This document shows positions 1 to 64,000 of a DNA stretch of 64,000 nucleotides, one piece after another (the first letter of the stretch is position 1; each line of letters begins with the position of its first letter). Both the position numbers and the translations under genes were made by a program. A model generated the notes under the pieces. It did no database searches. It had not been told where the DNA came from and saw nothing but the letters and a program-made list of their open reading frames with translations. The DNA lies in NCBI GenBank assembly GCA_050330055.1, contig JBHJOF010000282.1:8769-72768 (forward strand), written 5' to 3'. Source of the stretch: Kiloniellales bacterium (lineage in GTDB: Bacteria > Pseudomonadota > Alphaproteobacteria > Kiloniellales > JAKSDN01).

Positions 1-1
1 C

Positions 2-181
2 TACGTCGTCGAGAACCCCTACTACGCGATCACCGCGGCGGACGGCAGCTTCTCCATCAGCGACGTGCCGGCCGGCGAGTACAAGCTGGTCGCGAACCAT
101 GCGCTGACCGGCCCAATGGAGACCACGGCCAACGTCGAGTCCGGCGGATCGACCGAAGTCTCGATCGAGCTCAAGAGATAG
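2..181 (+). CDS. C-terminal fragment of a carboxypeptidase-regulatory-like (beta-sandwich) domain protein; 5' end lies outside the window
   Basis: Frame is open from the window edge to TAG at 179-181. The tail ...DGSFSISDVPAGEYKLVANH...GGSTEVSIELKR looks like CarboxypepD_reg-type domains. High GC3. Absent from the ORF track because there is no start codon in the window. Confidence 0.45.
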   Translation, partial: YVVENPYYAITAADGSFSISDVPAGEYKLVANHALTGPMETTANVESGGSTEVSIELKR

Positions 182-284
182 CCAAGGCCCACCAGACGCC
201 TGGGCGCATTGACGAGCGCGGATCACGTCACTTGCGCGGACCAAGAACCAAAAGGATCCGCATCGTTGGGAGGAGATTCAAGCC

Positions 285-1424
285 ATGTCTGATTTGCAAC
301 GCACGCGCCAAGAGATGGACAGGGTGCTGCGCAAGCCGGGGGCGCACCCCGATCGATCGCTGAAGCTCACCCGCCGCACCTTTCTGCACAAATCGCTCCT
401 GACCGGGGCGGTAGCCGGTGCCGCCACCTATGGCTGGTTTCCACTGATCAACACGATAGAGATTGCCCATGCGGCGGTGACGCCCTTCAAGTTCGCGTGG
501 ATCTCGGATACGCACCTCTATCCGAAGGACGTCAACACCCGCTTCGTCGACAAGGCAGTACGCGCGGTCAAGGAGGTCCAGGCCCTGGCCCCGCCCGCCG
601 ACTTCCTGATCTTCGGCGGCGATCTTGCCCAGCTCGGCGACCCTGTCGAGCTTGATCTCGGCAACGAGATCCTGAAGGAGGTGACGATCCAGAAGGTCTT
701 CATCCCCGGCGAGCACGACTGGTACCTCGACATGGGGGAGAAGTTCGTCGAGCTGTTCGGCGAGTCGCCCTGGAGCTTCGACCACAAGGGCGTGCGCATC
801 ATCGGACTCGACACGATCAGCCGGGCGCCGGACTACTGGTCGGCCAAGGGCATGAGCCCCGAAGAGCGCATGGCCCATATGTCGGTGCTCGATGGCACGG
901 TGGCCGGCGCCTGGTCCGGCGTCGGCAAGGACCAGCTCGACTGGCTGGCCAGCGCCCTCTCCGATTGGGACAGGGCGGCGCCGGTGCTGATCTTCAGCCA
1001 CAATCCGCTCTACGAGTATTATCCGCCCTGGAACTTCTGGGTGCGCGACTGGCGCGACGTCCACGAGGTTCTGAGCCCCTACGGCAACGTCATCAACATC
1101 CACGGCCACGTCCACCAGCCGCTCTACAACGAGATCGGCACCCTCAGGTCGGTCGGCATGCTGGCGACCTCGTGGCCCTGGCCCTATGCCCCGTCCGGCG
1201 TGCCGGCGCTGACCAAGCCGATGATCCGCGCCGATCCGGGCGATCACTTCGACGGCGTCGGCTGGAGCACGCTCAACATGTCGGACAAGATCGAGACCGA
1301 GTACGTGATGTGGGGTCGCGACCAGGTTTTCGCGGAAGCGGACGTCGACTCGGGCACCGGTGACAACGGCCCCGGCAAGCAGATCCTCCATCCGCGGATC
1401 GCCGACAACATGTGGCCGTACTGA
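285..1424 (+). CDS. Tat-exported metallophosphoesterase (calcineurin-like phosphoesterase)
   Basis: 379-aa ORF. Twin-arginine leader TRRTFLHKSLLTGAVAGAATYG. Metallophosphoesterase motifs: ISDTHL, GGDLAQ, PGEHD, SHNPL, GHVH. SD-like GGGAGGAG lies upstream of the ATG. Confidence 0.85.
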   Translation: MSDLQRTRQEMDRVLRKPGAHPDRSLKLTRRTFLHKSLLTGAVAGAATYGWFPLINTIEIAHAAVTPFKFAWISDTHLYPKDVNTRFVDKAVRAVKEVQALAPPADFLIFGGDLAQLGDPVELDLGNEILKEVTIQKVFIPGEHDWYLDMGEKFVELFGESPWSFDHKGVRIIGLDTISRAPDYWSAKGMSPEERMAHMSVLDGTVAGAWSGVGKDQLDWLASALSDWDRAAPVLIFSHNPLYEYYPPWNFWVRDWRDVHEVLSPYGNVINIHGHVHQPLYNEIGTLRSVGMLATSWPWPYAPSGVPALTKPMIRADPGDHFDGVGWSTLNMSDKIETEYVMWGRDQVFAEADVDSGTGDNGPGKQILHPRIADNMWPY

Positions 1425-1451
1425 GCGCCTGGCTGTTCGGCAGGCGCTTTC
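1425..1451 (+). terminator. Rho-independent terminator candidate after the phosphoesterase gene
   Basis: GCGCCTG (1425-1431) pairs with CAGGCGC (1441-1447) across a 9-nt loop, followed by TTTCC. It starts directly after the stop codon. Confidence 0.5.
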
Positions 1452-1559
1452 CGTCCGGCGGTCTATCTCGCCGGAGACACTGCGCTTCCCGAACCCGGCA
1501 AGAGGGCAACGGCAAGGGCTCCTCGCGTGAGCACCTTGCATGCGACTAGGGGAACGATC

Positions 1560-2057
1560 ATGAGCAAAAATCGACAGTTCGTCCGCACTTTCGTTGCGGC
1601 GAGCGCCGTGATGGGTCTGGCACTGGCGGCTGCGACCGGCTTCGACGTGGTGGTGGCAAAGGCGGGAGAGGCCAGGGTTCAGCTCGCGCACAAGAAGCCT
1701 CACACCGCGGAGCAGCTCAAGGTGTTCGAGGAAATCTTCATGGATGCGGTCCGCGACGGCGACCTGCTGTTCCACGGGGATGCGGCGACGGCCGAGAAGT
1801 ACGGCGTGAACCTGTCTCGGACGGGCATGGCCTGCGCCATGTGCCATCCGATGTCCGCCGACATACATCCCTACGAGTTTCCGAAGTTCCAGGAGCAGAT
1901 GAACAAGTTCGCCACGCTTCGCGACATGATCAACTGGTGCATCGAGAAGCCGAACGAAGGCGAGAAGATCGACAGCGACTCCGACGCCATGAAGGTGCTC
2001 GAGGCCTACATGTACTGGTCGACTCGCGGCTCGCCGCTCAATCCTGGCGTACACTAG
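1560..2057 (+). CDS. Periplasmic mono-haem c-type cytochrome (SoxA/SoxX-like fold suspected)
   Basis: Haem-binding CAMCH motif. Signal peptide MSKNRQFVRTFVAASAVMGLALAAA. INWCIEKP motif is reminiscent of the SoxA family. I prefer the ATG at 1560 over the GTG at 1527 given in the ORF track. Confidence 0.7.
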   Translation: MSKNRQFVRTFVAASAVMGLALAAATGFDVVVAKAGEARVQLAHKKPHTAEQLKVFEEIFMDAVRDGDLLFHGDAATAEKYGVNLSRTGMACAMCHPMSADIHPYEFPKFQEQMNKFATLRDMINWCIEKPNEGEKIDSDSDAMKVLEAYMYWSTRGSPLNPGVH

Positions 2058-3040
2058 GTCCTGATCTGCGTTGTCTTCTCGGAAAGTGCCCTGAAGGTCT
2101 GGGGCGCATCAACGAGGGCTCGCTGGTCAAGCTCTTCGGGTTCTTCGCGCCGTGCAGCTTCGCCCGCAACGACGGTCAGGAGGTGACCTGCCAGCGACTC
2201 CGCATTCTGTGGGCCGGCCCCTACGTGCCGAAGAGGAGCGCGGGCGCGCCCGTCGCTGCTCCGGCGACCGCTCATGCGTCGCCTCAGGCCAGTCTCTTCG
2301 AAGCCGCCGCCTGATAGACATTCCTCGCCAAGCCTGTCTACCCCGGGGCCGGGCGCTGTGCCAACGTCCCGCCCCGGCACGGGCTCACAAGGATACTTCG
2401 AAACGTAGGGTCTGATGGTGGCGCCCAAGATCCGATCCCGGCGGCGATCAAATTTCGATACTCGGCAGGGTCAACTCTCGGTGGTTTCCTGTCCCCGCAA
2501 CCAAAATCAAGCCGCCAATCCAACGGGTTGGCGGCGGTCTGATTCCGCGCTCCAGCGCCGTCCAGCGGCCTCAGGTAACACATAGGTAACAGCTGAAATC
2601 CAACTTGGGCGTGCCCGGATCACTGCACAGCCATTGACAGCTGCGAACGGCCTTCGATTCGAGATGCCATGTATCGATCCGCTGCAATGAAACCGCGCGG
2701 CCCATACAGCGGGGTGGCAGAAGCGATACTCAATACCGAGCCAGCATGTGAGATCTCCTCATCTAGGCAGCTCCGTTCGGCGCGCCATCCAGGCAGTTGC
2801 TATCTTGCTGGTCATGGCCAACCTATGCTCGCGGCAGTAGGCTTTTGAGATCGCATCGATTCTTTGTGCTTGCCCATGATGGACTGAGTGGAAAGACTTT
2901 GAAGATCAGAGCATTAATAGGCGGTGTGTGCGGAGTGTGTGCAGTCAGAATGAGATTTGCTTCGTCGGCGAGTGTCCAGCTCGTCAGTCAAGAGGCGGTT
3001 GGAGTCTGTTTGCCTAACTCCGGCAGGCTTAGGCATCCGT

Positions 3041-3087
3041 GCTCATAACCTGAAGGGTCGCAGGTTCGACTTCCGCCTCCGCAGCCA
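3041..3087 (+). pseudogene. Degenerate tRNA-fMet(CAT)-like 3' half with encoded CCA; relic or pseudo-tRNA
   Basis: CTCATAACCTGAAGGGTCGCAGGTTCGACTTCCGCCTCCGCAGCCA closely resembles the bacterial initiator tRNA 3' half as I recall it (CTCATAACC-GAAGGTCG-GGTTCAAATCC...CCCCGCAACCA). The T stem has an A-C mismatch and a G-T at 53:61. The anticodon-stem 5' strand is missing. A possible 5' acceptor TGCGGAG lies about 150 nt upstream at 2929-2935. Confidence 0.45.
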
Positions 3088-3360
3088 CATTTACCGAACA
3101 GACCGCGTCCTCCGAGAGAGGCGTGATCCCATTTGCCGGCCGCGCCGAGAGCCGCGTCGGCCATGTGCGCGATCTCGCCGATGAACTCGATCGCGAAGCC
3201 GCCCGCGCAAGCGCATGACGATGCGCCCGATGAAGCCGCGCAGGATCGCGAAGGCCTCCTCGGCTCGACCACCAATTGACTGGGAACCGCGTTTCCACGG
3301 CCCAATCTGCTCCGGCAACTCGAGCAGCCGAGTCATGGTCCGTCCAAGTCATGAGCGGTC

Positions 3361-5775
3361 TTAGAACGCAGGCTCTACGTTCCAAATGTCGCGCGCGTAA
3401 CTGCGAATCGTGCGGTCGGACGAGAACCAGCCCATGTGGGCGGTGTTCAGCACGGCGCTGCGGGTCCAGACGCTATGGTCGAGCCAGGCGCCTTCGACCC
3501 GGCGCTGTGCGTCCCAATAGGTTCCGAAGTCCCGCACTACCATGAACCAGTCGTTCTTGCGCAGGTCGTCGACCAGGCCGGTATAGCGGCGCGGGTCATC
3601 CGGCGAGAAGGTGCCGCCGGCGATTTGCTCGAGTATCTCGGCAAGGCGCGGGTCATCGGCGATACAACTTGCAGGGCCGTTGCCGTCTTCTCGCTGGACA
3701 GCGACCTGCTCGGCGGTCAGCCCAAAGATGAAGATGTTGTCGGCGCAGACAGCATCGGCAATCTCAATGTTGGCGCCATCAAGCGTGCCTATGGTGAGGG
3801 CGCCATTTATCGCCAGCTTCATATTGCTGGTGCCAGACGCCTCCATGCCGGCGGTGGATATCTGCTCGGAAAGATCGGCGGCCGGAATCAGGCACTCGGC
3901 CATGGAGACGTTGTAGTTCGGTGGATAGACCACCTGAAGGCGTCCGGCCATCAGTGGGTCGGCATTGATTGTCGCGCCGATGTCATTGATGAGCTTGATG
4001 ATCAGCTTGGCCGTGACGTAGCCCGGCGCTGCCTTGCCGCCGAATATCTTCACCCGCGGCGTCCAGTCTGCCTCGGGGTGGCGACGGATCTCATTCCACA
4101 GCGCGGCGGCATGGAGGATATTCAGCAGCTGACGCTTATACTCGTGGATGCGCTTGATCTGGACGTCGAAAAGCGCGTCGGGATCAATCAACATGCTCAG
4201 AGTGCGGCTTAAGTAATCGACAAGGCGCAGCTTGTTGTCGCGTTTGGCTGCTGCAAATCGCCCGCGGAAGCTGGCGTCGTCAGCCAGAGGCACCAGGTTT
4301 TGCAACTGCTCCAGGTCAATCACCCAGCCCTCGCCGATCGCCTCCTGCAGGAGGCCGCGCAATGCAGGATTGCAGTTGTAGAGCCAGCGTCGCGGCGTCA
4401 CGCCGTTGGTCTGGTTGACGATGCGCTCCGGATGCAGCGCATGGAGCTCCTTGAACACCGTCTGCTTCATCAGGCTGGTGTGCAGTTCCGAGACGCCATT
4501 GACCCGCCGCGCGCCGATGAAGGCAAGGTCGCCCATGCGCACCTCGTTGCCGTCGACCACTTTCATGCTTGCCGGGCGCCTCACCGTCTTGGCGTGGTGG
4601 GCGTCTATCTGCTCGATAAGCTGCAGATGCCGCGGCAGCACGCGGCCCATGAGGTCGACTGACCAGCGCTCAAGGGCTTCCGGCAGCAGCGTGTGATTGG
4701 TGTAGTGCAGGCAGTTGCGAGCGATCTCGAAGGCTTCGGTAAAGGATTGGCCGTGCATGTCGACTAGCAAACGGATCAGCTCCGGGAAGGCGATGGCCGG
4801 ATGGGTGTCGTTCAGCTGGATCGCAATAGTCTGCGGCAGCCTGGTGACGTCATCGTGTTGCATCAGGTAGCGGCGCAGGATATCGGCGAGGGAGGCGGCG
4901 GTGAAAAAGTACTCCTGCTTCAGGCGCAGCTCCTTGCCCCGCTCCGTGGTATCGTCGGGATAGAGCACGCGGCTGATCGTCTCTGCCAGCACCGAAGGTG
5001 CGGCCGCGGCCATGTAGTCGCCCATATTGAAGGGCGCTAGGTCGAATTCACGCTCTGCTTTGGCGGACCACAGACGCAGGGTGTTGGCCCAGCGGCCGCG
5101 CCAGCCCGGGACGGGCGTGTCGTAGCCGACAGCAAGGACGGTTTCGGCGGGGCACCAGCGGACGGCGCCGTTCTCCCTGCGTGTTTCGCCGCCAAAGCTG
5201 ATGCGGTAGCGGGTCTCCGGGCGCTCGAACTCCCAGGGGTGCGCCTGGCTCAGCCAATCCTCGGCCTCCTCTGTCTGCCAACCTCGCTCAAAGGACTGGC
5301 GGAAAAGGCCGTGGTTGTATCGGATGCCGTAGCCATAGGCGGCGAGCCCGACGGTCGACATCGAATCGAGGAAGCAGGCAGCGAGGCGCCCAAGGCCGCC
5401 GTTGCCGAGGGCCGCATCGGGCTCGTCGTTCAGCAGGGCGGCGTAATCGACGTCGAACTCGGCGACTACGGAACGTACCGTCTCATCGAGCCCGAGATTG
5501 GCGATGGCATCCTCCAGTAGGCGCCCGATGAGAAACTCCATGGAGAGGTAACACACGCGCTTGTAATCGGCGGCCCGGATACGGGCCGTCGTCTCGAACC
5601 AGGGGGCGATCACCAGATCGCGGACGGCGCGCGACACCGCGAAACGCCAGTCCGTCAGCGTGGCGGCCGCGGGACTCTTTCCGGTAGTGTAGCGCAGGTG
5701 ATACTTGATCGACCGGCGCAGATCTGCGGCATCGGGCTGACTGTCAGGAAGAAGGACAAGTGGCTCGTTCGGCAT
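3361..5775 (-). CDS. glgP: Glycogen/maltodextrin phosphorylase
   Basis: 804-aa ORF with hallmark GT35 phosphorylase sequence (YLSMEFLIGR, GNGGLGRLAACFLDS, EASGTSNMKLAINGALTIGTLDGANIE carrying the PLP lysine). Confidence 0.95.
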   Translation of the reverse strand: MPNEPLVLLPDSQPDAADLRRSIKYHLRYTTGKSPAAATLTDWRFAVSRAVRDLVIAPWFETTARIRAADYKRVCYLSMEFLIGRLLEDAIANLGLDETVRSVVAEFDVDYAALLNDEPDAALGNGGLGRLAACFLDSMSTVGLAAYGYGIRYNHGLFRQSFERGWQTEEAEDWLSQAHPWEFERPETRYRISFGGETRRENGAVRWCPAETVLAVGYDTPVPGWRGRWANTLRLWSAKAEREFDLAPFNMGDYMAAAAPSVLAETISRVLYPDDTTERGKELRLKQEYFFTAASLADILRRYLMQHDDVTRLPQTIAIQLNDTHPAIAFPELIRLLVDMHGQSFTEAFEIARNCLHYTNHTLLPEALERWSVDLMGRVLPRHLQLIEQIDAHHAKTVRRPASMKVVDGNEVRMGDLAFIGARRVNGVSELHTSLMKQTVFKELHALHPERIVNQTNGVTPRRWLYNCNPALRGLLQEAIGEGWVIDLEQLQNLVPLADDASFRGRFAAAKRDNKLRLVDYLSRTLSMLIDPDALFDVQIKRIHEYKRQLLNILHAAALWNEIRRHPEADWTPRVKIFGGKAAPGYVTAKLIIKLINDIGATINADPLMAGRLQVVYPPNYNVSMAECLIPAADLSEQISTAGMEASGTSNMKLAINGALTIGTLDGANIEIADAVCADNIFIFGLTAEQVAVQREDGNGPASCIADDPRLAEILEQIAGGTFSPDDPRRYTGLVDDLRKNDWFMVVRDFGTYWDAQRRVEGAWLDHSVWTRSAVLNTAHMGWFSSDRTIRSYARDIWNVEPAF

Positions 5776-5990
5776 GAGACCCCATCCCCCGCTTGCTTGA
5801 GCGCAAAGCCATAGGGCGGGCGGGCTCGCTTGGCAAGTCAGGCGACGATGGCAAGCTTGTGACCCGAAATGCTGCCAGTCCGTTGAGAAGCCGTGAAGCC
5901 CTGGGCCGGAAGTCTAAATGGGCGGCAGGGCATCGAAGGTTTGCGGCCGGTCGTCCCCGGCAGCGCAGTCGAACCGGTGCTGCTGAAGAA

Positions 5991-6015
5991 GGAACCGACT
6001 GGCTGAATTCTCGTT
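5991..6015 (+). promoter_or_regulatory. EcfG-type (general stress response ECF sigma) promoter candidate, GGAAC-N16-CGTT
   Basis: GGAAC at 5991-5995, exact 16-nt spacer, CGTT at 6012-6015. It sits in the glgP/glgA divergent intergenic region, 150-195 nt upstream of the glgA start candidates. Confidence 0.4.
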
Positions 6016-6166
6016 TAACCCAATGAGCAACGAGAACACAGCTTACATCCGGTCGCAGGGAACCTTGTTATGCATTTGATCTGACAGATCGCTCAAGACA
6101 CTGCCGCCATGTGTTCTGCGTGACCATCCAGCGCGGTCGGACCTTCGGGCATGCAGCCGACGAGGG

Positions 6167-7762
6167 ATGAGCTCGGCTCAAGGGCTTAAAGAAATGCGGC
6201 AGATCTCGATGAATGGCAGGACCAGAATCGCCTCGGCAGAAAGATGTCCGCGGGTCCTTTTCGCATCCCCTGAAATATACCCACTGGCCAAGACAGGCGG
6301 GCTTGGTGACGTCAGTGCGGCGCTGCCGGTTACGCTACAGTCTTCTGGCGTCGATATACAGCTTACCATGCCCGGTTACGGCAGGGCGCTCGATCTGGCC
6401 GAGGCAAAGCAACAATCGGTCCCGCTCGGAGAGATCGCAGGCATTGCCGGCGTGGCGCTTGTCTCAGCGCGCATGCCGGATACCGGCCTGCCGGTCTGGC
6501 TGGTCGACTGCCCAGCGCTCTATCGCCGGCCTGGTGGCCCCTACACCGACGACAAGGGGCAAGTTTGGCCAGACAACTCCATTCGCTTTGCCGTGTTTTG
6601 CCATGCCGTGGCGAGGTTGGCAGTCGGCTTGGCTGGGCTCTCCTGGCGCCCCGATGTGGTGCATCTGCACGATTGGCATCTCGGCCTCGTGCCGGCAATT
6701 CTGGTTTCACAAGACGCTCCACATCACCCGCGCACGATCTTTACTATCCATAACCTGGCATTCCAAGGACTGTTCCCGGCCGGGGACTTCCCCCATTTGG
6801 GACTTCCGCAAGAGTTCTTTGCCAGCGATCGCATCGAGTTCTATGGCCAAGTATCCTTTCTCAAGGCGGGGATCCGCTTTGCCGACCGCCTGACGACCGT
6901 AAGCCCCAGCTATGCGCGCGAAATCCTCACACCCGAATACGGCTGCGGCCTTGACGGGCTGTTGCGTGGCCGGGCGGAGGACCTGGTCGGCATCCTGAAC
7001 GGCATCGACTATGAGGCCTGGTCTCCCGAGGACGCCACGCGCGTTCCCTTTCCTTACAGTTCTCGGGATTTGGGGGGTAAGCGCCGGTGCAAGAGGGCAT
7101 TGCAGGGCGAAATCGGGCTTGCCACAGAGCCTTCGTCTCCTCTGATCGCCTTCCTCAGCCGGCTCACCGAGCAGAAAATGGCCGATCTCCTGCCGCAGGT
7201 CATGCCCACCATAGCCGCTCAGGGAGCGCAGTTCGTTGTCTGTGGTGAGGGTGAGCGCGCCATCGAGCAACTGTTGAGCGGGCTGGCGCTCCAGTATCCC
7301 GGACGGATGGCGATTCGGATTGGCTACAATGAAGCGCTGGCAAGACGCATCCTGGCTGGCGCCGATCTGCTTGCAGCGCCGGCACGTTTCGAGCCATGCG
7401 GCCTCATCCAGATGTATGCCATGCGCTATGGCACGCTGCCGATTGTGCGGCGTACCGGTGGCCACTGTGAAACGGTCGTGGGCGACGACAGTCGACGTGG
7501 GCGGTCCGGGCCGACGGGCTTCGTTTTCAATGAACCAACAGCTCAAGATTTGAACAACGCTATCGAGCGCGCCTGTCGTCTATACAGGCAAGCAAGCGCC
7601 TGGCGGAAGATGCAGGTTCGCGCAATGCGGCAGGATTTCAGCTGGCGGCGGTCCGCCGAGCGTTACTTGGCGCTCTATAGGGAAACTGTACAGGACAACG
7701 AGGAAGCAATCGCTCACGGAAGCCTAGGCGCCGTGGACTATCGGCTGCGCCCCGCGGTCTAA
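6167..7762 (+). CDS. glgA: Glycogen synthase (GT5, ADP-glucose type)
   Basis: N-terminal PLAKTGGLGDV motif, HDWH, and a typical GT5 C-terminal half. The start is uncertain; in-frame ATGs at 6167, 6194 and 6209 are all possible. Confidence 0.9.
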   Translation: MSSAQGLKEMRQISMNGRTRIASAERCPRVLFASPEIYPLAKTGGLGDVSAALPVTLQSSGVDIQLTMPGYGRALDLAEAKQQSVPLGEIAGIAGVALVSARMPDTGLPVWLVDCPALYRRPGGPYTDDKGQVWPDNSIRFAVFCHAVARLAVGLAGLSWRPDVVHLHDWHLGLVPAILVSQDAPHHPRTIFTIHNLAFQGLFPAGDFPHLGLPQEFFASDRIEFYGQVSFLKAGIRFADRLTTVSPSYAREILTPEYGCGLDGLLRGRAEDLVGILNGIDYEAWSPEDATRVPFPYSSRDLGGKRRCKRALQGEIGLATEPSSPLIAFLSRLTEQKMADLLPQVMPTIAAQGAQFVVCGEGERAIEQLLSGLALQYPGRMAIRIGYNEALARRILAGADLLAAPARFEPCGLIQMYAMRYGTLPIVRRTGGHCETVVGDDSRRGRSGPTGFVFNEPTAQDLNNAIERACRLYRQASAWRKMQVRAMRQDFSWRRSAERYLALYRETVQDNEEAIAHGSLGAVDYRLRPAV

Positions 7763-7806
7763 TGCGCCATACGCGCCGAACAATAGAACTCCTAGAGGAG
7801 GTGCCA

Positions 7807-8037
7807 ATGGAAAGTCCCCCGCATAGTGAGATCGAACGGCGAGCCTATGCCATATGGGAAGCAGAGGGGCGGCCGGTCGGACGCGCACTCGAGCACTGGT
7901 TTCGGGCTGAGCACGAGCTGCAACAGAAACAGAAGTCGAAAGCGACATCGGCGCGCGGCAAAGCCACGAAGGCGCCCACTGCGCGGAAGCGCTCGTCCGG
8001 CGCGAGGGCCAAGGTCGGCAGTCAAGGCGAAGGCTGA
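7807..8037 (+). CDS. DUF2934-type small basic protein
   Basis: IERRAYAIWEAEGRPVGRALEHWFRAEHEL matches the DUF2934 signature, followed by a Lys/Ala/Arg-rich tail. A strong SD (GAGGAGG) lies 6 nt before the ATG at 7807. The ORF track's 7762 start is probably too long. Confidence 0.7.
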   Translation: MESPPHSEIERRAYAIWEAEGRPVGRALEHWFRAEHELQQKQKSKATSARGKATKAPTARKRSSGARAKVGSQGEG

Positions 8038-8128
8038 CTTTAAGCATGCAGGATGGCGGCCCGTTTAGCGTCGGCGATCCGACTGTTGACAGTGACGGAT
8101 CGAAGAACAACTATTGTTAAGGCGAAAA

Positions 8129-10197
8129 ATGGCTCGGACAGCAGCGAAAACCACGACCAAGACTGTCGCCAAATCTCGCCGAGACAGACGCAATGATGTT
8201 GCCGCGGGCAGGCCAGCTGATCGGCACCTGAAGGAGTTGGCTGCTTCGCGCTTGGTCATCGAGGCTGTCTCGCCGGAGATCAATGGCGGGCGCTTCCCTG
8301 CCAAGGCCACATTTGGCGAGCGCTTGACGGTCGAGGCCGATATTTTGTGTGACGGCCACGACGTTATTGACGCTGCGGTACTGTACCGGCCGGCGGGCGC
8401 GACTGGCTGGTCCGAGGCACCCATGCGGTTCTATGACAACGACCGATGGCGTGGTCATTACCTGATCGAGCGGCGGGTGCCGTACGAATTCACCATCATC
8501 GCCTGGCGTGACCTCTTCGCCAGCTGGTGTGCGGAGATGAAAAAGAAGACCGCCGCCGGTCAGCGGGTGAGCAGCGAGCTCACCGAAAGCCGCCGCCTGA
8601 TCGAGCAGGCGATCGACGGCGAGCGCGCCAAGAAGGCCGCCCATCGGCGTGCGTTGCTGGAGCTGCTGAAGGCCTTCGACGATGCCGAAGATGATGGCGC
8701 TCGTCTCGGCCTCCTGCTTGCCCCCGATGTTGCCGAATTGTTTCGCTCGGCCGGGCCGCGGACCAACCTGACGCGCTATGACAAGACGCTTCATGTCTGG
8801 GTCGACCGGCCAAGGGCGGCCTTTAGCGCCTGGTACGAACTGATGCCGCGCTCTCAATCCGGTGATCCAAAGCGCCACGGTACCTTCGACGACGTGATCG
8901 CCCGCCTGCCTTATGTCCGCGACCTGGGGTTCGACGTGCTCTACCTGCCGCCGATCCACCCGATCGGCCGGGTCAACCGCAAGGGGCGGAACAACAGCCT
9001 GACGGCGGGGCCGGACGACCCGGGCAGCCCCTATGCGATCGGCTCCGCCGAAGGCGGGCACGACGCCCTTCATCCCGACCTGGGCAGCTTCGATGATTTT
9101 GCCCGGTTGGTCGATGCCGCTGCTGCGGAGGGGATCGAGATCGCGCTTGATTTCGCCATCCAATGCGCGCCAGACCATCCCTGGATCAAGGAGCATCCGG
9201 AATGGTTCGACTGGCGGCCCGACGGCACGATCAAGTACGCGGAGAATCCGCCCAAAAAGTACGAGGACATCGTCAACGTCCATTTCTACCGCGGCGCCCT
9301 GCCGTCAATATGGTTCGCCCTGCGCGACGTAGTGCTGTTCTGGGCGCAGAAGGGCGTGCGGATCTTCCGCGTCGACAACCCGCACACCAAGCCGCTGCCG
9401 TTCTGGGAGTGGATGATCGGCGAGGTGCAGACGCAGTACCCGGATGTAATCTTTCTCTCCGAGGCCTTCACCCGGCCCAAGATGATGAGGCGGCTGGCCA
9501 AGGTCGGCTTCACGCAGTCCTACAGCTATTTCACCTGGCGCAACACGAAGCAGGAGCTGACCGACTACCTCACCGAGCTGACGCAGAGTGAATGCCGCCA
9601 CTATTTCCGGCCCAACTTCTTCGTCAACACGCCGGACATCAATCCCTACTACCTGCAGACCAGCGGCCGGCCAGGATTCCAGGTCCGCCTGGTGCTGGCC
9701 GCGACGCTTGCCGGCAACTATGGCATCTACAACGGCTTCGAGCTGTGCGAGGCCGACGCGATCGCCGGCAAAGAGGAATACCTGAACTCCGAGAAGTACG
9801 AGATCCGGGCCTGGGACTGGGACCGCCCGGGTAACATCCGCGAAGACATTGCTCTGGTGAACCGCCTGCGGCGCGAGCATCCGGCGCTCCAGGACTTCAC
9901 CAATCTCGCCTTCTACAATGCCTGGGACGATAACATTCTCTACTACGGCCGGCGAACGCCCGATCTGGCGAGCTTCGTGCTGGTCGCCGTCAACCTCGAT
10001 CCACACGCCGCGCATGGCGCCGACCTCGAGGTGCCGCTGTGGGAGTTCGGCCTGCCGGACGAGGCCTCGATCGCGGTCGAGGACTTGGTCACCGGCGAAC
10101 GCTTCACCTGGGACGGTAAGGTGCAGCATGTCCATCTCGACCCCGCCGTGCGGCCATATGCGATGTGGCGCCTGATCGGCGAAGACGGAGCGCCGTG

Positions 10198-10198
<1 letters not shown>
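8129..10198 (+). CDS. glgE: Alpha-1,4-glucan:maltose-1-phosphate maltosyltransferase
   Basis: About 689 aa. N-terminal RLVIEAVSPEINGGRFPAKA (GlgE domain N), then a GH13 core (VLYLPPIHPIG, FRVDNPHTKP, FLSEAFT). Confidence 0.9.
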
Positions 10199-13512
<3,314 letters not shown>

Positions 13513-13514
13513 GG

Positions 13515-15737
13515 ATGGCTTCACGCGCGACAGCTTCGGCGAACGCCCAGATGCCCGACCCGGCGGAAATCGAGGCGCTGGTCACGGGAGCGCATGGCGA
13601 TCCCTTCAGCATTCTCGGCATGCATGGCGGCGACGACGAACCGCTCACGGTTTGCACCTTCGCGCCACAGGCGCGCAACGTCGAGGTCACGGACCGCAAG
13701 ACCGGGCGCCGGGTCTCAGAGCTGACACGCCTGCACGATGCCGGCTTCTTTGGCGGCACGATTCCGCGACGCAAGAAGCAATTCTCCTATCGTCTCCGTC
13801 TCGTGAATGGAGGCGATGCCAGGGAGATCGAAGACCCCTATCGCTTTCCGCCGATCCTGGGCGAGCTCGACCTGCACCTCATGGGCGAAGGCACACACCG
13901 TCGCCTCTATACCCGCCTCGGCGCGCATCCGACGACGCTCGACGGCGTCGCCGGCGTCTCCTTCGTCGTCTGGGCCCCCAACGCCGCGCGGGTCAGCGTC
14001 GTGGGCGACTTCAACGACTGGGACGGCCGCTGCCACCCCATGCGCAAGCGCCATGAGGGCGGACTCTGGGAGCTCTTCATCCCCGGCCTCGAGCGGGGCG
14101 CGCTCTACAAGTACGAAATCATAGGCGCGGCGGGTCAGCTGCTGCCTCTGAAGGCCGATCCGTTCGCCTTCGAGCAGGAAGCACCGCCTTCGACGGCATC
14201 GAAGGTGCACGGCTTGCTAGAGCATCCCTGGGGCGATGCCGACTGGCTCGCTCAGCGCAGCGAGGCCATCGACACCTCAGCGCCGATCTCGATCTATGAA
14301 GTCCATGCCGGCTCGTGGCGGCGCGGCCAAGATGGCACACCGCTCGACTACGATGGGCTTGCCGAGGCGCTGGTCGCACATGCCCAGGATCTCGGGTTCA
14401 CGCATATCGAGCTCATGCCGATTTCCGAGCATCCCTTCACGGGCTCCTGGGGCTATCAGCCGATCGGGCTCTTCGCGCCGACCAGCCGCTTCGGCTCGCC
14501 CGAGGGCTTCGCGCGCTTCGTCGATCGCTGCCACCAGGCGGGCATCGGCGTGATCGTCGACTGGGTGCCGGCGCACTTTCCCTCAGACGAGCATGGTCTC
14601 GCGCGCTTCGACGGGACCGCGCTCTACGAGCACGAGGACCCGCGGCTCGGTTTCCACAAGGACTGGGACACCCTGATCTACAACTTCGGCCGGCGCGAGG
14701 TGGCCAACTTCCTGCGCGCCAACGCCCTCTTCTGGCTCTCGCATTTCCATGTCGACGCCTTGCGCGTGGACGCCGTCGCCTCGATGCTCTACCTGGACTA
14801 CAGCCGCCAGCCCGGCGAGTGGGTGCCCAACGTGCACGGCGGCAACGAGAACCTCGACGCCATCACCTTCCTGCGCGATACCAATTCAGTGATCCCAGCC
14901 GAGGTTCCCGGCACGCTCTGCATCGCCGAGGAATCCACGGCTTGGCCCAACGTCAGTCGCCCGGTGGAGCAGAACGGGCTCGGCTTCGGCTACAAGTGGA
15001 ACATGGGTTGGATGCACGACACGTTGGAGTTCATGCGCAAGGACCCTGTGCACCGCCGCTATCATCACAACCAGATGACCTTCGGTCTGCACTATGCCTT
15101 CAGCGAGAACTTCGTGCTGCCACTCAGCCACGACGAGGTGGTCTATGGAAAGGGCTCGTTGATCGGCAAGATGCCGGGCGATCAATGGCAGCGCTTCGCC
15201 AATCTGCGTGCCTACTATGCCTTCATGTGGACCCATCCGGGCAAGAAGCTGCTTTTCATGGGCGGTGAGTTTGCCCAGGAGCGTGAATGGAACCACGACG
15301 AAACACTGGACTGGCACCTGACCGATGATCCCAGGCATCACGGGGTGATGCACCTCATCCGCGATCTGAACCGGATCTATCGTGAGCTGCCGGCGCTGCA
15401 CGAGCTGGACTGTGATCCGGAAGGATTCCAGTGGATCGACGCGGGCAACGTCGAGGAGAGCGTGCTCGTCTACCTGCGCAAGGGCCGCAAGGGTGCAGCG
15501 CCTGTGCTGGTCGCGCTCAATTTCACGCCGGTGGTGCGCAAGCACTACCGCATCGGGGTGCCGTGGGGCGGCTACTGGCGCGAGGTCCTGAACACGGATG
15601 CCGCCTACTACGGCGGCTCGAACGTCGGCAATGGCGGCGGCGTCGAGGCCGATCCGGAGCCGTGGCATGGTCAGGAAAGCTCGGTCGAATTGACGCTGCC
15701 GCCGCTCGCGGCGCTCGTCCTTGCGCCGCTAGGCTAG
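13515..15737 (+). CDS. glgB: 1,4-alpha-glucan branching enzyme
   Basis: 740 aa. Motifs: [50 protein letters not shown]. Confidence 0.95.
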
Positions 15738-15748
15738 GAGCCGCGTCT

Positions 15749-17829
<2,081 letters not shown>

Positions 17830-17833
<4 letters not shown>

Positions 17834-19656
17834 CCGGCCGTTTCGCCTATGAGAAGCGCTGGGGCGCCGAGCTGCTTGAGGGCAAGGATGTGCGCTTCAG
17901 GCTATGGGCGCCCGGCCTGAGCGACCTGCAGCTCGTGCGAGGCGATGGCGGGGAGGTCCTGCCGATGGCGCAAGATACTGACGGCTGGTTCGAGACGGTG
18001 ACCGATCAGATCGCACCGGGCGATGCCTATGCCTTCCGCCTGCCTGACGGCAAGCTTGTGCCCGATCCGGCAGCGCGGGCGCAGGCGGACAGCGTGCACG
18101 GCGCCTCGCTGCTCGTCGATCCTCGCGCCTACGAATGGCGCATGGACTCCTGGCAGGGGCGGCCCTGGGAGGAGGCCGTCATCTATGAGCTCCACACCGG
18201 CACCTTCACCGAGGCCGGCACTTTCGCGGGTGTTGCTGCGCGGCTCGACCACCTCGCCGAGACCGGCATCACGGCGATCGAGCTGATGCCGGTGGCGCAG
18301 TTCGGCGGTGATCGCGGCTGGGGCTATGACGGAGTTCTGCTCTATGCGCCGCACCGCGCCTATGGCGGACATGAGGGGCTGAAGGCTCTGGTCGATGCGG
18401 CGCACGCGCGCGGACTCATGGTCCTGCTTGACGTGGTCTATAACCACTTCGGCCCGGATGGCAACTACCTCCATCTCTATGCACCCGAATTCTTCGATCC
18501 CAGCCACGCGACGCCCTGGGGCGCCGCCATCGCCTACGGCCGTCCGGCGGTGCGCGACTTCGTCGTCGACAACGCGCTGTACTGGCTCGAGGAGTACCGC
18601 CTCGACGGGCTGCGCCTGGACGCGATCAACGAGATTCGCGATTCCTCGCCGGAGCACATCCTGGAGACCACGGCAAAGACGGTCCATACGCGTATCACCG
18701 ACCGGCAGGTCCACTTGACCACGGAGGACCACCGCAACGTCACCCATCTGCATGAGCGCGACGCGGCGGGCGCGCCCAGGCTCTATACGGCCGAGTGGAA
18801 CGACGACTTCCACCACGTCGCGCACGTCATCGCCACTGGTGAGACCGAAGGCTACTACGTCGACTATGCTGCCGACCGGCTGGCCAAGCTGGCCCGCGCG
18901 CTGGCCGAGGGCTATGTCTATCAGGGCGAAGCCTCGCAGTTCTGGGGCGAGGACTCGCACGGCGTACCGTGCGCGCACCTGCCGCCAACGGCCTTCGTCA
19001 ACTTCATCCAAAACCACGACCAGATCGGCAACCGGGCCTTCAACGAGCGGCTGACCGACCTGGTGCCGCAGCGCGTCGTCGAGGCGCTGACGGCGGTTCT
19101 CCTTCTAGGCCCGCAGATTCCCTTGCTGTTCATGGGCGAGGAGTGGGGAGAGATCAATGCCTTCGGCTACTTCACCGACTTTGACGGCGAGCTGGCCGAT
19201 GCAGTGCGCGAGGGCCGCCGGCGGGAGTTCTCCCGCTTCGCGCGTTTCGCCGACGAAGCCAACCGGGCGAAGATTCCCGATCCGAATGCGGAGAGCCCCT
19301 TCCTGTCGTCCCGGCTCGACTGGACGCACCTGGACGGTCCGGACGGCCGCGCGCGTCATGCGCTTGTCACCAGGCTGCTCCACATACGGAGGGAGGAGAT
19401 CGTGCCGCGTCTCAAGAGTATCGGCGGCCATTCCGGTACGTCGACCATCGGTGATGGCGATGCGATCAGCGTACGCTGGCGCCTCGGGGACGGCGCGAAG
19501 CTGACGCTGATGGCCAATCTCGGCGACCAGCCAAGCCCGGCACCGACGAAGCCCGGCGGTCGCGTGCTCTACGAGAGCGCGCCTGGCATCGCTGAGCGCG
19601 TAGGCTCGGCGCCGCTGCCGGGCTGGTCGGTAGCGGTCTTGCTGGATGATAGCTGA
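17830..19656 (+). CDS. treZ: Malto-oligosyltrehalose trehalohydrolase
   Basis: 608 aa. Motifs: VRFRLWAPG, IYELHTGTF, VLLDVVYNHFGPDGNY, GLRLDAI. ATGA overlap with the glgX stop. Confidence 0.9.
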
Positions 19657-19668
19657 GCGGTCCAAGGG

Positions 19669-21554
19669 ATGAAGAAATCGCCGCTCGACCGGCTGTCGGA
19701 AGCCTACGGTCTGCAGCTTTCGTACCTGAGCACGACAAAGGAAAGGCAGATGCCGTCCGCTGCGGCAAAGCTTGCGGTGCTACGGGCGATGTCGGTTTCC
19801 ACCGAGACTGACGAGGACATCGCGCGGAGCCTGGCCGAGGCGCCGGCGCCGATCGATGGGCGGATTGCCGCGCCACAGGGCATCCGCTGCTACTTGCCCG
19901 ACTGGCTGGTCGAGGCGCGCGCCTGGGGCGTCACCTGCCAGCTCTACGGGCTGCGCTCGTCGCGCAACCACGGTATCGGCGACTTCGAGGATCTCGCTTG
20001 TCTCGCCGAGAAGGTGGCGGCGATTTTGTCGGCGTCAACCCGCTCCACGCTCTTTTCACGGCGGATCCCGAGCGCTGCAGCCCCTTTTCGCCGTCGAATC
20101 GCAGCGTCCTGAACCCGCTCTATATTGCGCTCGATCACATCCCGGGCATCGCTGTCCCGTTTGCGGGCGAGGATGTCGCGCGAGCCCGTTTGCAGGCGTC
20201 GGACAAGGTCGACTATCAAGGGGTGGCGGCGCTCAAGCTAGGCAGGCTGCGGACGCACTGGCGGCGGATTCATGAGGAGCCGAGGCGTTGTAAAGAGGCT
20301 GCGCCAGAGTCCTTCGAGCGCTTTGTCGAGGAAGGTGGCGCGGCACTCCGCGATCATGCCCTGTTCGAGGCCCTGTCGCACCACATGGTCGCCCAGGGCC
20401 ACAGCGCCGGCTGGCAGGGCTGGCCCGAGGCCTACCGCAGTCCCAACAGCGCAGCGGTGCAGCGCTTCGCCGCCGAGCAGGCGGACGAAGTCCGCTTTCA
20501 CCTTTGGTTGCAGTGGCTTGCCGATGTCCAGCTCCAGGCCGCAGCCGAGCGTGCGCGCGCGGCGGGCATGCGGATCGGACTCTATCTCGACCTCGCCGTT
20601 GGTGCCGCGCCGGACGGTTCGGCCACCTGGAGCGATCCGGAACTCGTCGTCCCGGGGGCGAACATCGGCGCGCCGCCGGACGCGTTTTTCGCCGGCGGCC
20701 AGAACTGGGGGCTTGCGCCGCTGTCGCCGGCCGCGCTCCGGGCGCGGCAGCTCGCGCCCTATCGCCGCGTTCTGGGACGCACCACCCGGCATGCTGGGGC
20801 GATCCGGCTCGATCATGCCATGGGCCTGCATCGCCTGTTCTGGATCCCCCATGGCATGACGGCGAAGCAGGGTTGCTACGTGCTCTATCCCCTGGCGGAC
20901 ATGTTGCAGGCGCTGGCCGATATATCGGCGGCTCAGCGCGCGATCGTCGTCGGCGAGGATCTCGGCACGGTGCCGAAGGGCTTCCGCGAGCTCATGCAGT
21001 CCGTCAACATGCTGTCCTACCGCGTGCTCTATTTCGAATGGGTGCGTGGAAGCCTCCGCGCCGCCGCGTCCTATCGACGCAATGCCTTTGTCACCGCTTC
21101 GACCCACGATCTGCCGCCGCTGGCGTCCTGGTGGGCGGGCGCGGACATCGCTCTCTTTCGAGAGCTGGGATTGCTCGACTCCGCCACCGCCGAGCAACGC
21201 CGGCAGCAGCGCGCGCATGACCGCCGGGCGCTGATCACGCGATTGCGCAGGGACCTGCCAGGGCGCTCCCTGCCCGCCTCGCTCAAAGCGGACAGTGCCG
21301 ACGAAAAGCGTGGGCTGACGCAGGACGTGGCTGTCGCGATTCAGGCTTTCCTCGCGCGGACGCCATCGTGGCTGCTCGGCCTCCAGTTCGAAGACCTCTG
21401 CGGCGCTGAGGCGCCGGTCAATATCCCCGGTACCTGGAAGGAGTATCCGAACTGGCAGCTGCGCGCTCCTGCCTCGATCGAGGAGGCCGTGGAAAGTGCG
21501 CTGTGGACCGCCAGCATCCAAGCTGTCACCAATGAGCGGCCCAGATCAGGATGA
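19669..21554 (+). pseudogene. malQ: 4-alpha-glucanotransferase (amylomaltase) interrupted by a frameshift near 20009-20024
   Basis: The N-terminal 115 aa (...WGVTCQLYGLRSSRNHGIGDFEDLACLAEKVAA) read in frame 1. The conserved continuation GGDFVGVNPLHALF...SPFSPSNR... reads in frame 0 from the same G-rich stretch AAGGTGGCGGCGATTTTGTC. Combined length is about 628 aa, as expected for MalQ. Confidence 0.8.
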
Positions 21555-24298
21555 CCACGCCCACCGCGACCTATCGTCTCCAGCTCCGCAACGGGATGGA
21601 CTTTGCGCGAACCGCAGCCCTCGCCGGCTATCTGGCGCGCTTGGGAGTCAGCCATCTCTATGCCTCGCCGCTGTTCGCCGCCACACCGGGCTCGAGCCAT
21701 GGCTATGACGGCGTCGACTTCGCCGCGATGGACCCGGCGCTCGGCGGCGAGGCCGGGTTCGAGGATTTGTCCCATGCGCTCGATCAGGCCGGACTCTCCT
21801 TGCTGCTCGACTTCGTCCCCAATCACATGGCGGCGGCGGATGGCAATCGCTGGTGGCAGGCCGTGCTGGAGTGGGGCGTGGAGGATCCCCATGCTTCCAA
21901 GTTCGACATTGATTGGTCCGCCCCGAAGCTCCTGCTCCCTATTCTTGACGTGCCTTACAGCGAGGCTGTGAGGGATGACATCCTCGGACTCCAGTTCGAC
22001 CCGGAGAGAGGGAGCTTCGCCCTGACCTGCTATGACCATCACCTGCCGCTGACGCCACCGTCCTACGCCAGGCTTCTGGCGCGTGTTGCCGATTCCGCCG
22101 TCGCCGACCTCGCTGACGCCTTCGCAGCCACCAGCGTCGACTGGGCTGACGCTCTCAAGCAGCGGCTGGCTGCGCTTGCGGCAAAGCCCGGGATTGAAAC
22201 GGCGATCAATGCAACGCTGTCGGCTGCCGGGAGCGACCCCGACGCCCTGCACGAGATACACGAGGCGCAGATCTGGCGGCTCACGCACTGGCGTCTTGGG
22301 CGCGAGGCGCTGACCTACCGGCGCTTTTTCGAGATCGCCGAGTTGATCGGCCTGCGCGTCGAGGACCCGGTCGTGTTCGACGCCATTCACGCCCGTCTCT
22401 TGGAGTTGATTGCAACGGGCCGCATTGCCGGCGTGCGGGTCGACCACATCGACGGGCTGGCCGATCCCAAGGCCTATCTCGAGCGCCTGCAGCGGGCTGC
22501 AAGCCAAGCTTCGCCGCTCTACCTGCTAGTCGAAAAGATCCTGGAGCCGGACGAGGCCTTGCCGCCGGACTGGCCGGTTGCCGGAACCACGGGATACGAG
22601 TTCATTGCCGCCCTTGCCGGCCTCTTCGTCGATCGCGAGCGCGAGTCGGAAATGAGACAGGCCTATCAGGGCTTCACGGGCGATTCAGCCCCCTACGGCA
22701 AGGCGGCCCGCGCCTGCAAGCGGGAAATCTTCGAGCACAACCTGGCGGCCGAGCTCTCCGTGCTGACGGACGCGGCACAGGCGATCGCTGCGCGCAGTAT
22801 CCGCACGCGCGATCTTGGCCCTGACAGCCTGCGGCGCGCCATCGTCGAGCTCGCCGCGGCGCTTCCCGTCTATCGCACCTATGTTGACTCCACCGGACCC
22901 GACGCCCACGATCGCGCCTTGATCGAACAGGCTGCCACGAGCGCCAAGGCGTCCCGCAACGTGGAGAATGCATCGGCGATCGACTTCATCGCGCGACTGC
23001 TGCGGCTCGACGTCGACGACAGCGCGGACCGCGACGCGGCTCTCGCCTTCACGACACGGTTCCAGCAGACCAGCGGCCCCGTGATGGCCAAAGGAATCGA
23101 GGACACCCTGTTCTATCGCCACAATTGCCTGATCGCGCTCAACGAGGTGGGTGGCGCGCCCGACCGCTACGGGATGCCGCTGTCGGCTTTTCACGAGGCA
23201 ATGGCTGCTCGGCGGCGCAGGCAGCCCGCCGGGCTGTCCGCCACCGGCACCCACGACACCAAGCGAGGCGAGGACGCCCGCGCCCGTCTCTACGTGTTGA
23301 GCGAGATGCCGGACGCCTGGCGGCGGGCCGTCGCCCGCTGGGCCGCGCTGAATGCGCCCCATCGCACCGAGCTCGCCAGCGGCCCGGCGCCCGAGCCAGC
23401 CATGGAGTGGCTGTTCTACCAGGCGCTGGCTGGCGCTTGGCCGTGCGGGCTGTCATCCACTGACGAACCGGGGCTCGCCGCGCTTCGCGCACGCATGCTC
23501 GCCTACATGGAAAAGGCAGTCCGCGAGGCGAAGCTTCGCACAAGCTGGACCAATCCGGACGTCCCCTACGAGAAGGCGATTTCGGCCTTCATCACTGGCG
23601 CCTTATCTAGGAATACCGGCGAAGAGTTCCTTTCAGATTTCGAGGACACCTGCAGGCCGGTTTGGCGTGCCGGCGCGATCAACAGCTTGGCGCAACTTGC
23701 CATCAAGCTGGCTGCGCCGGGCGTGCCCGACATCTATCAGGGTGCCGAACTTTGGGATTTCAGCCTGGTCGACCCTGACAACCGGACGCCGGTGGACTTT
23801 GGCATCCGACAGCACTTGTTGGAAGCAGTCGTGGACGCTGAACCTCAAGCACTGCTCGGGGACTGGGCCACTGGCGCGCCCAAACTGGCGCTGACCGCGG
23901 CGGGGCTGCGCCTGCGACGGGAGCGCCCGGCGCTGTTTGCCTCTGGGAGCTATCTGCCCTTGTCGAGCGTTGGAGACGGCGCCCGACACGTCGTCGCCTT
24001 CGCGCGCCTACTTGATGATGCCTTCGTCGTAGTCATTGCGCCGCGCTTCGTCCTTGCGCTGACCGAGGGCGCAGATCGGCCATTGGTGCCGCCAGACCGC
24101 TGGGGTGACACGGCAGTTGCCCTGCCCGAAAGCCTGCGCAGCCGCCAGATGCGCGATGCACTGACTAGCGCCGTTCACGAGGCCGGCAGTTCGCTCCGCT
24201 TGGCCGAGGCGCTGCGCCACATGCCGGTCGCGCTGCTGGCGGATAGGGGCCATGAGCCTTCAGGCTCACCCTGCCGCCGACCCGGGCCTACCCTCTAG
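21551..24298 (+). CDS. treY: Malto-oligosyltrehalose synthase
   Basis: 915 aa. N-terminus ATYRLQLRNGMDFARTAALAGYLARLGVSHLYASPLF, plus VRVDHIDGL and TGTHDTKRGEDARAR. ATGA overlap with the malQ stop. Confidence 0.9.
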   Translation: MTTPTATYRLQLRNGMDFARTAALAGYLARLGVSHLYASPLFAATPGSSHGYDGVDFAAMDPALGGEAGFEDLSHALDQAGLSLLLDFVPNHMAAADGNRWWQAVLEWGVEDPHASKFDIDWSAPKLLLPILDVPYSEAVRDDILGLQFDPERGSFALTCYDHHLPLTPPSYARLLARVADSAVADLADAFAATSVDWADALKQRLAALAAKPGIETAINATLSAAGSDPDALHEIHEAQIWRLTHWRLGREALTYRRFFEIAELIGLRVEDPVVFDAIHARLLELIATGRIAGVRVDHIDGLADPKAYLERLQRAASQASPLYLLVEKILEPDEALPPDWPVAGTTGYEFIAALAGLFVDRERESEMRQAYQGFTGDSAPYGKAARACKREIFEHNLAAELSVLTDAAQAIAARSIRTRDLGPDSLRRAIVELAAALPVYRTYVDSTGPDAHDRALIEQAATSAKASRNVENASAIDFIARLLRLDVDDSADRDAALAFTTRFQQTSGPVMAKGIEDTLFYRHNCLIALNEVGGAPDRYGMPLSAFHEAMAARRRRQPAGLSATGTHDTKRGEDARARLYVLSEMPDAWRRAVARWAALNAPHRTELASGPAPEPAMEWLFYQALAGAWPCGLSSTDEPGLAALRARMLAYMEKAVREAKLRTSWTNPDVPYEKAISAFITGALSRNTGEEFLSDFEDTCRPVWRAGAINSLAQLAIKLAAPGVPDIYQGAELWDFSLVDPDNRTPVDFGIRQHLLEAVVDAEPQALLGDWATGAPKLALTAAGLRLRRERPALFASGSYLPLSSVGDGARHVVAFARLLDDAFVVVIAPRFVLALTEGADRPLVPPDRWGDTAVALPESLRSRQMRDALTSAVHEAGSSLRLAEALRHMPVALLADRGHEPSGSPCRRPGPTL

Positions 24299-24671
24299 GG
24301 CCCTTGCCGTCCGCATGCGCGGAGGGCTGATCGGCGCTTGTTCAACATGGGTGATCGTGTGCCGCACCGCCGGTTCAGCAAGATTCGACATAAGTGGTTG
24401 CGGGCCCCGATATGGACCTGCCTTCCATTCATCACGCCGGCCCTTTCCCGATCCCAGTTACGTCCGCGGCGGAATGGACCGACAGTCCGGCAAGATCGGG
24501 AGCTTGAGCGACCCCGGGTGCGTCTCATCTGCAGTATGTATGCACCCGCATCGCGCGCTTTCCTGTCCTGCCGTCCAAGCGTCGCTGCGCCGCGGGAGCA
24601 AGGTCTTGATAGCAATGAGAAAAACAGGACAGTCTTGTGCGCCTAGTTCCGACTCGGGATTACTGAATGAA

Positions 24672-25670
24672 ATGAGCGACTTAAGCCAAAAGCTCTCCAC
24701 CGCGCCCATGATGGACTGGACCGACCGGTATGACCGCGTCTTCCTGCGGCTGATCTCGCGGCGCGTCCTGCTCTACACCGAGATGATCCCGACCGGCGCC
24801 ATCCTGCGCGGCGACCGCGAGCGCTTTCTCGCCTTCGACCCGGCCGAGCGGCCCCTGGCGCTGCAGCTTGGCGGGGCCGAGCCGGAGGCGCTGGCCGACT
24901 GCGCGGCGATCGCCGCGGAACGCGGCTTCGACGAGATCAACCTCAACGTCGGCTGTCCCAGCGACCGGGTGCAGAACGCACGCTTCGGCGCCTGCCTGAT
25001 GGCCGAGCCGGAGCTGGTGGCGCGCTGCGTCGCGGCCATGCGGCGCGCGGCCGGAGCGGTGCCGGTCACGGTCAAGACCCGCATCGGCATCGACGATCGC
25101 GACAGCTATGCCGAGCTCAGGGACTTCGTCGCCGCGCAGGCCGAGGCGGGCTGCGAGCGCGTCATCGTGCATGCCCGCAAGGCCTGGCTGCAGGGCCTCA
25201 GCCCGAAGCAGAACCGTGAGCTGCCGCCGCTCGACTACGAGCGGGTCTATGCCTTGAAGCGCGACTTCCCGGACCTTGCTGTCGTGCTGAACGGCGGCGT
25301 CACCACGCTCGACCAGGCCGCAGCCCATCTCGCCCGGGTCGACGGCGTGATGATCGGCCGCGCCGCCTATCAGAATCCCTACATCCTGGCCGAGGCCGAC
25401 CGCCGCTTCTTCGGTGACAGCGAGCCGCCGCCGAGCCGCGAGCAGGTGGTCGAGCGCCTCTTGCCCTACGCCCGCGCCCAGGTGACCCAGGGCGTGCCGG
25501 TCCAGGCCATCACCCGCCACATCCTCGGCCTGTTCAACGGCCTGCCGGGCGCCCGCCTGTGGCGCCGCGCACTGAGCGAGGGCGCATGCCGGCCCGGTGC
25601 CGGGGCGGAGGTGATCGAACAGGCGCTGGAGCAGCTGCTCGTCGTGCAGCGGCGCCGCGCCGCGGCCTGA
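24672..25670 (+). CDS. dusA: tRNA-dihydrouridine(20/20a) synthase
   Basis: STAPMMDWTDRYDRVFLRLISRRVLLYTEMI, INLNVGCPSDRV and HARKAWLQGLSPKQNR are typical DusA. The 420-nt N-terminal extension in the ORF track has no DusA-like sequence. Confidence 0.9.
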   Translation: MSDLSQKLSTAPMMDWTDRYDRVFLRLISRRVLLYTEMIPTGAILRGDRERFLAFDPAERPLALQLGGAEPEALADCAAIAAERGFDEINLNVGCPSDRVQNARFGACLMAEPELVARCVAAMRRAAGAVPVTVKTRIGIDDRDSYAELRDFVAAQAEAGCERVIVHARKAWLQGLSPKQNRELPPLDYERVYALKRDFPDLAVVLNGGVTTLDQAAAHLARVDGVMIGRAAYQNPYILAEADRRFFGDSEPPPSREQVVERLLPYARAQVTQGVPVQAITRHILGLFNGLPGARLWRRALSEGACRPGAGAEVIEQALEQLLVVQRRRAAA

Positions 25671-25674
25671 TCGG

Positions 25675-26664
25675 CTACTGGTGAATCCGTCCCTCGGGGC
25701 GGAAGGCGTGGAACACGAAGGCGAAGGTCAGGTCGTAGACCACGTCCACCGGGCCGTCCGCACCCTGGCGCTGCACCGTCACGTTGCCGATGTCGCGCCC
25801 TTCGGCGATCACGTTGTGGTCGAGCGCCGAAGTGGCGCCCGGCTCCCAGCGCAGCACGAGGTCGCCGTCGCGGAGCTCCTCCTTCTCCCGCAACAGATCG
25901 AGCGGCCAGGCCTGGTCGCCGACGGCGACGACGTAGGCGAGCGGCGCGATTCCTTCCGGCACGCTGCCGTCATAGAGGAAGGGGCGCGGCGCACTGTCGT
26001 AGCCGGCATAGGGATTTCGGCCGTAGGGGCGCATCTCGGGATTGCCCGGCAGCAGTACCCGGCCCGTGGGATGGCGCACGGCGAAGCGTTCCCAGCCCTC
26101 AATGCGCGACGGTAGCATGGCGAGCCGCGCGCCGGTCAGCTCGCCGACGATGGCTTCGCCGAGGAACTGTTGCCACCAGCTCTCGGTGGTGCGGTCGTAC
26201 ATCACCAGATCCGAGTGGCGCAACTTGCCGGTGGTGCCGAAATCCAGCACACGGTCATCCAGGCGCCGGTCGAACACGATGGCGGAATTGCACAGCGGAC
26301 AGTAGGTGACGGCGACCGGCACGCCGCCGACCGTGTCGTTGACGATCTCGTGCCAGATCAGGACCTGCAGCGGATAGGCGCGGGCATCGCCATTGACGAC
26401 CAGGCCGATCACCGGCTCGCGCGGCGCCAGGCTCTGCATCTCCGCAACGGTGGCGAAGACCGGGTCGTCGATCGACGGAATGCCGTCCTTCGGCGGGCCG
26501 CCGCTCCGGATCTCATCGAGATCGACCGCGTGCTGGCTGAAATCGGTGCTCGGCCACTCGGCACGCCAGCTTGCCGGTGCGTCATCCGAGGCCGCGGCTG
26601 TGGTCCCGCTCGCCAGCAGCAGGGCAACGAGCCCTCCGATCCAGACTCTTGCCGTTCCACGCAT
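25675..26664 (-). CDS. DUF3179 domain-containing secreted protein
   Basis: Signal peptide, then PKDGIPSIDDPVF...YPLQVLIWHEIVND...VTYCPLCNSAIVFDR, typical of DUF3179. Confidence 0.8.
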   Translation of the reverse strand: MRGTARVWIGGLVALLLASGTTAAASDDAPASWRAEWPSTDFSQHAVDLDEIRSGGPPKDGIPSIDDPVFATVAEMQSLAPREPVIGLVVNGDARAYPLQVLIWHEIVNDTVGGVPVAVTYCPLCNSAIVFDRRLDDRVLDFGTTGKLRHSDLVMYDRTTESWWQQFLGEAIVGELTGARLAMLPSRIEGWERFAVRHPTGRVLLPGNPEMRPYGRNPYAGYDSAPRPFLYDGSVPEGIAPLAYVVAVGDQAWPLDLLREKEELRDGDLVLRWEPGATSALDHNVIAEGRDIGNVTVQRQGADGPVDVVYDLTFAFVFHAFRPEGRIHQ

Positions 26665-26734
26665 GGATCAAGCTTCGGCGCTCAATCGCCGTCGCGCGAA
26701 TCACGATCGCTTGAGAGCCGCGCGATCAGCGCGC

Positions 26735-28045
26735 TTATTTGGTCGCGCCTTCGCCCGTCAGACGATCCAGATAGGGCGCCAGCGCCATCACCACCGCGTC
26801 GAGCACGCCCGCCTCGGCCTCGGCGTAGCGGCGGGCCGCCTCGCCCCGGTGCTGCCGCTCGGACTCGTCTGCCAGCAGGCCGGCGCCCGCCTCGGCCAGC
26901 GCGTGCCGATCGGCGACGCGCTGCAACACGCCGGCCGCCGTCATCTCCTGGCAGACCCGCACGAAGTTGCTGCAGTGCGGGCCGAACAGGACGGCGCGGC
27001 CGAGCCGGGCCGGCTCGATCGGATTCTGGCCGCCCTTGGGCACCAGCGATCCGCCGACGAAGACCACCGGCGCCAGGCGATACCACAGGCCGAGTTCGCC
27101 GATGCTGTCGGCGATATAGACGTCCGCCTCGGCGCCCGGAGTCTCGCCGCGGCTGCGGAGGGCGGCCTTCAGGCCGCTGGCTGCCAGCTCTTCAGCGATC
27201 ACCGGGCCGCGGTCGGGATGGCGCGGCGCGATCACTGTCAAGAGGCCGCGAAAGCGGCTGCGCAGCGCCTGCTGCACGGCGCCGGCAATGGCCTCCTCGC
27301 CCGGATGGGTCGAGGCGGCGAGCCAGAGCGGGCGCCCCCGCCACAGCGCCGTGAAGCGCGCCAGCTCGTCCGCATCGCAGCCCAGTGGCGGGCCGGCGAA
27401 CTTCAGGTTGCCGAGGCAGCGCGCCCGCTCGGCGCCCAGCGCCTGGAAGTGGGCCAGGTCCTCGGGCGAGCGGGCAAAGATCTCAGCGAACTGTGCCAGC
27501 AGCAGACGGATCGCCGGCGGAAAGCGGCGCCAGGCCTTGGCCGAGGCCGCCGACATGCGGCCGTTGATCAGCAGCAGCACGCAACCCTGCTGCCGCGCAG
27601 TCAGCAGCAGGTTGGGCCAGAGCTCGGATTCGACCAGCAGGCCGAGCGACGGCCGCCAATGGGCCAGGAAGCGCCGCGCCGCGGCCGGCAGGTCGACCGG
27701 GCTGTACTGGTGGATCACCTCCGGCGGCAGGCGCTCGACCAGCAGTCGGGCCGAGGTCACGGTGCAGCTGGTCATGAGCACGGCGAGCGTCGGCCAGCCG
27801 GCGCGGATGCGCTCCAGCAGGGGCAGCACCGATAGCGACTCGCCGACGCTGGCGGCATGCAGCCAGAGCAGCGGCCCTTCCGGTCGCGCAACGCTCGCGA
27901 GGCCGAAGCGTTCGTCCAGCCGCGTCGCGTCCTCGCGTCCGCGGGCGCAGCGCCGCGCCAGGTGGCGGCGTACCAGCGGCACCCCAAGCCGGCCCACAAG
28001 CCGATAGAGGGCGAAGCCCGCGCGCGCCGCCGAAGCCCGGATCAT
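26735..28045 (-). CDS. waaA: 3-deoxy-D-manno-octulosonic acid (Kdo) transferase
   Basis: 436 aa. Motifs LWLHAASVGESLSVLPLLERIR and GGSLVPKGGQNPIEPA. The start overlaps the upstream glycosyltransferase stop (ATGA at 28042-28045). Confidence 0.9.
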   Translation of the reverse strand: MIRASAARAGFALYRLVGRLGVPLVRRHLARRCARGREDATRLDERFGLASVARPEGPLLWLHAASVGESLSVLPLLERIRAGWPTLAVLMTSCTVTSARLLVERLPPEVIHQYSPVDLPAAARRFLAHWRPSLGLLVESELWPNLLLTARQQGCVLLLINGRMSAASAKAWRRFPPAIRLLLAQFAEIFARSPEDLAHFQALGAERARCLGNLKFAGPPLGCDADELARFTALWRGRPLWLAASTHPGEEAIAGAVQQALRSRFRGLLTVIAPRHPDRGPVIAEELAASGLKAALRSRGETPGAEADVYIADSIGELGLWYRLAPVVFVGGSLVPKGGQNPIEPARLGRAVLFGPHCSNFVRVCQEMTAAGVLQRVADRHALAEAGAGLLADESERQHRGEAARRYAEAEAGVLDAVVMALAPYLDRLTGEGATK

Positions 28046-29238
28046 GTCCTCTGCCTGTCCGCCACGATCGGCGGCGCGTCCCGGGTCGCCGCAAGCGGTC
28101 GGCCTGCCAGCACCGCCTCATAGAGCCCTTCATAGTCGGCGACGCAGGCTTCAAGAGAGAAGCGCTCGACCACGCGGCGGCGCCCCGCCCGTCCCATCGC
28201 GGCACGGACCTCGCGATCGCGCGCCAGCGCCAGGATCGCCTGGCCCAGCGCCACCGGGGCGTGCGGCGGCACCAGGCTGCCGGTCACGCCCTCCTCGATG
28301 GCCTCGGCGCAGCCGCCGACCCGTGTCGCAACCACCGGCAGGCCGGCCGCCATGGCTTCGAGCGCCGCATTGGGAAAGCTCTCCTCGTGCGAGGCGAGGA
28401 TCGCAATGTCGCTCGCGGCGAGCAGCGCGGCGACGTCGCCCCGCTCGCCCAGCCAATGCACGTGCCCGGTGAGGCCGGCTGCTTCGGCCTGCGCGTTCAG
28501 GCCGGCGCCCATGCCCTCGTCGCGCCCGGCGACCAAGAGGTCCCAGCGTGCCGGCAGCTGCCCGGCAATGCCGGCCAGGGCCTGCAGCAGGTCGGCGTGG
28601 CCCTTGTAGGGCAGCAGCGTGGCGACGATCAGCAGCACCAGGCCGTCGGGCGTAAGCCCGAGCGCCGACCGGGCGGCGGCGCGATCACCTCTGGCGAAGG
28701 CGGCCGTGTCGATGCCGTTGTGGATCAGCGCCAGCCGCTCCTGCGGTGCGCCCTCGCTGGCGAGCTGATCGACCGCGGCCTGGCTGTTGCCGACCAGCGC
28801 CGTCATGGCGCGGTGCATCAGGTGCTCCAGGCGGCGGCTGATCGGCCTGTTGTCCTGATAGACATTGAGGCTGCGCCGGCTCATGACGCAGCACCGGCGG
28901 GCGGCGAGCAGTGCCGCCAGGCCGCCGACCAGATAGGCCTCGGGCAGAAGGAAATGCACCAGGTCGGGGCGCTGCCGCATCAGGTGCCACCATAGCCAGG
29001 GCAGGGCGACCAGGGCGTTGGCCTGGCCCGAGAATGCTGCCGGCGCCGGCATGACCGGGATGTCCTGATCGCGCAGGGCCTGGTCGAGCGGGCCCGCGCC
29101 GCGGGTCGTCATCACCTCGATGCGGAAGCGCGCACGGTCCAGCTTTGGCAGGACGGCGACCAGATGGCGCTCGGTGCCGCCCACGGTGAGCTTGGGAACG
29201 ACGATGACAATCCGGCGCGGGGTTGGGGGTCGTGGCAT
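28042..29238 (-). CDS. Glycosyltransferase family 4 (group 1)
   Basis: VPKLTVGGTERH N-terminal motif and the C-terminal SHEESFPNAALEAMAAGLPVVATRVGG (EX7E). I prefer the ATG at 29238 to the ORF-track start at 29289. Confidence 0.8.
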   Translation of the reverse strand: MPRPPTPRRIVIVVPKLTVGGTERHLVAVLPKLDRARFRIEVMTTRGAGPLDQALRDQDIPVMPAPAAFSGQANALVALPWLWWHLMRQRPDLVHFLLPEAYLVGGLAALLAARRCCVMSRRSLNVYQDNRPISRRLEHLMHRAMTALVGNSQAAVDQLASEGAPQERLALIHNGIDTAAFARGDRAAARSALGLTPDGLVLLIVATLLPYKGHADLLQALAGIAGQLPARWDLLVAGRDEGMGAGLNAQAEAAGLTGHVHWLGERGDVAALLAASDIAILASHEESFPNAALEAMAAGLPVVATRVGGCAEAIEEGVTGSLVPPHAPVALGQAILALARDREVRAAMGRAGRRRVVERFSLEACVADYEGLYEAVLAGRPLAATRDAPPIVADRQRT

Positions 29239-29431
29239 TACGGGCGCGGCCTTGAGCGGGGGCCTGCGCGGGCCCCATTCATGTTGCACGACAATCGCTC
29301 AAGAGATGCCGCCTGGACCATTCAATCAGTGGCGCGATACCGCAGCCAATGGCTGCCCGATCGCGTCTTCCTCCCCAAGCCTATGGTCTAGAACAAATTA
29401 TCGCGGGGAGCAAAGGCCCAGCAGCCGCGGC

Positions 29432-30799
29432 CTAGGCCTTGGCCACCTTGTCGGCAGCGAGTCCCAGGCGGGCCATGACGTTGCGGCTGTCGACGATGAG
29501 CCGCCCATGCTCGCCTAGCAGGCGGTAGTCGACGCCGTCGTGATCGGTGCAGATCAGCACTGCGTCATAGCCTGCGAGGCTCTCGGCCGACCAGGGAACG
29601 CTGCGCCGTCCGCCCAGATCAGGGTGCTCGCGGGTCACCGGGATCTCGGGGATGTGGGGGTCGTGGTAGTCGACCGTCGCGCCGCGCTCCTCGATCAGCT
29701 CCATGATCCTGAGCCCGGGGCTCTCGCGGATGTCGTCGACGTTCTTCTTGTAGGCCATGCCGGCCAGCAGCACCCGGGCGCCTGAGAGCGCGCGCCCGGC
29801 GCGCGTCTCGAGCGCCTGAGACAGACGATTCACCACGTAGCCCGGCATGGCGGTGTTGATCTCGCCGGCCAGCTCGATGAAGCGGGTCTCGATGTCGAAC
29901 TGGCGCGCGCGCCAGGTGAGATAGAAGGGGTCTATCGGGATGCAGTGCCCGCCCAGGCCCGGCCCCGGATAGAAGGGCATGAAGCCGAAGGGTTTGGTCT
30001 TGGCCGCCTCGATCACCTCCCAAACGTCGATGCCCATGGCCTCGTAGACCAGCTTCAGCTCGTTGACGAGCGCGATGTTGACGGCGCGGAAGATGTTCTC
30101 GGTCAGCTTCACTGCCTCGGCGGTGGCGGCCGAGGAAACCGGCACCACCTTGACCACCACCTGGCCGTAGAGCGTGGCCGCCAACTCCTGCGCTGCCGCG
30201 CCGTCGCCGCCCACCACCTTGGGGATCGAGGCGGTGGCGAACTGCGGGTTGCCGGGGTCCTCGCGTTCCGGCGAGTAGGCCAGGAAGAAGTCGCGGCCGG
30301 ATTGGAGGCCGCCCTGCTCAAGGATCGGCCGCACCCGGTCGGTCGTGGTGCCGGGGTAGGTGGTCGATTCCAGCACCACCAGCTGCCCGGGCCTGAGCGC
30401 CTTGGCGATCGCCTCTGCGGTCTGCTCGACGAAGCTGAGGTCCGGCTCGCGCCCGGCGGCTAGCGGCGTCGGCACGCAGATCAGGATCGCGTCGGCCTCG
30501 GCCAGGCGCGCGAAGTCGCTGGTGCCGGCAAAGCGTCCCGAGTCATTGAGCGCACGGATCGAGGCCGCCGGGATGTGCTCGATGTAGCTCTCGCCCCTGG
30601 CGAGCTGCTCGACTTTGTGCGGGTCGACGTCGAAGCCCATGACCGGAAAGCCACGTGCCCAGAAGACCTGCACCAGCGGCAGCCCGACGTAGCCCAGCCC
30701 GATCACCGCGACCCGCGCCTCGTGAGCGTGGATGCGGGCGAGGAGGCTGTCCTTCAGGTCCGCCTGCTGACTGTCTGCGGTTGCCGGGCGGTCGTTCAT
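29432..30799 (-). CDS. Nucleotide-sugar dehydrogenase (UDP-glucose/GDP-mannose dehydrogenase family, TviB/WbpA-like)
   Basis: VAVIGLGYVGLPL Rossmann motif and the catalytic-Cys region GPGLGGHCIPIDP. The start is ATG 30799 or TTG 30832. Confidence 0.85.
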   Translation of the reverse strand: MNDRPATADSQQADLKDSLLARIHAHEARVAVIGLGYVGLPLVQVFWARGFPVMGFDVDPHKVEQLARGESYIEHIPAASIRALNDSGRFAGTSDFARLAEADAILICVPTPLAAGREPDLSFVEQTAEAIAKALRPGQLVVLESTTYPGTTTDRVRPILEQGGLQSGRDFFLAYSPEREDPGNPQFATASIPKVVGGDGAAAQELAATLYGQVVVKVVPVSSAATAEAVKLTENIFRAVNIALVNELKLVYEAMGIDVWEVIEAAKTKPFGFMPFYPGPGLGGHCIPIDPFYLTWRARQFDIETRFIELAGEINTAMPGYVVNRLSQALETRAGRALSGARVLLAGMAYKKNVDDIRESPGLRIMELIEERGATVDYHDPHIPEIPVTREHPDLGGRRSVPWSAESLAGYDAVLICTDHDGVDYRLLGEHGRLIVDSRNVMARLGLAADKVAKA

Positions 30800-31191
30800 G
30801 GGCGTGGTCTGCTGAGCAAGCTGTCGGGCCAAGGGAACGGCCGGACCCTACGGCGGGGTAGGGAACCAGGCAAGTGGGATTGGCGCTGTTTTGGGATGGC
30901 CTCTTGCCGGCTGATCCCGTACGCCTGCGCGGCCCGGCGCGGCGCCTATCAGACCGCTTCGTGGCGGACATCGCGGAACGAGACCAGCCGCCGCCCTCCG
31001 CTGTCGCGCCTGCGAATGGCCTTGCGCAGATCGGCCCTCGGCGGAAGGGCTTTGTCTCGCCGCGGTCAGAGTCCAGCTTGAAGGTGAAAGAGGATGAAGT
31101 GCCGGACGATTCCCGTACGTCCAGGCAAGGAGCCGCCACTCATGGCGAGCGGCGGCCCTGATGCCGGCTAAGCGGTCGTGACCGCAGCCTG

Positions 31192-31401
31192 TTAGGCGAG
31201 CTCGATCGTACCGACAGCAATCTTGCCGCTGCGCGCGTCGTTCTGCGTATCGAACTTCACCTTCTGGCCTTCACGCAGCCCGGAGATGCCGGCGCGCTCC
31301 AGCGCCGTGGCATGGACGAAGACGTCCTTCTGGCCGTTGTCCGGCTGGATGAAGCCGTAGCCGCGCTGGTCGTTGTAGAACTTTACGGTGCCCGTGTTCA
31401 T
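31192..31401 (-). CDS. cspA: Cold-shock protein (CspA family)
   Basis: The 69-aa MNTGTVKFYNDQRGYGFIQPDNGQKDVFVHATALE... carries RNP-1 (GYGFI) and RNP-2 (VFVH) motifs. The upstream extension in the ORF track is not CSD-like. Confidence 0.95.
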   Translation of the reverse strand: MNTGTVKFYNDQRGYGFIQPDNGQKDVFVHATALERAGISGLREGQKVKFDTQNDARSGKIAVGTIELA

Positions 31402-31596
31402 GGAAAATCCTTTCACTAACGGTCTGCACAGGGGCCTTGGCGCACGGGAATCATGGCCGCGGGCCCGGTTTCGTTGATTTTGGTGAGAAAGTCTGAAGCG
31501 TGCGCGCCAGTCAGTGACAAGGCGAGTAGGCCCAGTCATTCGGCCAATATCGACCCCATCGACATAGGCGCTGGGCCAGGCAATTGCAAGCGCAAA

Positions 31597-31630
31597 CGGC
31601 GCCGTGCGGCACAACGGCCACACGGCGCCG
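31597..31630 (-). terminator. Terminator candidate downstream of the TPR gene
   Basis: Perfect 10-bp inverted repeat, CGGCGCCGTG (31597-31606) and CACGGCGCCG (31621-31630). On the minus strand it is followed by TTTGCG. It lies 16 nt after the stop at 31646. Confidence 0.45.
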
Positions 31631-31645
31631 GGGCGTGAGCCAGGA

Positions 31646-33385
31646 CTACAGCTTCGACAGCTCGAGCAGATCGCGCGGGCCGATCCAGGCCTGGGCCAGG
31701 GCGGCCTCGCTCGCCTTGGCGCCGGCCGCGTCGCCCATCGCCTTCTGCGCCTCGCTCAGGCCGTAGAGGGCCCAGCCGTTGTTGGGGACGCGCTTCAGGC
31801 TGGCCTCGAAGGCCTCGGCCGCCGCCTCGGGCCGGCCGGCCTGCAGCAGCGCCGCGCCCAGCGACTGGCGCACCGGGTAGTACCAGAAGGGCGGCTCCAT
31901 GTAGGGCATCAGGTCCTCGATCAGCGCCGCCTTCTTGAACTGCTCGACGGCGCCGTCGAAGTCGGCCTGCTGCTGCGCGATGCGCCCCAGCACCACATGG
32001 TGTGCGATCTCCAGCAGCTGGTCGCCGGGCACGTAGTTCTCGACCATGAAGGAGAGGTCCGCGTTGGTGGCGATCTCGTAGACCGCGTTCGCCTCGTCGG
32101 TCGCCAGCTTCGCCTCGCCCTTGGCCGCGTAGGCGACGCCGCGGGCGTAGTGCCAGGCACCCTTGATGTAGGGGAACCTGTCGCCGGGATCGGCCAGGGC
32201 CAGCACGCTGTCGGGGTCGCTGTACTGGGCGTGGGCGAAGTAGGGCGCGGCCTTGATCGGCTGGACCCAGGCCACCGTGCTGGCGATCTCGTCGTCGATC
32301 ACCCCGGCCAGCTTCTCGGCGAACTCGATCGTGGTCTCGCCGTCGCCCGCCATCTGCGCCGAGGTCAGCACGAAGTGCACGTTGTGCGGATAGTAGCCGC
32401 CACGATAGATGCTCTCGTCCTCGACCTCGGCGAAGAAGGCCTCGTCGGCGACGACGGCGTCCTTGTTGGCCTTGATCGAGTCGACGTAGCGGCCGACGCG
32501 GACATAGATGTGGCTCGGCATGTGCACGATGTGGCCGGCGCCAGGCATCTGCGCCGCCAGTCGGTCGGCGTAGGGCTCGGCCCGCTCCGGCGCGTCCGAG
32601 GCCTCGACCATGTGGATGTAGAGGTGGATGGCGCCGGGATGGTCCGGGCTGGCTTCGAGCACCTCCTCCAGCAGCGCGATCATCTCCTCGGTGCGGCCCT
32701 TTGCGGTGGTGCTGCCGTCGTCGTTGAACGCCCAGTAATCCCAGGGCTGGGTGTCCATCAGGGCCTCGGCGGTCAGCACGGCGATGTCGAGATCGTCCGG
32801 GAAGTGCGCGGCGACCGCGACCATGGCTTCGGCATAGGCCATGTCGAGCGCCGGCCGCTCGGCCTGTGGGTCGCTCGAATAGCGCGCCGCCAGCGCGTCG
32901 ATCAGCGCGCGCTCCTTGGCGCTGGCATGGGCCGCCTCCTTGGCCTTGCCCAGGGCGAGCAGCGCCGGCCCGAGGGCATCCGGGCTCATCGGCGCATTGA
33001 TGTTCGGGCCGAGCACCAGCGCCTCGCCCCAGTAGCAGAGGGCGCAGTCGCGATCGAGCCGCTGCGCGTGGCGGAAGGCGCGGCGCGCCTCGGCGTGGTT
33101 GAAGCCGTAGGCCAGCCGCAGGCCCTGATCGAAGTAGGCCTGCGCCTCCGGGCTGCTGGTGGTGACCGGATAGTGCAGGTCGCCGAGATTGTCCCACAGC
33201 GGCGGCGCCTCATCGGTGAGCGCGGCCGTCTGCCACTGCCCGATCGACGAGGTCAGGAAGGGACCCATGCCCTTCTGCCCATTGCCACAGAACGACTGAC
33301 CGAACGCTGCGCCGGCCATCAGGCTCAGGGCTCCCGCAATCGCGGTCGTGCCGGCGAGCCCGGTCCACAGGCTGCGAAGAGTCAT
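31646..33385 (-). CDS. Secreted TPR-repeat protein
   Basis: ATG at 33385 is preceded by AAGGAGG. Signal peptide MTLRSLWTGLAGTTAIAGALSLMAGAAFG. Repeated A/Y/G-rich helical TPR-like segments (AQAYFDQGLRLAYGFNHAEARRAF...). Confidence 0.7.
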   Translation of the reverse strand: MTLRSLWTGLAGTTAIAGALSLMAGAAFGQSFCGNGQKGMGPFLTSSIGQWQTAALTDEAPPLWDNLGDLHYPVTTSSPEAQAYFDQGLRLAYGFNHAEARRAFRHAQRLDRDCALCYWGEALVLGPNINAPMSPDALGPALLALGKAKEAAHASAKERALIDALAARYSSDPQAERPALDMAYAEAMVAVAAHFPDDLDIAVLTAEALMDTQPWDYWAFNDDGSTTAKGRTEEMIALLEEVLEASPDHPGAIHLYIHMVEASDAPERAEPYADRLAAQMPGAGHIVHMPSHIYVRVGRYVDSIKANKDAVVADEAFFAEVEDESIYRGGYYPHNVHFVLTSAQMAGDGETTIEFAEKLAGVIDDEIASTVAWVQPIKAAPYFAHAQYSDPDSVLALADPGDRFPYIKGAWHYARGVAYAAKGEAKLATDEANAVYEIATNADLSFMVENYVPGDQLLEIAHHVVLGRIAQQQADFDGAVEQFKKAALIEDLMPYMEPPFWYYPVRQSLGAALLQAGRPEAAAEAFEASLKRVPNNGWALYGLSEAQKAMGDAAGAKASEAALAQAWIGPRDLLELSKL

Positions 33386-33691
33386 GACAATAAACCTCCT
33401 TTCTGCAAATCGCTGGAAGAGACGGCGAGCGCCTCGCCAGGCCGGCCCAAGCGTGACCGGCAAGGCGACCTGCGGTTTTGAGTCCGCGCCCGCGATATCT
33501 CGCTGATGTCCTCGTGCGGCTGGATTGCCTGGCGTGCGGCAAGGGCGCGCACGCTGCGGATTGCTGAACGGCAACTCCGGCCGACGAGCAATAGTCGCAC
33601 AGCGCGCGGCCGAACGCGATCGGTGTCGAGTTTCGCTGGAGTTTTACTTGTTTCGATAGCGTTTCATGCGTGGATGGCGGCACGCCGTCGC

Positions 33692-34663
33692 TCAGCTCGA
33701 CAGCGTTCCTTGCTCGGCCCGCCACCGCGCCACCATGCGCCCCAGCTCGACCTCGCGCGGCGTCGTTGCCTGTTGTCCCAGCAGCCGCACGGCCTTGGCG
33801 TTGTCGATACGGAAATCGCCGCAGAGCCGCTCCAAAACTGCAGTGCGGCCGGTGACGCCGAGCAGAAGGGCCAGGGCGCCGGGCGGCAGTGTCAGGAAGC
33901 GGGCCTGCCGGCCCATGGCGGCGCAGAGCTCGCCGTAGAGCGTGCCGGTCGAGATCGGCTCGCCGTCGCTGATCAGGAAGGTCTCGCCGGCCGCCTCGGG
34001 GCGCGCGAGCGCGGCGGCGATGAAGCGGCAAAGGTTCGTGAGTCCGATCAGGTCGCGTCGGTTGCTCCGCACGGCGCTTGGCAGCGGCCGGCCCGCTGCC
34101 GCCCAGCCCATCAGCCGCGCCAGGTTGCCCTTGACGCCGGGCCCATAGACCAGCGGCGGCCGCAGGACGGTCAGCGCCAGTCCTTCGCGCGCCGCGAGCG
34201 CGCGCAGGGAGGTTTCCGCTGTCGCCTTGGAAGAGGCGTAGCGGGTCTGCGGCGCCGGCGGGCTCTCCTCGGTGAAAGGCGCGCCGCGGCTGGCGGTGCC
34301 GTGGACCGTGGCCGAGCTGACGAAGAGGAAGCGGCCGACGCCCTCGGCGGCGGCCTGGCGCGCCAGCGCCACCGGCAGCTCGACGTTGGCGCGGGTCAGG
34401 CGCTGGCGGTTCTCCGGCGTGTCGGGCAGGTCGCTGTGGGCGATGCCGGCCAGGTGCACCACCGCCTCGGCGCCCCGCCAGGCCGCCGCCGGCAGCGGCT
34501 CCAGGCGGTCCAGGTCGGCCCGATGCCAGCTCGCCAGCGGCGCCAGCCGCTCCGGCGGCGCCTGGCGCGACACGGCGATCACGCTGTCGCCCTGCTCGGC
34601 CAGGACGGACAGCAGGCCGGCGCCGACGAAGCCGCGCGCCCCGGTGACCAGGATCCGGCTCAT
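33692..34663 (-). CDS. NAD-dependent epimerase/dehydratase (SDR, UDP-hexose 4-epimerase-like)
   Basis: MSRILVTGARGFVGAGL (GxxGxxG) and catalytic YASSK. The ORF track fuses it to an upstream non-genic frame (33692..35878). Confidence 0.85.
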   Translation of the reverse strand: MSRILVTGARGFVGAGLLSVLAEQGDSVIAVSRQAPPERLAPLASWHRADLDRLEPLPAAAWRGAEAVVHLAGIAHSDLPDTPENRQRLTRANVELPVALARQAAAEGVGRFLFVSSATVHGTASRGAPFTEESPPAPQTRYASSKATAETSLRALAAREGLALTVLRPPLVYGPGVKGNLARLMGWAAAGRPLPSAVRSNRRDLIGLTNLCRFIAAALARPEAAGETFLISDGEPISTGTLYGELCAAMGRQARFLTLPPGALALLLGVTGRTAVLERLCGDFRIDNAKAVRLLGQQATTPREVELGRMVARWRAEQGTLSS

Positions 34664-35796
34664 GGCAGCAGGTCCCGGTAAAGGGCCAGGGTCTCGGCGT
34701 TGACCCTGTCGAGGCCGAACGCGGCCTCGGCGATCGCGCGCCCGCGCGCACCCATCTGGCGGCGCAGCGCCGGATCCTCGATCAGCCGGCGCAGCGCTGC
34801 GGCCAGGGCGTCTGGGTTCTCCGGCGGCACCAGGATGCCGTTCTCGCCGTCGCGGGCGATGCTGCGGCAGCCCGGGGTATCGGTGGTGACCAGCGGCCGC
34901 CCGGCGGCGGCGCCCTCGATCAGGCTCTTCGGTACGCCCTCGCCGTAGCTGCTCGGCAGGCAGACGATGTGGCTCCCGGCCAGCAGGGCCGGCATGTCGT
35001 CCTCGCAGCCGAGCCACTCGACCACGCCCTCGCGGGCCCAGTCGGCGAGCTGCGCCGGCGGGATCGCCGCCGGGTTGCCCGGGTCGCTGTCGCCGGCCAG
35101 GAGGAAGCGGGCGGCGACGCCCTCGGCGCGCAGCCGCCGCGCCGCCTCGACGAGGATTGCGACGCCTTTCTTCCAGATCATGCGGCTCGCCAGCAGCACC
35201 GCGACCGGCCCGTCCGGCTCGGGCTGCGGCGTTATCCGCTGCAGGTCGACGCCGGAGCCGGCGATCAGCACCAGGCGCTGGCGTGCCGCGCCAGCCGCCG
35301 CCAAGCGCTCCAGGTCGTCCGGGTTCTGCAGGATCACGCGCGCCCGCGGACCGGCCAGCAGCGGCAGCAGCCGTTGGAAGCCCCAGCGCAGCAGGCGGCT
35401 CCGCAGGCCGCTGTCGCTGAAGACGTGGCCGAGCCCGGCGATGGCGAAGACCCGCGCCGGCACGCCGGCGAGCGCCGCCGCCAGGCCGCCGATCACCGTG
35501 GCCTTGAGCGCCACGCAGTGCACCAGCCGCGGGCGCAGCCGGCGCAGCAGGGACCAGGTGGCGATGACGGCGCCGAGCTCGCGGTCGGGACGCAGGCCGG
35601 CGCGGCTCAGCGGCAGGCTGTGCGCGGCGAAGCCGGCCGCCTCGATGTCGCGCTGCCTGGGGCCGGGCGCCGTTGCCACCGCGACCTGCCAGCCGGCCGT
35701 CCGCGCCGCCTCGGCCAACGCCAGGCGATGCGACAGGAAATAGCCGGCGTCGTTGACGATGAAGAGCAGCAGGCCGCTGGCGCTTGCCGGGCTCAT
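34660..35796 (-). CDS. Glycosyltransferase family 4 (group 1)
   Basis: LLLFIVNDAGYFLSHRL N-terminus and C-terminal PSSYGEGVPKSLIEGAAAGRPLVTTD (EX7E). The stop overlaps the epimerase start (ATGA). Confidence 0.8.
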   Translation of the reverse strand: MSPASASGLLLFIVNDAGYFLSHRLALAEAARTAGWQVAVATAPGPRQRDIEAAGFAAHSLPLSRAGLRPDRELGAVIATWSLLRRLRPRLVHCVALKATVIGGLAAALAGVPARVFAIAGLGHVFSDSGLRSRLLRWGFQRLLPLLAGPRARVILQNPDDLERLAAAGAARQRLVLIAGSGVDLQRITPQPEPDGPVAVLLASRMIWKKGVAILVEAARRLRAEGVAARFLLAGDSDPGNPAAIPPAQLADWAREGVVEWLGCEDDMPALLAGSHIVCLPSSYGEGVPKSLIEGAAAGRPLVTTDTPGCRSIARDGENGILVPPENPDALAAALRRLIEDPALRRQMGARGRAIAEAAFGLDRVNAETLALYRDLLP

Positions 35797-36181
35797 GCGC
35801 TCTGGCGTGGTTCGACGGGGCGCCGTGCGCGCTGCTGCAGCAGCAGAGCGAAGCGAGAGGCGGCGTAGACCGTTGCAAAGGACATCGCCATTGTCGCGCT
35901 CGTGACCTCTGCTGGGTTGCGGCGGATACCGCGTCTGCCGTCGGAATGAAACAAAACCACCGGTGCTTGTCACGCGCCGATTGCGGCCTGTGGCGGGGGC
36001 GGCGCCCGCCTCTGTCGGACCCCCCCCTTGGGCGAGCAAGCCGCCCCAGTGGCGGCCCCGCGGCGGCCCGGGAGGCGGACCTTGTCGTTCTTCCTTGAGG
36101 CGCCGCGTCCCGGCGGATATATCAGCCGGGCCCGTCACCGGGCCCCGATCACCAAGCCCCTGTCATCAACTTGGCCAGCGC

Positions 36182-37162
<981 letters not shown>

Positions 37163-37513
37163 CCGCGCGTCCGAAGGGCCGCCGCCCGGCGCAATGGGCC
37201 CGTCGACTTGGAGTCCAGGGGCAAAGTCCCCATCTGTGGGGCTTACCGGCAGACCTGTAGGGAGTTGGCCTGGTGCCTTGTCCCGTTCGAGCCCGGCGGG
37301 CGAAGAACGGCGTGGCCACCACAACTTTATCACAGCCTCTCCGGCGGCGATCTGTCTATGCCTGAGAGCGCCCATTTCCGGGGCATTGGAGGGGTTTACC
37401 GTCGCGCTCGCGATTCGGCCGGAAAGAGGGTAGGGTTTAGGAGCATTTGGCGAGGTGTATGTGACGCGGGGCGGGTGAGACGGACCCGAAGGGAGCGATC
37501 GGGAGCGCAGGGT

Positions 37514-38053
37514 ATGAACCGCCCGCTCATCATTGTGGCCTGTTGCGCCGCGCTGCTGGCCGCGTGCCAGCCGATGGAGCGCAGGGGAGTTGCCTTGCCC
37601 GAATCCGAATGGTCTTCGGATCGGGTGCAGCAGCTCACGCGCCCCAGCATGGCGACGCCGGGGATGCAGGAGACCGAGGCTTCCGAGGTGCCCCTGCCGC
37701 GGCGCCGGCCCGAGCAGCTTGCCGCTATCGCCCCGCTGCCTCAGACCAGCACAGGAACCGAGACCGAGCAGGACGGCAGTGCCGACATGCAGATCGATCA
37801 GCTCGTTGGCCTCGATTTCGAGCACATCAGGGCGCTGCTCGGCTTTCCGGCGCTGGACGAAGTGCAGGCCCCGGCGCGGGTCTGGGCCTACAATGGCAGC
37901 GGCTGCGTGCTCAGCATTTTCTTCTATCCGCATGTCGACGGCAGCACCTACCGGGCTCTGACCTACGAGGTCAAAGGCGGCGACGATTCGGCGGAGTTCC
38001 GTAACCGCTGCTTCGCCGAGTTGGTAGAGGAGAAGGCAAAAGAAGGAACATAG
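37514..38053 (+). CDS. Lipoprotein of unknown function
   Basis: MNRPLIIVACCAALLAAC lipobox (LAAC). High GC3. The stop lies 2 nt before the response-regulator ATG. Confidence 0.6.
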   Translation: MNRPLIIVACCAALLAACQPMERRGVALPESEWSSDRVQQLTRPSMATPGMQETEASEVPLPRRRPEQLAAIAPLPQTSTGTETEQDGSADMQIDQLVGLDFEHIRALLGFPALDEVQAPARVWAYNGSGCVLSIFFYPHVDGSTYRALTYEVKGGDDSAEFRNRCFAELVEEKAKEGT

Positions 38054-38055
38054 GC

Positions 38056-38829
38056 ATGACCGCTCTGCAACCGACCATCGTTGAAGCTGAGCTGAAGCGC
38101 ATCGTTATCGTCGATGACGACGATTTGTTTCGTGAGTCCCTTGGCCTCAATCTGGCCGAGGAAGGCTTTGAAGTGGTCGACTTTGATTGCGGCGAGGCGG
38201 CGCTCGAGTTCTTTTTCGGTGGTGAGGCCGCCGACGCCGTGCTGCTCGACTGGCGCATGCCCGGGATCGACGGCCTGGGCGTGCTGCGCAGCCTGCGGCA
38301 GCGGCGCATCGAGACACCGGTCATCTTCCTTACCGTGCTGAGCGACGAGATCTACGAGGAAGCGGCGCTCAAGTGGGGCGCGGTCGACTTCATCGACAAG
38401 TCGCGCCGGCTCTCGATCATCCTGCAACGGCTCAAGCTGATCACCGAGGGGACCAAGCCGGGCAGCGGCGACGGCGGCCCCGACTCGACGTCACTGCGCG
38501 ACGGCCCGCTGGAGCTCAGGATCGACATCAAGCGGGCCTTCTGGAACGGCCAGCAGATCGACCTGACGCTCACCGAGTTCGCCATCGTGCGCTATCTGGT
38601 GAACCGGCCGGGGGCGGACGTGACCTATCGCCAGATTTACGACTTGGTGCGTGGCAAGGACTTCGTCGCCGGCTATGGCCCGGATGGCTATCGCGCCAAC
38701 GTGCGCTCCTTCATCAAGCGTATTCGCAAGAAGTTCCGTGACATCGATGGCGACTTCGACTGCATCGAGAACTACCCGGGCTTCGGCTATCGCTGGCGCA
38801 GCAAGGCGACCGCTGGCGCCGCGCGCTAG
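38056..38829 (+). CDS. OmpR-family response regulator (receiver plus winged helix)
   Basis: Receiver motifs VDDDD...DWRMPGIDG...FLT. C-terminal trans_reg_C-like LTLTEFAIVRYLV...GFGYRW. Confidence 0.9.
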   Translation: MTALQPTIVEAELKRIVIVDDDDLFRESLGLNLAEEGFEVVDFDCGEAALEFFFGGEAADAVLLDWRMPGIDGLGVLRSLRQRRIETPVIFLTVLSDEIYEEAALKWGAVDFIDKSRRLSIILQRLKLITEGTKPGSGDGGPDSTSLRDGPLELRIDIKRAFWNGQQIDLTLTEFAIVRYLVNRPGADVTYRQIYDLVRGKDFVAGYGPDGYRANVRSFIKRIRKKFRDIDGDFDCIENYPGFGYRWRSKATAGAAR

Positions 38830-38840
38830 CGGATGAGGAC

Positions 38841-40430
38841 GTGACCCCGGTCGAGAACATCGAGGCGCTTGGCAGGGCGGCGCCCGCGAGCCGGGGGGCG
38901 CCGCTGTCGGCGACGTCGCAGCTCTTCCGCTCGCTGGTCAGCAAGCTGTTCCTGCTGCTGCTGGTCTTCGTGACCGTGCCGATGATCCTCTACACCCAGT
39001 TCCAGCAGGCCGACGCCGAGAAGCGCGTCCTCTTGCTGGAGAGCGCGCGCGAGCAAGGGCGGCTTCTGGCCGAGAGCCTGCGCCCGATCATGAACCGCGA
39101 GGAGCCCTCGCCGCTTCTGGCGCTGCCGGACGAGGTCAAGCGTCTGTCCAAGCCGCCGACCGGCCTCAAGGTGCTGTTCCGGCCGCAGGGCGAAACCGGC
39201 GCCGAGAGCTTCTTCTTCGTCGCCGCCGAGCCGCCGGTGGCGCCGAGCGAGCTCGATGCCGAGCGCGACCGCCTGATCGAGCGCGGCGTCTTCACCAACC
39301 TGGCCAGCAGCTGCGCCGGCGAGCTGCCGATCGCCCTGCGCCACGCCGACCCCCAGCGCCAGGAGGAACTGCTGACCTCGATCACGCCGATCCGCACGCC
39401 GGTCGGCTGCTGGGTCGTGGTGACGACGCACGACACCGGCGCCTTCCTCGGCGCCTCGATCGGCCAGCCCTACTGGCAGACCATCGAGGTGCAGGTGGCC
39501 GGCGCGATCTACCTGGCGATGGCGCTCTTGACCATCGGCGTGTTCTTCAGCATCTGGCGCTCGCTCATGCGCTTCCGCAACCTGGCCCGCAGCATCCGCA
39601 CCGGCGTCGTCGAGGGTACCAGCTTCGCGCAGCAGAACCGGGTGCCGGAGCTCGCCGTGGTCGCCGGCGAGTTCGACCGCATGACGCGGGCGCTGCAGGA
39701 TTCTTCGGAAGGCATCCGGCGCGCTGCGGAAGACAACGCCCATGCCTTCAAAACGCCGATCGCCATCATGCGCCAGTCGCTCGAGCCGCTGCGCCGCATC
39801 ATCCCGCTCGACAACACCCGCGGCCGGCGCGCGCTCGACGTACTCGAAGAGTCGGTCGATCGGCTCGACTATCTCGTCGCCTGCGCGCGCCAGCTCGAGG
39901 AATCGACGGCCGAGATGATCGACGCGCCACGCGCCGAGCTCGACCTGTCGCAGCTCGTCGGTCGCATGCTCGATGCCTATGCCGACAGCTTCATGAGCCG
40001 CCTGGTCTATCTCGACACCAAGATCCAGCCCCAGGTCATCGTCAGCGCCAGCGAGGACCTGTTGGAGACGGTGGTCGAGAACGTGGTCGACAACGCGCTC
40101 AGCGTGGCTCCGGAGGGCAGCGGCATCACCGTGGCGCTCCGCAGGGTCGGCACTGAGGCGGAGCTGGTGATCCGCGACCAGGGGCCGGGCGTGCCGCCGG
40201 CCTATCTGAAGCGCATCTTCGAGCGCTACATCTCGCTGCGGCCCAAGAACACCGAGGAAACGAAGCGCGCCAGCGGCCGCCGCGAGAAGCCCGACAGCTC
40301 CGACTCCCATCCCGGCATCGGCCTCTGGATAGTGCGCCGCAACCTGGAATCCCTGGGCGGCAGCGTGCGCGCCGAGAACCAGCCGGGCGGCGGGCTGGCC
40401 GTTATCATGCGCCTGCCGCTCGTCCGCTAA
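38841..40430 (+). CDS. Sensor histidine kinase (2 TM, periplasmic domain, HisKA, HATPase_c)
   Basis: H-box NAHAFKTPIAI, N-box VVDNAL, G-boxes DQGPGV and GIGLWIV. Two hydrophobic segments flank a periplasmic region of about 170 aa. Confidence 0.9.
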   Translation: MTPVENIEALGRAAPASRGAPLSATSQLFRSLVSKLFLLLLVFVTVPMILYTQFQQADAEKRVLLLESAREQGRLLAESLRPIMNREEPSPLLALPDEVKRLSKPPTGLKVLFRPQGETGAESFFFVAAEPPVAPSELDAERDRLIERGVFTNLASSCAGELPIALRHADPQRQEELLTSITPIRTPVGCWVVVTTHDTGAFLGASIGQPYWQTIEVQVAGAIYLAMALLTIGVFFSIWRSLMRFRNLARSIRTGVVEGTSFAQQNRVPELAVVAGEFDRMTRALQDSSEGIRRAAEDNAHAFKTPIAIMRQSLEPLRRIIPLDNTRGRRALDVLEESVDRLDYLVACARQLEESTAEMIDAPRAELDLSQLVGRMLDAYADSFMSRLVYLDTKIQPQVIVSASEDLLETVVENVVDNALSVAPEGSGITVALRRVGTEAELVIRDQGPGVPPAYLKRIFERYISLRPKNTEETKRASGRREKPDSSDSHPGIGLWIVRRNLESLGGSVRAENQPGGGLAVIMRLPLVR

Positions 40431-40456
40431 CCCGCTGAAATACGCGGGTATTTTCC
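40430..40456 (+). terminator. Rho-independent terminator candidate after the kinase gene
   Basis: ACCCGC (40430-40435) pairs with GCGGGT (40444-40449) across an 8-nt loop, followed by ATTTTCC. Confidence 0.55.
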
Positions 40457-40618
40457 GGCTTCTCCGGGCCCTTGTGCCACAACTTTGACGCACGACAGGC
40501 CACCGCCTGCATCGTATGGTCAAAGCACATCTCCGGCGGGAATGCATGCTAACGACGGCCTCGCCGGCTTCGGAGCAAGCCCTGCGGAGCAAAGCGTGGA
40601 GAGCCGGCGAGATCGACT

Positions 40619-41149
40619 ATGAGGCAAAAGACCTCTTCGGGCGGATGCCTTCCCGACCTCCCCCTTGACCGGCTGGACCCCCCCCAGGTCCGGCCGGTGT
40701 TCTCTTGTCCTGATGCCATTGCCGACAGCCTGTCGCGGCTGGGTCGCCTTCACCTGAGGCTGACGCTGCTGCGCGTGCTGCTGCCGGCCCAGGGCTCCCC
40801 CCAGGGCTCCCCCCAGGACGCCAGGGGCCGCGAAACGGTGCTCGAAGCGGTGGCCGACGTCGACGATCCTTCGCTGATCGTCGAGATGGCGTCCGACGGC
40901 AGCCTACTGGTTTTGGCCTACGGGCCGCGCTCGGCGAGCGCCGAGGGCGACCGCCTGGTCGCGGCCGAACTGGCGATACGCCTGCTGGGTGCGCTGTCGA
41001 AGCGCCTCGATCTGGAGCTGCTGGCGGCCGCGCAGGTGGCGGTGCTGCACAGCTGGTCGGACGGTCTCGATCCGGCCACGGCGAGCCAGCACGAGCTTGC
41101 CTGCGAGCCGCTGGTGCCGCTGCACACGCTGCTGCGCCTCGCCGCCTGA
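40619..41149 (+). CDS. Hypothetical protein (no recognisable domain)
   Basis: 176-aa ORF with consistently high GC3. Contains a QGSPQGSPQ duplication. No motif recognised. Confidence 0.45.
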   Translation: MRQKTSSGGCLPDLPLDRLDPPQVRPVFSCPDAIADSLSRLGRLHLRLTLLRVLLPAQGSPQGSPQDARGRETVLEAVADVDDPSLIVEMASDGSLLVLAYGPRSASAEGDRLVAAELAIRLLGALSKRLDLELLAAAQVAVLHSWSDGLDPATASQHELACEPLVPLHTLLRLAA

Positions 41150-41204
41150 CTCTCCGAACCGCCTAGCCTACTTTCAATTCGCTCCTCGCCAGGGGCTAAC
41201 GCCT

Positions 41205-41400
41205 GTCTTTCTCATCGCTTGCGCGATGGACTCTTGTTTTCACCCTCACCCTCCCACGCGCTCACGCGCCCTGTGGTCCATTGGGGCCCCTCCCTCTCCC
41301 CTCCGAGGGAGAGGCAAACAAACAGGCGCGCTGCAATCCCCTCTCCCTTGAGGGGAGAGGGAGGAGCCCATCGCGCAAGCGATGGGAGGGTGAGGGTGGT
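41205..41400. repeat. Composite REP-like nested palindromic element
   Basis: Hairpins CATCGCTTGCGCGATG (41212-41227) and its inverted copy CATCGCGCAAGCGATG (41369-41384). CACCCTCACCCTCCCA (41241-41256) pairs with TGGGAGGGTGAGGGTG (41382-41397). Inner hairpins are CCTCTCCCCTCCGAGGGAGAGG and CCCCTCTCCCTTGAGGGGAGAGGG. Confidence 0.7.
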
Positions 41401-41413
41401 GCTTCGGCAGGCT

Positions 41414-43210
41414 TCAGCGCCCGATCGCGTAGCCCTGCATGAAGCGCGGGTTGGCGGCGGCCTTGATGAGATCGCCGTCGCGCCGCGCCGCCGAGATGCG
41501 GCCGAGCGACCAGCCGTCGACCACGCTCACCCGGTGGCCGCGCCGGCGCAGCTCTTTCGCCGTGGCTTCGGGGAAGCGATCCTCCAGCGACAGCGAGCCC
41601 AAGTCGGCGCTGCGCGGCCAGAACGACGAGGGCATGTGGTCGGTCTGGAACATCGGCGTATCGATCGCCTGCTGCAGGTTCAGGCCGTGATGGACGTGGC
41701 GCAGGAAGAAGGTGAGCGTCCACTGGTCCTGGTAGTCGCCGCCCGGCGTGCCGAAGACCATGTGCGGCCTGCCGTCCTTCAGCGCCAGGTTGACCGAGAG
41801 CGTGGTGCGCGGCCGCTTGCCGGGCGCCAGGCTGGCCGGCACATTCTCTTCGAGCCAGAACATCTGCGCCCGGCTGTTCAGGCAGAAGCCGAGCGCCGGG
41901 ATGGTCGGCGAGCTCTGCAGCCAGCCGCCCGAAGGCGTCGCCGAGACCATGTTGCCGGCGCGGTCGATGACGTCGACGTGGCAGGTGTCGCCGCGCTGAC
42001 CGCCGGTCTGTACGGTCGGCTCGCCGCCGCCCAGCGCGTCGAAGTCGTCGGCCAGTGCTTCGCGCGCCGCCAGCGCGAAGTCGAGCGCGCTGCCGTAGCC
42101 GGGAATTACGCCGGGTCGCAGTTCCATCGAAGCCTCGCGGCCGACCAGCTTGCGTCGTTCATCGTTGTAATCGGCTGACAGCAGGCGATCGAGCGGCACC
42201 GCGACGAAGTCGGGATCGCCGTAGAAGGATTCACGGTCGGCGAATGCCAGCTTGGCGCACTCGGTGACCGTGTGGACGAAGTCCGGCCCGGTCGGGTCCA
42301 TGGCCGCCAGGTCGAAGCCGGCGAGCAGCGCCAATTGCTGCAGGAACACCGGGCCCTGGCTCCAGGGCCCGCCCTTGCAGAGCGTGTAGCCGTGGTAGCC
42401 GAAGGTGACCGGGCGCTCTTTGCTGCACTGCCAGCGCGCCATGTCGTCGGCCGTCAGCACGCCGGCGTGGCGCCGGCCGGAGCTGTCCATCAGCTCGTTC
42501 CTGCGGCAGAAGTCGTCGATCGCCTCGGCGACGAAGCCCTGGTACCAGGCGCGCCGCATGGCCTCGATCTGCTTGTCGCGGTCGCCGCCGGCCGCCTCGC
42601 CCTCGGCCAGCAGGCGCTTGTAGGTCTCTGCCAGGGTTCTGTTGGTGAAGCGGCTGCCGGCGGCTGGCGGTTCGCCGTTCGGCAGGTAGAGCGCGGCCGA
42701 GCTCGGCCACTCATCGCGGAACAGATCGGCCACGCGCTCGATGGTCTCGCGGATCAGCGGCACGATGACGAAGCCGTTCTCGGCGTAGTCGATGGCATGG
42801 GCCAGCACGTCGCGCGGTTTCAGCGTGCCATGGTCGCGCAGCAGCAGCATCCAGGCGTCGAAGGCGCCGGGCACCACGGTCGCCAGCAGGCCGCTGCCGG
42901 GCACCAGGTCGAGCCCCAGGCCGCGATAGTGGGCGATGGTGGCGCCGGCCGGCGCCACGCCCTGGCCGCAGATCACCTCGACGCTCTCCAGCCCGTCGCC
43001 CTTGCGCGCGTCGGAGAGGATGATCGGCACCTCGCCGCCGGGACCGTTCAGGTGCGGCTCGACCACCTGCAGGGCGAAGCCGGCGGCGACCGCGGCGTCG
43101 AAGGCGTTGCCGCCGGCCTCCAGCATGGCCATGCCGGCGGCCGAGCCCAGCCAGTGGGTCGAGGCGACGGCGCCGAAGGTTCCGGTGATCTCGGGGCGGG
43201 TGGTGAACAT
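41414..43210 (-). CDS. Gamma-glutamyltransferase family protein
   Basis: About 598 aa from MFTTRPEITGTFGAVASTHWLGSAAGMAMLEAGGNAFDAAVAA. GGT-type nucleophile region GGDTCHVDVIDRAGNMVSATPSGG. Confidence 0.88.
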   Translation of the reverse strand: MFTTRPEITGTFGAVASTHWLGSAAGMAMLEAGGNAFDAAVAAGFALQVVEPHLNGPGGEVPIILSDARKGDGLESVEVICGQGVAPAGATIAHYRGLGLDLVPGSGLLATVVPGAFDAWMLLLRDHGTLKPRDVLAHAIDYAENGFVIVPLIRETIERVADLFRDEWPSSAALYLPNGEPPAAGSRFTNRTLAETYKRLLAEGEAAGGDRDKQIEAMRRAWYQGFVAEAIDDFCRRNELMDSSGRRHAGVLTADDMARWQCSKERPVTFGYHGYTLCKGGPWSQGPVFLQQLALLAGFDLAAMDPTGPDFVHTVTECAKLAFADRESFYGDPDFVAVPLDRLLSADYNDERRKLVGREASMELRPGVIPGYGSALDFALAAREALADDFDALGGGEPTVQTGGQRGDTCHVDVIDRAGNMVSATPSGGWLQSSPTIPALGFCLNSRAQMFWLEENVPASLAPGKRPRTTLSVNLALKDGRPHMVFGTPGGDYQDQWTLTFFLRHVHHGLNLQQAIDTPMFQTDHMPSSFWPRSADLGSLSLEDRFPEATAKELRRRGHRVSVVDGWSLGRISAARRDGDLIKAAANPRFMQGYAIGR

Positions 43211-43391
43211 CGCGGTCTCTCTCCAGTCCTGTCGCTCGCCGTTGTCCTGCCCAGCGTGTTGGCGGTCAAGGCACCCGCCCGGTGGCGCGCCCACTTACTT
43301 GCATTGCACTGTGGCTTGGCGGGAAGGCCCGAATGGGCCTCGCTAGCTGTATCGTAGCCCAGCATAGCCCGGGGCCGGCGCCGGCGGAAGG

Positions 43392-43430
43392 GGCCCAAAT
43401 TCCGGCCCAAGTTCCGGCCCAAATTCCGGC
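43392..43430. repeat. 12-bp tandem repeat, 3.2 copies
   Basis: GGCCCAAATTCC / GGCCCAAGTTCC / GGCCCAAATTCC / GGC, in the divergent intergenic region between the GGT-family gene and the DUF1611 gene. Confidence 0.8.
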
Positions 43431-43533
43431 TTGTCTCCCCCGGCTTGTCAGTAAGCCCGTGCTGTCGGATAACAGGGCGCAACAAGGCTGCCGTCCCCAT
43501 AAGGCGGCACAGCGACGGAGATGACCAGCCGCC

Positions 43534-44544
43534 ATGGAGATCGAGGCTCCTTATCTGCTGTTCCTCGGCGATGCCGCCGACCAGCTCGCCGCCAAGACCG
43601 CGCAAGGCGTGGCGCAATGGCGGCCCGAGCGCTGCCTGGGCCAGTTTCGCATGGACGGCTGCAACGCCGATCTGGGCCTAACCGACATGACCCTGGAGGC
43701 GGCCGCCGAGGCCGGCGCGCGCACCCTGGTGATCGGCGTCGCCAACCGGGGCGGCGTGATCTCTCAGGCCTGGATCGACCTACTGGAGCAGGCGCTCGAC
43801 CTCGGCCTCGATCTCGCTGCCGGCCTGCATAACCGCATGGTCGACGTGCCACGGCTGCGCGAGGCGGCGGCGCGCAACGGCCGCCGGCTGTTCGACGTAC
43901 GCCACCCGACGCAGCCGCTCGAGGTGGCGAACGGCAGGAAGCGGCCCGGCAAGCGCCTGCTGACCGTGGGCACCGACTGCTCGGTCGGCAAGATGTACGC
44001 CTCGCTGGCGCTCGAGAAGGAGATGCAGGCGCGCGGCCTGAAGGCCGACTTTCGGGCGACTGGCCAGACCGGCATCCTGATCGCCGGCTCCGGCATCTCG
44101 GTCGACGCGGTCGTGGCCGACTTCATTTCGGGCGCCACCGAGTGGCTGTCGCCGGCCAACGACGACGACCACTGGGACCTGATCGAGGGTCAGGGCTCGC
44201 TGTTCCATGCCTCCTTCGCCGGCGTCTCCATGGGCCTGCTGCACGGCGCCCAGGCCGACGCCCTGGTGCTCTGCCACGAGCCGACGCGGTCGCATATGCG
44301 CGGCCTGCCCGACTATCCGCTGCCCGACCTGCAGCTCTGCATCGACGCCAACCTGGCGGCCGGGCGCCTGACCAACCCGGCGGTGCGCTGCGTCGGCGTG
44401 GCGATCAACACGGCCAGACTCGAACAGGCAGCAGCAGAGGCACTGCTCGAGGAGACCGAGCGGCGCCTCGGCTTGCCGACCGTCGACCCTTTGCGCACCG
44501 GCGTCGGCCCGATCGTCGACCGGCTCCTGGACGGCACGGCGTGA
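43534..44544 (+). CDS. dgcN: DUF1611-family protein (DgcN-like N-acetyltransferase)
   Basis: 336 aa. P-loop-like GTDCSVGKMYASLALEKE and EGQGSLFHASFAGVSMGLLHG are typical of DUF1611. The symbol is by analogy only. Confidence 0.7.
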   Translation: MEIEAPYLLFLGDAADQLAAKTAQGVAQWRPERCLGQFRMDGCNADLGLTDMTLEAAAEAGARTLVIGVANRGGVISQAWIDLLEQALDLGLDLAAGLHNRMVDVPRLREAAARNGRRLFDVRHPTQPLEVANGRKRPGKRLLTVGTDCSVGKMYASLALEKEMQARGLKADFRATGQTGILIAGSGISVDAVVADFISGATEWLSPANDDDHWDLIEGQGSLFHASFAGVSMGLLHGAQADALVLCHEPTRSHMRGLPDYPLPDLQLCIDANLAAGRLTNPAVRCVGVAINTARLEQAAAEALLEETERRLGLPTVDPLRTGVGPIVDRLLDGTA

Positions 44545-44548
44545 CGCC

Positions 44549-45529
44549 ATGCCCGAGCTGATGGTCGCCGCCGAGAGCTGGCCGATTCGCGGCAGCTTCG
44601 CCATCTCGCGCGGCAGCAAGACCACGGCCGAGGTGGTGGTCGTCGAGCTGTCCGAGCAGGGCCTGGCGGGGCGCGGCGAGTGCGTGCCCTATGCCCGCTA
44701 CGGCGAGACCGTCGAGGGCGTGATCGCCGCCATCGAGGGCCTGCGCGGCCGACTGAAGGGCGGTCTCGACCGCCTCGGCCTGCAGGCGGCGCTGCCGGCC
44801 GGCGCGGCGCGCAACGCGCTCGACTGCGCCTTCTGGGACCTCGAGGCCAAGCGCGCCGGGCACCGGGTCTGGGACCTGCTCGGCCTGCCCCAGCCCAAGC
44901 CCACGACCACGGCCTACACGCTGTCGCTGGGCGACGTCGAAAGCATGGCGGCCGCCGCGGCGCGCGAGGCCAATCGCCCGCTGCTCAAGCTCAAGCTCTC
45001 CGGGCCGCAGGACCTGGCCCGCGTCGCCGCGGTGCGGCAGAGCGCGCCCAACGCCCGTTTGGTGGTCGACGCCAACGAGGGCTGGGCCATCGCCGACTAC
45101 GCCGAGCTGGCGCCCAAGCTGGCGGTGCTCGGCGTCGAGATGATCGAGCAGCCGTTGCCCGCCGGCAGCGATGCGGCGCTCGCCCGCATGCAGCGCCCGG
45201 TCAAGCTCTGCGCCGACGAATCCTGTCACGACGCCCAGACCCTGGCCGGGCTGGTCGGGCGCTACGACATGGTCAACATCAAGCTCGACAAGGCCGGCGG
45301 CCTGACCGAGGCGCTGCGCCTCAAGGCGGCGGCCGAGGCAGCCGGCTTCGGCATCATGGTCGGCTGCATGATCGGCACCTCTCTGGCCATGGCGCCGGCC
45401 CTGCTGGTGGCGCAGGGTGCAGCGGTGGTCGACCTCGATGGCCCGCTGCTGCTGGAGCGCGATCGCCCCGACGGCCTGCGCTACGACGACAGCCGCGTCC
45501 ATCCGCCCGAGCCGGCGCTGTGGGGCTAA
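44549..45529 (+). CDS. dgcA: Enolase-superfamily dipeptide epimerase / N-acyl amino acid racemase (DgcA-like)
   Basis: KLKLSG (KxK), VDANEGW, IEQPL, CADES and NIKLDKAGG are the catalytic and metal-ligand motifs of the L-Ala-D/L-Glu epimerase group. It starts 5 nt after the DUF1611 stop. Confidence 0.75.
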   Translation: MPELMVAAESWPIRGSFAISRGSKTTAEVVVVELSEQGLAGRGECVPYARYGETVEGVIAAIEGLRGRLKGGLDRLGLQAALPAGAARNALDCAFWDLEAKRAGHRVWDLLGLPQPKPTTTAYTLSLGDVESMAAAAAREANRPLLKLKLSGPQDLARVAAVRQSAPNARLVVDANEGWAIADYAELAPKLAVLGVEMIEQPLPAGSDAALARMQRPVKLCADESCHDAQTLAGLVGRYDMVNIKLDKAGGLTEALRLKAAAEAAGFGIMVGCMIGTSLAMAPALLVAQGAAVVDLDGPLLLERDRPDGLRYDDSRVHPPEPALWG

Positions 45530-45633
45530 GTCGCGAACGCATGGCGGGAAGTCGCGAGCGGACGGGACTCTGAGCCAAGCTTCCAAACGATGGCAACTTG
45601 CGCGGCCTGTTCCGGTAGCGTAGTCTAAGAATG

Positions 45634-45780
45634 ACGCAACCGCATCGGGCGCTCCGTCAACACGATCGTGCCTTTCAGGCGTATCGCCACGCACTACGAG
45701 AAATACGCCTCAAACGACCTAGCCATGCTCAAGGGCGCCGCATTCCGCAACTGGCGCCGCGGGAGTGAGTTCATGGCCTA
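45634..45780 (+). mobile_element. IS5-family (IS427/IS1031-like) transposase C-terminal remnant
   Basis: Translation is RNRIGRSVNTIVPFRRIATHYEKYASNDLAMLKGAAFRNWRRGSEFMA*. It matches the conserved IS5-family C-terminus (RNxVERxFNxLKxFRRIATRYDKLAxNxLAxxxLAxIRxWL). Only about 48 codons are present, preceded by an in-frame stop. Confidence 0.7.
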
Positions 45781-46047
45781 GGGGCTGGGGTACCCCAGCC
45801 TCGTCAGAAGCAAGCTTGCTTCCGCTGTTTCAACGCTCCGCCCAGGATAAACCGCTTCCCGGTGATGATGTAGTGCGGCGCGCCATCGTGCGTTGTGGCC
45901 GGACGAAGGTGTCCGCGAGGGACACGCTCGTTGCTGCCGTGCGGCAGAGGAAGCAGTTGTGATTGTGAAACGTCGAAAGTCTTGCGCAGTGATTCAGCAA
46001 TCGGTCTGAAGACTTGCGCTGGGCGGTTCGGAGATGGGAGAGCCCGC

Positions 46048-47046
46048 ATGACCATTGAAACGAGCCTCCGCCGCGAGCTGGCGCATTTTCAGGCCCCGAT
46101 ACCGCGCAAGAGCCTGTCCCAGGTCGCGACCTCGTTCGGCGGCTTCTTCGCCACCTGTGTGGCGATGCATACCGTCATCGACCTGTCCTACTGGCTTGCG
46201 CTCGCGCTCACGCCGCTGGCCGCCGGCTTCCTGGTGCGGATCTTCATTATCCAGCATGACTGTGGACATTTCTCGTTCTTCCGCTCGCGCCGTGCAAACG
46301 ACGTCATCGGGTTCGCTTGCAGCCTTCTCACGCTGACGCCCTATGCGTCCTGGCGCCGGCAGCACGCGGGACATCACGGCGTTTGGAACGATCTCGACCG
46401 CCGGCAAAGCGGTGTGGATATCTATTCCTCCTGCCTGACCGTCGCTGAATACCGGGCCTTGAGCTTGGGGAGGCGATGGTGGTGCCGCTTGACGCGGCAT
46501 CCGCTCGTGACCAACATCCTGCTGCCTCCCCTGATCTTTACTTTGCTTTATCGCCTGCCGTTCGACATGCCGAAATCCTGGCGTTACGAGCGGCGCGTGG
46601 TGCACCTGACCAGCCTCGCGCTCGTCGCGACCCTGGCAAGCCTCGGCTTGCTGCTCGGCTACGATCGCGTGGCCGCCATCCAACTGCCGGTACTGGTGCT
46701 CGCGGCCGTCATCGGCGTCTGGCTGTTCTCGGTGCAGCACCGCGGCGAAGCGATACGGTGGTTCCGTCACGACGTATGGGACCCGCGCTCGGCGGCGCTG
46801 CAGGGCTCGACCTACCTGCGCCTGCCGGCGATCCTGCAATGGTTCACCGGCAATATTGGGTTTCATCACGTGCATCACCTGAATCCCCGCGTGCCGAACT
46901 ATCGGCTCCGGGAATGCCATGAGTTGATCGCGGCTCACTGCACCGTTCCGCAATTGTCTTTCCGCGACGGAGTGCGGGCCCTGCGCTTCGTCCTGTGGGA
47001 CGAGGCCCGCGGCCGAATGGTCACATTCCGCGAGGCCACGGCGTGA
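46048..47046 (+). CDS. Membrane fatty-acid desaturase family protein
   Basis: Three His boxes (HDCGH, HAGHHG, HHVHH) with intervening hydrophobic segments. ATG at 46048. Confidence 0.85.
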   Translation: MTIETSLRRELAHFQAPIPRKSLSQVATSFGGFFATCVAMHTVIDLSYWLALALTPLAAGFLVRIFIIQHDCGHFSFFRSRRANDVIGFACSLLTLTPYASWRRQHAGHHGVWNDLDRRQSGVDIYSSCLTVAEYRALSLGRRWWCRLTRHPLVTNILLPPLIFTLLYRLPFDMPKSWRYERRVVHLTSLALVATLASLGLLLGYDRVAAIQLPVLVLAAVIGVWLFSVQHRGEAIRWFRHDVWDPRSAALQGSTYLRLPAILQWFTGNIGFHHVHHLNPRVPNYRLRECHELIAAHCTVPQLSFRDGVRALRFVLWDEARGRMVTFREATA

Positions 47047-48113
47047 AGCTGTTCGAGTGCCAGTGCTGCGGCCAGCTGCTCTACTTCGAGAACACGCGGT
47101 GCGAGCGCTGCGGACACATTCTGGGATATCTGCCCGATCGAGTGACCCTGAGCGCGCTCACGCCCGCGGGCGGCGCGCGCTGGCGTCCCTTGGTCGCGCC
47201 CGATGAGCAATTCCGCTTCTGTGCCAATGCCGTCCACGACTCTTGCAACTGGCTGGTGCCGGCCGACGGCCCGGACGCATTCTGCCGCGCCTGCCGGCTC
47301 AACCGGACGATACCCAACCTCGACGCGCCCGCGAACCTCCTGCTCTGGCAGAGGCTGGAAGCCGCCAAGCACCGTCTCGTCTATGGACTGCTGCGCCTCG
47401 GCCTGCCCCTGGTCAGCAAGTTCGAGGACGCCGAAAGGGGGCTCGCCTTCGACTTCCTCGCCGACTCCGGGGCGACGTTCCAGGAAGGCCCGCAGGTCGT
47501 CACGGGTCATGCCCGGGGGCTGATCACCATCGACATCGCCGAGGCCGACGACGCCGAGCGGGAGCGCCATCGCCGCGACATGGCGGAGCCCTATCGCACT
47601 CTTCTTGGCCATTTCCGCCACGAGATCGGCCACCACTACTGGGAGCGGCTCGTGCGGGACGGATTGTGGCACGGGGCCTTCCGCGAGCTGTTCGGTGACG
47701 AGCGTCGCGACTACGGCAGCGCCCTGGAGGCCTACTACGCGAATGGCCCCCAGCCCGACTGGCGCGAGCTTTTCGTCAGCGGCTACGCCGGCGCTCATCC
47801 CTGGGAAGACTACGCCGAGACCTGGGCGCACTATCTGCACATCGTCGATACCCTGGAGACTGCGGACGCCTTCGGCCTGCGCATCCACCCAAAGGCCGGC
47901 CGCGATCCCGCGCTCGCCATGGAGATCGATTTCGATCCCTACCGGCAAGGCGACTTTGATGCGCTGATAGGTGTATGGCTACCGCTCACCTATGCAGTGA
48001 ACAGCCTGAACCACAGCATGGGCCAACCGGACCTCTATCCCTTCGTCCTGGCGCCGACGGTCATAGGGAAGCTACGCTTCGTCCACGGCCTCATCCACCG
48101 CAGTGGCGACTAG
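47043..48113 (+). CDS. Zinc-ribbon plus putative HExxH zinc-metallopeptidase-like protein (DUF2248/Peptidase_Mx type)
   Basis: N-terminal CQCCGQLLYFENTRCERCG zinc ribbon and an HEIGH motif in GHFRHEIGHHYW. The GTG start overlaps the desaturase stop (GTGA at 47043-47046). Confidence 0.7.
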   Translation: MKLFECQCCGQLLYFENTRCERCGHILGYLPDRVTLSALTPAGGARWRPLVAPDEQFRFCANAVHDSCNWLVPADGPDAFCRACRLNRTIPNLDAPANLLLWQRLEAAKHRLVYGLLRLGLPLVSKFEDAERGLAFDFLADSGATFQEGPQVVTGHARGLITIDIAEADDAERERHRRDMAEPYRTLLGHFRHEIGHHYWERLVRDGLWHGAFRELFGDERRDYGSALEAYYANGPQPDWRELFVSGYAGAHPWEDYAETWAHYLHIVDTLETADAFGLRIHPKAGRDPALAMEIDFDPYRQGDFDALIGVWLPLTYAVNSLNHSMGQPDLYPFVLAPTVIGKLRFVHGLIHRSGD

Positions 48114-48147
48114 GAGCAGGCCGCATGCCGTATGAATCGCCGGCCGG

Positions 48148-48393
48148 TCAAGCAAGGTCTGGATCGACGAACAGACTGTCCGGCGGATCGGCCTCGTTTG
48201 GCGCCAACCGGGAATCGTAGCGGTACCGTGTGACGCAGTAGGGGCAGAGGATCGCATCCTCAAGGCCCATGTTGAGATAGACGTGCGGATGATCGTGCGG
48301 CGGGGACACGCCGATGCAGTTGAATTCTCGCACGCCGATGCGAATCTCCGGGACCGCTCGGTCGTTTCGAAACTTCGGATAGTGGCTTGCCAT
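48148..48393 (-). CDS. zf-CHCC-type zinc-finger small protein
   Basis: 81 aa. EFNCIGVSPPHDHPHVYLNMG...ILCPYCVTRYRY matches the C..HP..(n)..CPYC pattern. A longer 150-aa form (start at 48600) cannot be excluded. Confidence 0.7.
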   Translation of the reverse strand: MASHYPKFRNDRAVPEIRIGVREFNCIGVSPPHDHPHVYLNMGLEDAILCPYCVTRYRYDSRLAPNEADPPDSLFVDPDLA

Positions 48394-48765
48394 CTTGGTC
48401 GCTGCGGAACGGCTCGACGAAGTCAGTTCCGACGCAGTGGCAGAGTCTTGGACGTCCCTTTCGGATACTGCCCAGCTGGCGGGCAGTGATCCGGCGCTTG
48501 CGGCGATAGCGACGCCGGCTCGAGGGTGGCGACGTAGAGCACTACCCTCCGTCTCCCAGGACTCGATCGCGTTCATGTCGAGCTGCGAATCGGCAGCCAA
48601 AGGGTGATCTGCGAAGCGGCGGGATGCGGCCCGATTTCGAACGCTGACTGAAGTTGCTATGCAATAGCTCCGAGTTCGGCAACTGACACTGACCTCGGCA
48701 AGGTTCGAAATCGGCGCCGTAGAACGCCCGGCGTCCAGCTGCCCTGAACGACCAGGGCCAGACGG

Positions 48766-49116
48766 CTAGAATTGGGTCGCCAGCTGCTCCATGCACGCGC
48801 TTGCAACCTGACGATTGGGATCGCTTGCACCCGGCATCGTCGCCCAGCCGGTTTCCATGAGCATGTCGCTGCGCTGGTAGTTGCTGGCGCCTTCCAACTG
48901 GGCAAGCTTCTGCGCGAGCTGCGGGTCCTGGCTCGACTGCTCGATGCAGATCGGTACCAAGGCGGAGACGACCTCGAGCCGCGCCTGTGCGGACGCCATT
49001 TGCTTGGCCGTACCGCCGGTCACCCATCCGCCCCACGAGAAGCCGACTATGGCGAGTGCGATGGCACCCACAACGGCACCATAGAGGGCAGGCTTTAGCC
49101 ATTCGGGGGTGTTCAT
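48766..49116 (-). CDS. Small membrane-anchored protein of unknown function
   Basis: 116 aa. One N-terminal TM segment (ALYGAVVGAIALAIVGFSWGGW). An AT-rich promoter island lies directly upstream. Confidence 0.6.
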   Translation of the reverse strand: MNTPEWLKPALYGAVVGAIALAIVGFSWGGWVTGGTAKQMASAQARLEVVSALVPICIEQSSQDPQLAQKLAQLEGASNYQRSDMLMETGWATMPGASDPNRQVASACMEQLATQF

Positions 49117-49163
49117 GTGCGTTTCCTCAATCTAGGGAGAAACCATCTCTCCCTTTAATAATT

Positions 49164-49200
49164 AGCAATATAGCAGAAAATAAACATATAGTATATTGCT
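49164..49200. promoter_or_regulatory. Perfect 9-bp inverted repeat (operator candidate) in an AT-rich island
   Basis: AGCAATATA (49164-49172) and TATATTGCT (49192-49200) are separated by 19 bp. They lie 48-84 bp upstream of the ATG at 49116. The surrounding 120 bp is about 32% GC by hand count. Confidence 0.3.
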
Positions 49201-49414
49201 TTCTCGGCCAAAATAATTATCTGTAGATTTTTTGGATAAGTTGTTGACAGCGGTGGCTTATTTAATGACGTACACGGAACGATTACATCAAAGTGCGGGC
49301 GGACTCCCTTGCCTGCACGCGCATCGGGCCCCGGCCATCAAGGCTGAGGCACCGATTTCATCGCTCCCACAATGGCTGCACCGTTCAGGCGGGTCTTGAG
49401 AACGGCCGGACTTT

Positions 49415-49678
49415 CTAGAAGTCTTCCGCAGCCAGGAGGTAGGCGTCCTTGTGGGCGCGCGTATAGACCTTGCGGGCGGCTTCATGGATGCGATCGCGAG
49501 CGGCATCGAAGGCCTCGAGAAAGCTCGCTTCCGCATTCCTAGTCTGCGGGTTCAGCTTGTAGAGCGCACCGACCTCGACGAAAAATGAAACCTCCAGCGC
49601 GCTGTCGTAGCCCCAAAAGTGGACAAGACATCTCCTAGCGTCGTAGCTCCGGCTCCCGTTCGGAAAACTGAGTGTCAT
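49415..49678 (-). CDS. DUF1488-like small protein
   Basis: 87 aa. MTLSFPNGSRSYDARRCLVHFWGYDSALEVSFFVEVGAL resembles the DUF1488 N-terminal signature as I recall it. Confidence 0.6.
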   Translation of the reverse strand: MTLSFPNGSRSYDARRCLVHFWGYDSALEVSFFVEVGALYKLNPQTRNAEASFLEAFDAARDRIHEAARKVYTRAHKDAYLLAAEDF

Positions 49679-49725
49679 GGTTGAAATTCCCAACTGCTTC
49701 CGCCTGGAGTGGGATTCGCTTACGG

Positions 49726-49902
49726 CTATCGCCCGAACCGCTTGTTGCCGACTTTCTTGGCCGGCTGCGACGCCTTCCGCGCTGTTGCGGCAGGTGGCTT
49801 GGCGCCGCATCGGGGACAGGCGACGACGGCCCTATTCAAGTCATAGTATTTGGTCGCGCACTCTGGACAGACATGCTTCGATCCGCGGTCTGCTATGTTC
49901 AT
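49726..49902 (-). CDS. TIGR02300 (FYDLN)-type zinc-ribbon protein, short form; not in the ORF track
   Basis: My hand translation gives MNIADRGSKHVCPECATKYYDLNRAVVACPRCGAKPPAATARKASQPAKKVGNKRFGR* (58 aa). It has the CPxC...YYDLNR...CPRCG signature. It is below the 60-aa track cut-off. Confidence 0.6.
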   Translation of the reverse strand: MNIADRGSKHVCPECATKYYDLNRAVVACPRCGAKPPAATARKASQPAKKVGNKRFGR

Positions 49903-49934
49903 ATCTTTGGATTCCTCGATGGCTGTGTTTAGCT

Positions 49935-50135
49935 CTATCGCCTGGCGGCCTTGGCAGGGTGGGCCCTAAGCGGCGTTCCGTTTCGCCATGTGGTCGACCG
50001 TTTGCAGCTCGGACAAATCCGCTCGCCGCACCACTGACTCGGAAACGTGGATTTGCACCTAAGACAAGGGCGCAGTTTAGGACCATCTCGGGGCGGCTGA
50101 GGATTCGGTCCATCTGTCGCTGGGGAGGTCCTCAT
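49935..50135 (-). CDS. Small Cys-rich zinc-ribbon-like protein
   Basis: 66 aa, MRTSPATDGPNPQPPRDGPKLRPCLRCKSTFPSQWCGERICPSCKRST... (CxxC-x13-CxxC). The ATG overlaps the stop of the upstream gene (ATGA at 50132-50135). Confidence 0.5.
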   Translation of the reverse strand: MRTSPATDGPNPQPPRDGPKLRPCLRCKSTFPSQWCGERICPSCKRSTTWRNGTPLRAHPAKAARR

Positions 50136-50443
50136 GAATCCTCCTCCCATCCGTCGCAAAGCCGGGTTAGATCGTCGAGCGCATGTGCGATAAGCCTCTT
50201 CCGGCGCGGATCCTGAGCTTCCGGTGTGGCGGCATAGAGCTCTATGAGATACTGCGCCTTGGCAGCGGCCTCTGGCCAGGTCTCGGCCGGCGCGGCAAGG
50301 AGAAGCTTCTCTAGCTCCTCCTGACGACGCCACAAATCCGCCTGTTGAGCCTGAAACTGTTGGAGGCGCTGGCGGCGGATCTCTGTCGCTTTCTGGGCGG
50401 CCATGCCGCGATGCTCGTCGAGATCGACCGGGTCGTCCGTCAT
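50132..50443 (-). CDS. Hypothetical helical, coiled-coil-like protein
   Basis: 103 aa, rich in Q/E/R/L heptad-like sequence (RRQRLQQFQAQQADLWRRQEELEKLLL). Translationally coupled to the downstream Cys-rich ORF. Confidence 0.5.
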   Translation of the reverse strand: MTDDPVDLDEHRGMAAQKATEIRRQRLQQFQAQQADLWRRQEELEKLLLAAPAETWPEAAAKAQYLIELYAATPEAQDPRRKRLIAHALDDLTRLCDGWEEDS

Positions 50444-50494
50444 GGTCTCATGCCTTCGGTTGGCATTGCCGAATCCGGCTCGACTCAGACCGCG

Positions 50495-50761
50495 TCAAGT
50501 GAGCCGCACCGCGGCTCCGAGCCTCGCGATCCGGCAAAGGGCGTTCTTGATGTTTTCGAGGCGGGTGGGTTGATGTCTCCGCGATGCCCGTTCGGCAACT
50601 CTCAGCAGGTCGCCTGTTAGGCGCTCGATTTCGCTCCGCCTAATCCAGGAAGCGTAAGGAACGGTATCGTTGAATGCCTTTAGGCTTGCGGCCGTGCGGC
50701 CGCGTAGCTCTTTCAAAGCTTGCCGAATCTCGCCATGTTCGGATTGATTCTTGCAGGTCAC
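50495..50761 (-). CDS. Hypothetical protein
   Basis: 88-aa ORF co-oriented with its neighbours. No motif recognised. Confidence 0.4.
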   Translation of the reverse strand: MTCKNQSEHGEIRQALKELRGRTAASLKAFNDTVPYASWIRRSEIERLTGDLLRVAERASRRHQPTRLENIKNALCRIARLGAAVRLT

Positions 50762-50814
50762 TTCGACACCTCATTGACTGCGATATGTGACGACCGTCCT
50801 AAACGCGTTCCCGT

Positions 50815-51063
50815 TCAGTTATCTTGGCCACTACTCTCCTTTTCCCATCTGCTCGCGAGCTCATCGATGATTTGCGCGACCGTTAGCGGTCGACCGCCTG
50901 CGCCGGCTTGCTCTTTGCCCCACAGTGCGAGCTTCTGGTAGGTGGCGGTCGGTAGCATTACGGTAGCTTGCCCCGCATCGCGCTGAGGCGGTGCGAGCCA
51001 GACCGTGCCGGCGACCATGGCGGCCAAAATGATCAGCACGGTTAGGGGCGGTGATAGGCGCAT
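50815..51063 (-). CDS. Hypothetical small membrane-anchored protein
   Basis: 82 aa. N-terminal TM segment (LTVLIILAAMVAGTVWL). Good SD (AAAGGAG) 7 nt upstream of the ATG. Confidence 0.5.
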   Translation of the reverse strand: MRLSPPLTVLIILAAMVAGTVWLAPPQRDAGQATVMLPTATYQKLALWGKEQAGAGGRPLTVAQIIDELASRWEKESSGQDN

Positions 51064-51183
51064 CCGGGACTCCTTTGAGGAAAGTGAAGCTGCAGATCTC
51101 GGCCGCGCGTCATCTTTCCCACTGCAGGTCTTTCAACCATCTTCGCGCCGGAGGGGCCGCGTGGCCGGACTCTGTCCAGCCTC

Positions 51184-51981
51184 CTAGGGCAGAGTGCAGC
51201 TATCCTCTTGTTTGTGGTAAGGCCGGTTACAGTCCCAGCCGTTTCCGGAATAGTCGAGGTGAGCGTTCTCCGGAACCTTTATGGGAGCGCAAGCTTCACT
51301 AACCGCTTGGTAGCCGCGGCTACATTTCCATCCAGGTCCATAGGAAGCGTCCACGAAATAGCCGTTCTCGGGCACCTGGACGGCCACGCAAGCCTCATCA
51401 ATTGACCGGTAGCCACGACTGCATTTCCATCCGGGGCCGTACGATGCCTCCACGACGTATCCGTTTGCGGGCACCAGGATGGCGACACAGCCATCCTTGA
51501 TTGCTCGATAGCCTCGATCGCACTCCCAGCCAGGCCCATATGGAGTTTCTGACAAGTAACCGTTTCTGGGTACATTGATGGCAATGCAGGCCTCGTCGAT
51601 CTGCCGATAGCCTCGAGCGCATTCCCACCTGTCGCCGGAGGACGTCAGATAGGCGTTGGAGGGCACTTCGACGACGGTGCAGGTCTCACCGCTATCCCGA
51701 TACCCGTGTCCGCACTCCCAACCGCGTCCGTAGGACGTGTTGGTCGCGTACGCATTTGCGGGCAGCAAGATCGCTGCGCAGGCTCCCTTGACCACTCGAT
51801 AGCCAGGATTGCACTCCCAGCCGCTCCCGAAACTCTTCGCGCGCGCATTCTCGGGCATCTCGGCCTCGGGCATCTCGGCGGAGCCGGCCTGGGCGCCAGC
51901 CACGCTGGAAGCAGCGACCAGAAGCGCCAGAAGAACAGGGGTGAGAACTGAAACAAGGCGCGGTCGTCGCATGCTGTTCAT
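51184..51981 (-). CDS. Secreted cysteine-rich tandem-repeat protein (about 7 copies of a 30-aa G-x-G-W-x-C-x-x-G-Y-R...C...V-P-x-N-x-Y unit)
   Basis: Signal peptide MNSMRRPRLVSVLTPVLLALLVAASSVAGAQA. Repeats include SYGRGWECGHGYRDSGETCTVVEVPSNAYLTSS, PYGPGWECDRGYRAIKDGCVAILVPANGYVVEA and SYGPGWKCSRGYRSIDEACVAVQVPENGYFVDA. Each unit has two Cys. Confidence 0.75.
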   Translation of the reverse strand: MNSMRRPRLVSVLTPVLLALLVAASSVAGAQAGSAEMPEAEMPENARAKSFGSGWECNPGYRVVKGACAAILLPANAYATNTSYGRGWECGHGYRDSGETCTVVEVPSNAYLTSSGDRWECARGYRQIDEACIAINVPRNGYLSETPYGPGWECDRGYRAIKDGCVAILVPANGYVVEASYGPGWKCSRGYRSIDEACVAVQVPENGYFVDASYGPGWKCSRGYQAVSEACAPIKVPENAHLDYSGNGWDCNRPYHKQEDSCTLP

Positions 51982-52189
51982 GAATGGCACCTTGTCGTGA
52001 CTGCCGAGCACCGCAGCGAGCTTGCTGGTCGAAACACCCACCAAGGCTAAGGGGTGGGTCTCAAAGGACGCCTCGCATCGTCAGTCAATGGCCCCCATCG
52101 CGCGTGCTGCTTTCGCGTTGGCGCAGTTTAGGGCTCTGTTTATGCGGTGGCCGCGTTCGCTGCGGTTATCCAGGTGACAACACTTCATC

Positions 52190-52357
52190 TCAATATCGAG
52201 AGCGACTTCGAGGCGGAGCCTTGTCGGACTGTGCGGCTGGCCGATCGATTGCCGGTATGTCCTCGGAGTCCTCCTCGGGCGTGTCCGGGCGCGGCGGGAA
52301 AGTATGGGATGCGTTGGATGCATAATCTCTCCGCCAGCCGAATTTTTTGTCGGCCAT
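52190..52357 (-). CDS. Possible 55-aa acidic/proline-rich small ORF
   Basis: MADKKFGWRRDYASNASHTFPPRPDTPEEDSEDIPAIDRPAAQSDKAPPRSRSRY. GAGG lies about 9 nt upstream of the ATG. It sits immediately downstream of the AT-rich island. Moderate GC3. Confidence 0.3.
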   Translation of the reverse strand: MADKKFGWRRDYASNASHTFPPRPDTPEEDSEDIPAIDRPAAQSDKAPPRSRSRY

Positions 52358-52608
52358 ATGAAATACCTCAGAGTTTTGCAGCAATGATTTGCTACTTATG
52401 AAAAAGATAAGCCTATATGGAGTATTTTTCAATGGCTTTTAAGGAATATTTTTTGAAGAGATCTTCGTAATACTAAAAGTTCTTTGTGCAGTACACAGTT
52501 ATATTTATTTTTATTTCTGCAGTACAGATTTGCAATGTGGAGTATGGCCCAAGAATTTGCGCGCATCAGTGCTCCAACGCAGCGCTATGAGCCTAAGGTG
52601 ATAGCCCG

Positions 52609-52938
52609 TCAGTCGGCCGGCCGCTTGCGCCGCCGGCCATCGCGCTTCGGGCGGACGTGGCGGCGCAGGCGGTCTTCCGGATAGCTGGCCGCCTCGCGCA
52701 GCATCTCGATGACGCGGCCGGCCGCGCCCTGCGGCAGCGGGCCCTCCGCCAGGCCATGGGCGGCCAGCAGGCGCTGCGCCGCCGCCGCCGGGTCGCGGCC
52801 CTCGCCGAGCCTGAGCGTCCAGGTCAGGATGATGTCCTCGGCCGGTCCGGCGAAATCGGCGCCGGCGGCGATCACGTCGTGGATCAGCCCGCCCGGATCG
52901 TCCTCGGAGTGGTGCGGCGAGACGTACTTGATGGCCAT
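52609..52938 (-). CDS. Hypothetical protein (109 aa)
   Basis: High-GC3 ORF, MAIKYVSPHHSEDDPGGLIHDVIAAGADF..., 68 nt downstream of the co-oriented methyltransferase gene. Confidence 0.55.
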   Translation of the reverse strand: MAIKYVSPHHSEDDPGGLIHDVIAAGADFAGPAEDIILTWTLRLGEGRDPAAAAQRLLAAHGLAEGPLPQGAAGRVIEMLREAASYPEDRLRRHVRPKRDGRRRKRPAD

Positions 52939-53006
52939 GACTGTTGCTTCGCGCTTTGGTGCGTCTCAATCGTTTCGGCCGCATCTGGCACGCCGCTCAA
53001 GTGACG

Positions 53007-53708
53007 TCAAGCGACAGCGGTGCGCCGCAGCAGGTTGAGCCGGCTCGGCTGGTCGAACCAGTAGGCACCGTCGCGCTTCTCGGCGGCCGCCTCGAAGCCT
53101 TGCGCCAGCGCCTCGCCCGCGGCCTCGAAGGCGGCGCGGCGCTCCGGGTCGACCGCCAGGGAGTCGGCCACGCAGTCGGCGAAGCTCTTGTGCTTGAAGG
53201 GCGCCGCGTAGCGTTCCTCGACGATCTCCTCGAAGGCCTCGCCCGCGGCGGCCGCTCGCAGCGCGTCGTAGGCGCGGGCGCGCACCTGCGTCTCGTCGTC
53301 GACCGGGCGCATCAGCTCGAAGTAGGTGCCTTCTGCCAGCGGCTCCATCACATAGAGCAGGCCGTCCGGCTTCAGCACGCGGGCCGCCTCGGCCAGCGCC
53401 ACCTCCTGCGCCTCCACCGGCACGTGGTGCAGGCTGTTGAAGAAGACCACCAGGTCGAGTGTGGCGTCTTCCAGGGGCAGGTCCTTGCCGACGCCCTCGA
53501 TGTAGCGCTCGCCGGCGGCCGGCTCCGCCGCATGGGCGCGGGCAAGTTGCGCCGGCGAGCACTCGATGCCGACCACCGTCGCCCCCTCGCGGGTCATGAA
53601 GCGCACCAGCGCGCCGTCGCCGCAGCCGACGTCGGCCACCCGCATACCCGACAGGCTCAGGTAGGCGCGCATGACGTCGCTGTGCTTGCGGTGCGGATAG
53701 GAGTTCAT
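53007..53708 (-). CDS. Class I SAM-dependent methyltransferase
   Basis: Motif I VADVGCGDGAL, post-I VVGIE, and LDLVVFFNSLHH (Methyltransf_11-like). Confidence 0.88.
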   Translation of the reverse strand: MNSYPHRKHSDVMRAYLSLSGMRVADVGCGDGALVRFMTREGATVVGIECSPAQLARAHAAEPAAGERYIEGVGKDLPLEDATLDLVVFFNSLHHVPVEAQEVALAEAARVLKPDGLLYVMEPLAEGTYFELMRPVDDETQVRARAYDALRAAAAGEAFEEIVEERYAAPFKHKSFADCVADSLAVDPERRAAFEAAGEALAQGFEAAAEKRDGAYWFDQPSRLNLLRRTAVA

Positions 53709-53754
53709 GGCGGTCGCAGTGTGGTCGGCATCGGTACCGCAGGCAAGGTTTCCT

Positions 53755-53772
53755 GTTCCCAGGCCTGGGAAC
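53755..53772. promoter_or_regulatory. Perfect 18-bp palindrome (operator candidate) in a divergent promoter region
   Basis: GTTCCCAGGCCTGGGAAC lies between the methyltransferase start (53708, minus) and the membrane-protein start (53885, plus). Confidence 0.3.
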
Positions 53773-53884
53773 CAGTCGTATGATTCGCCGGGTTACGCGC
53801 TGACCTGTCGCGCCGCGACATGGTCTGCATGAGATTGGGGAGACCGGTCGAATCTGGGGCAAGCTCGTTTCCTATGACAGCGGG

Positions 53885-54979
53885 TTGACGGCGCTACTCG
53901 CCGCAACCCTGCTCTCGTTCGCGGTCTGGCTGCTGGCCCTTGCGCTGGGATTTGACGAGCCGCCGGCCTATGCGCCGGACGCCTACAAGACCTACTTCCA
54001 GCAGGTCAATTGGTGGCCGGTTCCCTTCATCTTCCTGGGCCTGGCGCCGGGCATATGGTTGACCTGGCGGCCCATGCTGCAGGCCTGGAGCCGGCTGGCC
54101 GAGACGGGTGTCCTGCGCGGACCCGAGGGCCAGGCGGACGAGGCGGCCGTACAACGGGTTCTGCGCTTCGTCCGGCGCTGGCGCGGCAGTGCCATTCTGG
54201 CTGCGCTCGTCGCCGCCCTGGTCATCAATGCCGTCGACTGGGCGCCGCGCTACGACGTCTATCTCGGCAGCGCCAGTCTCGCCAAGCAGCTGGGCGTCGC
54301 CTGCCGCTTTCCCAACGCTTCCGTGAAATGGCTCCTGGAGGCAGACCTGGGCGGCGGGGATCCCTGCAGTGTGGATGCAGAGCAAGGCCTGCCGGAAGCG
54401 CGGATCGAAGGGATCGCGCCGCCGCCCGGCCAGCTTCTGTTCAACCTGGTCCTGGTGGCCCAGCAGTTCTTGATCACGCTGTTCGCCGCGTTGGCGGTCA
54501 CGCAGATCCTGCTGCACACCTTTCTCTTCGGGGCCTTCGAGCAGCTCGCGGTGGCCCGGGCGCAAGGTCTTCGCCTGATGCTCAACTGCCAGTCGCCGCT
54601 CAACGAGTTCGGGCTCGAGCACTGGAACTTTGCCCTCAACAACTTCTATTGGGCGGTGAGCCCAGCGCTGCTCGGGGTCTTCCTGTCGCGGGTCTCGACC
54701 CCGCCGGAGGACTATCTCCCCGGCCAGGTAATCCTCGGCTTCGCGGTGCCTGCCTGCCTGCTCGCGCCCATGATAGCCACGATCCTCGTGCGCCAGGCGC
54801 GGCTGCCCGATGCCTGGGCGACGCTGCAGCCGAACGACCCCGTCGCAGCCGAGGACTATCGCCGTCAGCAGCTCTGGCCGCTGGATCGCAACTGGTCGTC
54901 GAAGCTCGGGATCGTGCTTGCCTTCGCGCTGGCCGCTTTGTCGATCGGCTTCGAGGTGACCCAGCTGGTCAGGCTCTAG
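53885..54979 (+). CDS. Polytopic membrane protein of unknown function
   Basis: 364-aa ORF with a TTG start and several hydrophobic segments (LLAATLLSFAVWLLALAL, WWPVPFIFLGLAPGIWL, LLFNLVLVAQQFLITLFAALAV...). High GC3. No recognised motif. Confidence 0.55.
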   Translation: MTALLAATLLSFAVWLLALALGFDEPPAYAPDAYKTYFQQVNWWPVPFIFLGLAPGIWLTWRPMLQAWSRLAETGVLRGPEGQADEAAVQRVLRFVRRWRGSAILAALVAALVINAVDWAPRYDVYLGSASLAKQLGVACRFPNASVKWLLEADLGGGDPCSVDAEQGLPEARIEGIAPPPGQLLFNLVLVAQQFLITLFAALAVTQILLHTFLFGAFEQLAVARAQGLRLMLNCQSPLNEFGLEHWNFALNNFYWAVSPALLGVFLSRVSTPPEDYLPGQVILGFAVPACLLAPMIATILVRQARLPDAWATLQPNDPVAAEDYRRQQLWPLDRNWSSKLGIVLAFALAALSIGFEVTQLVRL

Positions 54980-55014
54980 CCCGTAGTCCGTGCAAATTGA
55001 ACCGGCGCAGCTTT

Positions 55015-55184
55015 CCTCACCCTTCGACAAGCTCAGGGTGATACGCCGTCTCGAAACCAGAGACTCATGGCCCATCCTTCGAGACGCGTTCTTCGAACGC
55101 TCCTCAGGATGAGGAATGACGTTCTATATCAACCGCCTACCACCTCATGCTGAGGAGCCGCGAAGCGGCGTCTCGAAGCATGGG
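55015..55184. repeat. REP-like palindromic element cluster between convergent genes
   Basis: CCTCACCCTTCGACAAGCTCAGGGTGA (55015-55041). Two related units of about 42 bp lie in inverted orientation: CATCCTTCGAGACGCGTTCTTCGAACGCTCCTCAGGATGAGG at 55073-55114 and CCTCATGCTGAGGAGCCGCGAAGCGGCGTCTCGAAGCATGGG at 55143-55184. Confidence 0.65.
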
Positions 55185-55289
55185 AGCCCGGTCATGAGTA
55201 TCAGAATTTGGTATGACAAGCTGGGCTTGCAAAGGGCAGCCGGCGCTTCGGCTGACTTCGCGAGGCGTGAATAGCGGATGACTTTGCGG

Positions 55290-56294
55290 CTAGCCGCGCG
55301 TGGTACGCAGCCGATCGATGAAGATGGCCGCGATAATCACCGTGCCCAGCACGATCATCTGCACGTAGCCGTCCACGCGTGTCAGATTCATCCCGTTCGA
55401 CAGCACGGTGACGAAGATCGTACCGAGCAGGGCCGCCGGCACCCCGCCGATGCCGCCGCGCAGGCTGACGCCGCCGATCACCGCCGCGGCGATGCTTTCC
55501 AGGGTCAGGTTGCCGCCCAGGTTGGGCTCGCCCGAGCCGGTGCGCGCGGTCAGCAGCATGGCGCCGATGGCCGCCAGCACGCTACAGATTATGTAGGCGT
55601 AGACCAGGTAGCGCCGGCTCGGCAGGCCGGCGACCATGGCGGCGCGCGGGTTGCTGCCCAGGATGTAGAAGCTGCGCCCGATCACCGTGTAGTGCAGCAG
55701 CAGATGGATAGCGATCAGTGTGATGCCAGAGAGCACGATGGGGATCGGCACCCCCACGACCGTGCCGCTGTAGACCAGCTGGCTGAACTCGCGCGGCACG
55801 CCGAACACCGGCCGGCCGTTGGAAATGGTCGAAGCAATGCCGTAGCAGATGTTGAGCGTACCCAGGGTAGCGATGAAGGGGTTGACGCGGAGAAACGCCA
55901 CGCTGAAGCCGTTGACCGCGCCGACCGCGACGCCGAAGAGGAGGCCGGCTGCTATGGCGAGCGCGATCGCTAGATAGACAGAGGCCGGATCAGCCGCGAC
56001 CATGCCGGTCATGATCAGCGCCGTCAGCACGCTGACCGAGGAGACGCACATGCCGAGCGAAAGGTCGAAGCCCCGGGTCAGGATCACCACCATCTGGGCG
56101 GTGGCGAAGATCGCCAGGTAGCTGCTCTGCGACAGGATGTTGACCAAGTTGCCGGCGGAGAGAATCCGCGGCTCGACAGCGGCGAAGCCGAGCGCCATCA
56201 GCACCAGGACGATGAGGCTGAGCGCCCGCATCAGGTGCTGGCGCAGGCTCGGCCGCTCCTCCGCGGCGGCGACCGGTGCGGTGGTCTCAGCCAC
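55290..56294 (-). CDS. ABC transporter permease (CUT2/ribose-type, BPD_transp_2)
   Basis: 334 aa and highly hydrophobic. Typical motif GGIDLSVG-like (RGFDLSLGMCVS). Overlaps the upstream permease gene by 8 nt. Confidence 0.9.
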   Translation of the reverse strand: MAETTAPVAAAEERPSLRQHLMRALSLIVLVLMALGFAAVEPRILSAGNLVNILSQSSYLAIFATAQMVVILTRGFDLSLGMCVSSVSVLTALIMTGMVAADPASVYLAIALAIAAGLLFGVAVGAVNGFSVAFLRVNPFIATLGTLNICYGIASTISNGRPVFGVPREFSQLVYSGTVVGVPIPIVLSGITLIAIHLLLHYTVIGRSFYILGSNPRAAMVAGLPSRRYLVYAYIICSVLAAIGAMLLTARTGSGEPNLGGNLTLESIAAAVIGGVSLRGGIGGVPAALLGTIFVTVLSNGMNLTRVDGYVQMIVLGTVIIAAIFIDRLRTTRG

Positions 56295-57309
56295 GGACCT
56301 GTCTCCTCCGGCCGAACTCGTCGAGCGCCACCGCCAGAATGACGATCACGCCGAGAACAATGGTCTGGATCTTGCTGTCGATGCGCAGCAGGTTCATGGC
56401 ATTGGTCACGATCGAGAGGAAGAGGGCGCCCAGCGCCACCATCTCGACCCGGCCGATGCCGCCGCGCAGGCTGACGCCGGCGATTACCGCGGCGGCGATC
56501 GACTGCAGCATCATAATGTTGCCGCCGAGCGTCGCCTGGCCGGAGCCGAGACGGGCGGTCAGCAGCACACCGGTGATGGCGGCGAGCGTGCCACACATGG
56601 TGTAGGTCAGCACGAGATAGGTCTTGGTCGGCACGCCGGAGACCAGGGCCGCCTGCAGATTCCCGCCAATGGCGTAGATGTAGCGGCCGAGCACCGTGTG
56701 GTTCTGGATGACCCAGACCAGCACGATCAGCGCCAGCGCCACGTAGACCGTGGTCGGCAGGCCAAACCAGAGGGCGCGCCCGAAGCCCTTCACGAACTCG
56801 TCCGGCATGCCGTAGACCGGGATGCCGCTGGTCAGCAGCAGCGCTATGCCCGACGCGATCGACAGCGTGCCCAGCGTTACCATGAAGGGCGAGATGCGCA
56901 GGAAGGCGACGCAGAGGCCGTTGATCAGGCCGATGCCGACACCGCAGGCGATGCCGGCTGAGACGCCCAACAGGATCACCAGCCAGACCTGATCCGGCAT
57001 GGTCATCATCAGCGCAGCCATGACCTTGGCCATGACTGTGCTGGCCAGCGCAATCACCGCGCCGACCGAGAGATCGAAGCCGCCGACGATCAGCACCAGC
57101 ATCTGCCCGGCCGCCAGGATCGCCAGGAACGAGGCGCTGCGCAGCACGTTGAAGACGTTGAAGACGCCGAGGAAGCGCGGCTCGAAAAGCGCGAGCCCGG
57201 CGATCAGCAGGACCAGCAGGATCGGCAACAGGCCGATCGCGGTCACCACATGGGTCATGCGGCTCATGCCGGTCGCGTGCTGGTGGCTGGTCAGGCTACC
57301 GCTGCTCAT
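56287..57309 (-). CDS. ABC transporter permease (CUT2/ribose-type)
   Basis: 340 aa, paralogous to the neighbouring permease (VGGFDLSVGAVIAL). Confidence 0.9.
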   Translation of the reverse strand: MSSGSLTSHQHATGMSRMTHVVTAIGLLPILLVLLIAGLALFEPRFLGVFNVFNVLRSASFLAILAAGQMLVLIVGGFDLSVGAVIALASTVMAKVMAALMMTMPDQVWLVILLGVSAGIACGVGIGLINGLCVAFLRISPFMVTLGTLSIASGIALLLTSGIPVYGMPDEFVKGFGRALWFGLPTTVYVALALIVLVWVIQNHTVLGRYIYAIGGNLQAALVSGVPTKTYLVLTYTMCGTLAAITGVLLTARLGSGQATLGGNIMMLQSIAAAVIAGVSLRGGIGRVEMVALGALFLSIVTNAMNLLRIDSKIQTIVLGVIVILAVALDEFGRRRQVRG

Positions 57310-57366
57310 CGCCTAGTGCTCAGCATCATTGAACGTATCACGACGGCCGTTCCACTCACCGATGTC

Positions 57367-57418
57367 ACCCCCGGACTTGATCCGGGGGTCCATGGATTGC
57401 CGGGTCAAGCCCGGCAAT
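57367..57418. repeat. Two adjacent perfect 9-bp-stem hairpins (REP-like) inside the ABC operon
   Basis: ACCCCCGGA-CTTGA-TCCGGGGGT (57367-57389) and ATTGCCGGG-TCAAG-CCCGGCAAT (57396-57418), between the ATPase stop and the permease start. Confidence 0.65.
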
Positions 57419-57469
57419 GACAAGAAATACAATGGTATCGAACGCGCCACTCCCTTCTAGAATCCGGTA

Positions 57470-59074
57470 CTATTCGCCGGCAGCCGCCGCGGCCGCCTGC
57501 TGCTGCGGTTGCTCCTGGAAGAAGCAGGACAGCACGGCCTGCTCGTTGATCGCGGCGCCGATCAGCTCGCGCACCAGGCGGGCGCGGTGCATGACGTAGA
57601 GGCGGTTGGCCAGGTGCAGCACCTCGGGCAGCTCCGATGAGACCAGCACAATGGCCGCGCCGCTCTCCACCAGCGCCTTCATCAGCTCGTAGACCTCGAC
57701 CTTGGCGCCGACGTCGATGCCCACCGTGGGCTCGTCGAACAGGAAGACCTGGGTCTCGCGGGTCAGGCCGCGCGCCAGCATGACCTTCTGGCGGTTGCCG
57801 CCGGAGAGGTTGCCGACCACGCGCTCGATGTTCGGAGGCCGCAGGCGCAGGCGGTCGACGATTGCCTGGATGACGCGTTTCTCGCCGGCGCGCTTGAGGA
57901 TGCGCATGCGGGCGAACTGCGCCAGGTCGAGCGCCGCCATGGAAGCGTTCTCGCGCACCGAGCGCTCCAGCGCCAGGCCCTCCACCACGCGGTCGGAGGG
58001 GAAATAGCAGACGCCGCGCTTCAGGCTCTCGTCGGGGCGTGGATGCTCGACCGGCTGGCCCTTGATCAGAATCTCGCCGGCCTCGATCGGCTCCAGCCCG
58101 TAGACGGCGCGGATCAGCTCCGATTTGCCGCAGCCGACCAGGCCGGCAATGCCGGTCACCTCCCCGGCGCGGGCGACGATCGAGACGCCCTCGACGGCAT
58201 GGGTCGCCAGGGTCAGGTCGCGAATCTCCAGCAGAGTGTCGCCCGGGCGGTGCTCGATCCTGGGAAACAGCACCTCGATCTTGCGCCCGGTCATGAGCTC
58301 AACCAGCTCGTTGTCGCTGACCTCGTCGACCAGGCGTGTTGCGATCTTGCGGCCGTCGCGCAGCACGGTGATGCGGTCGGCAATCTGCTTGATCTCGCGC
58401 AGGCGGTGCGAGACGTAGATGATACCGACGCCCTTGACCTTCAGCTTGGCGATCAGGTCGAACAGCTTGTAGGTCTCGCTCTCGGTCAGCGATGCGGTCG
58501 GCTCGTCGAGGATCAAGAGGCGCACCTCGGCAAGCAGCGCCTTGGCGATCTCGACCATCTGCTGGTGGGCGCGCGATAGCTCGCTGACCTTCTTCCTGGG
58601 ATTGAGGTCGAAGCCGAGCTGGGCGATCACCTTGGCGGCCCGCTCGCGCATCTCCGGCTTGTTGAGGAAGCCGGCTGCCTGGATCTCGTGGCCGAGGAAG
58701 AGATTCTCCTCGACCGTCAGGTTGGGCACCAGGGAGAACTCCTGGAACACCGGGCTGATGCCCATGACGCGCGCCTGGTGCGGCGTCAGGTGGCGAATCT
58801 CCTGTCCCTCGTAATGGAAGGAGCCGCGGTCCGCGGGAAAGGTGCCGGCGATGACGTTGATCAGGGTCGACTTGCCGGCGCCGTTTTCGCCGAACAGCAC
58901 GTGGACCTCGCCGCCGCGCAGGTCGAAATCCACCTGGTCGAGCGCCAGGACGCCGGGAAAGCGCTTGGAGATGCCGCTCATCTCCAGCAGCGGACGGCCG
59001 CCGGCCGCCCCCTCGCTCACTGGCGGGGAGGCGGCCGGATCGGCTGTCGATCGTACTGCAGCTTCGTCATTCAT
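57470..59074 (-). CDS. Sugar-type ABC transporter ATP-binding protein (duplicated ABC domains)
   Basis: Walker A GENGAGKST, signature LSRAHQQM / LSGGNRQK, and Walker B LLILDEPT / VFLFDEPT. Confidence 0.9.
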   Translation of the reverse strand: MNDEAAVRSTADPAASPPVSEGAAGGRPLLEMSGISKRFPGVLALDQVDFDLRGGEVHVLFGENGAGKSTLINVIAGTFPADRGSFHYEGQEIRHLTPHQARVMGISPVFQEFSLVPNLTVEENLFLGHEIQAAGFLNKPEMRERAAKVIAQLGFDLNPRKKVSELSRAHQQMVEIAKALLAEVRLLILDEPTASLTESETYKLFDLIAKLKVKGVGIIYVSHRLREIKQIADRITVLRDGRKIATRLVDEVSDNELVELMTGRKIEVLFPRIEHRPGDTLLEIRDLTLATHAVEGVSIVARAGEVTGIAGLVGCGKSELIRAVYGLEPIEAGEILIKGQPVEHPRPDESLKRGVCYFPSDRVVEGLALERSVRENASMAALDLAQFARMRILKRAGEKRVIQAIVDRLRLRPPNIERVVGNLSGGNRQKVMLARGLTRETQVFLFDEPTVGIDVGAKVEVYELMKALVESGAAIVLVSSELPEVLHLANRLYVMHRARLVRELIGAAINEQAVLSCFFQEQPQQQAAAAAAGE

Positions 59075-59114
59075 CCGCGTCTGCGGTCCGCGGCTGAGTG
59101 CCAGGAGCCGACGC

Positions 59115-60179
59115 TTACTTCGCGGTCACCGAGTAGACCGGGGTCCAATCGGCCGGCGCCAGCACCAGCCCCATGTTGATCTGATCGACGTTGCTCTTGG
59201 CGATCATGTCGGGAATCGGTTTGACGAATGGCATGACCTCCTCGCCTTCAAGGGCACGCACCGCCATGTCGATCGCCACCTTGCCTTCCAGCACCGGATA
59301 CTGGGTGGCGAAACCGAGAATCTCGCCCTTGTTCATGGCGTCGAGCATAGCCTGGTTCTCGTAGGAGGACATGATCTGAATCTCGCCCTCGCGGCCGACC
59401 TCGGCGACCGCCCCGATTGCGGCTTCGGCAGTCGGCGCCGTGCCCCAGATCACGTCCATGTCGGGATAGGCCTGCAGCGCGTCCTGGATCAGCTGCAGCT
59501 GCACGCCGACGCCGCTGTCGCCGAACATTTCGTCGAGGATCGCAACGTTGCTGCCGTCGAGTGCGGTCTTGAAGCCTTCGTAGAAGCTCTCCGCCCAGCC
59601 GGAGCCCGCCGGGCCCGGGAAGGCGACGGCCTTGCCTTCCTTGCCGCCCAGGAAGTCGAGCAGGTACTTGCCGGTCTGCTCGCCCATGGTATCGAACTCG
59701 ACGTACATCTTGCCGGTCGTCTTGGCCTCGGCGACGGGGTTGACGGTGGCGATCACTGGCTTGCCGGCGGCAATGCCTTCCTCGAACTTCTGCGCCAGAC
59801 CGGCCTCGGAGATCGGGCCGACCACGATGGCATCGGCGTTCGAGGCCATGCAGTCGTCGAACTGCGAGAGCTGACGCGGCAGGTTCTCATAGCCACCCGC
59901 CTCGTAGAGCGTCATGTTGACGCCCTGGCGCTCGGCTTCGGTGACGATGCCGTAGGCCACGGCGACCCAGAAGCTGTCCTTCATGTGCGGGAAAAGCACG
60001 CAGATGTTCCACGGCTTGGAGGCCTTCTCCACCGGGCTGTAGTCAACCTCGACGTTCGAGCCGGACGAGGCGTCGTACACCTTGATCGGCCACCATGCTT
60101 CGCTTGCCAGTGCAGCGTTGGAGGGCACTGCCAGACTGGCAATCAATGCCAATGCATATGTGCCACGTCTCTTACTCAT
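59115..60179 (-). CDS. Periplasmic sugar-binding protein family substrate-binding protein (Peripla_BP, TorT-like)
   Basis: Signal peptide MSKRRGTYALALIASLAVPSNAALA. Typical type-I PBP layout (ICVLFPHMKDSFWVAVAYG...). Confidence 0.8.
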   Translation of the reverse strand: MSKRRGTYALALIASLAVPSNAALASEAWWPIKVYDASSGSNVEVDYSPVEKASKPWNICVLFPHMKDSFWVAVAYGIVTEAERQGVNMTLYEAGGYENLPRQLSQFDDCMASNADAIVVGPISEAGLAQKFEEGIAAGKPVIATVNPVAEAKTTGKMYVEFDTMGEQTGKYLLDFLGGKEGKAVAFPGPAGSGWAESFYEGFKTALDGSNVAILDEMFGDSGVGVQLQLIQDALQAYPDMDVIWGTAPTAEAAIGAVAEVGREGEIQIMSSYENQAMLDAMNKGEILGFATQYPVLEGKVAIDMAVRALEGEEVMPFVKPIPDMIAKSNVDQINMGLVLAPADWTPVYSVTAK

Positions 60180-60229
60180 TGATCGCGCTCCCTGTTCTTT
60201 CAGTTTGATTCATCGACACTTGTGCCACG

Positions 60230-62311
60230 CTAGTTCACACGTCGCGTGATTACGTAGGATCCGGATTCATGCAGTTCCGCCCGCCAGTCCGGCTCGATCA
60301 CGATTGTGGTGGTCTCCTCCTCGATGATCGACGGACCAACGATGCACTCGTCGACGCCGATCTTCATGCCATCGTAGACGGCCGTCCTGACACCTCTTCC
60401 GTCAGAGGAGAAGATCACGTCCCTATGGGACTTCAACGCCTCCCGCAGCGAGCCGGCACCGTTGAGTTTTGGCGACTTCGGCTTGTCGACTCGGCCGTAG
60501 AGCGTGCTCTCGATATTCACAACCTCGACCGCGCTATGGGGCTCGGAATAGGTGTAGAGGCGCTCGTGCCGCTTGTGAAAGGCATCCTTCACCTGCGCCG
60601 CCGTCGCGCCCGAGATCTCGAAGGTGTCCAGTTCCACGGTGCATTCGTGCACCTGACCGACGTAGCGCATGTCCATGCTGCGCTTGACGTAGATCCGGTC
60701 GCGATCGAAGCCGTCGGCCTCCAGATGCTTGACGCCTCGCTCTTCGATCTCGAGGAAGAGCTGGTTCAGCCGCTCAAACGCGCCCGGCGTGTCCAGGCGC
60801 AAGGGGCTGGTCGCCATGAAGTTGTACTTCACGTCGGATATGATCTGGCCGAAGGCGCAGAGCCCGGACGCGAGCTTGGGGACTATCGCCTTTTTTATGC
60901 CGATCTCGCGCGCCAGGGCGGTGATGTGGGCTCCCGTCGCACCGCCTGCTCCAACCAGAACAAAGTCGCGCGGATCGTAGCCGCGCTCGACGGAAACGCG
61001 GCGTATGCCGTTGACCATGTTGTTGTTGACGATGGTGAAGACACCATGGGCGGCCTTCTCGACTGACAGGCCGAGAGGATCCGCAAGCTTCTCCTTGATC
61101 GCGCGATAGGCCTTTTCCTTGTTCAAGGGCAGCCGGCCGCCGATCAGCCCGTCAGGGTTGAGGTTTCCGAGCACAAGGTTGGCATCCGACACCGTGGGCT
61201 CCGTGCCGCCCTGGTCGTAGCAGACGGGACCCGGGTCGGCCCCCGCGCTTTCCGGTCCGACCTGCAGGAGCCCAAGAGTGTCGATCCAGGCAATGGATCC
61301 TCCGCCGGCGCCCAGGGTTTCCACCTGAATCATCGGCACGCCGATGCGATAGCGTAGAAAATCGATATTCTTGTTGAGGTTGGTGATCCCATCCTTCGTC
61401 AAGGTGACATCGAAGGACGTGCCACCCATGTCGACGGTGATGATGTTCCGCTCGTCGAACGGGGCGCTTACATACATGCCTGCCTGTGGCGCCGACGCGG
61501 GTCCGGAGTTAATGGCGTAGACCGATCTCTCGGTCATGGCTTCGCCGATCGCCAGGCCGCCGTTGGATTGGAAGTAGCGAAGCGGATGTCGCACGCCCAG
61601 ATCAGCGAAGTAGGTCTCGACCGCCTCGACATAGCTCCTCATGGTGGGTGTCAGGTATGCATTGGCAACCGTCGTCGACGTCCGCGTGTACTCCCGGATC
61701 TGGGGATAGATCTCACTGCCGACTGCAAGGATCACATCCGGCATCATCTTGCGGACGATCTCCGCCGCGCGGCGTTCATGGTCCGGGTTGAGTACCGACC
61801 AGAGGAAAGAGACGGCAACGGCCTCGACCTGCTCGTCCAAAAAGAACCGGCACGCGGCGCGAACATCCTCCTCATTGAGCGGCGTACGCACCTCGCCGGT
61901 CGACAGGACCCGCTCTTCTATGCCCTTGCGCAGGTAGCGTGGAACCAGCATGCGCGCGGGCGGATACTCCGCGTCATAGCGATAGCCGTCTTCCTTATGA
62001 CCCAGTCGAATCTCGATCGAGTCCTCGTGACCCCTTGTGCAGATCAGTCCGACCTTCGCTCCCTTGTGCTGAATCAGCGCATTGAGGGCGACAGTCGTAC
62101 CGTTGATGCAAAGATCGCATTCGGAGACAATCTCCTGCGCGCTCTTTCCGAGCTCCTCGGAGATCAGCTTCAAGCCGTTCTCGATAGCCTTGGTCGGGTC
62201 ATTCGGCGTGGAAAGCGCCTTGTAGAGCTTGACGTTGCCTGCCCCGTCGGCGAGGACAAAGTCCGTAAAGGTGCCTCCTGCATCGATGCCCAAGCGATAA
62301 TTGCTCCGCAT
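60230..62311 (-). CDS. hyuA: Hydantoinase/oxoprolinase family protein, A subunit
   Basis: N-terminus MRSNYRLGIDAGGTFTDFVL and DMGGTSFDV (ASKHA-fold ATPase motifs). 693 aa. Confidence 0.9.
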   Translation of the reverse strand: MRSNYRLGIDAGGTFTDFVLADGAGNVKLYKALSTPNDPTKAIENGLKLISEELGKSAQEIVSECDLCINGTTVALNALIQHKGAKVGLICTRGHEDSIEIRLGHKEDGYRYDAEYPPARMLVPRYLRKGIEERVLSTGEVRTPLNEEDVRAACRFFLDEQVEAVAVSFLWSVLNPDHERRAAEIVRKMMPDVILAVGSEIYPQIREYTRTSTTVANAYLTPTMRSYVEAVETYFADLGVRHPLRYFQSNGGLAIGEAMTERSVYAINSGPASAPQAGMYVSAPFDERNIITVDMGGTSFDVTLTKDGITNLNKNIDFLRYRIGVPMIQVETLGAGGGSIAWIDTLGLLQVGPESAGADPGPVCYDQGGTEPTVSDANLVLGNLNPDGLIGGRLPLNKEKAYRAIKEKLADPLGLSVEKAAHGVFTIVNNNMVNGIRRVSVERGYDPRDFVLVGAGGATGAHITALAREIGIKKAIVPKLASGLCAFGQIISDVKYNFMATSPLRLDTPGAFERLNQLFLEIEERGVKHLEADGFDRDRIYVKRSMDMRYVGQVHECTVELDTFEISGATAAQVKDAFHKRHERLYTYSEPHSAVEVVNIESTLYGRVDKPKSPKLNGAGSLREALKSHRDVIFSSDGRGVRTAVYDGMKIGVDECIVGPSIIEEETTTIVIEPDWRAELHESGSYVITRRVN

Positions 62312-62383
62312 CCTCGCTCCCTCATGGCATTGTTGGGCCCGCCCTCTGCGCGGGACCTTGACTTTGTACGAAAAGGCTCTGAT

Positions 62384-64000
62384 CTAGGCAGCCGTGCGCG
62401 TGCCGCGCAGCCGTTCCGTTGCGGCAAGATCGACTTCCAGCGACTCATCCGACTTGATAACGACGCCGTAGTCCTCGCGGGCACCTTCGATCGAAACCAA
62501 CCCGTTCTTGACGTCCCAGACAACCCTTTCGATGGGACGTTCGAATGGATCGCCATAGCCGCCGCCGCCGGGGTTCATGTTGGCGGCCCGCTCTCCCGGA
62601 TGGATCGTCTCGATGATGTTGTTCCTGATGATCTCCTCATTGCCCTTTCGGGTAATCTGGATACGCCCGACCTTCGGTTCGATCTTGGCCGACTTGGCGC
62701 CGGCGGCGCCGGTTGCCGGGATGCGCCGGCCCTCGCCGAAGGTGACGAAGGTCATCGGCCGATCCAGCGGCTCGACCTCCCAGCAGGTTCCGGACCCTCC
62801 CCGGAGCTTCCCGGCACCTCCAGAGTCGGTCATCAGGCTGTAGCGGTGTATGATGATCGGATAGGAGTACTCAAGGAGCTCGACATCGCCGGAGGTCAGG
62901 GCACCGAAGCAGCACTCCGGGCCGCAGGCATGCCAGCCATCCTGATGCGGCGTGGCGCCTGCCCCGGAGATGATCGACGCCAGAACCATCGTCACGTACT
63001 CCTCGTCGTGGCGCGTGTCCCAGCCGGCGATGTTGCAACCGTTCGCGTGCCCCCAGCCCGCGCTGACCTGATCGGGCGCAGCCTTTTCGAATGCCAGGCG
63101 CACCGCATCGGTCAGGGTTTCCATCGGCGTCGTCGTGCAGTTCATGTGAGGAGCCGGCTCCTTCGCGTTGCACAGGGTGCCTTTCGGCCCCATGTCGACG
63201 CTCACGCAGCGATAGAGTCCCTCGTTGTAGGGCGGCGGCAGCTGGGCGAACATCATCACGCCGAGGTAGACGCCGGAATAGGAATTGCCTTCGTAGGAGT
63301 TGATGAAGTAGGGGATCTGAGGCGGGCTATCGATCTTGATGTGGCAGCTGTCGTCCTTGATGTCGACCGTCGCCGTGATCTCGAGGTCTCCAAAGCCGTG
63401 GCCCGCGTCCTCGACGATGGCCTTTCCCACATAGGTTCCCTGCGGAATCGAGCGCATGAGCGAGCGCATGTGGCGATCCGCCATGGCCAACAACTCTTCG
63501 ACGCAGGCGTGGACTTCCTCGACCCCGTACTTGTCGAGCAAGGCGACCAGGTTTCGCTCGCCTACCTGGACCGCGCCCAGCTGCGCGTTGAAGTCGCCCT
63601 CCTGGTCGCGGCGTGCGCGCATGTTGGTCAGAAGCAGGTTGATGACGTCGTAGCGCTTCTTGCCCGCGTCGACGATCTTGACCGGAGGAATGCGCAGACC
63701 TTCCGCAAAGATCTCCTTGGCGTCGGGGTTGTAGCCGGCCGGGACCGGTCCGCCGATATCGGTCAGGTGCCCCTTGCAGACCGTCCAGAAAACCAGCTCA
63801 TCCTTGTAGAAGACCGGCTTGTATAAGCAGGTGTCGATCATGTGCGATCCCATGTAGGCGGGATCGTTGTGCATGATCACGTCGCCGGGCCGTATGTCCT
63901 CTCCGAAGTAGCCCGCCACCGCCTTCATCGCCGGGATGAGAGAGCCGAGGTGAATCGGGATGTCCTGGCCCTGCATGATCATCTCCGGCTTGTGATCGAA
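62384..64000 (-). CDS. hyuB: Hydantoinase B/oxoprolinase family protein, B subunit; N-terminus beyond the window edge
   Basis: HyuB-like sequence (IMQGQDIPIHLGSL, VIMHNDPYMGSH-like VIMHNDPAYMGSHMID, GGGGYGDP). The frame stays open to the window end. Confidence 0.9.
   Translation of the reverse strand, partial: FDHKPEMIMQGQDIPIHLGSLIPAMKAVAGYFGEDIRPGDVIMHNDPAYMGSHMIDTCLYKPVFYKDELVFWTVCKGHLTDIGGPVPAGYNPDAKEIFAEGLRIPPVKIVDAGKKRYDVINLLLTNMRARRDQEGDFNAQLGAVQVGERNLVALLDKYGVEEVHACVEELLAMADRHMRSLMRSIPQGTYVGKAIVEDAGHGFGDLEITATVDIKDDSCHIKIDSPPQIPYFINSYEGNSYSGVYLGVMMFAQLPPPYNEGLYRCVSVDMGPKGTLCNAKEPAPHMNCTTTPMETLTDAVRLAFEKAAPDQVSAGWGHANGCNIAGWDTRHDEEYVTMVLASIISGAGATPHQDGWHACGPECCFGALTSGDVELLEYSYPIIIHRYSLMTDSGGAGKLRGGSGTCWEVEPLDRPMTFVTFGEGRRIPATGAAGAKSAKIEPKVGRIQITRKGNEEIIRNNIIETIHPGERAANMNPGGGGYGDPFERPIERVVWDVKNGLVSIEGAREDYGVVIKSDESLEVDLAATERLRGTRTAA

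Follow-up and report, generated by a model that had tools for sequence, protein, structure and literature searches.

An accessory islet carrying an uncharacterised small-gene module in a Kiloniellales genome

Composition and genes of the islet

The window analysed here, a 64,000-nt stretch of a Kiloniellales (Rhodospirillales) MAG, carries a lower-GC insert of ~7 kb (~45.6-52.6 kb) in what is a marine alphaproteobacterial genome. In 500-nt windows, GC content is 0.53-0.64 from ~45500 to 52700 versus 0.67-0.75 in the flanks, so that the drop ascribed by the first-pass annotation to 48148-51063 is real and broader than that stretch, which is the central part of a ~7-kb accessory genomic islet. 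GC values of only 0.60-0.65 also occur over the window's first 12 kb and its last 4 kb, and the dip is thus local rather than unique within the window. GC3 is 0.61-0.79 in the nine genes g1-g9 and 0.83-0.94 in flanking genes, and the intergenic promoter regions of the islet have a GC content of 0.44-0.55. Besides a fatty-acid desaturase and a Peptidase_Mx metallopeptidase, the islet encodes a conserved array of small genes that share one orientation.

At the left edge lies a C-terminal remnant of an IS5/IS427-family transposase (45668-45778, plus strand), correctly recognised in the first pass as an IS5 scar: 37 codons, then a stop, encoding the peptide VPFRRIATHYEKYASNDLAMLKGAAFRNWRRGSEFMA, whose tblastn matches fall at the C-terminal ends of transposases annotated as IS5 and IS427 on 41 plasmids (51-62% identity among the matches listed; best E 2e-3). 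Two plus-strand genes follow. The membrane fatty-acid desaturase (46048-47046; PF00487, E 2.9e-35; GC3 0.81) lies within the insert and is a recurrent neighbour of the array, found within 8 kb of g6 in five loci. The putative metallopeptidase (47043-48113; PF15887, E 3e-107, and PF10005, E 1e-33) combines a Zn-ribbon with a Peptidase_Mx domain, has a start (356 aa) taken from the gene call of locus L001, and is convergent with g1, as it is to the array in four other loci.

The array is encoded on the minus strand, in the order hyd55, g9, g8, g7, g6, g5, g4, g3, then g2, then g1. All eight short ORFs first called in 48148-51063 (g1-g8) are genuine genes, co-oriented and under purifying selection (dN/dS 0.06-0.52 against orthologues); g9 and a further small gene, hyd55, are part of the same string. 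The earlier family assignments of g1, g3 and g4 are confirmed by Pfam scores above the respective cut-offs. Three Cys4 modules had been proposed; g4 and g5 are indeed Cys4, and the zf-CHCC site of g1 is Cys3His, leaving two Cys4 modules and one Cys3His.

The zf-CHCC zinc finger g1 (48148-48393; 81 aa; PF10276, 40.1 bits, cut-off 27; dN/dS 0.16-0.29) accompanies the array in three further loci, and an upstream extension of its ORF carries no codon-position GC signal. The DUF1488 protein g3 (49415-49678; 87 aa; PF07369, 58.6 bits, cut-off 22) has a dN/dS of 0.12-0.20. The FYDLN-type ribbon g4 (49726-49902; 58 aa; PF09538, FYDLN_acid, 49.9 bits, cut-off 23.9; TIGR02300 score 42.7, threshold 41.65) covers profile positions 1-49 of 105 only, and therefore represents the N-terminal ribbon of FYDLN_acid, with a tail that is basic, not acidic (net charge +10, pI 10.1). 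The two single-TM proteins predicted in the first pass are g2 (48766-49116; 116 aa), with a segment at residues ~10-28 (KD19 maximum 1.94 at residue 10) followed by a soluble domain, and g8 (50815-51063; 82 aa), with an N-terminal TM or signal-anchor segment at ~7-25 (KD19 maximum 2.19 at residue 7). In Kiloniellaceae, g2 is 76-80% identical (dN/dS 0.10-0.26), while g8, with orthologues in four loci (dN/dS 0.25-0.52), is the least conserved member. The basic protein g7 (50495-50761; 88 aa, GTG start, pI 11.05; dN/dS 0.23-0.40) has orthologues of 51-61% identity directly upstream of g6 in six loci.

The first larger gene of the string, g9 (51184-51981; ~265 aa; dN/dS 0.16-0.23), encodes a secreted Cys-repeat protein, with a signal peptide, from which we infer a start at M22 of the ORF, and seven ~33-aa repeats GWxCxxGYRx5Cx4VPxNxY; at the DNA level these form 99-nt repeat families D1 and D2. 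The 55-aa hydrophilic ORF hyd55 (52190-52357; MADKKFGW...) is tentatively a weak homologue of hyd49, a 45-50-aa protein encoded at the start of the array in relatives (E 8.6e-4 by tblastn against the hyd49 cluster). Searches of Pfam, NCBIfam, PHROGs and PADLOC return nothing for g2, g5-g9, hyd49 and X120, a further family of related arrays, except one unannotated PHROG for g5; array members have no PDB relative by sequence or fold, and none has a function-bearing match.

The g6-g5 pair and predicted transcription units

The evolutionary core of the array would be the translationally coupled genes g6 and g5. The array anchor and most conserved member, g6 (50132-50443; 103 aa; dN/dS 0.06-0.15), encodes an acidic, all-helical protein (pI 4.8, net charge -7) belonging to a family of 5,573 clusters at 90% identity (E<=1e-3), the best 120 of which are 77-100% identical to it. 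An AF2 model (pLDDT 85) has helices at residues 5-50, 56-71 and 79-102; no relative is found in Pfam, or in the PDB by structure or sequence. Its partner g5 (49935-50135; 66 aa; pI 11.2, net charge +11) is a basic Cys4 zinc finger, C-x2-C-x13-C-x2-C, from a family of 549 clusters at 50% identity in which R22, C24, C27, F31, S33, C41, C44 and W50 are invariant. It falls into no Pfam family, and the matching PHROG is phrog_13335 (E 4.7e-6). The AF2 model of g5 (pLDDT 74) consists of a beta-hairpin knuckle and a helix N-terminus, a predicted fold that we read as treble-clef-like; fold matches all have E above 0.7, and small zinc fingers of ribosomal or nucleic-acid-binding type predominate among these weak matches. 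Gene finders often miss g5, and sometimes g4. One fusion protein (P0226) combines a g5-type finger with a GcrA DNA-binding domain (PF07750, E 1.4e-8).

The g5 start overlaps the g6 stop in an ATGA (50135-50132), preceded by the Shine-Dalgarno sequence GGAGGAGG; this overlap, reported in the first pass, is read directly from the sequence and is kept in most orthologous loci. X120 is coupled likewise, to g6 on a Bradyrhizobium plasmid and to g5 on a Phaeobacter plasmid. The coupling and opposite charges suggest that the acidic three-helix g6 and the strongly basic treble-clef Cys4 protein g5 may form a stoichiometric complex.

From hyd55 through g3, genes are separated by gaps of at most 120 nt or overlap, and the sequence suggests that the small-protein array is co-transcribed as an operon, probably in two or three transcription units, with an AT-rich promoter region driving each. 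The predicted array promoter region (52380-52432, minus strand) consists of TTGAAA-17 nt-TATCTT (52432-52404) and then an inverted repeat, AGCAAATCATTGCT (52393-52380). The promoter comes from a promoter scan; in an alignment of 15 orthologous upstream regions, its two boxes (-35 and -10) and the inverted repeat are conserved ahead of the first gene, and the motif GCAAATCATTGC occurs once per locus, at the array promoter region only. As RNAalifold lends the inverted repeat little structural support, it could equally be a DNA operator or an RNA hairpin. For g2, a promoter of its own is probable: the 298-nt intergenic region ahead of it has 47% GC and contains a -10 box of the CTATAT type as well as a conserved GTTATCAG motif. 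Aligning 12 orthologous upstream regions reveals a conserved 5'-UTR hairpin, GGGAGAGAUGGUUUCUCCC (49135-49153, minus strand), which precedes the g2 Shine-Dalgarno by ~10 nt; over 8 sequences, RNAalifold yields a stem of 8 bp in which both partners have changed in one pair and a single partner in several others.

Recurrence of the array and its genomic context

A neighbourhood census of 71 loci carrying g6 finds g5 in 35, X120 in 26, g2 in 25, g9 in 20 (directly upstream of g6), g4 (FYDLN) in 16 and g3 (DUF1488) in 15, all co-oriented with g6 except for one g2 hit (24/25 are co-oriented) and one g4 hit; g5 mostly has the overlapping start. The full order g6-g5-g4-g3-g2 is found in at least seven species-level genomes, and locus L086 repeats almost the entire islet, including Peptidase_Mx and the desaturase. 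The same order across dozens of related genomes and plasmids argues that the small-gene string is, as the first pass had supposed, a real, selectable and still uncharacterised module and not a chance collection; homologues scattered singly without co-occurrence are clearly not what is observed. That annotation had proposed Rhizobiales as the comparison set, which proved ill-suited: the source and almost every relative belong to the Kiloniellaceae or to other Rhodospirillales-type and Rhodobacterales alphaproteobacteria.

We find hflC directly upstream of g6 and co-oriented with it in nine loci, including two plasmids. Within 8 kb of g6 are cspA-type CSD genes (13 loci), groES/EL (10), rpsU (6), the desaturase mentioned above (5) and HSP20 (3). 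A scan of the g6-coding strand of the g6 loci (~1.6 Mb) for strict sigma-32-like motifs, TTGAA-N14-17-CCATNT, places all six upstream of array genes. Most of the groESL, csp and rpsU neighbours are encoded on the strand opposite g6, their counts are small and the loci come from related lineages, so that this enrichment may be due to common ancestry or to a general tendency of strongly expressed genes to cluster. The window's own array is without hflKC and X120, its promoter has the sigma-70-like TATCTT -10 box and not CCATNT, and the islet contains no EcfG-type promoter. Taken together, hflKC, cspA, groESL, HSP20, the desaturase and the sigma-32-like promoters in relatives point weakly to a link between the array and membrane and proteostasis or temperature stress; the earlier, broader reading of stress or nucleic-acid binding is a plausible one.

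The same context admits the reading that g4, g5, g7 and their partners are stress factors associated with the ribosome or with RNA, e.g., alternative or accessory ribosome-binding proteins or co-factors of low-temperature RNA chaperones, and not membrane or proteostasis factors. With pI values of 10.1-11.2 and net charges of +9 to +11, g5, g4 and g7 resemble small ribosomal zinc-ribbon proteins, and the weak g5 fold matches noted above are of a compatible kind; rpsU (S21) and CSD genes recur nearby, a DEAD-box helicase lies within the IS3-bracketed segment of locus L068, and rimK follows g6 on a Leisingera plasmid. However, the fold matches are all in the E range given above, only 0/6 rpsU and 4/13 csp genes share the strand of g6, Pfam and NCBIfam contain no above-threshold homology to ribosomal protein families, and the apparently co-transcribed HflKC, the TM proteins g2 and g8 and the secreted g9 point to the envelope. 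We therefore regard this reading as unlikely, although it survives best among the alternatives.

Accessory status and proposed role

The islet is accessory. At the islet site, a syntenic contig (L074) whose flanking proteins are 71-85% identical carries a single adenylate-cyclase-like gene, and the desaturase is not found in this contig. Plasmid copies of g6 and g5 number 6 and 14, respectively, two MAGs carry two arrays each (L010 and L013; L017 and L026), the array of L068 is bracketed by IS3 copies, and array flanks differ in nearly every locus. The members g6, g5, X120, g2, g9, FYDLN-like, DUF1488 and hyd49 may be viewed as a guild of small proteins, frequently accompanied by transglutaminase-like proteins and a second hflK-hflC copy, that would move as a block between alphaproteobacterial chromosomes and plasmids. 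Having no mobility genes of its own, this guild probably uses flanking IS elements or recombination.

Part of this pattern could arise if the array were a vertically inherited Kiloniellaceae core, its low GC due to AT-rich promoters and short genes and its islet-like appearance to local rearrangement. The identity of g6 (77-85% in Kiloniellaceae, ~70% in Geminicoccaceae, 49-59% in Rhodobacterales and Bradyrhizobium) roughly tracks taxonomic distance, array GC lies below that of its flanks in 15/19 loci, as fits an intrinsic property, and mobility genes and att-like repeats are lacking. Yet GC3 is low in the coding regions too, beyond the spacers, and variable flanks, absence from the syntenic site, plasmid and duplicate copies and IS elements at the edges all speak against vertical descent, which we consider improbable and place next in rank.

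We consider it very improbable that the islet is what remains of a prophage, ICE or plasmid leading region, or that it is a toxin-antitoxin (TA) or anti-phage defence islet. Such regions typically show lower GC, an IS scar and small co-oriented genes without known function; g5 matches a PHROG, and some arrays are on conjugative plasmids. The first-pass suggestion of a phage or ICE origin is nevertheless not supported: neither g6 nor g5 matches anything in 50,697 phage genomes, IMG/VR contains no match to g6, no member belongs to a PADLOC family save for a weak Cas12f ribbon match of g4, and the islet contains no integrase, relaxase, tRNA or flanking repeats and no phage, defence, integron or ICE marks. 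Plasmid neighbours are hflKC, transglutaminase-like genes, rimK and a desaturase, not transfer genes, and g6 evolves very slowly, unlike TA or defence genes. Finally, the unrelated or absent families and the ORFs skipped by gene callers might suggest that unrelated small genes, spurious ones among them, have come together by chance, or that the string is an integron-like cassette array. Both have a negligible probability: the former is refuted by conserved order and co-orientation over many genomes, purifying selection on every ORF and the 71-locus census, and the latter is at odds with the fixed order, the absence of intI, and spacers of 32-53 nt plus one overlap, which leave no room for attC sites.

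We thus favour a mobile accessory islet organised as an operon around a g6-g5 complex, with a role in membrane and proteostasis stress, and put this combined reading at about an even chance. Judged from genomic context, membrane and proteostasis or temperature-shift stress would be the most likely setting, in which the array proteins might, for example, modulate the HflKC-FtsH membrane protease or be its clients, and the basic zinc fingers may have nucleic acid or the transcription machinery as their target. In the Burkholderia lxa stress locus, a DUF1488 protein is encoded between UspA and a small HSP and rises with them.

Composition and gene content of the lower-GC tract

The GC fraction falls to 0.53-0.64 over ~45.5-52.7 kb, against 0.67-0.75 on both sides, and the AT-richer islet that the first-pass annotation had placed at 48148-51063 is thus real but forms part of a wider lower-GC tract of ~7 kb. 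The spacers are AT-rich (0.44-0.55 GC) and the genes share in the drop, with GC3 of 0.61-0.79 across g1-g9, the small genes listed below and the Cys-repeat gene that adjoins them, against 0.83-0.94 for the flanking genes. The neighbourhood does begin with an IS5 remnant, as first proposed: a frame at 45668-45778 (+) encodes VPFRRIATHYEKYASNDLAMLKGAAFRNWRRGSEFMA, which matches the C-termini of annotated IS5/IS427 transposases. At this left boundary, blastn against plasmids and Pfam searches of the boundary ORFs returned no match. The tract also takes in a fatty-acid desaturase gene (46048-47046), a Zn-ribbon/Peptidase_Mx gene (47043-48113), the Cys-repeat gene g9 (51184-51981, -) and hyd55, a 55-aa ORF (52190-52357, -).

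Eight co-oriented minus-strand ORFs are found in 48148-51063 exactly where they had been called: g1 (48148-48393, 81 aa), g2 (48766-49116, 116 aa), g3 (49415-49678, 87 aa), g4 (49726-49902, 58 aa), g5 (49935-50135, 66 aa), g6 (50132-50443, 103 aa), g7 (50495-50761, 88 aa, GTG start) and g8 (50815-51063, 82 aa). Codon-level comparison with orthologues gives dN/dS values of 0.06-0.15 for g6, 0.10-0.26 for g2, 0.12-0.20 for g3 and 0.16-0.52 for the others, and these ORFs are real genes under purifying selection. The strength of that selection, together with conserved order and translational coupling, marks them as working genes.

Three members (g1, g3 and g4) belong to curated families that lack functional characterisation. 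g1 is a zf-CHCC protein (PF10276, 40.1 bits against a cut-off of 27, profile positions 2-37 of 37), with metal ligands read from its translation as C26 (NCIG), the HDHPH histidines and C50-x2-C53 (CPYC). This ligand set makes a Cys3His site, and the region therefore holds two Cys4 modules, in g4 and g5, and one Cys3His module in place of the three Cys4 modules first described. The predicted DUF1488 protein is g3, a full-length member well above the curated cut-off (PF07369, 58.6 bits against 22, profile positions 1-75 of 82). g4 scores 49.9 bits with PF09538 FYDLN_acid (cut-off 23.9) and narrowly passes TIGR02300 (42.7 against 41.65), but aligns only to profile positions 1-49 of 105 and 4-46 of 129, respectively. 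It shares with this family an N-terminal ribbon of the form CxxC...YYDLN...CxxC, in which YYDLN is a motif variant; the acidic C-terminal region of the family, with full profiles of 105-129 positions, is in g4 replaced by a short basic tail (net charge +10, pI 10.1), and no long acidic region is present. g1 and g3 thus show every family feature examined, while g4 has the ribbon and lacks the acidic tail.

g2 and g8 each carry one N-terminal hydrophobic segment, in line with the two single-TM proteins expected. Profile searches place g2 and g5-g8 in none of the Pfam or NCBIfam families and in no PHROG with an annotation, and comparison of g3, g5 and g6 with the PDB by sequence, profile and Foldseek yields nothing below E 0.01. 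No homology of the array members indicates a biochemical activity. As a whole, the original observation stands, corrected for the Cys3His site of the zf-CHCC protein, the basic tail of g4 and the wider GC tract.

The g9 product is a secreted protein with seven ~33-aa repeats, each with two Cys (GWxCxxGYRx5Cx4VPxNxY); the repeats are visible as 99-nt DNA repeat families and have no Pfam family. Just past the signal peptide, at 51850-51879, a perfect 15-nt tandem duplication, CTCGGGCATCTCGGC, is present in two copies and encodes a repeated MPEAE/MPE motif. A cold-shock-domain (CspA-type) gene at 31201-31524 (-), ~17 kb from the islet, is 53-59% identical to csp genes that adjoin g6 in other genomes.

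Conservation and mobility of the array

A scan of species-representative genomes with g6 gives 65 loci, nearly all in Kiloniellaceae, other Rhodospirillales-type alphaproteobacteria, Rhodobacterales or Hyphomicrobiales. A protein identical to g6 of the window is annotated in a Kiloniellales MAG; NCBI places this order under Rhodospirillales. From tblastn and ORF clustering, the co-oriented order reads [hyd49 > X120 >] [g9 >] [g8 > g7 >] g6 > g5 > g4 > g3 > g2, in which hyd49 is a 45-50-aa protein that opens the array in relatives and X120 is a small protein of related arrays that is missing from the window's own array. Seven loci hold the complete g6-g5-g4-g3-g2 order (L003, L006, L007, L008, L019, L021 and L020, the last from Pelagibius litoralis DSM 21314, NZ_JAAQPH010000010.1, 127109-147414), and one metagenome contig (L086) approximates the whole islet, with g9-like, g6, FYDLN, DUF1488 and g2 genes, followed by a convergent Peptidase_Mx gene, a cold-shock gene and a fatty-acid desaturase gene. 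In a census of neighbours within 8 kb of g6 in 71 non-redundant g6 loci, g5 is found in 35, X120 in 26, g2 in 25, g9 in 20 (directly upstream of g6), g4 in 16, g3 in 15, hyd49 in 10, hflC in 9 and g7 in 6, counts that are lower bounds since many contigs are truncated. Apart from one g2 and one g4, every one of these neighbours has the orientation of g6. Homologues thus clearly co-occur, and the recurrence of both gene order and co-orientation across genomes establishes the uncharacterised small-protein module that had been proposed. The small genes form a conserved, selectable array and are transferred as a unit.

The islet itself is accessory and mobile, a conclusion that is well supported. 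Array flanks vary from locus to locus, and array GC lies below its surroundings in 15 of the 19 loci with sufficient flank. Among large alphaproteobacterial plasmids, six carry g6 and fourteen carry g5; pPZ02 of Paracoccus zhejiangensis J6 is one plasmid carrier. Two MAGs have two different arrays each. A metagenome contig, L074, encodes flanking proteins 71-85% identical to those of the window and keeps the backbone order of methyltransferase, g10 (the flanking gene on the side of the islet towards the methyltransferase) and dipeptide epimerase, with a single adenylate-cyclase-like gene where the window has the 7-kb islet; the gene content at this site identifies a variable spot in the backbone. 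That gene (L074 4725-5981, 418 aa) is, as read from its translation, a class III adenylate cyclase look-alike, and the same contig has an additional 735-aa gene between the methyltransferase and g10.

On a 3.2-Mb alphaproteobacterial contig (L068, the same as L014), two inverted IS3-family copies within 7146-20120 surround ~10 kb that hold g9-like, g6, g5, DUF1488, zf-CHCC, DEAD-box helicase, cold-shock protein, DUF1993 and hydrolase genes, a layout that resembles a composite transposon. Arrays with g6 proteins 72-85% identical to that of the window are also seen in MAGs labelled Gammaproteobacteria, Flavobacteriales, Candidatus Cybelea and Blastocatellia (L004, L012, L015, L030 and P0057). 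These are probably binning errors of a mobile segment of atypical composition; true inter-phylum transfer is the alternative.

Two other origins were considered. Chromosomal integron cassette arrays are likewise runs of small co-oriented ORFs, mostly uncharacterised and atypical in composition, and differ from the window array in having intI and attC-sized spacers. Here intI is lacking, spacers measure 32-53 nt, one gene pair overlaps and gene order is fixed across genomes; the short spacers and fixed order exclude a cassette array, and we reject that reading. A prophage, ICE or defence island, the phage/ICE-derived half of the original interpretation, is rejected as well: no relaxase gene is present, the islet and its immediate surroundings have no integrase ORF, the whole window holds no tRNA or tmRNA that could serve as an integration site, no convincing direct or inverted repeats flank the islet as att sites or target duplications, tblastn of g6 and g5 in a phage collection and a search for g6 in IMG/VR give no match, and array members belong to no known defence or toxin-antitoxin family in PADLOC, apart from a weak match of the g4 ribbon to Cas12f. 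What survives of that interpretation is a real module.

The coupled g6-g5 pair and expression signals

At E<=1e-3, 5,573 of the 90%-identity clusters match g6, the coiled-coil-like protein of the first-pass annotation; the best 120 of them are 77-100% identical to it and have no Pfam domain. The structural model of g6 (mean pLDDT 85) has a long helix over residues 5-50 followed by two further helices, and the protein is acidic (pI 4.8). The g5 product is strongly basic (pI 11.2) and carries the signature R-x-C-L-R-C-x3-F-x-S-x-W-x-G-E-R-I-C-x2-C-K-x4-W-R-x-G. An exhaustive HMMER search recovers a g5 family of 549 clusters at 50% identity. A word-index homologue search with g5 returned no relatives, which probably reflects how seldom g5 is annotated; it is missing from gene calls in several public gene sets, and this frequent omission of g5-type genes amounts to a systematic annotation gap. 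In the g5 model (pLDDT 74), the first CxxC sits in a beta-hairpin knuckle and the second opens a short helix, which we read as a predicted treble-clef arrangement.

The coupling of these two genes holds as first reported: the g6 stop and g5 start overlap as ATGA at 50135-50132, a Shine-Dalgarno sequence, GGAGGAGG, precedes the overlap, and most loci show an overlap of these two codons. This coupled acidic/basic pair is the core of the array, and from the conserved overlap and the complementary charges we propose that the two proteins would form a complex. Partners vary elsewhere. X120 is coupled to g6 with a 4-nt overlap on plasmid p195_1 of Bradyrhizobium sp. 195 (L070 4744-5306), and on pP97_c of Phaeobacter porticola (L071 3408-4150) a stop-start codon overlap couples an X120-like protein to g5, which suggests that X120, g6 and g5 may be interchangeable as partners. 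In other lineages, different small genes lie downstream of g6: one clade has s35, s48 and s49, another has s52.

In 15 loci, the region upstream of the first small gene shares an AT-rich stretch, a TTGAAA -35 box, a -10 box 17 nt on and then an inverted repeat, GGCAAATCATTGCC, which occurs once per locus and only there. RNAalifold gives little structural support for this repeat as an RNA hairpin, and a DNA operator is thus equally likely. In most relatives the -10 box is CCATAT, which fits the sigma-32 pattern; a strict TTGAA-N14-17-CCATNT search on the g6-coding strand of g6 loci gives six matches (L012, L017, L025, L028, L039 and L052), all six upstream of array genes. The promoter of the window's own array reads TTGAAA-17-TATCTT, with a sigma-70-like -10 box; RpoH control may thus apply in the family but is not claimed for the window. 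At 52190-52432 (-), the hydrophilic 55-aa hyd55 ORF (MADKKFGW...) lies behind this TTGAAA-17-TATCTT promoter and an inverted repeat, AGCAAATCATTGCT; in relatives this position is taken by a Lys/Pro/Ala-rich protein of 45-50 aa (MSFKKFS...APAPKS), preceded by a CCATAT -10 box.

A separate AT-rich region of 298 nt precedes g2 and contains a CTATAT-type -10 box and, ~10 nt ahead of the Shine-Dalgarno sequence, an 8-bp hairpin with modest covariation. The conserved elements lie at 49135-49260 (-) and comprise a GTTATCAG...CAGATAA motif pair, the CTATAT box and the hairpin GGGAGA...UCUCCC, the 5' arm of which is Shine-Dalgarno-like and the 3' arm of which could pair with the real Shine-Dalgarno sequence. 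The EcfG promoter GGAAC-N16-17-CGTT has three matches in the window, no more than expected by chance, and none in 45-53 kb; Rfam at E<=1 gives no match in 45-54 kb, and no intrinsic terminators are found on the coding strand. Judged from these signals in the sequence, the array may be transcribed as two or three units.

A possible role in stress physiology and comparison with known systems

While the structural claims on the array are well supported, a functional claim is weak. Gene context hints at a role in stress physiology, through hflKC, chaperone and cold-shock neighbours, the sigma-32-like promoters of relatives and the DUF1488 protein of the Burkholderia lxa locus. A co-oriented hflC lies directly upstream of g6 in 9 loci, two plasmids among them; on these two annotated plasmids hflK is also present and the hflC-g6 gap is 19 nt. 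Other neighbours of g6 include cold-shock genes (13 loci), groES/EL (10), transglutaminase-like genes (9), rpsU (6), fatty-acid desaturase genes (5) and HSP20 (3). Against this reading, most of the chaperone and cold-shock genes are in divergent orientation instead of being co-transcribed, the low counts come from loci that are not independent in phylogeny, and the window lacks hflKC.

One elaboration, which we regard as improbable and set out as a conjecture, is that g6, g5 and X120, with the travellers g2, g9, FYDLN-like, DUF1488 and hyd49, might constitute an undescribed, horizontally mobile small-protein system widespread in alphaproteobacteria, acting under sigma-32-type control together with FtsH and an HflK-HflC (SPFH) cage dedicated to it, so as to tune membrane protein quality control in temperature or membrane-fluidity stress. 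Acidic g6 would here restrain basic treble-clef g5, and released g5 would bind nucleic acid or RNA polymerase.

The array is best described as an accessory genomic islet with a predicted operon of small, putatively stress-type proteins, largely from unnamed families. Most of its members have no curated family, among them a 103-aa protein with >5,000 clusters and a zinc finger with ~550, and, in marine and soil alphaproteobacteria, these genes are transferred jointly among chromosomes and plasmids. Nothing known is overturned by these findings; the array offers an entry point to bacterial small-protein 'dark matter': its gene set is defined, one carrier (Pelagibius litoralis DSM 21314) is in culture, and the stress hypothesis lends itself to testing.

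We found no described system that matches the whole array, and full-text literature on DUF1488, TIGR02300/FYDLN, zf-CHCC and Peptidase_Mx yields incidental mentions only. The nearest likenesses are partial. As in hflK-hflC (SPFH) operons with small downstream genes, g6 adjoins hflC in relatives, whereas the window array lacks hflKC. Bacteriophage lambda CIII is a small-protein modulator of FtsH; a long helix in g6 and the two single-pass membrane proteins of the array invite the comparison, but no sequence similarity to CIII or other known FtsH modulators is seen, and the link is one of gene neighbourhood only.

For g5, the closest comparison is with GcrA-like regulators. In a few g5-family members, all larger proteins, the finger is C-terminal, an arrangement that is rare among the 150 best g5 matches; in one of these, P0226, the finger R-x-C-L-R-C...F-x-S-x-W-x-G-[ED]-R-I-C-x2-C follows a GcrA DNA-binding domain (PF07750, E 1.4e-8). 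The finger is the same, while g5 stands alone at 66 aa without a DNA-binding domain. P0226, P0167 and P0263 all carry it as a C-terminal extension behind a GcrA-like or HTH-like N-terminal domain.

g1 has the C...H...CxxC ligand pattern of zf-CHCC/NDUFS6-type proteins, a family (PF10276) to which we take PdNUMM, an alphaproteobacterial complex I supernumerary subunit, to belong; g1 lies in an accessory lower-GC islet among unrelated small genes and not beside nuo genes. DUF1488 relatives of g3 include Shew3726 (PDB 2gpi) and BCAM0277 of the Burkholderia cenocepacia lxa locus, and g3 resembles the Burkholderia protein in being found among stress-type neighbours. The DUF1488 protein of the lxa locus is regulated together with UspA and a small HSP; its neighbours are these two and a BON protein, whereas those of g3 are g6, g5 and the FYDLN ribbon.
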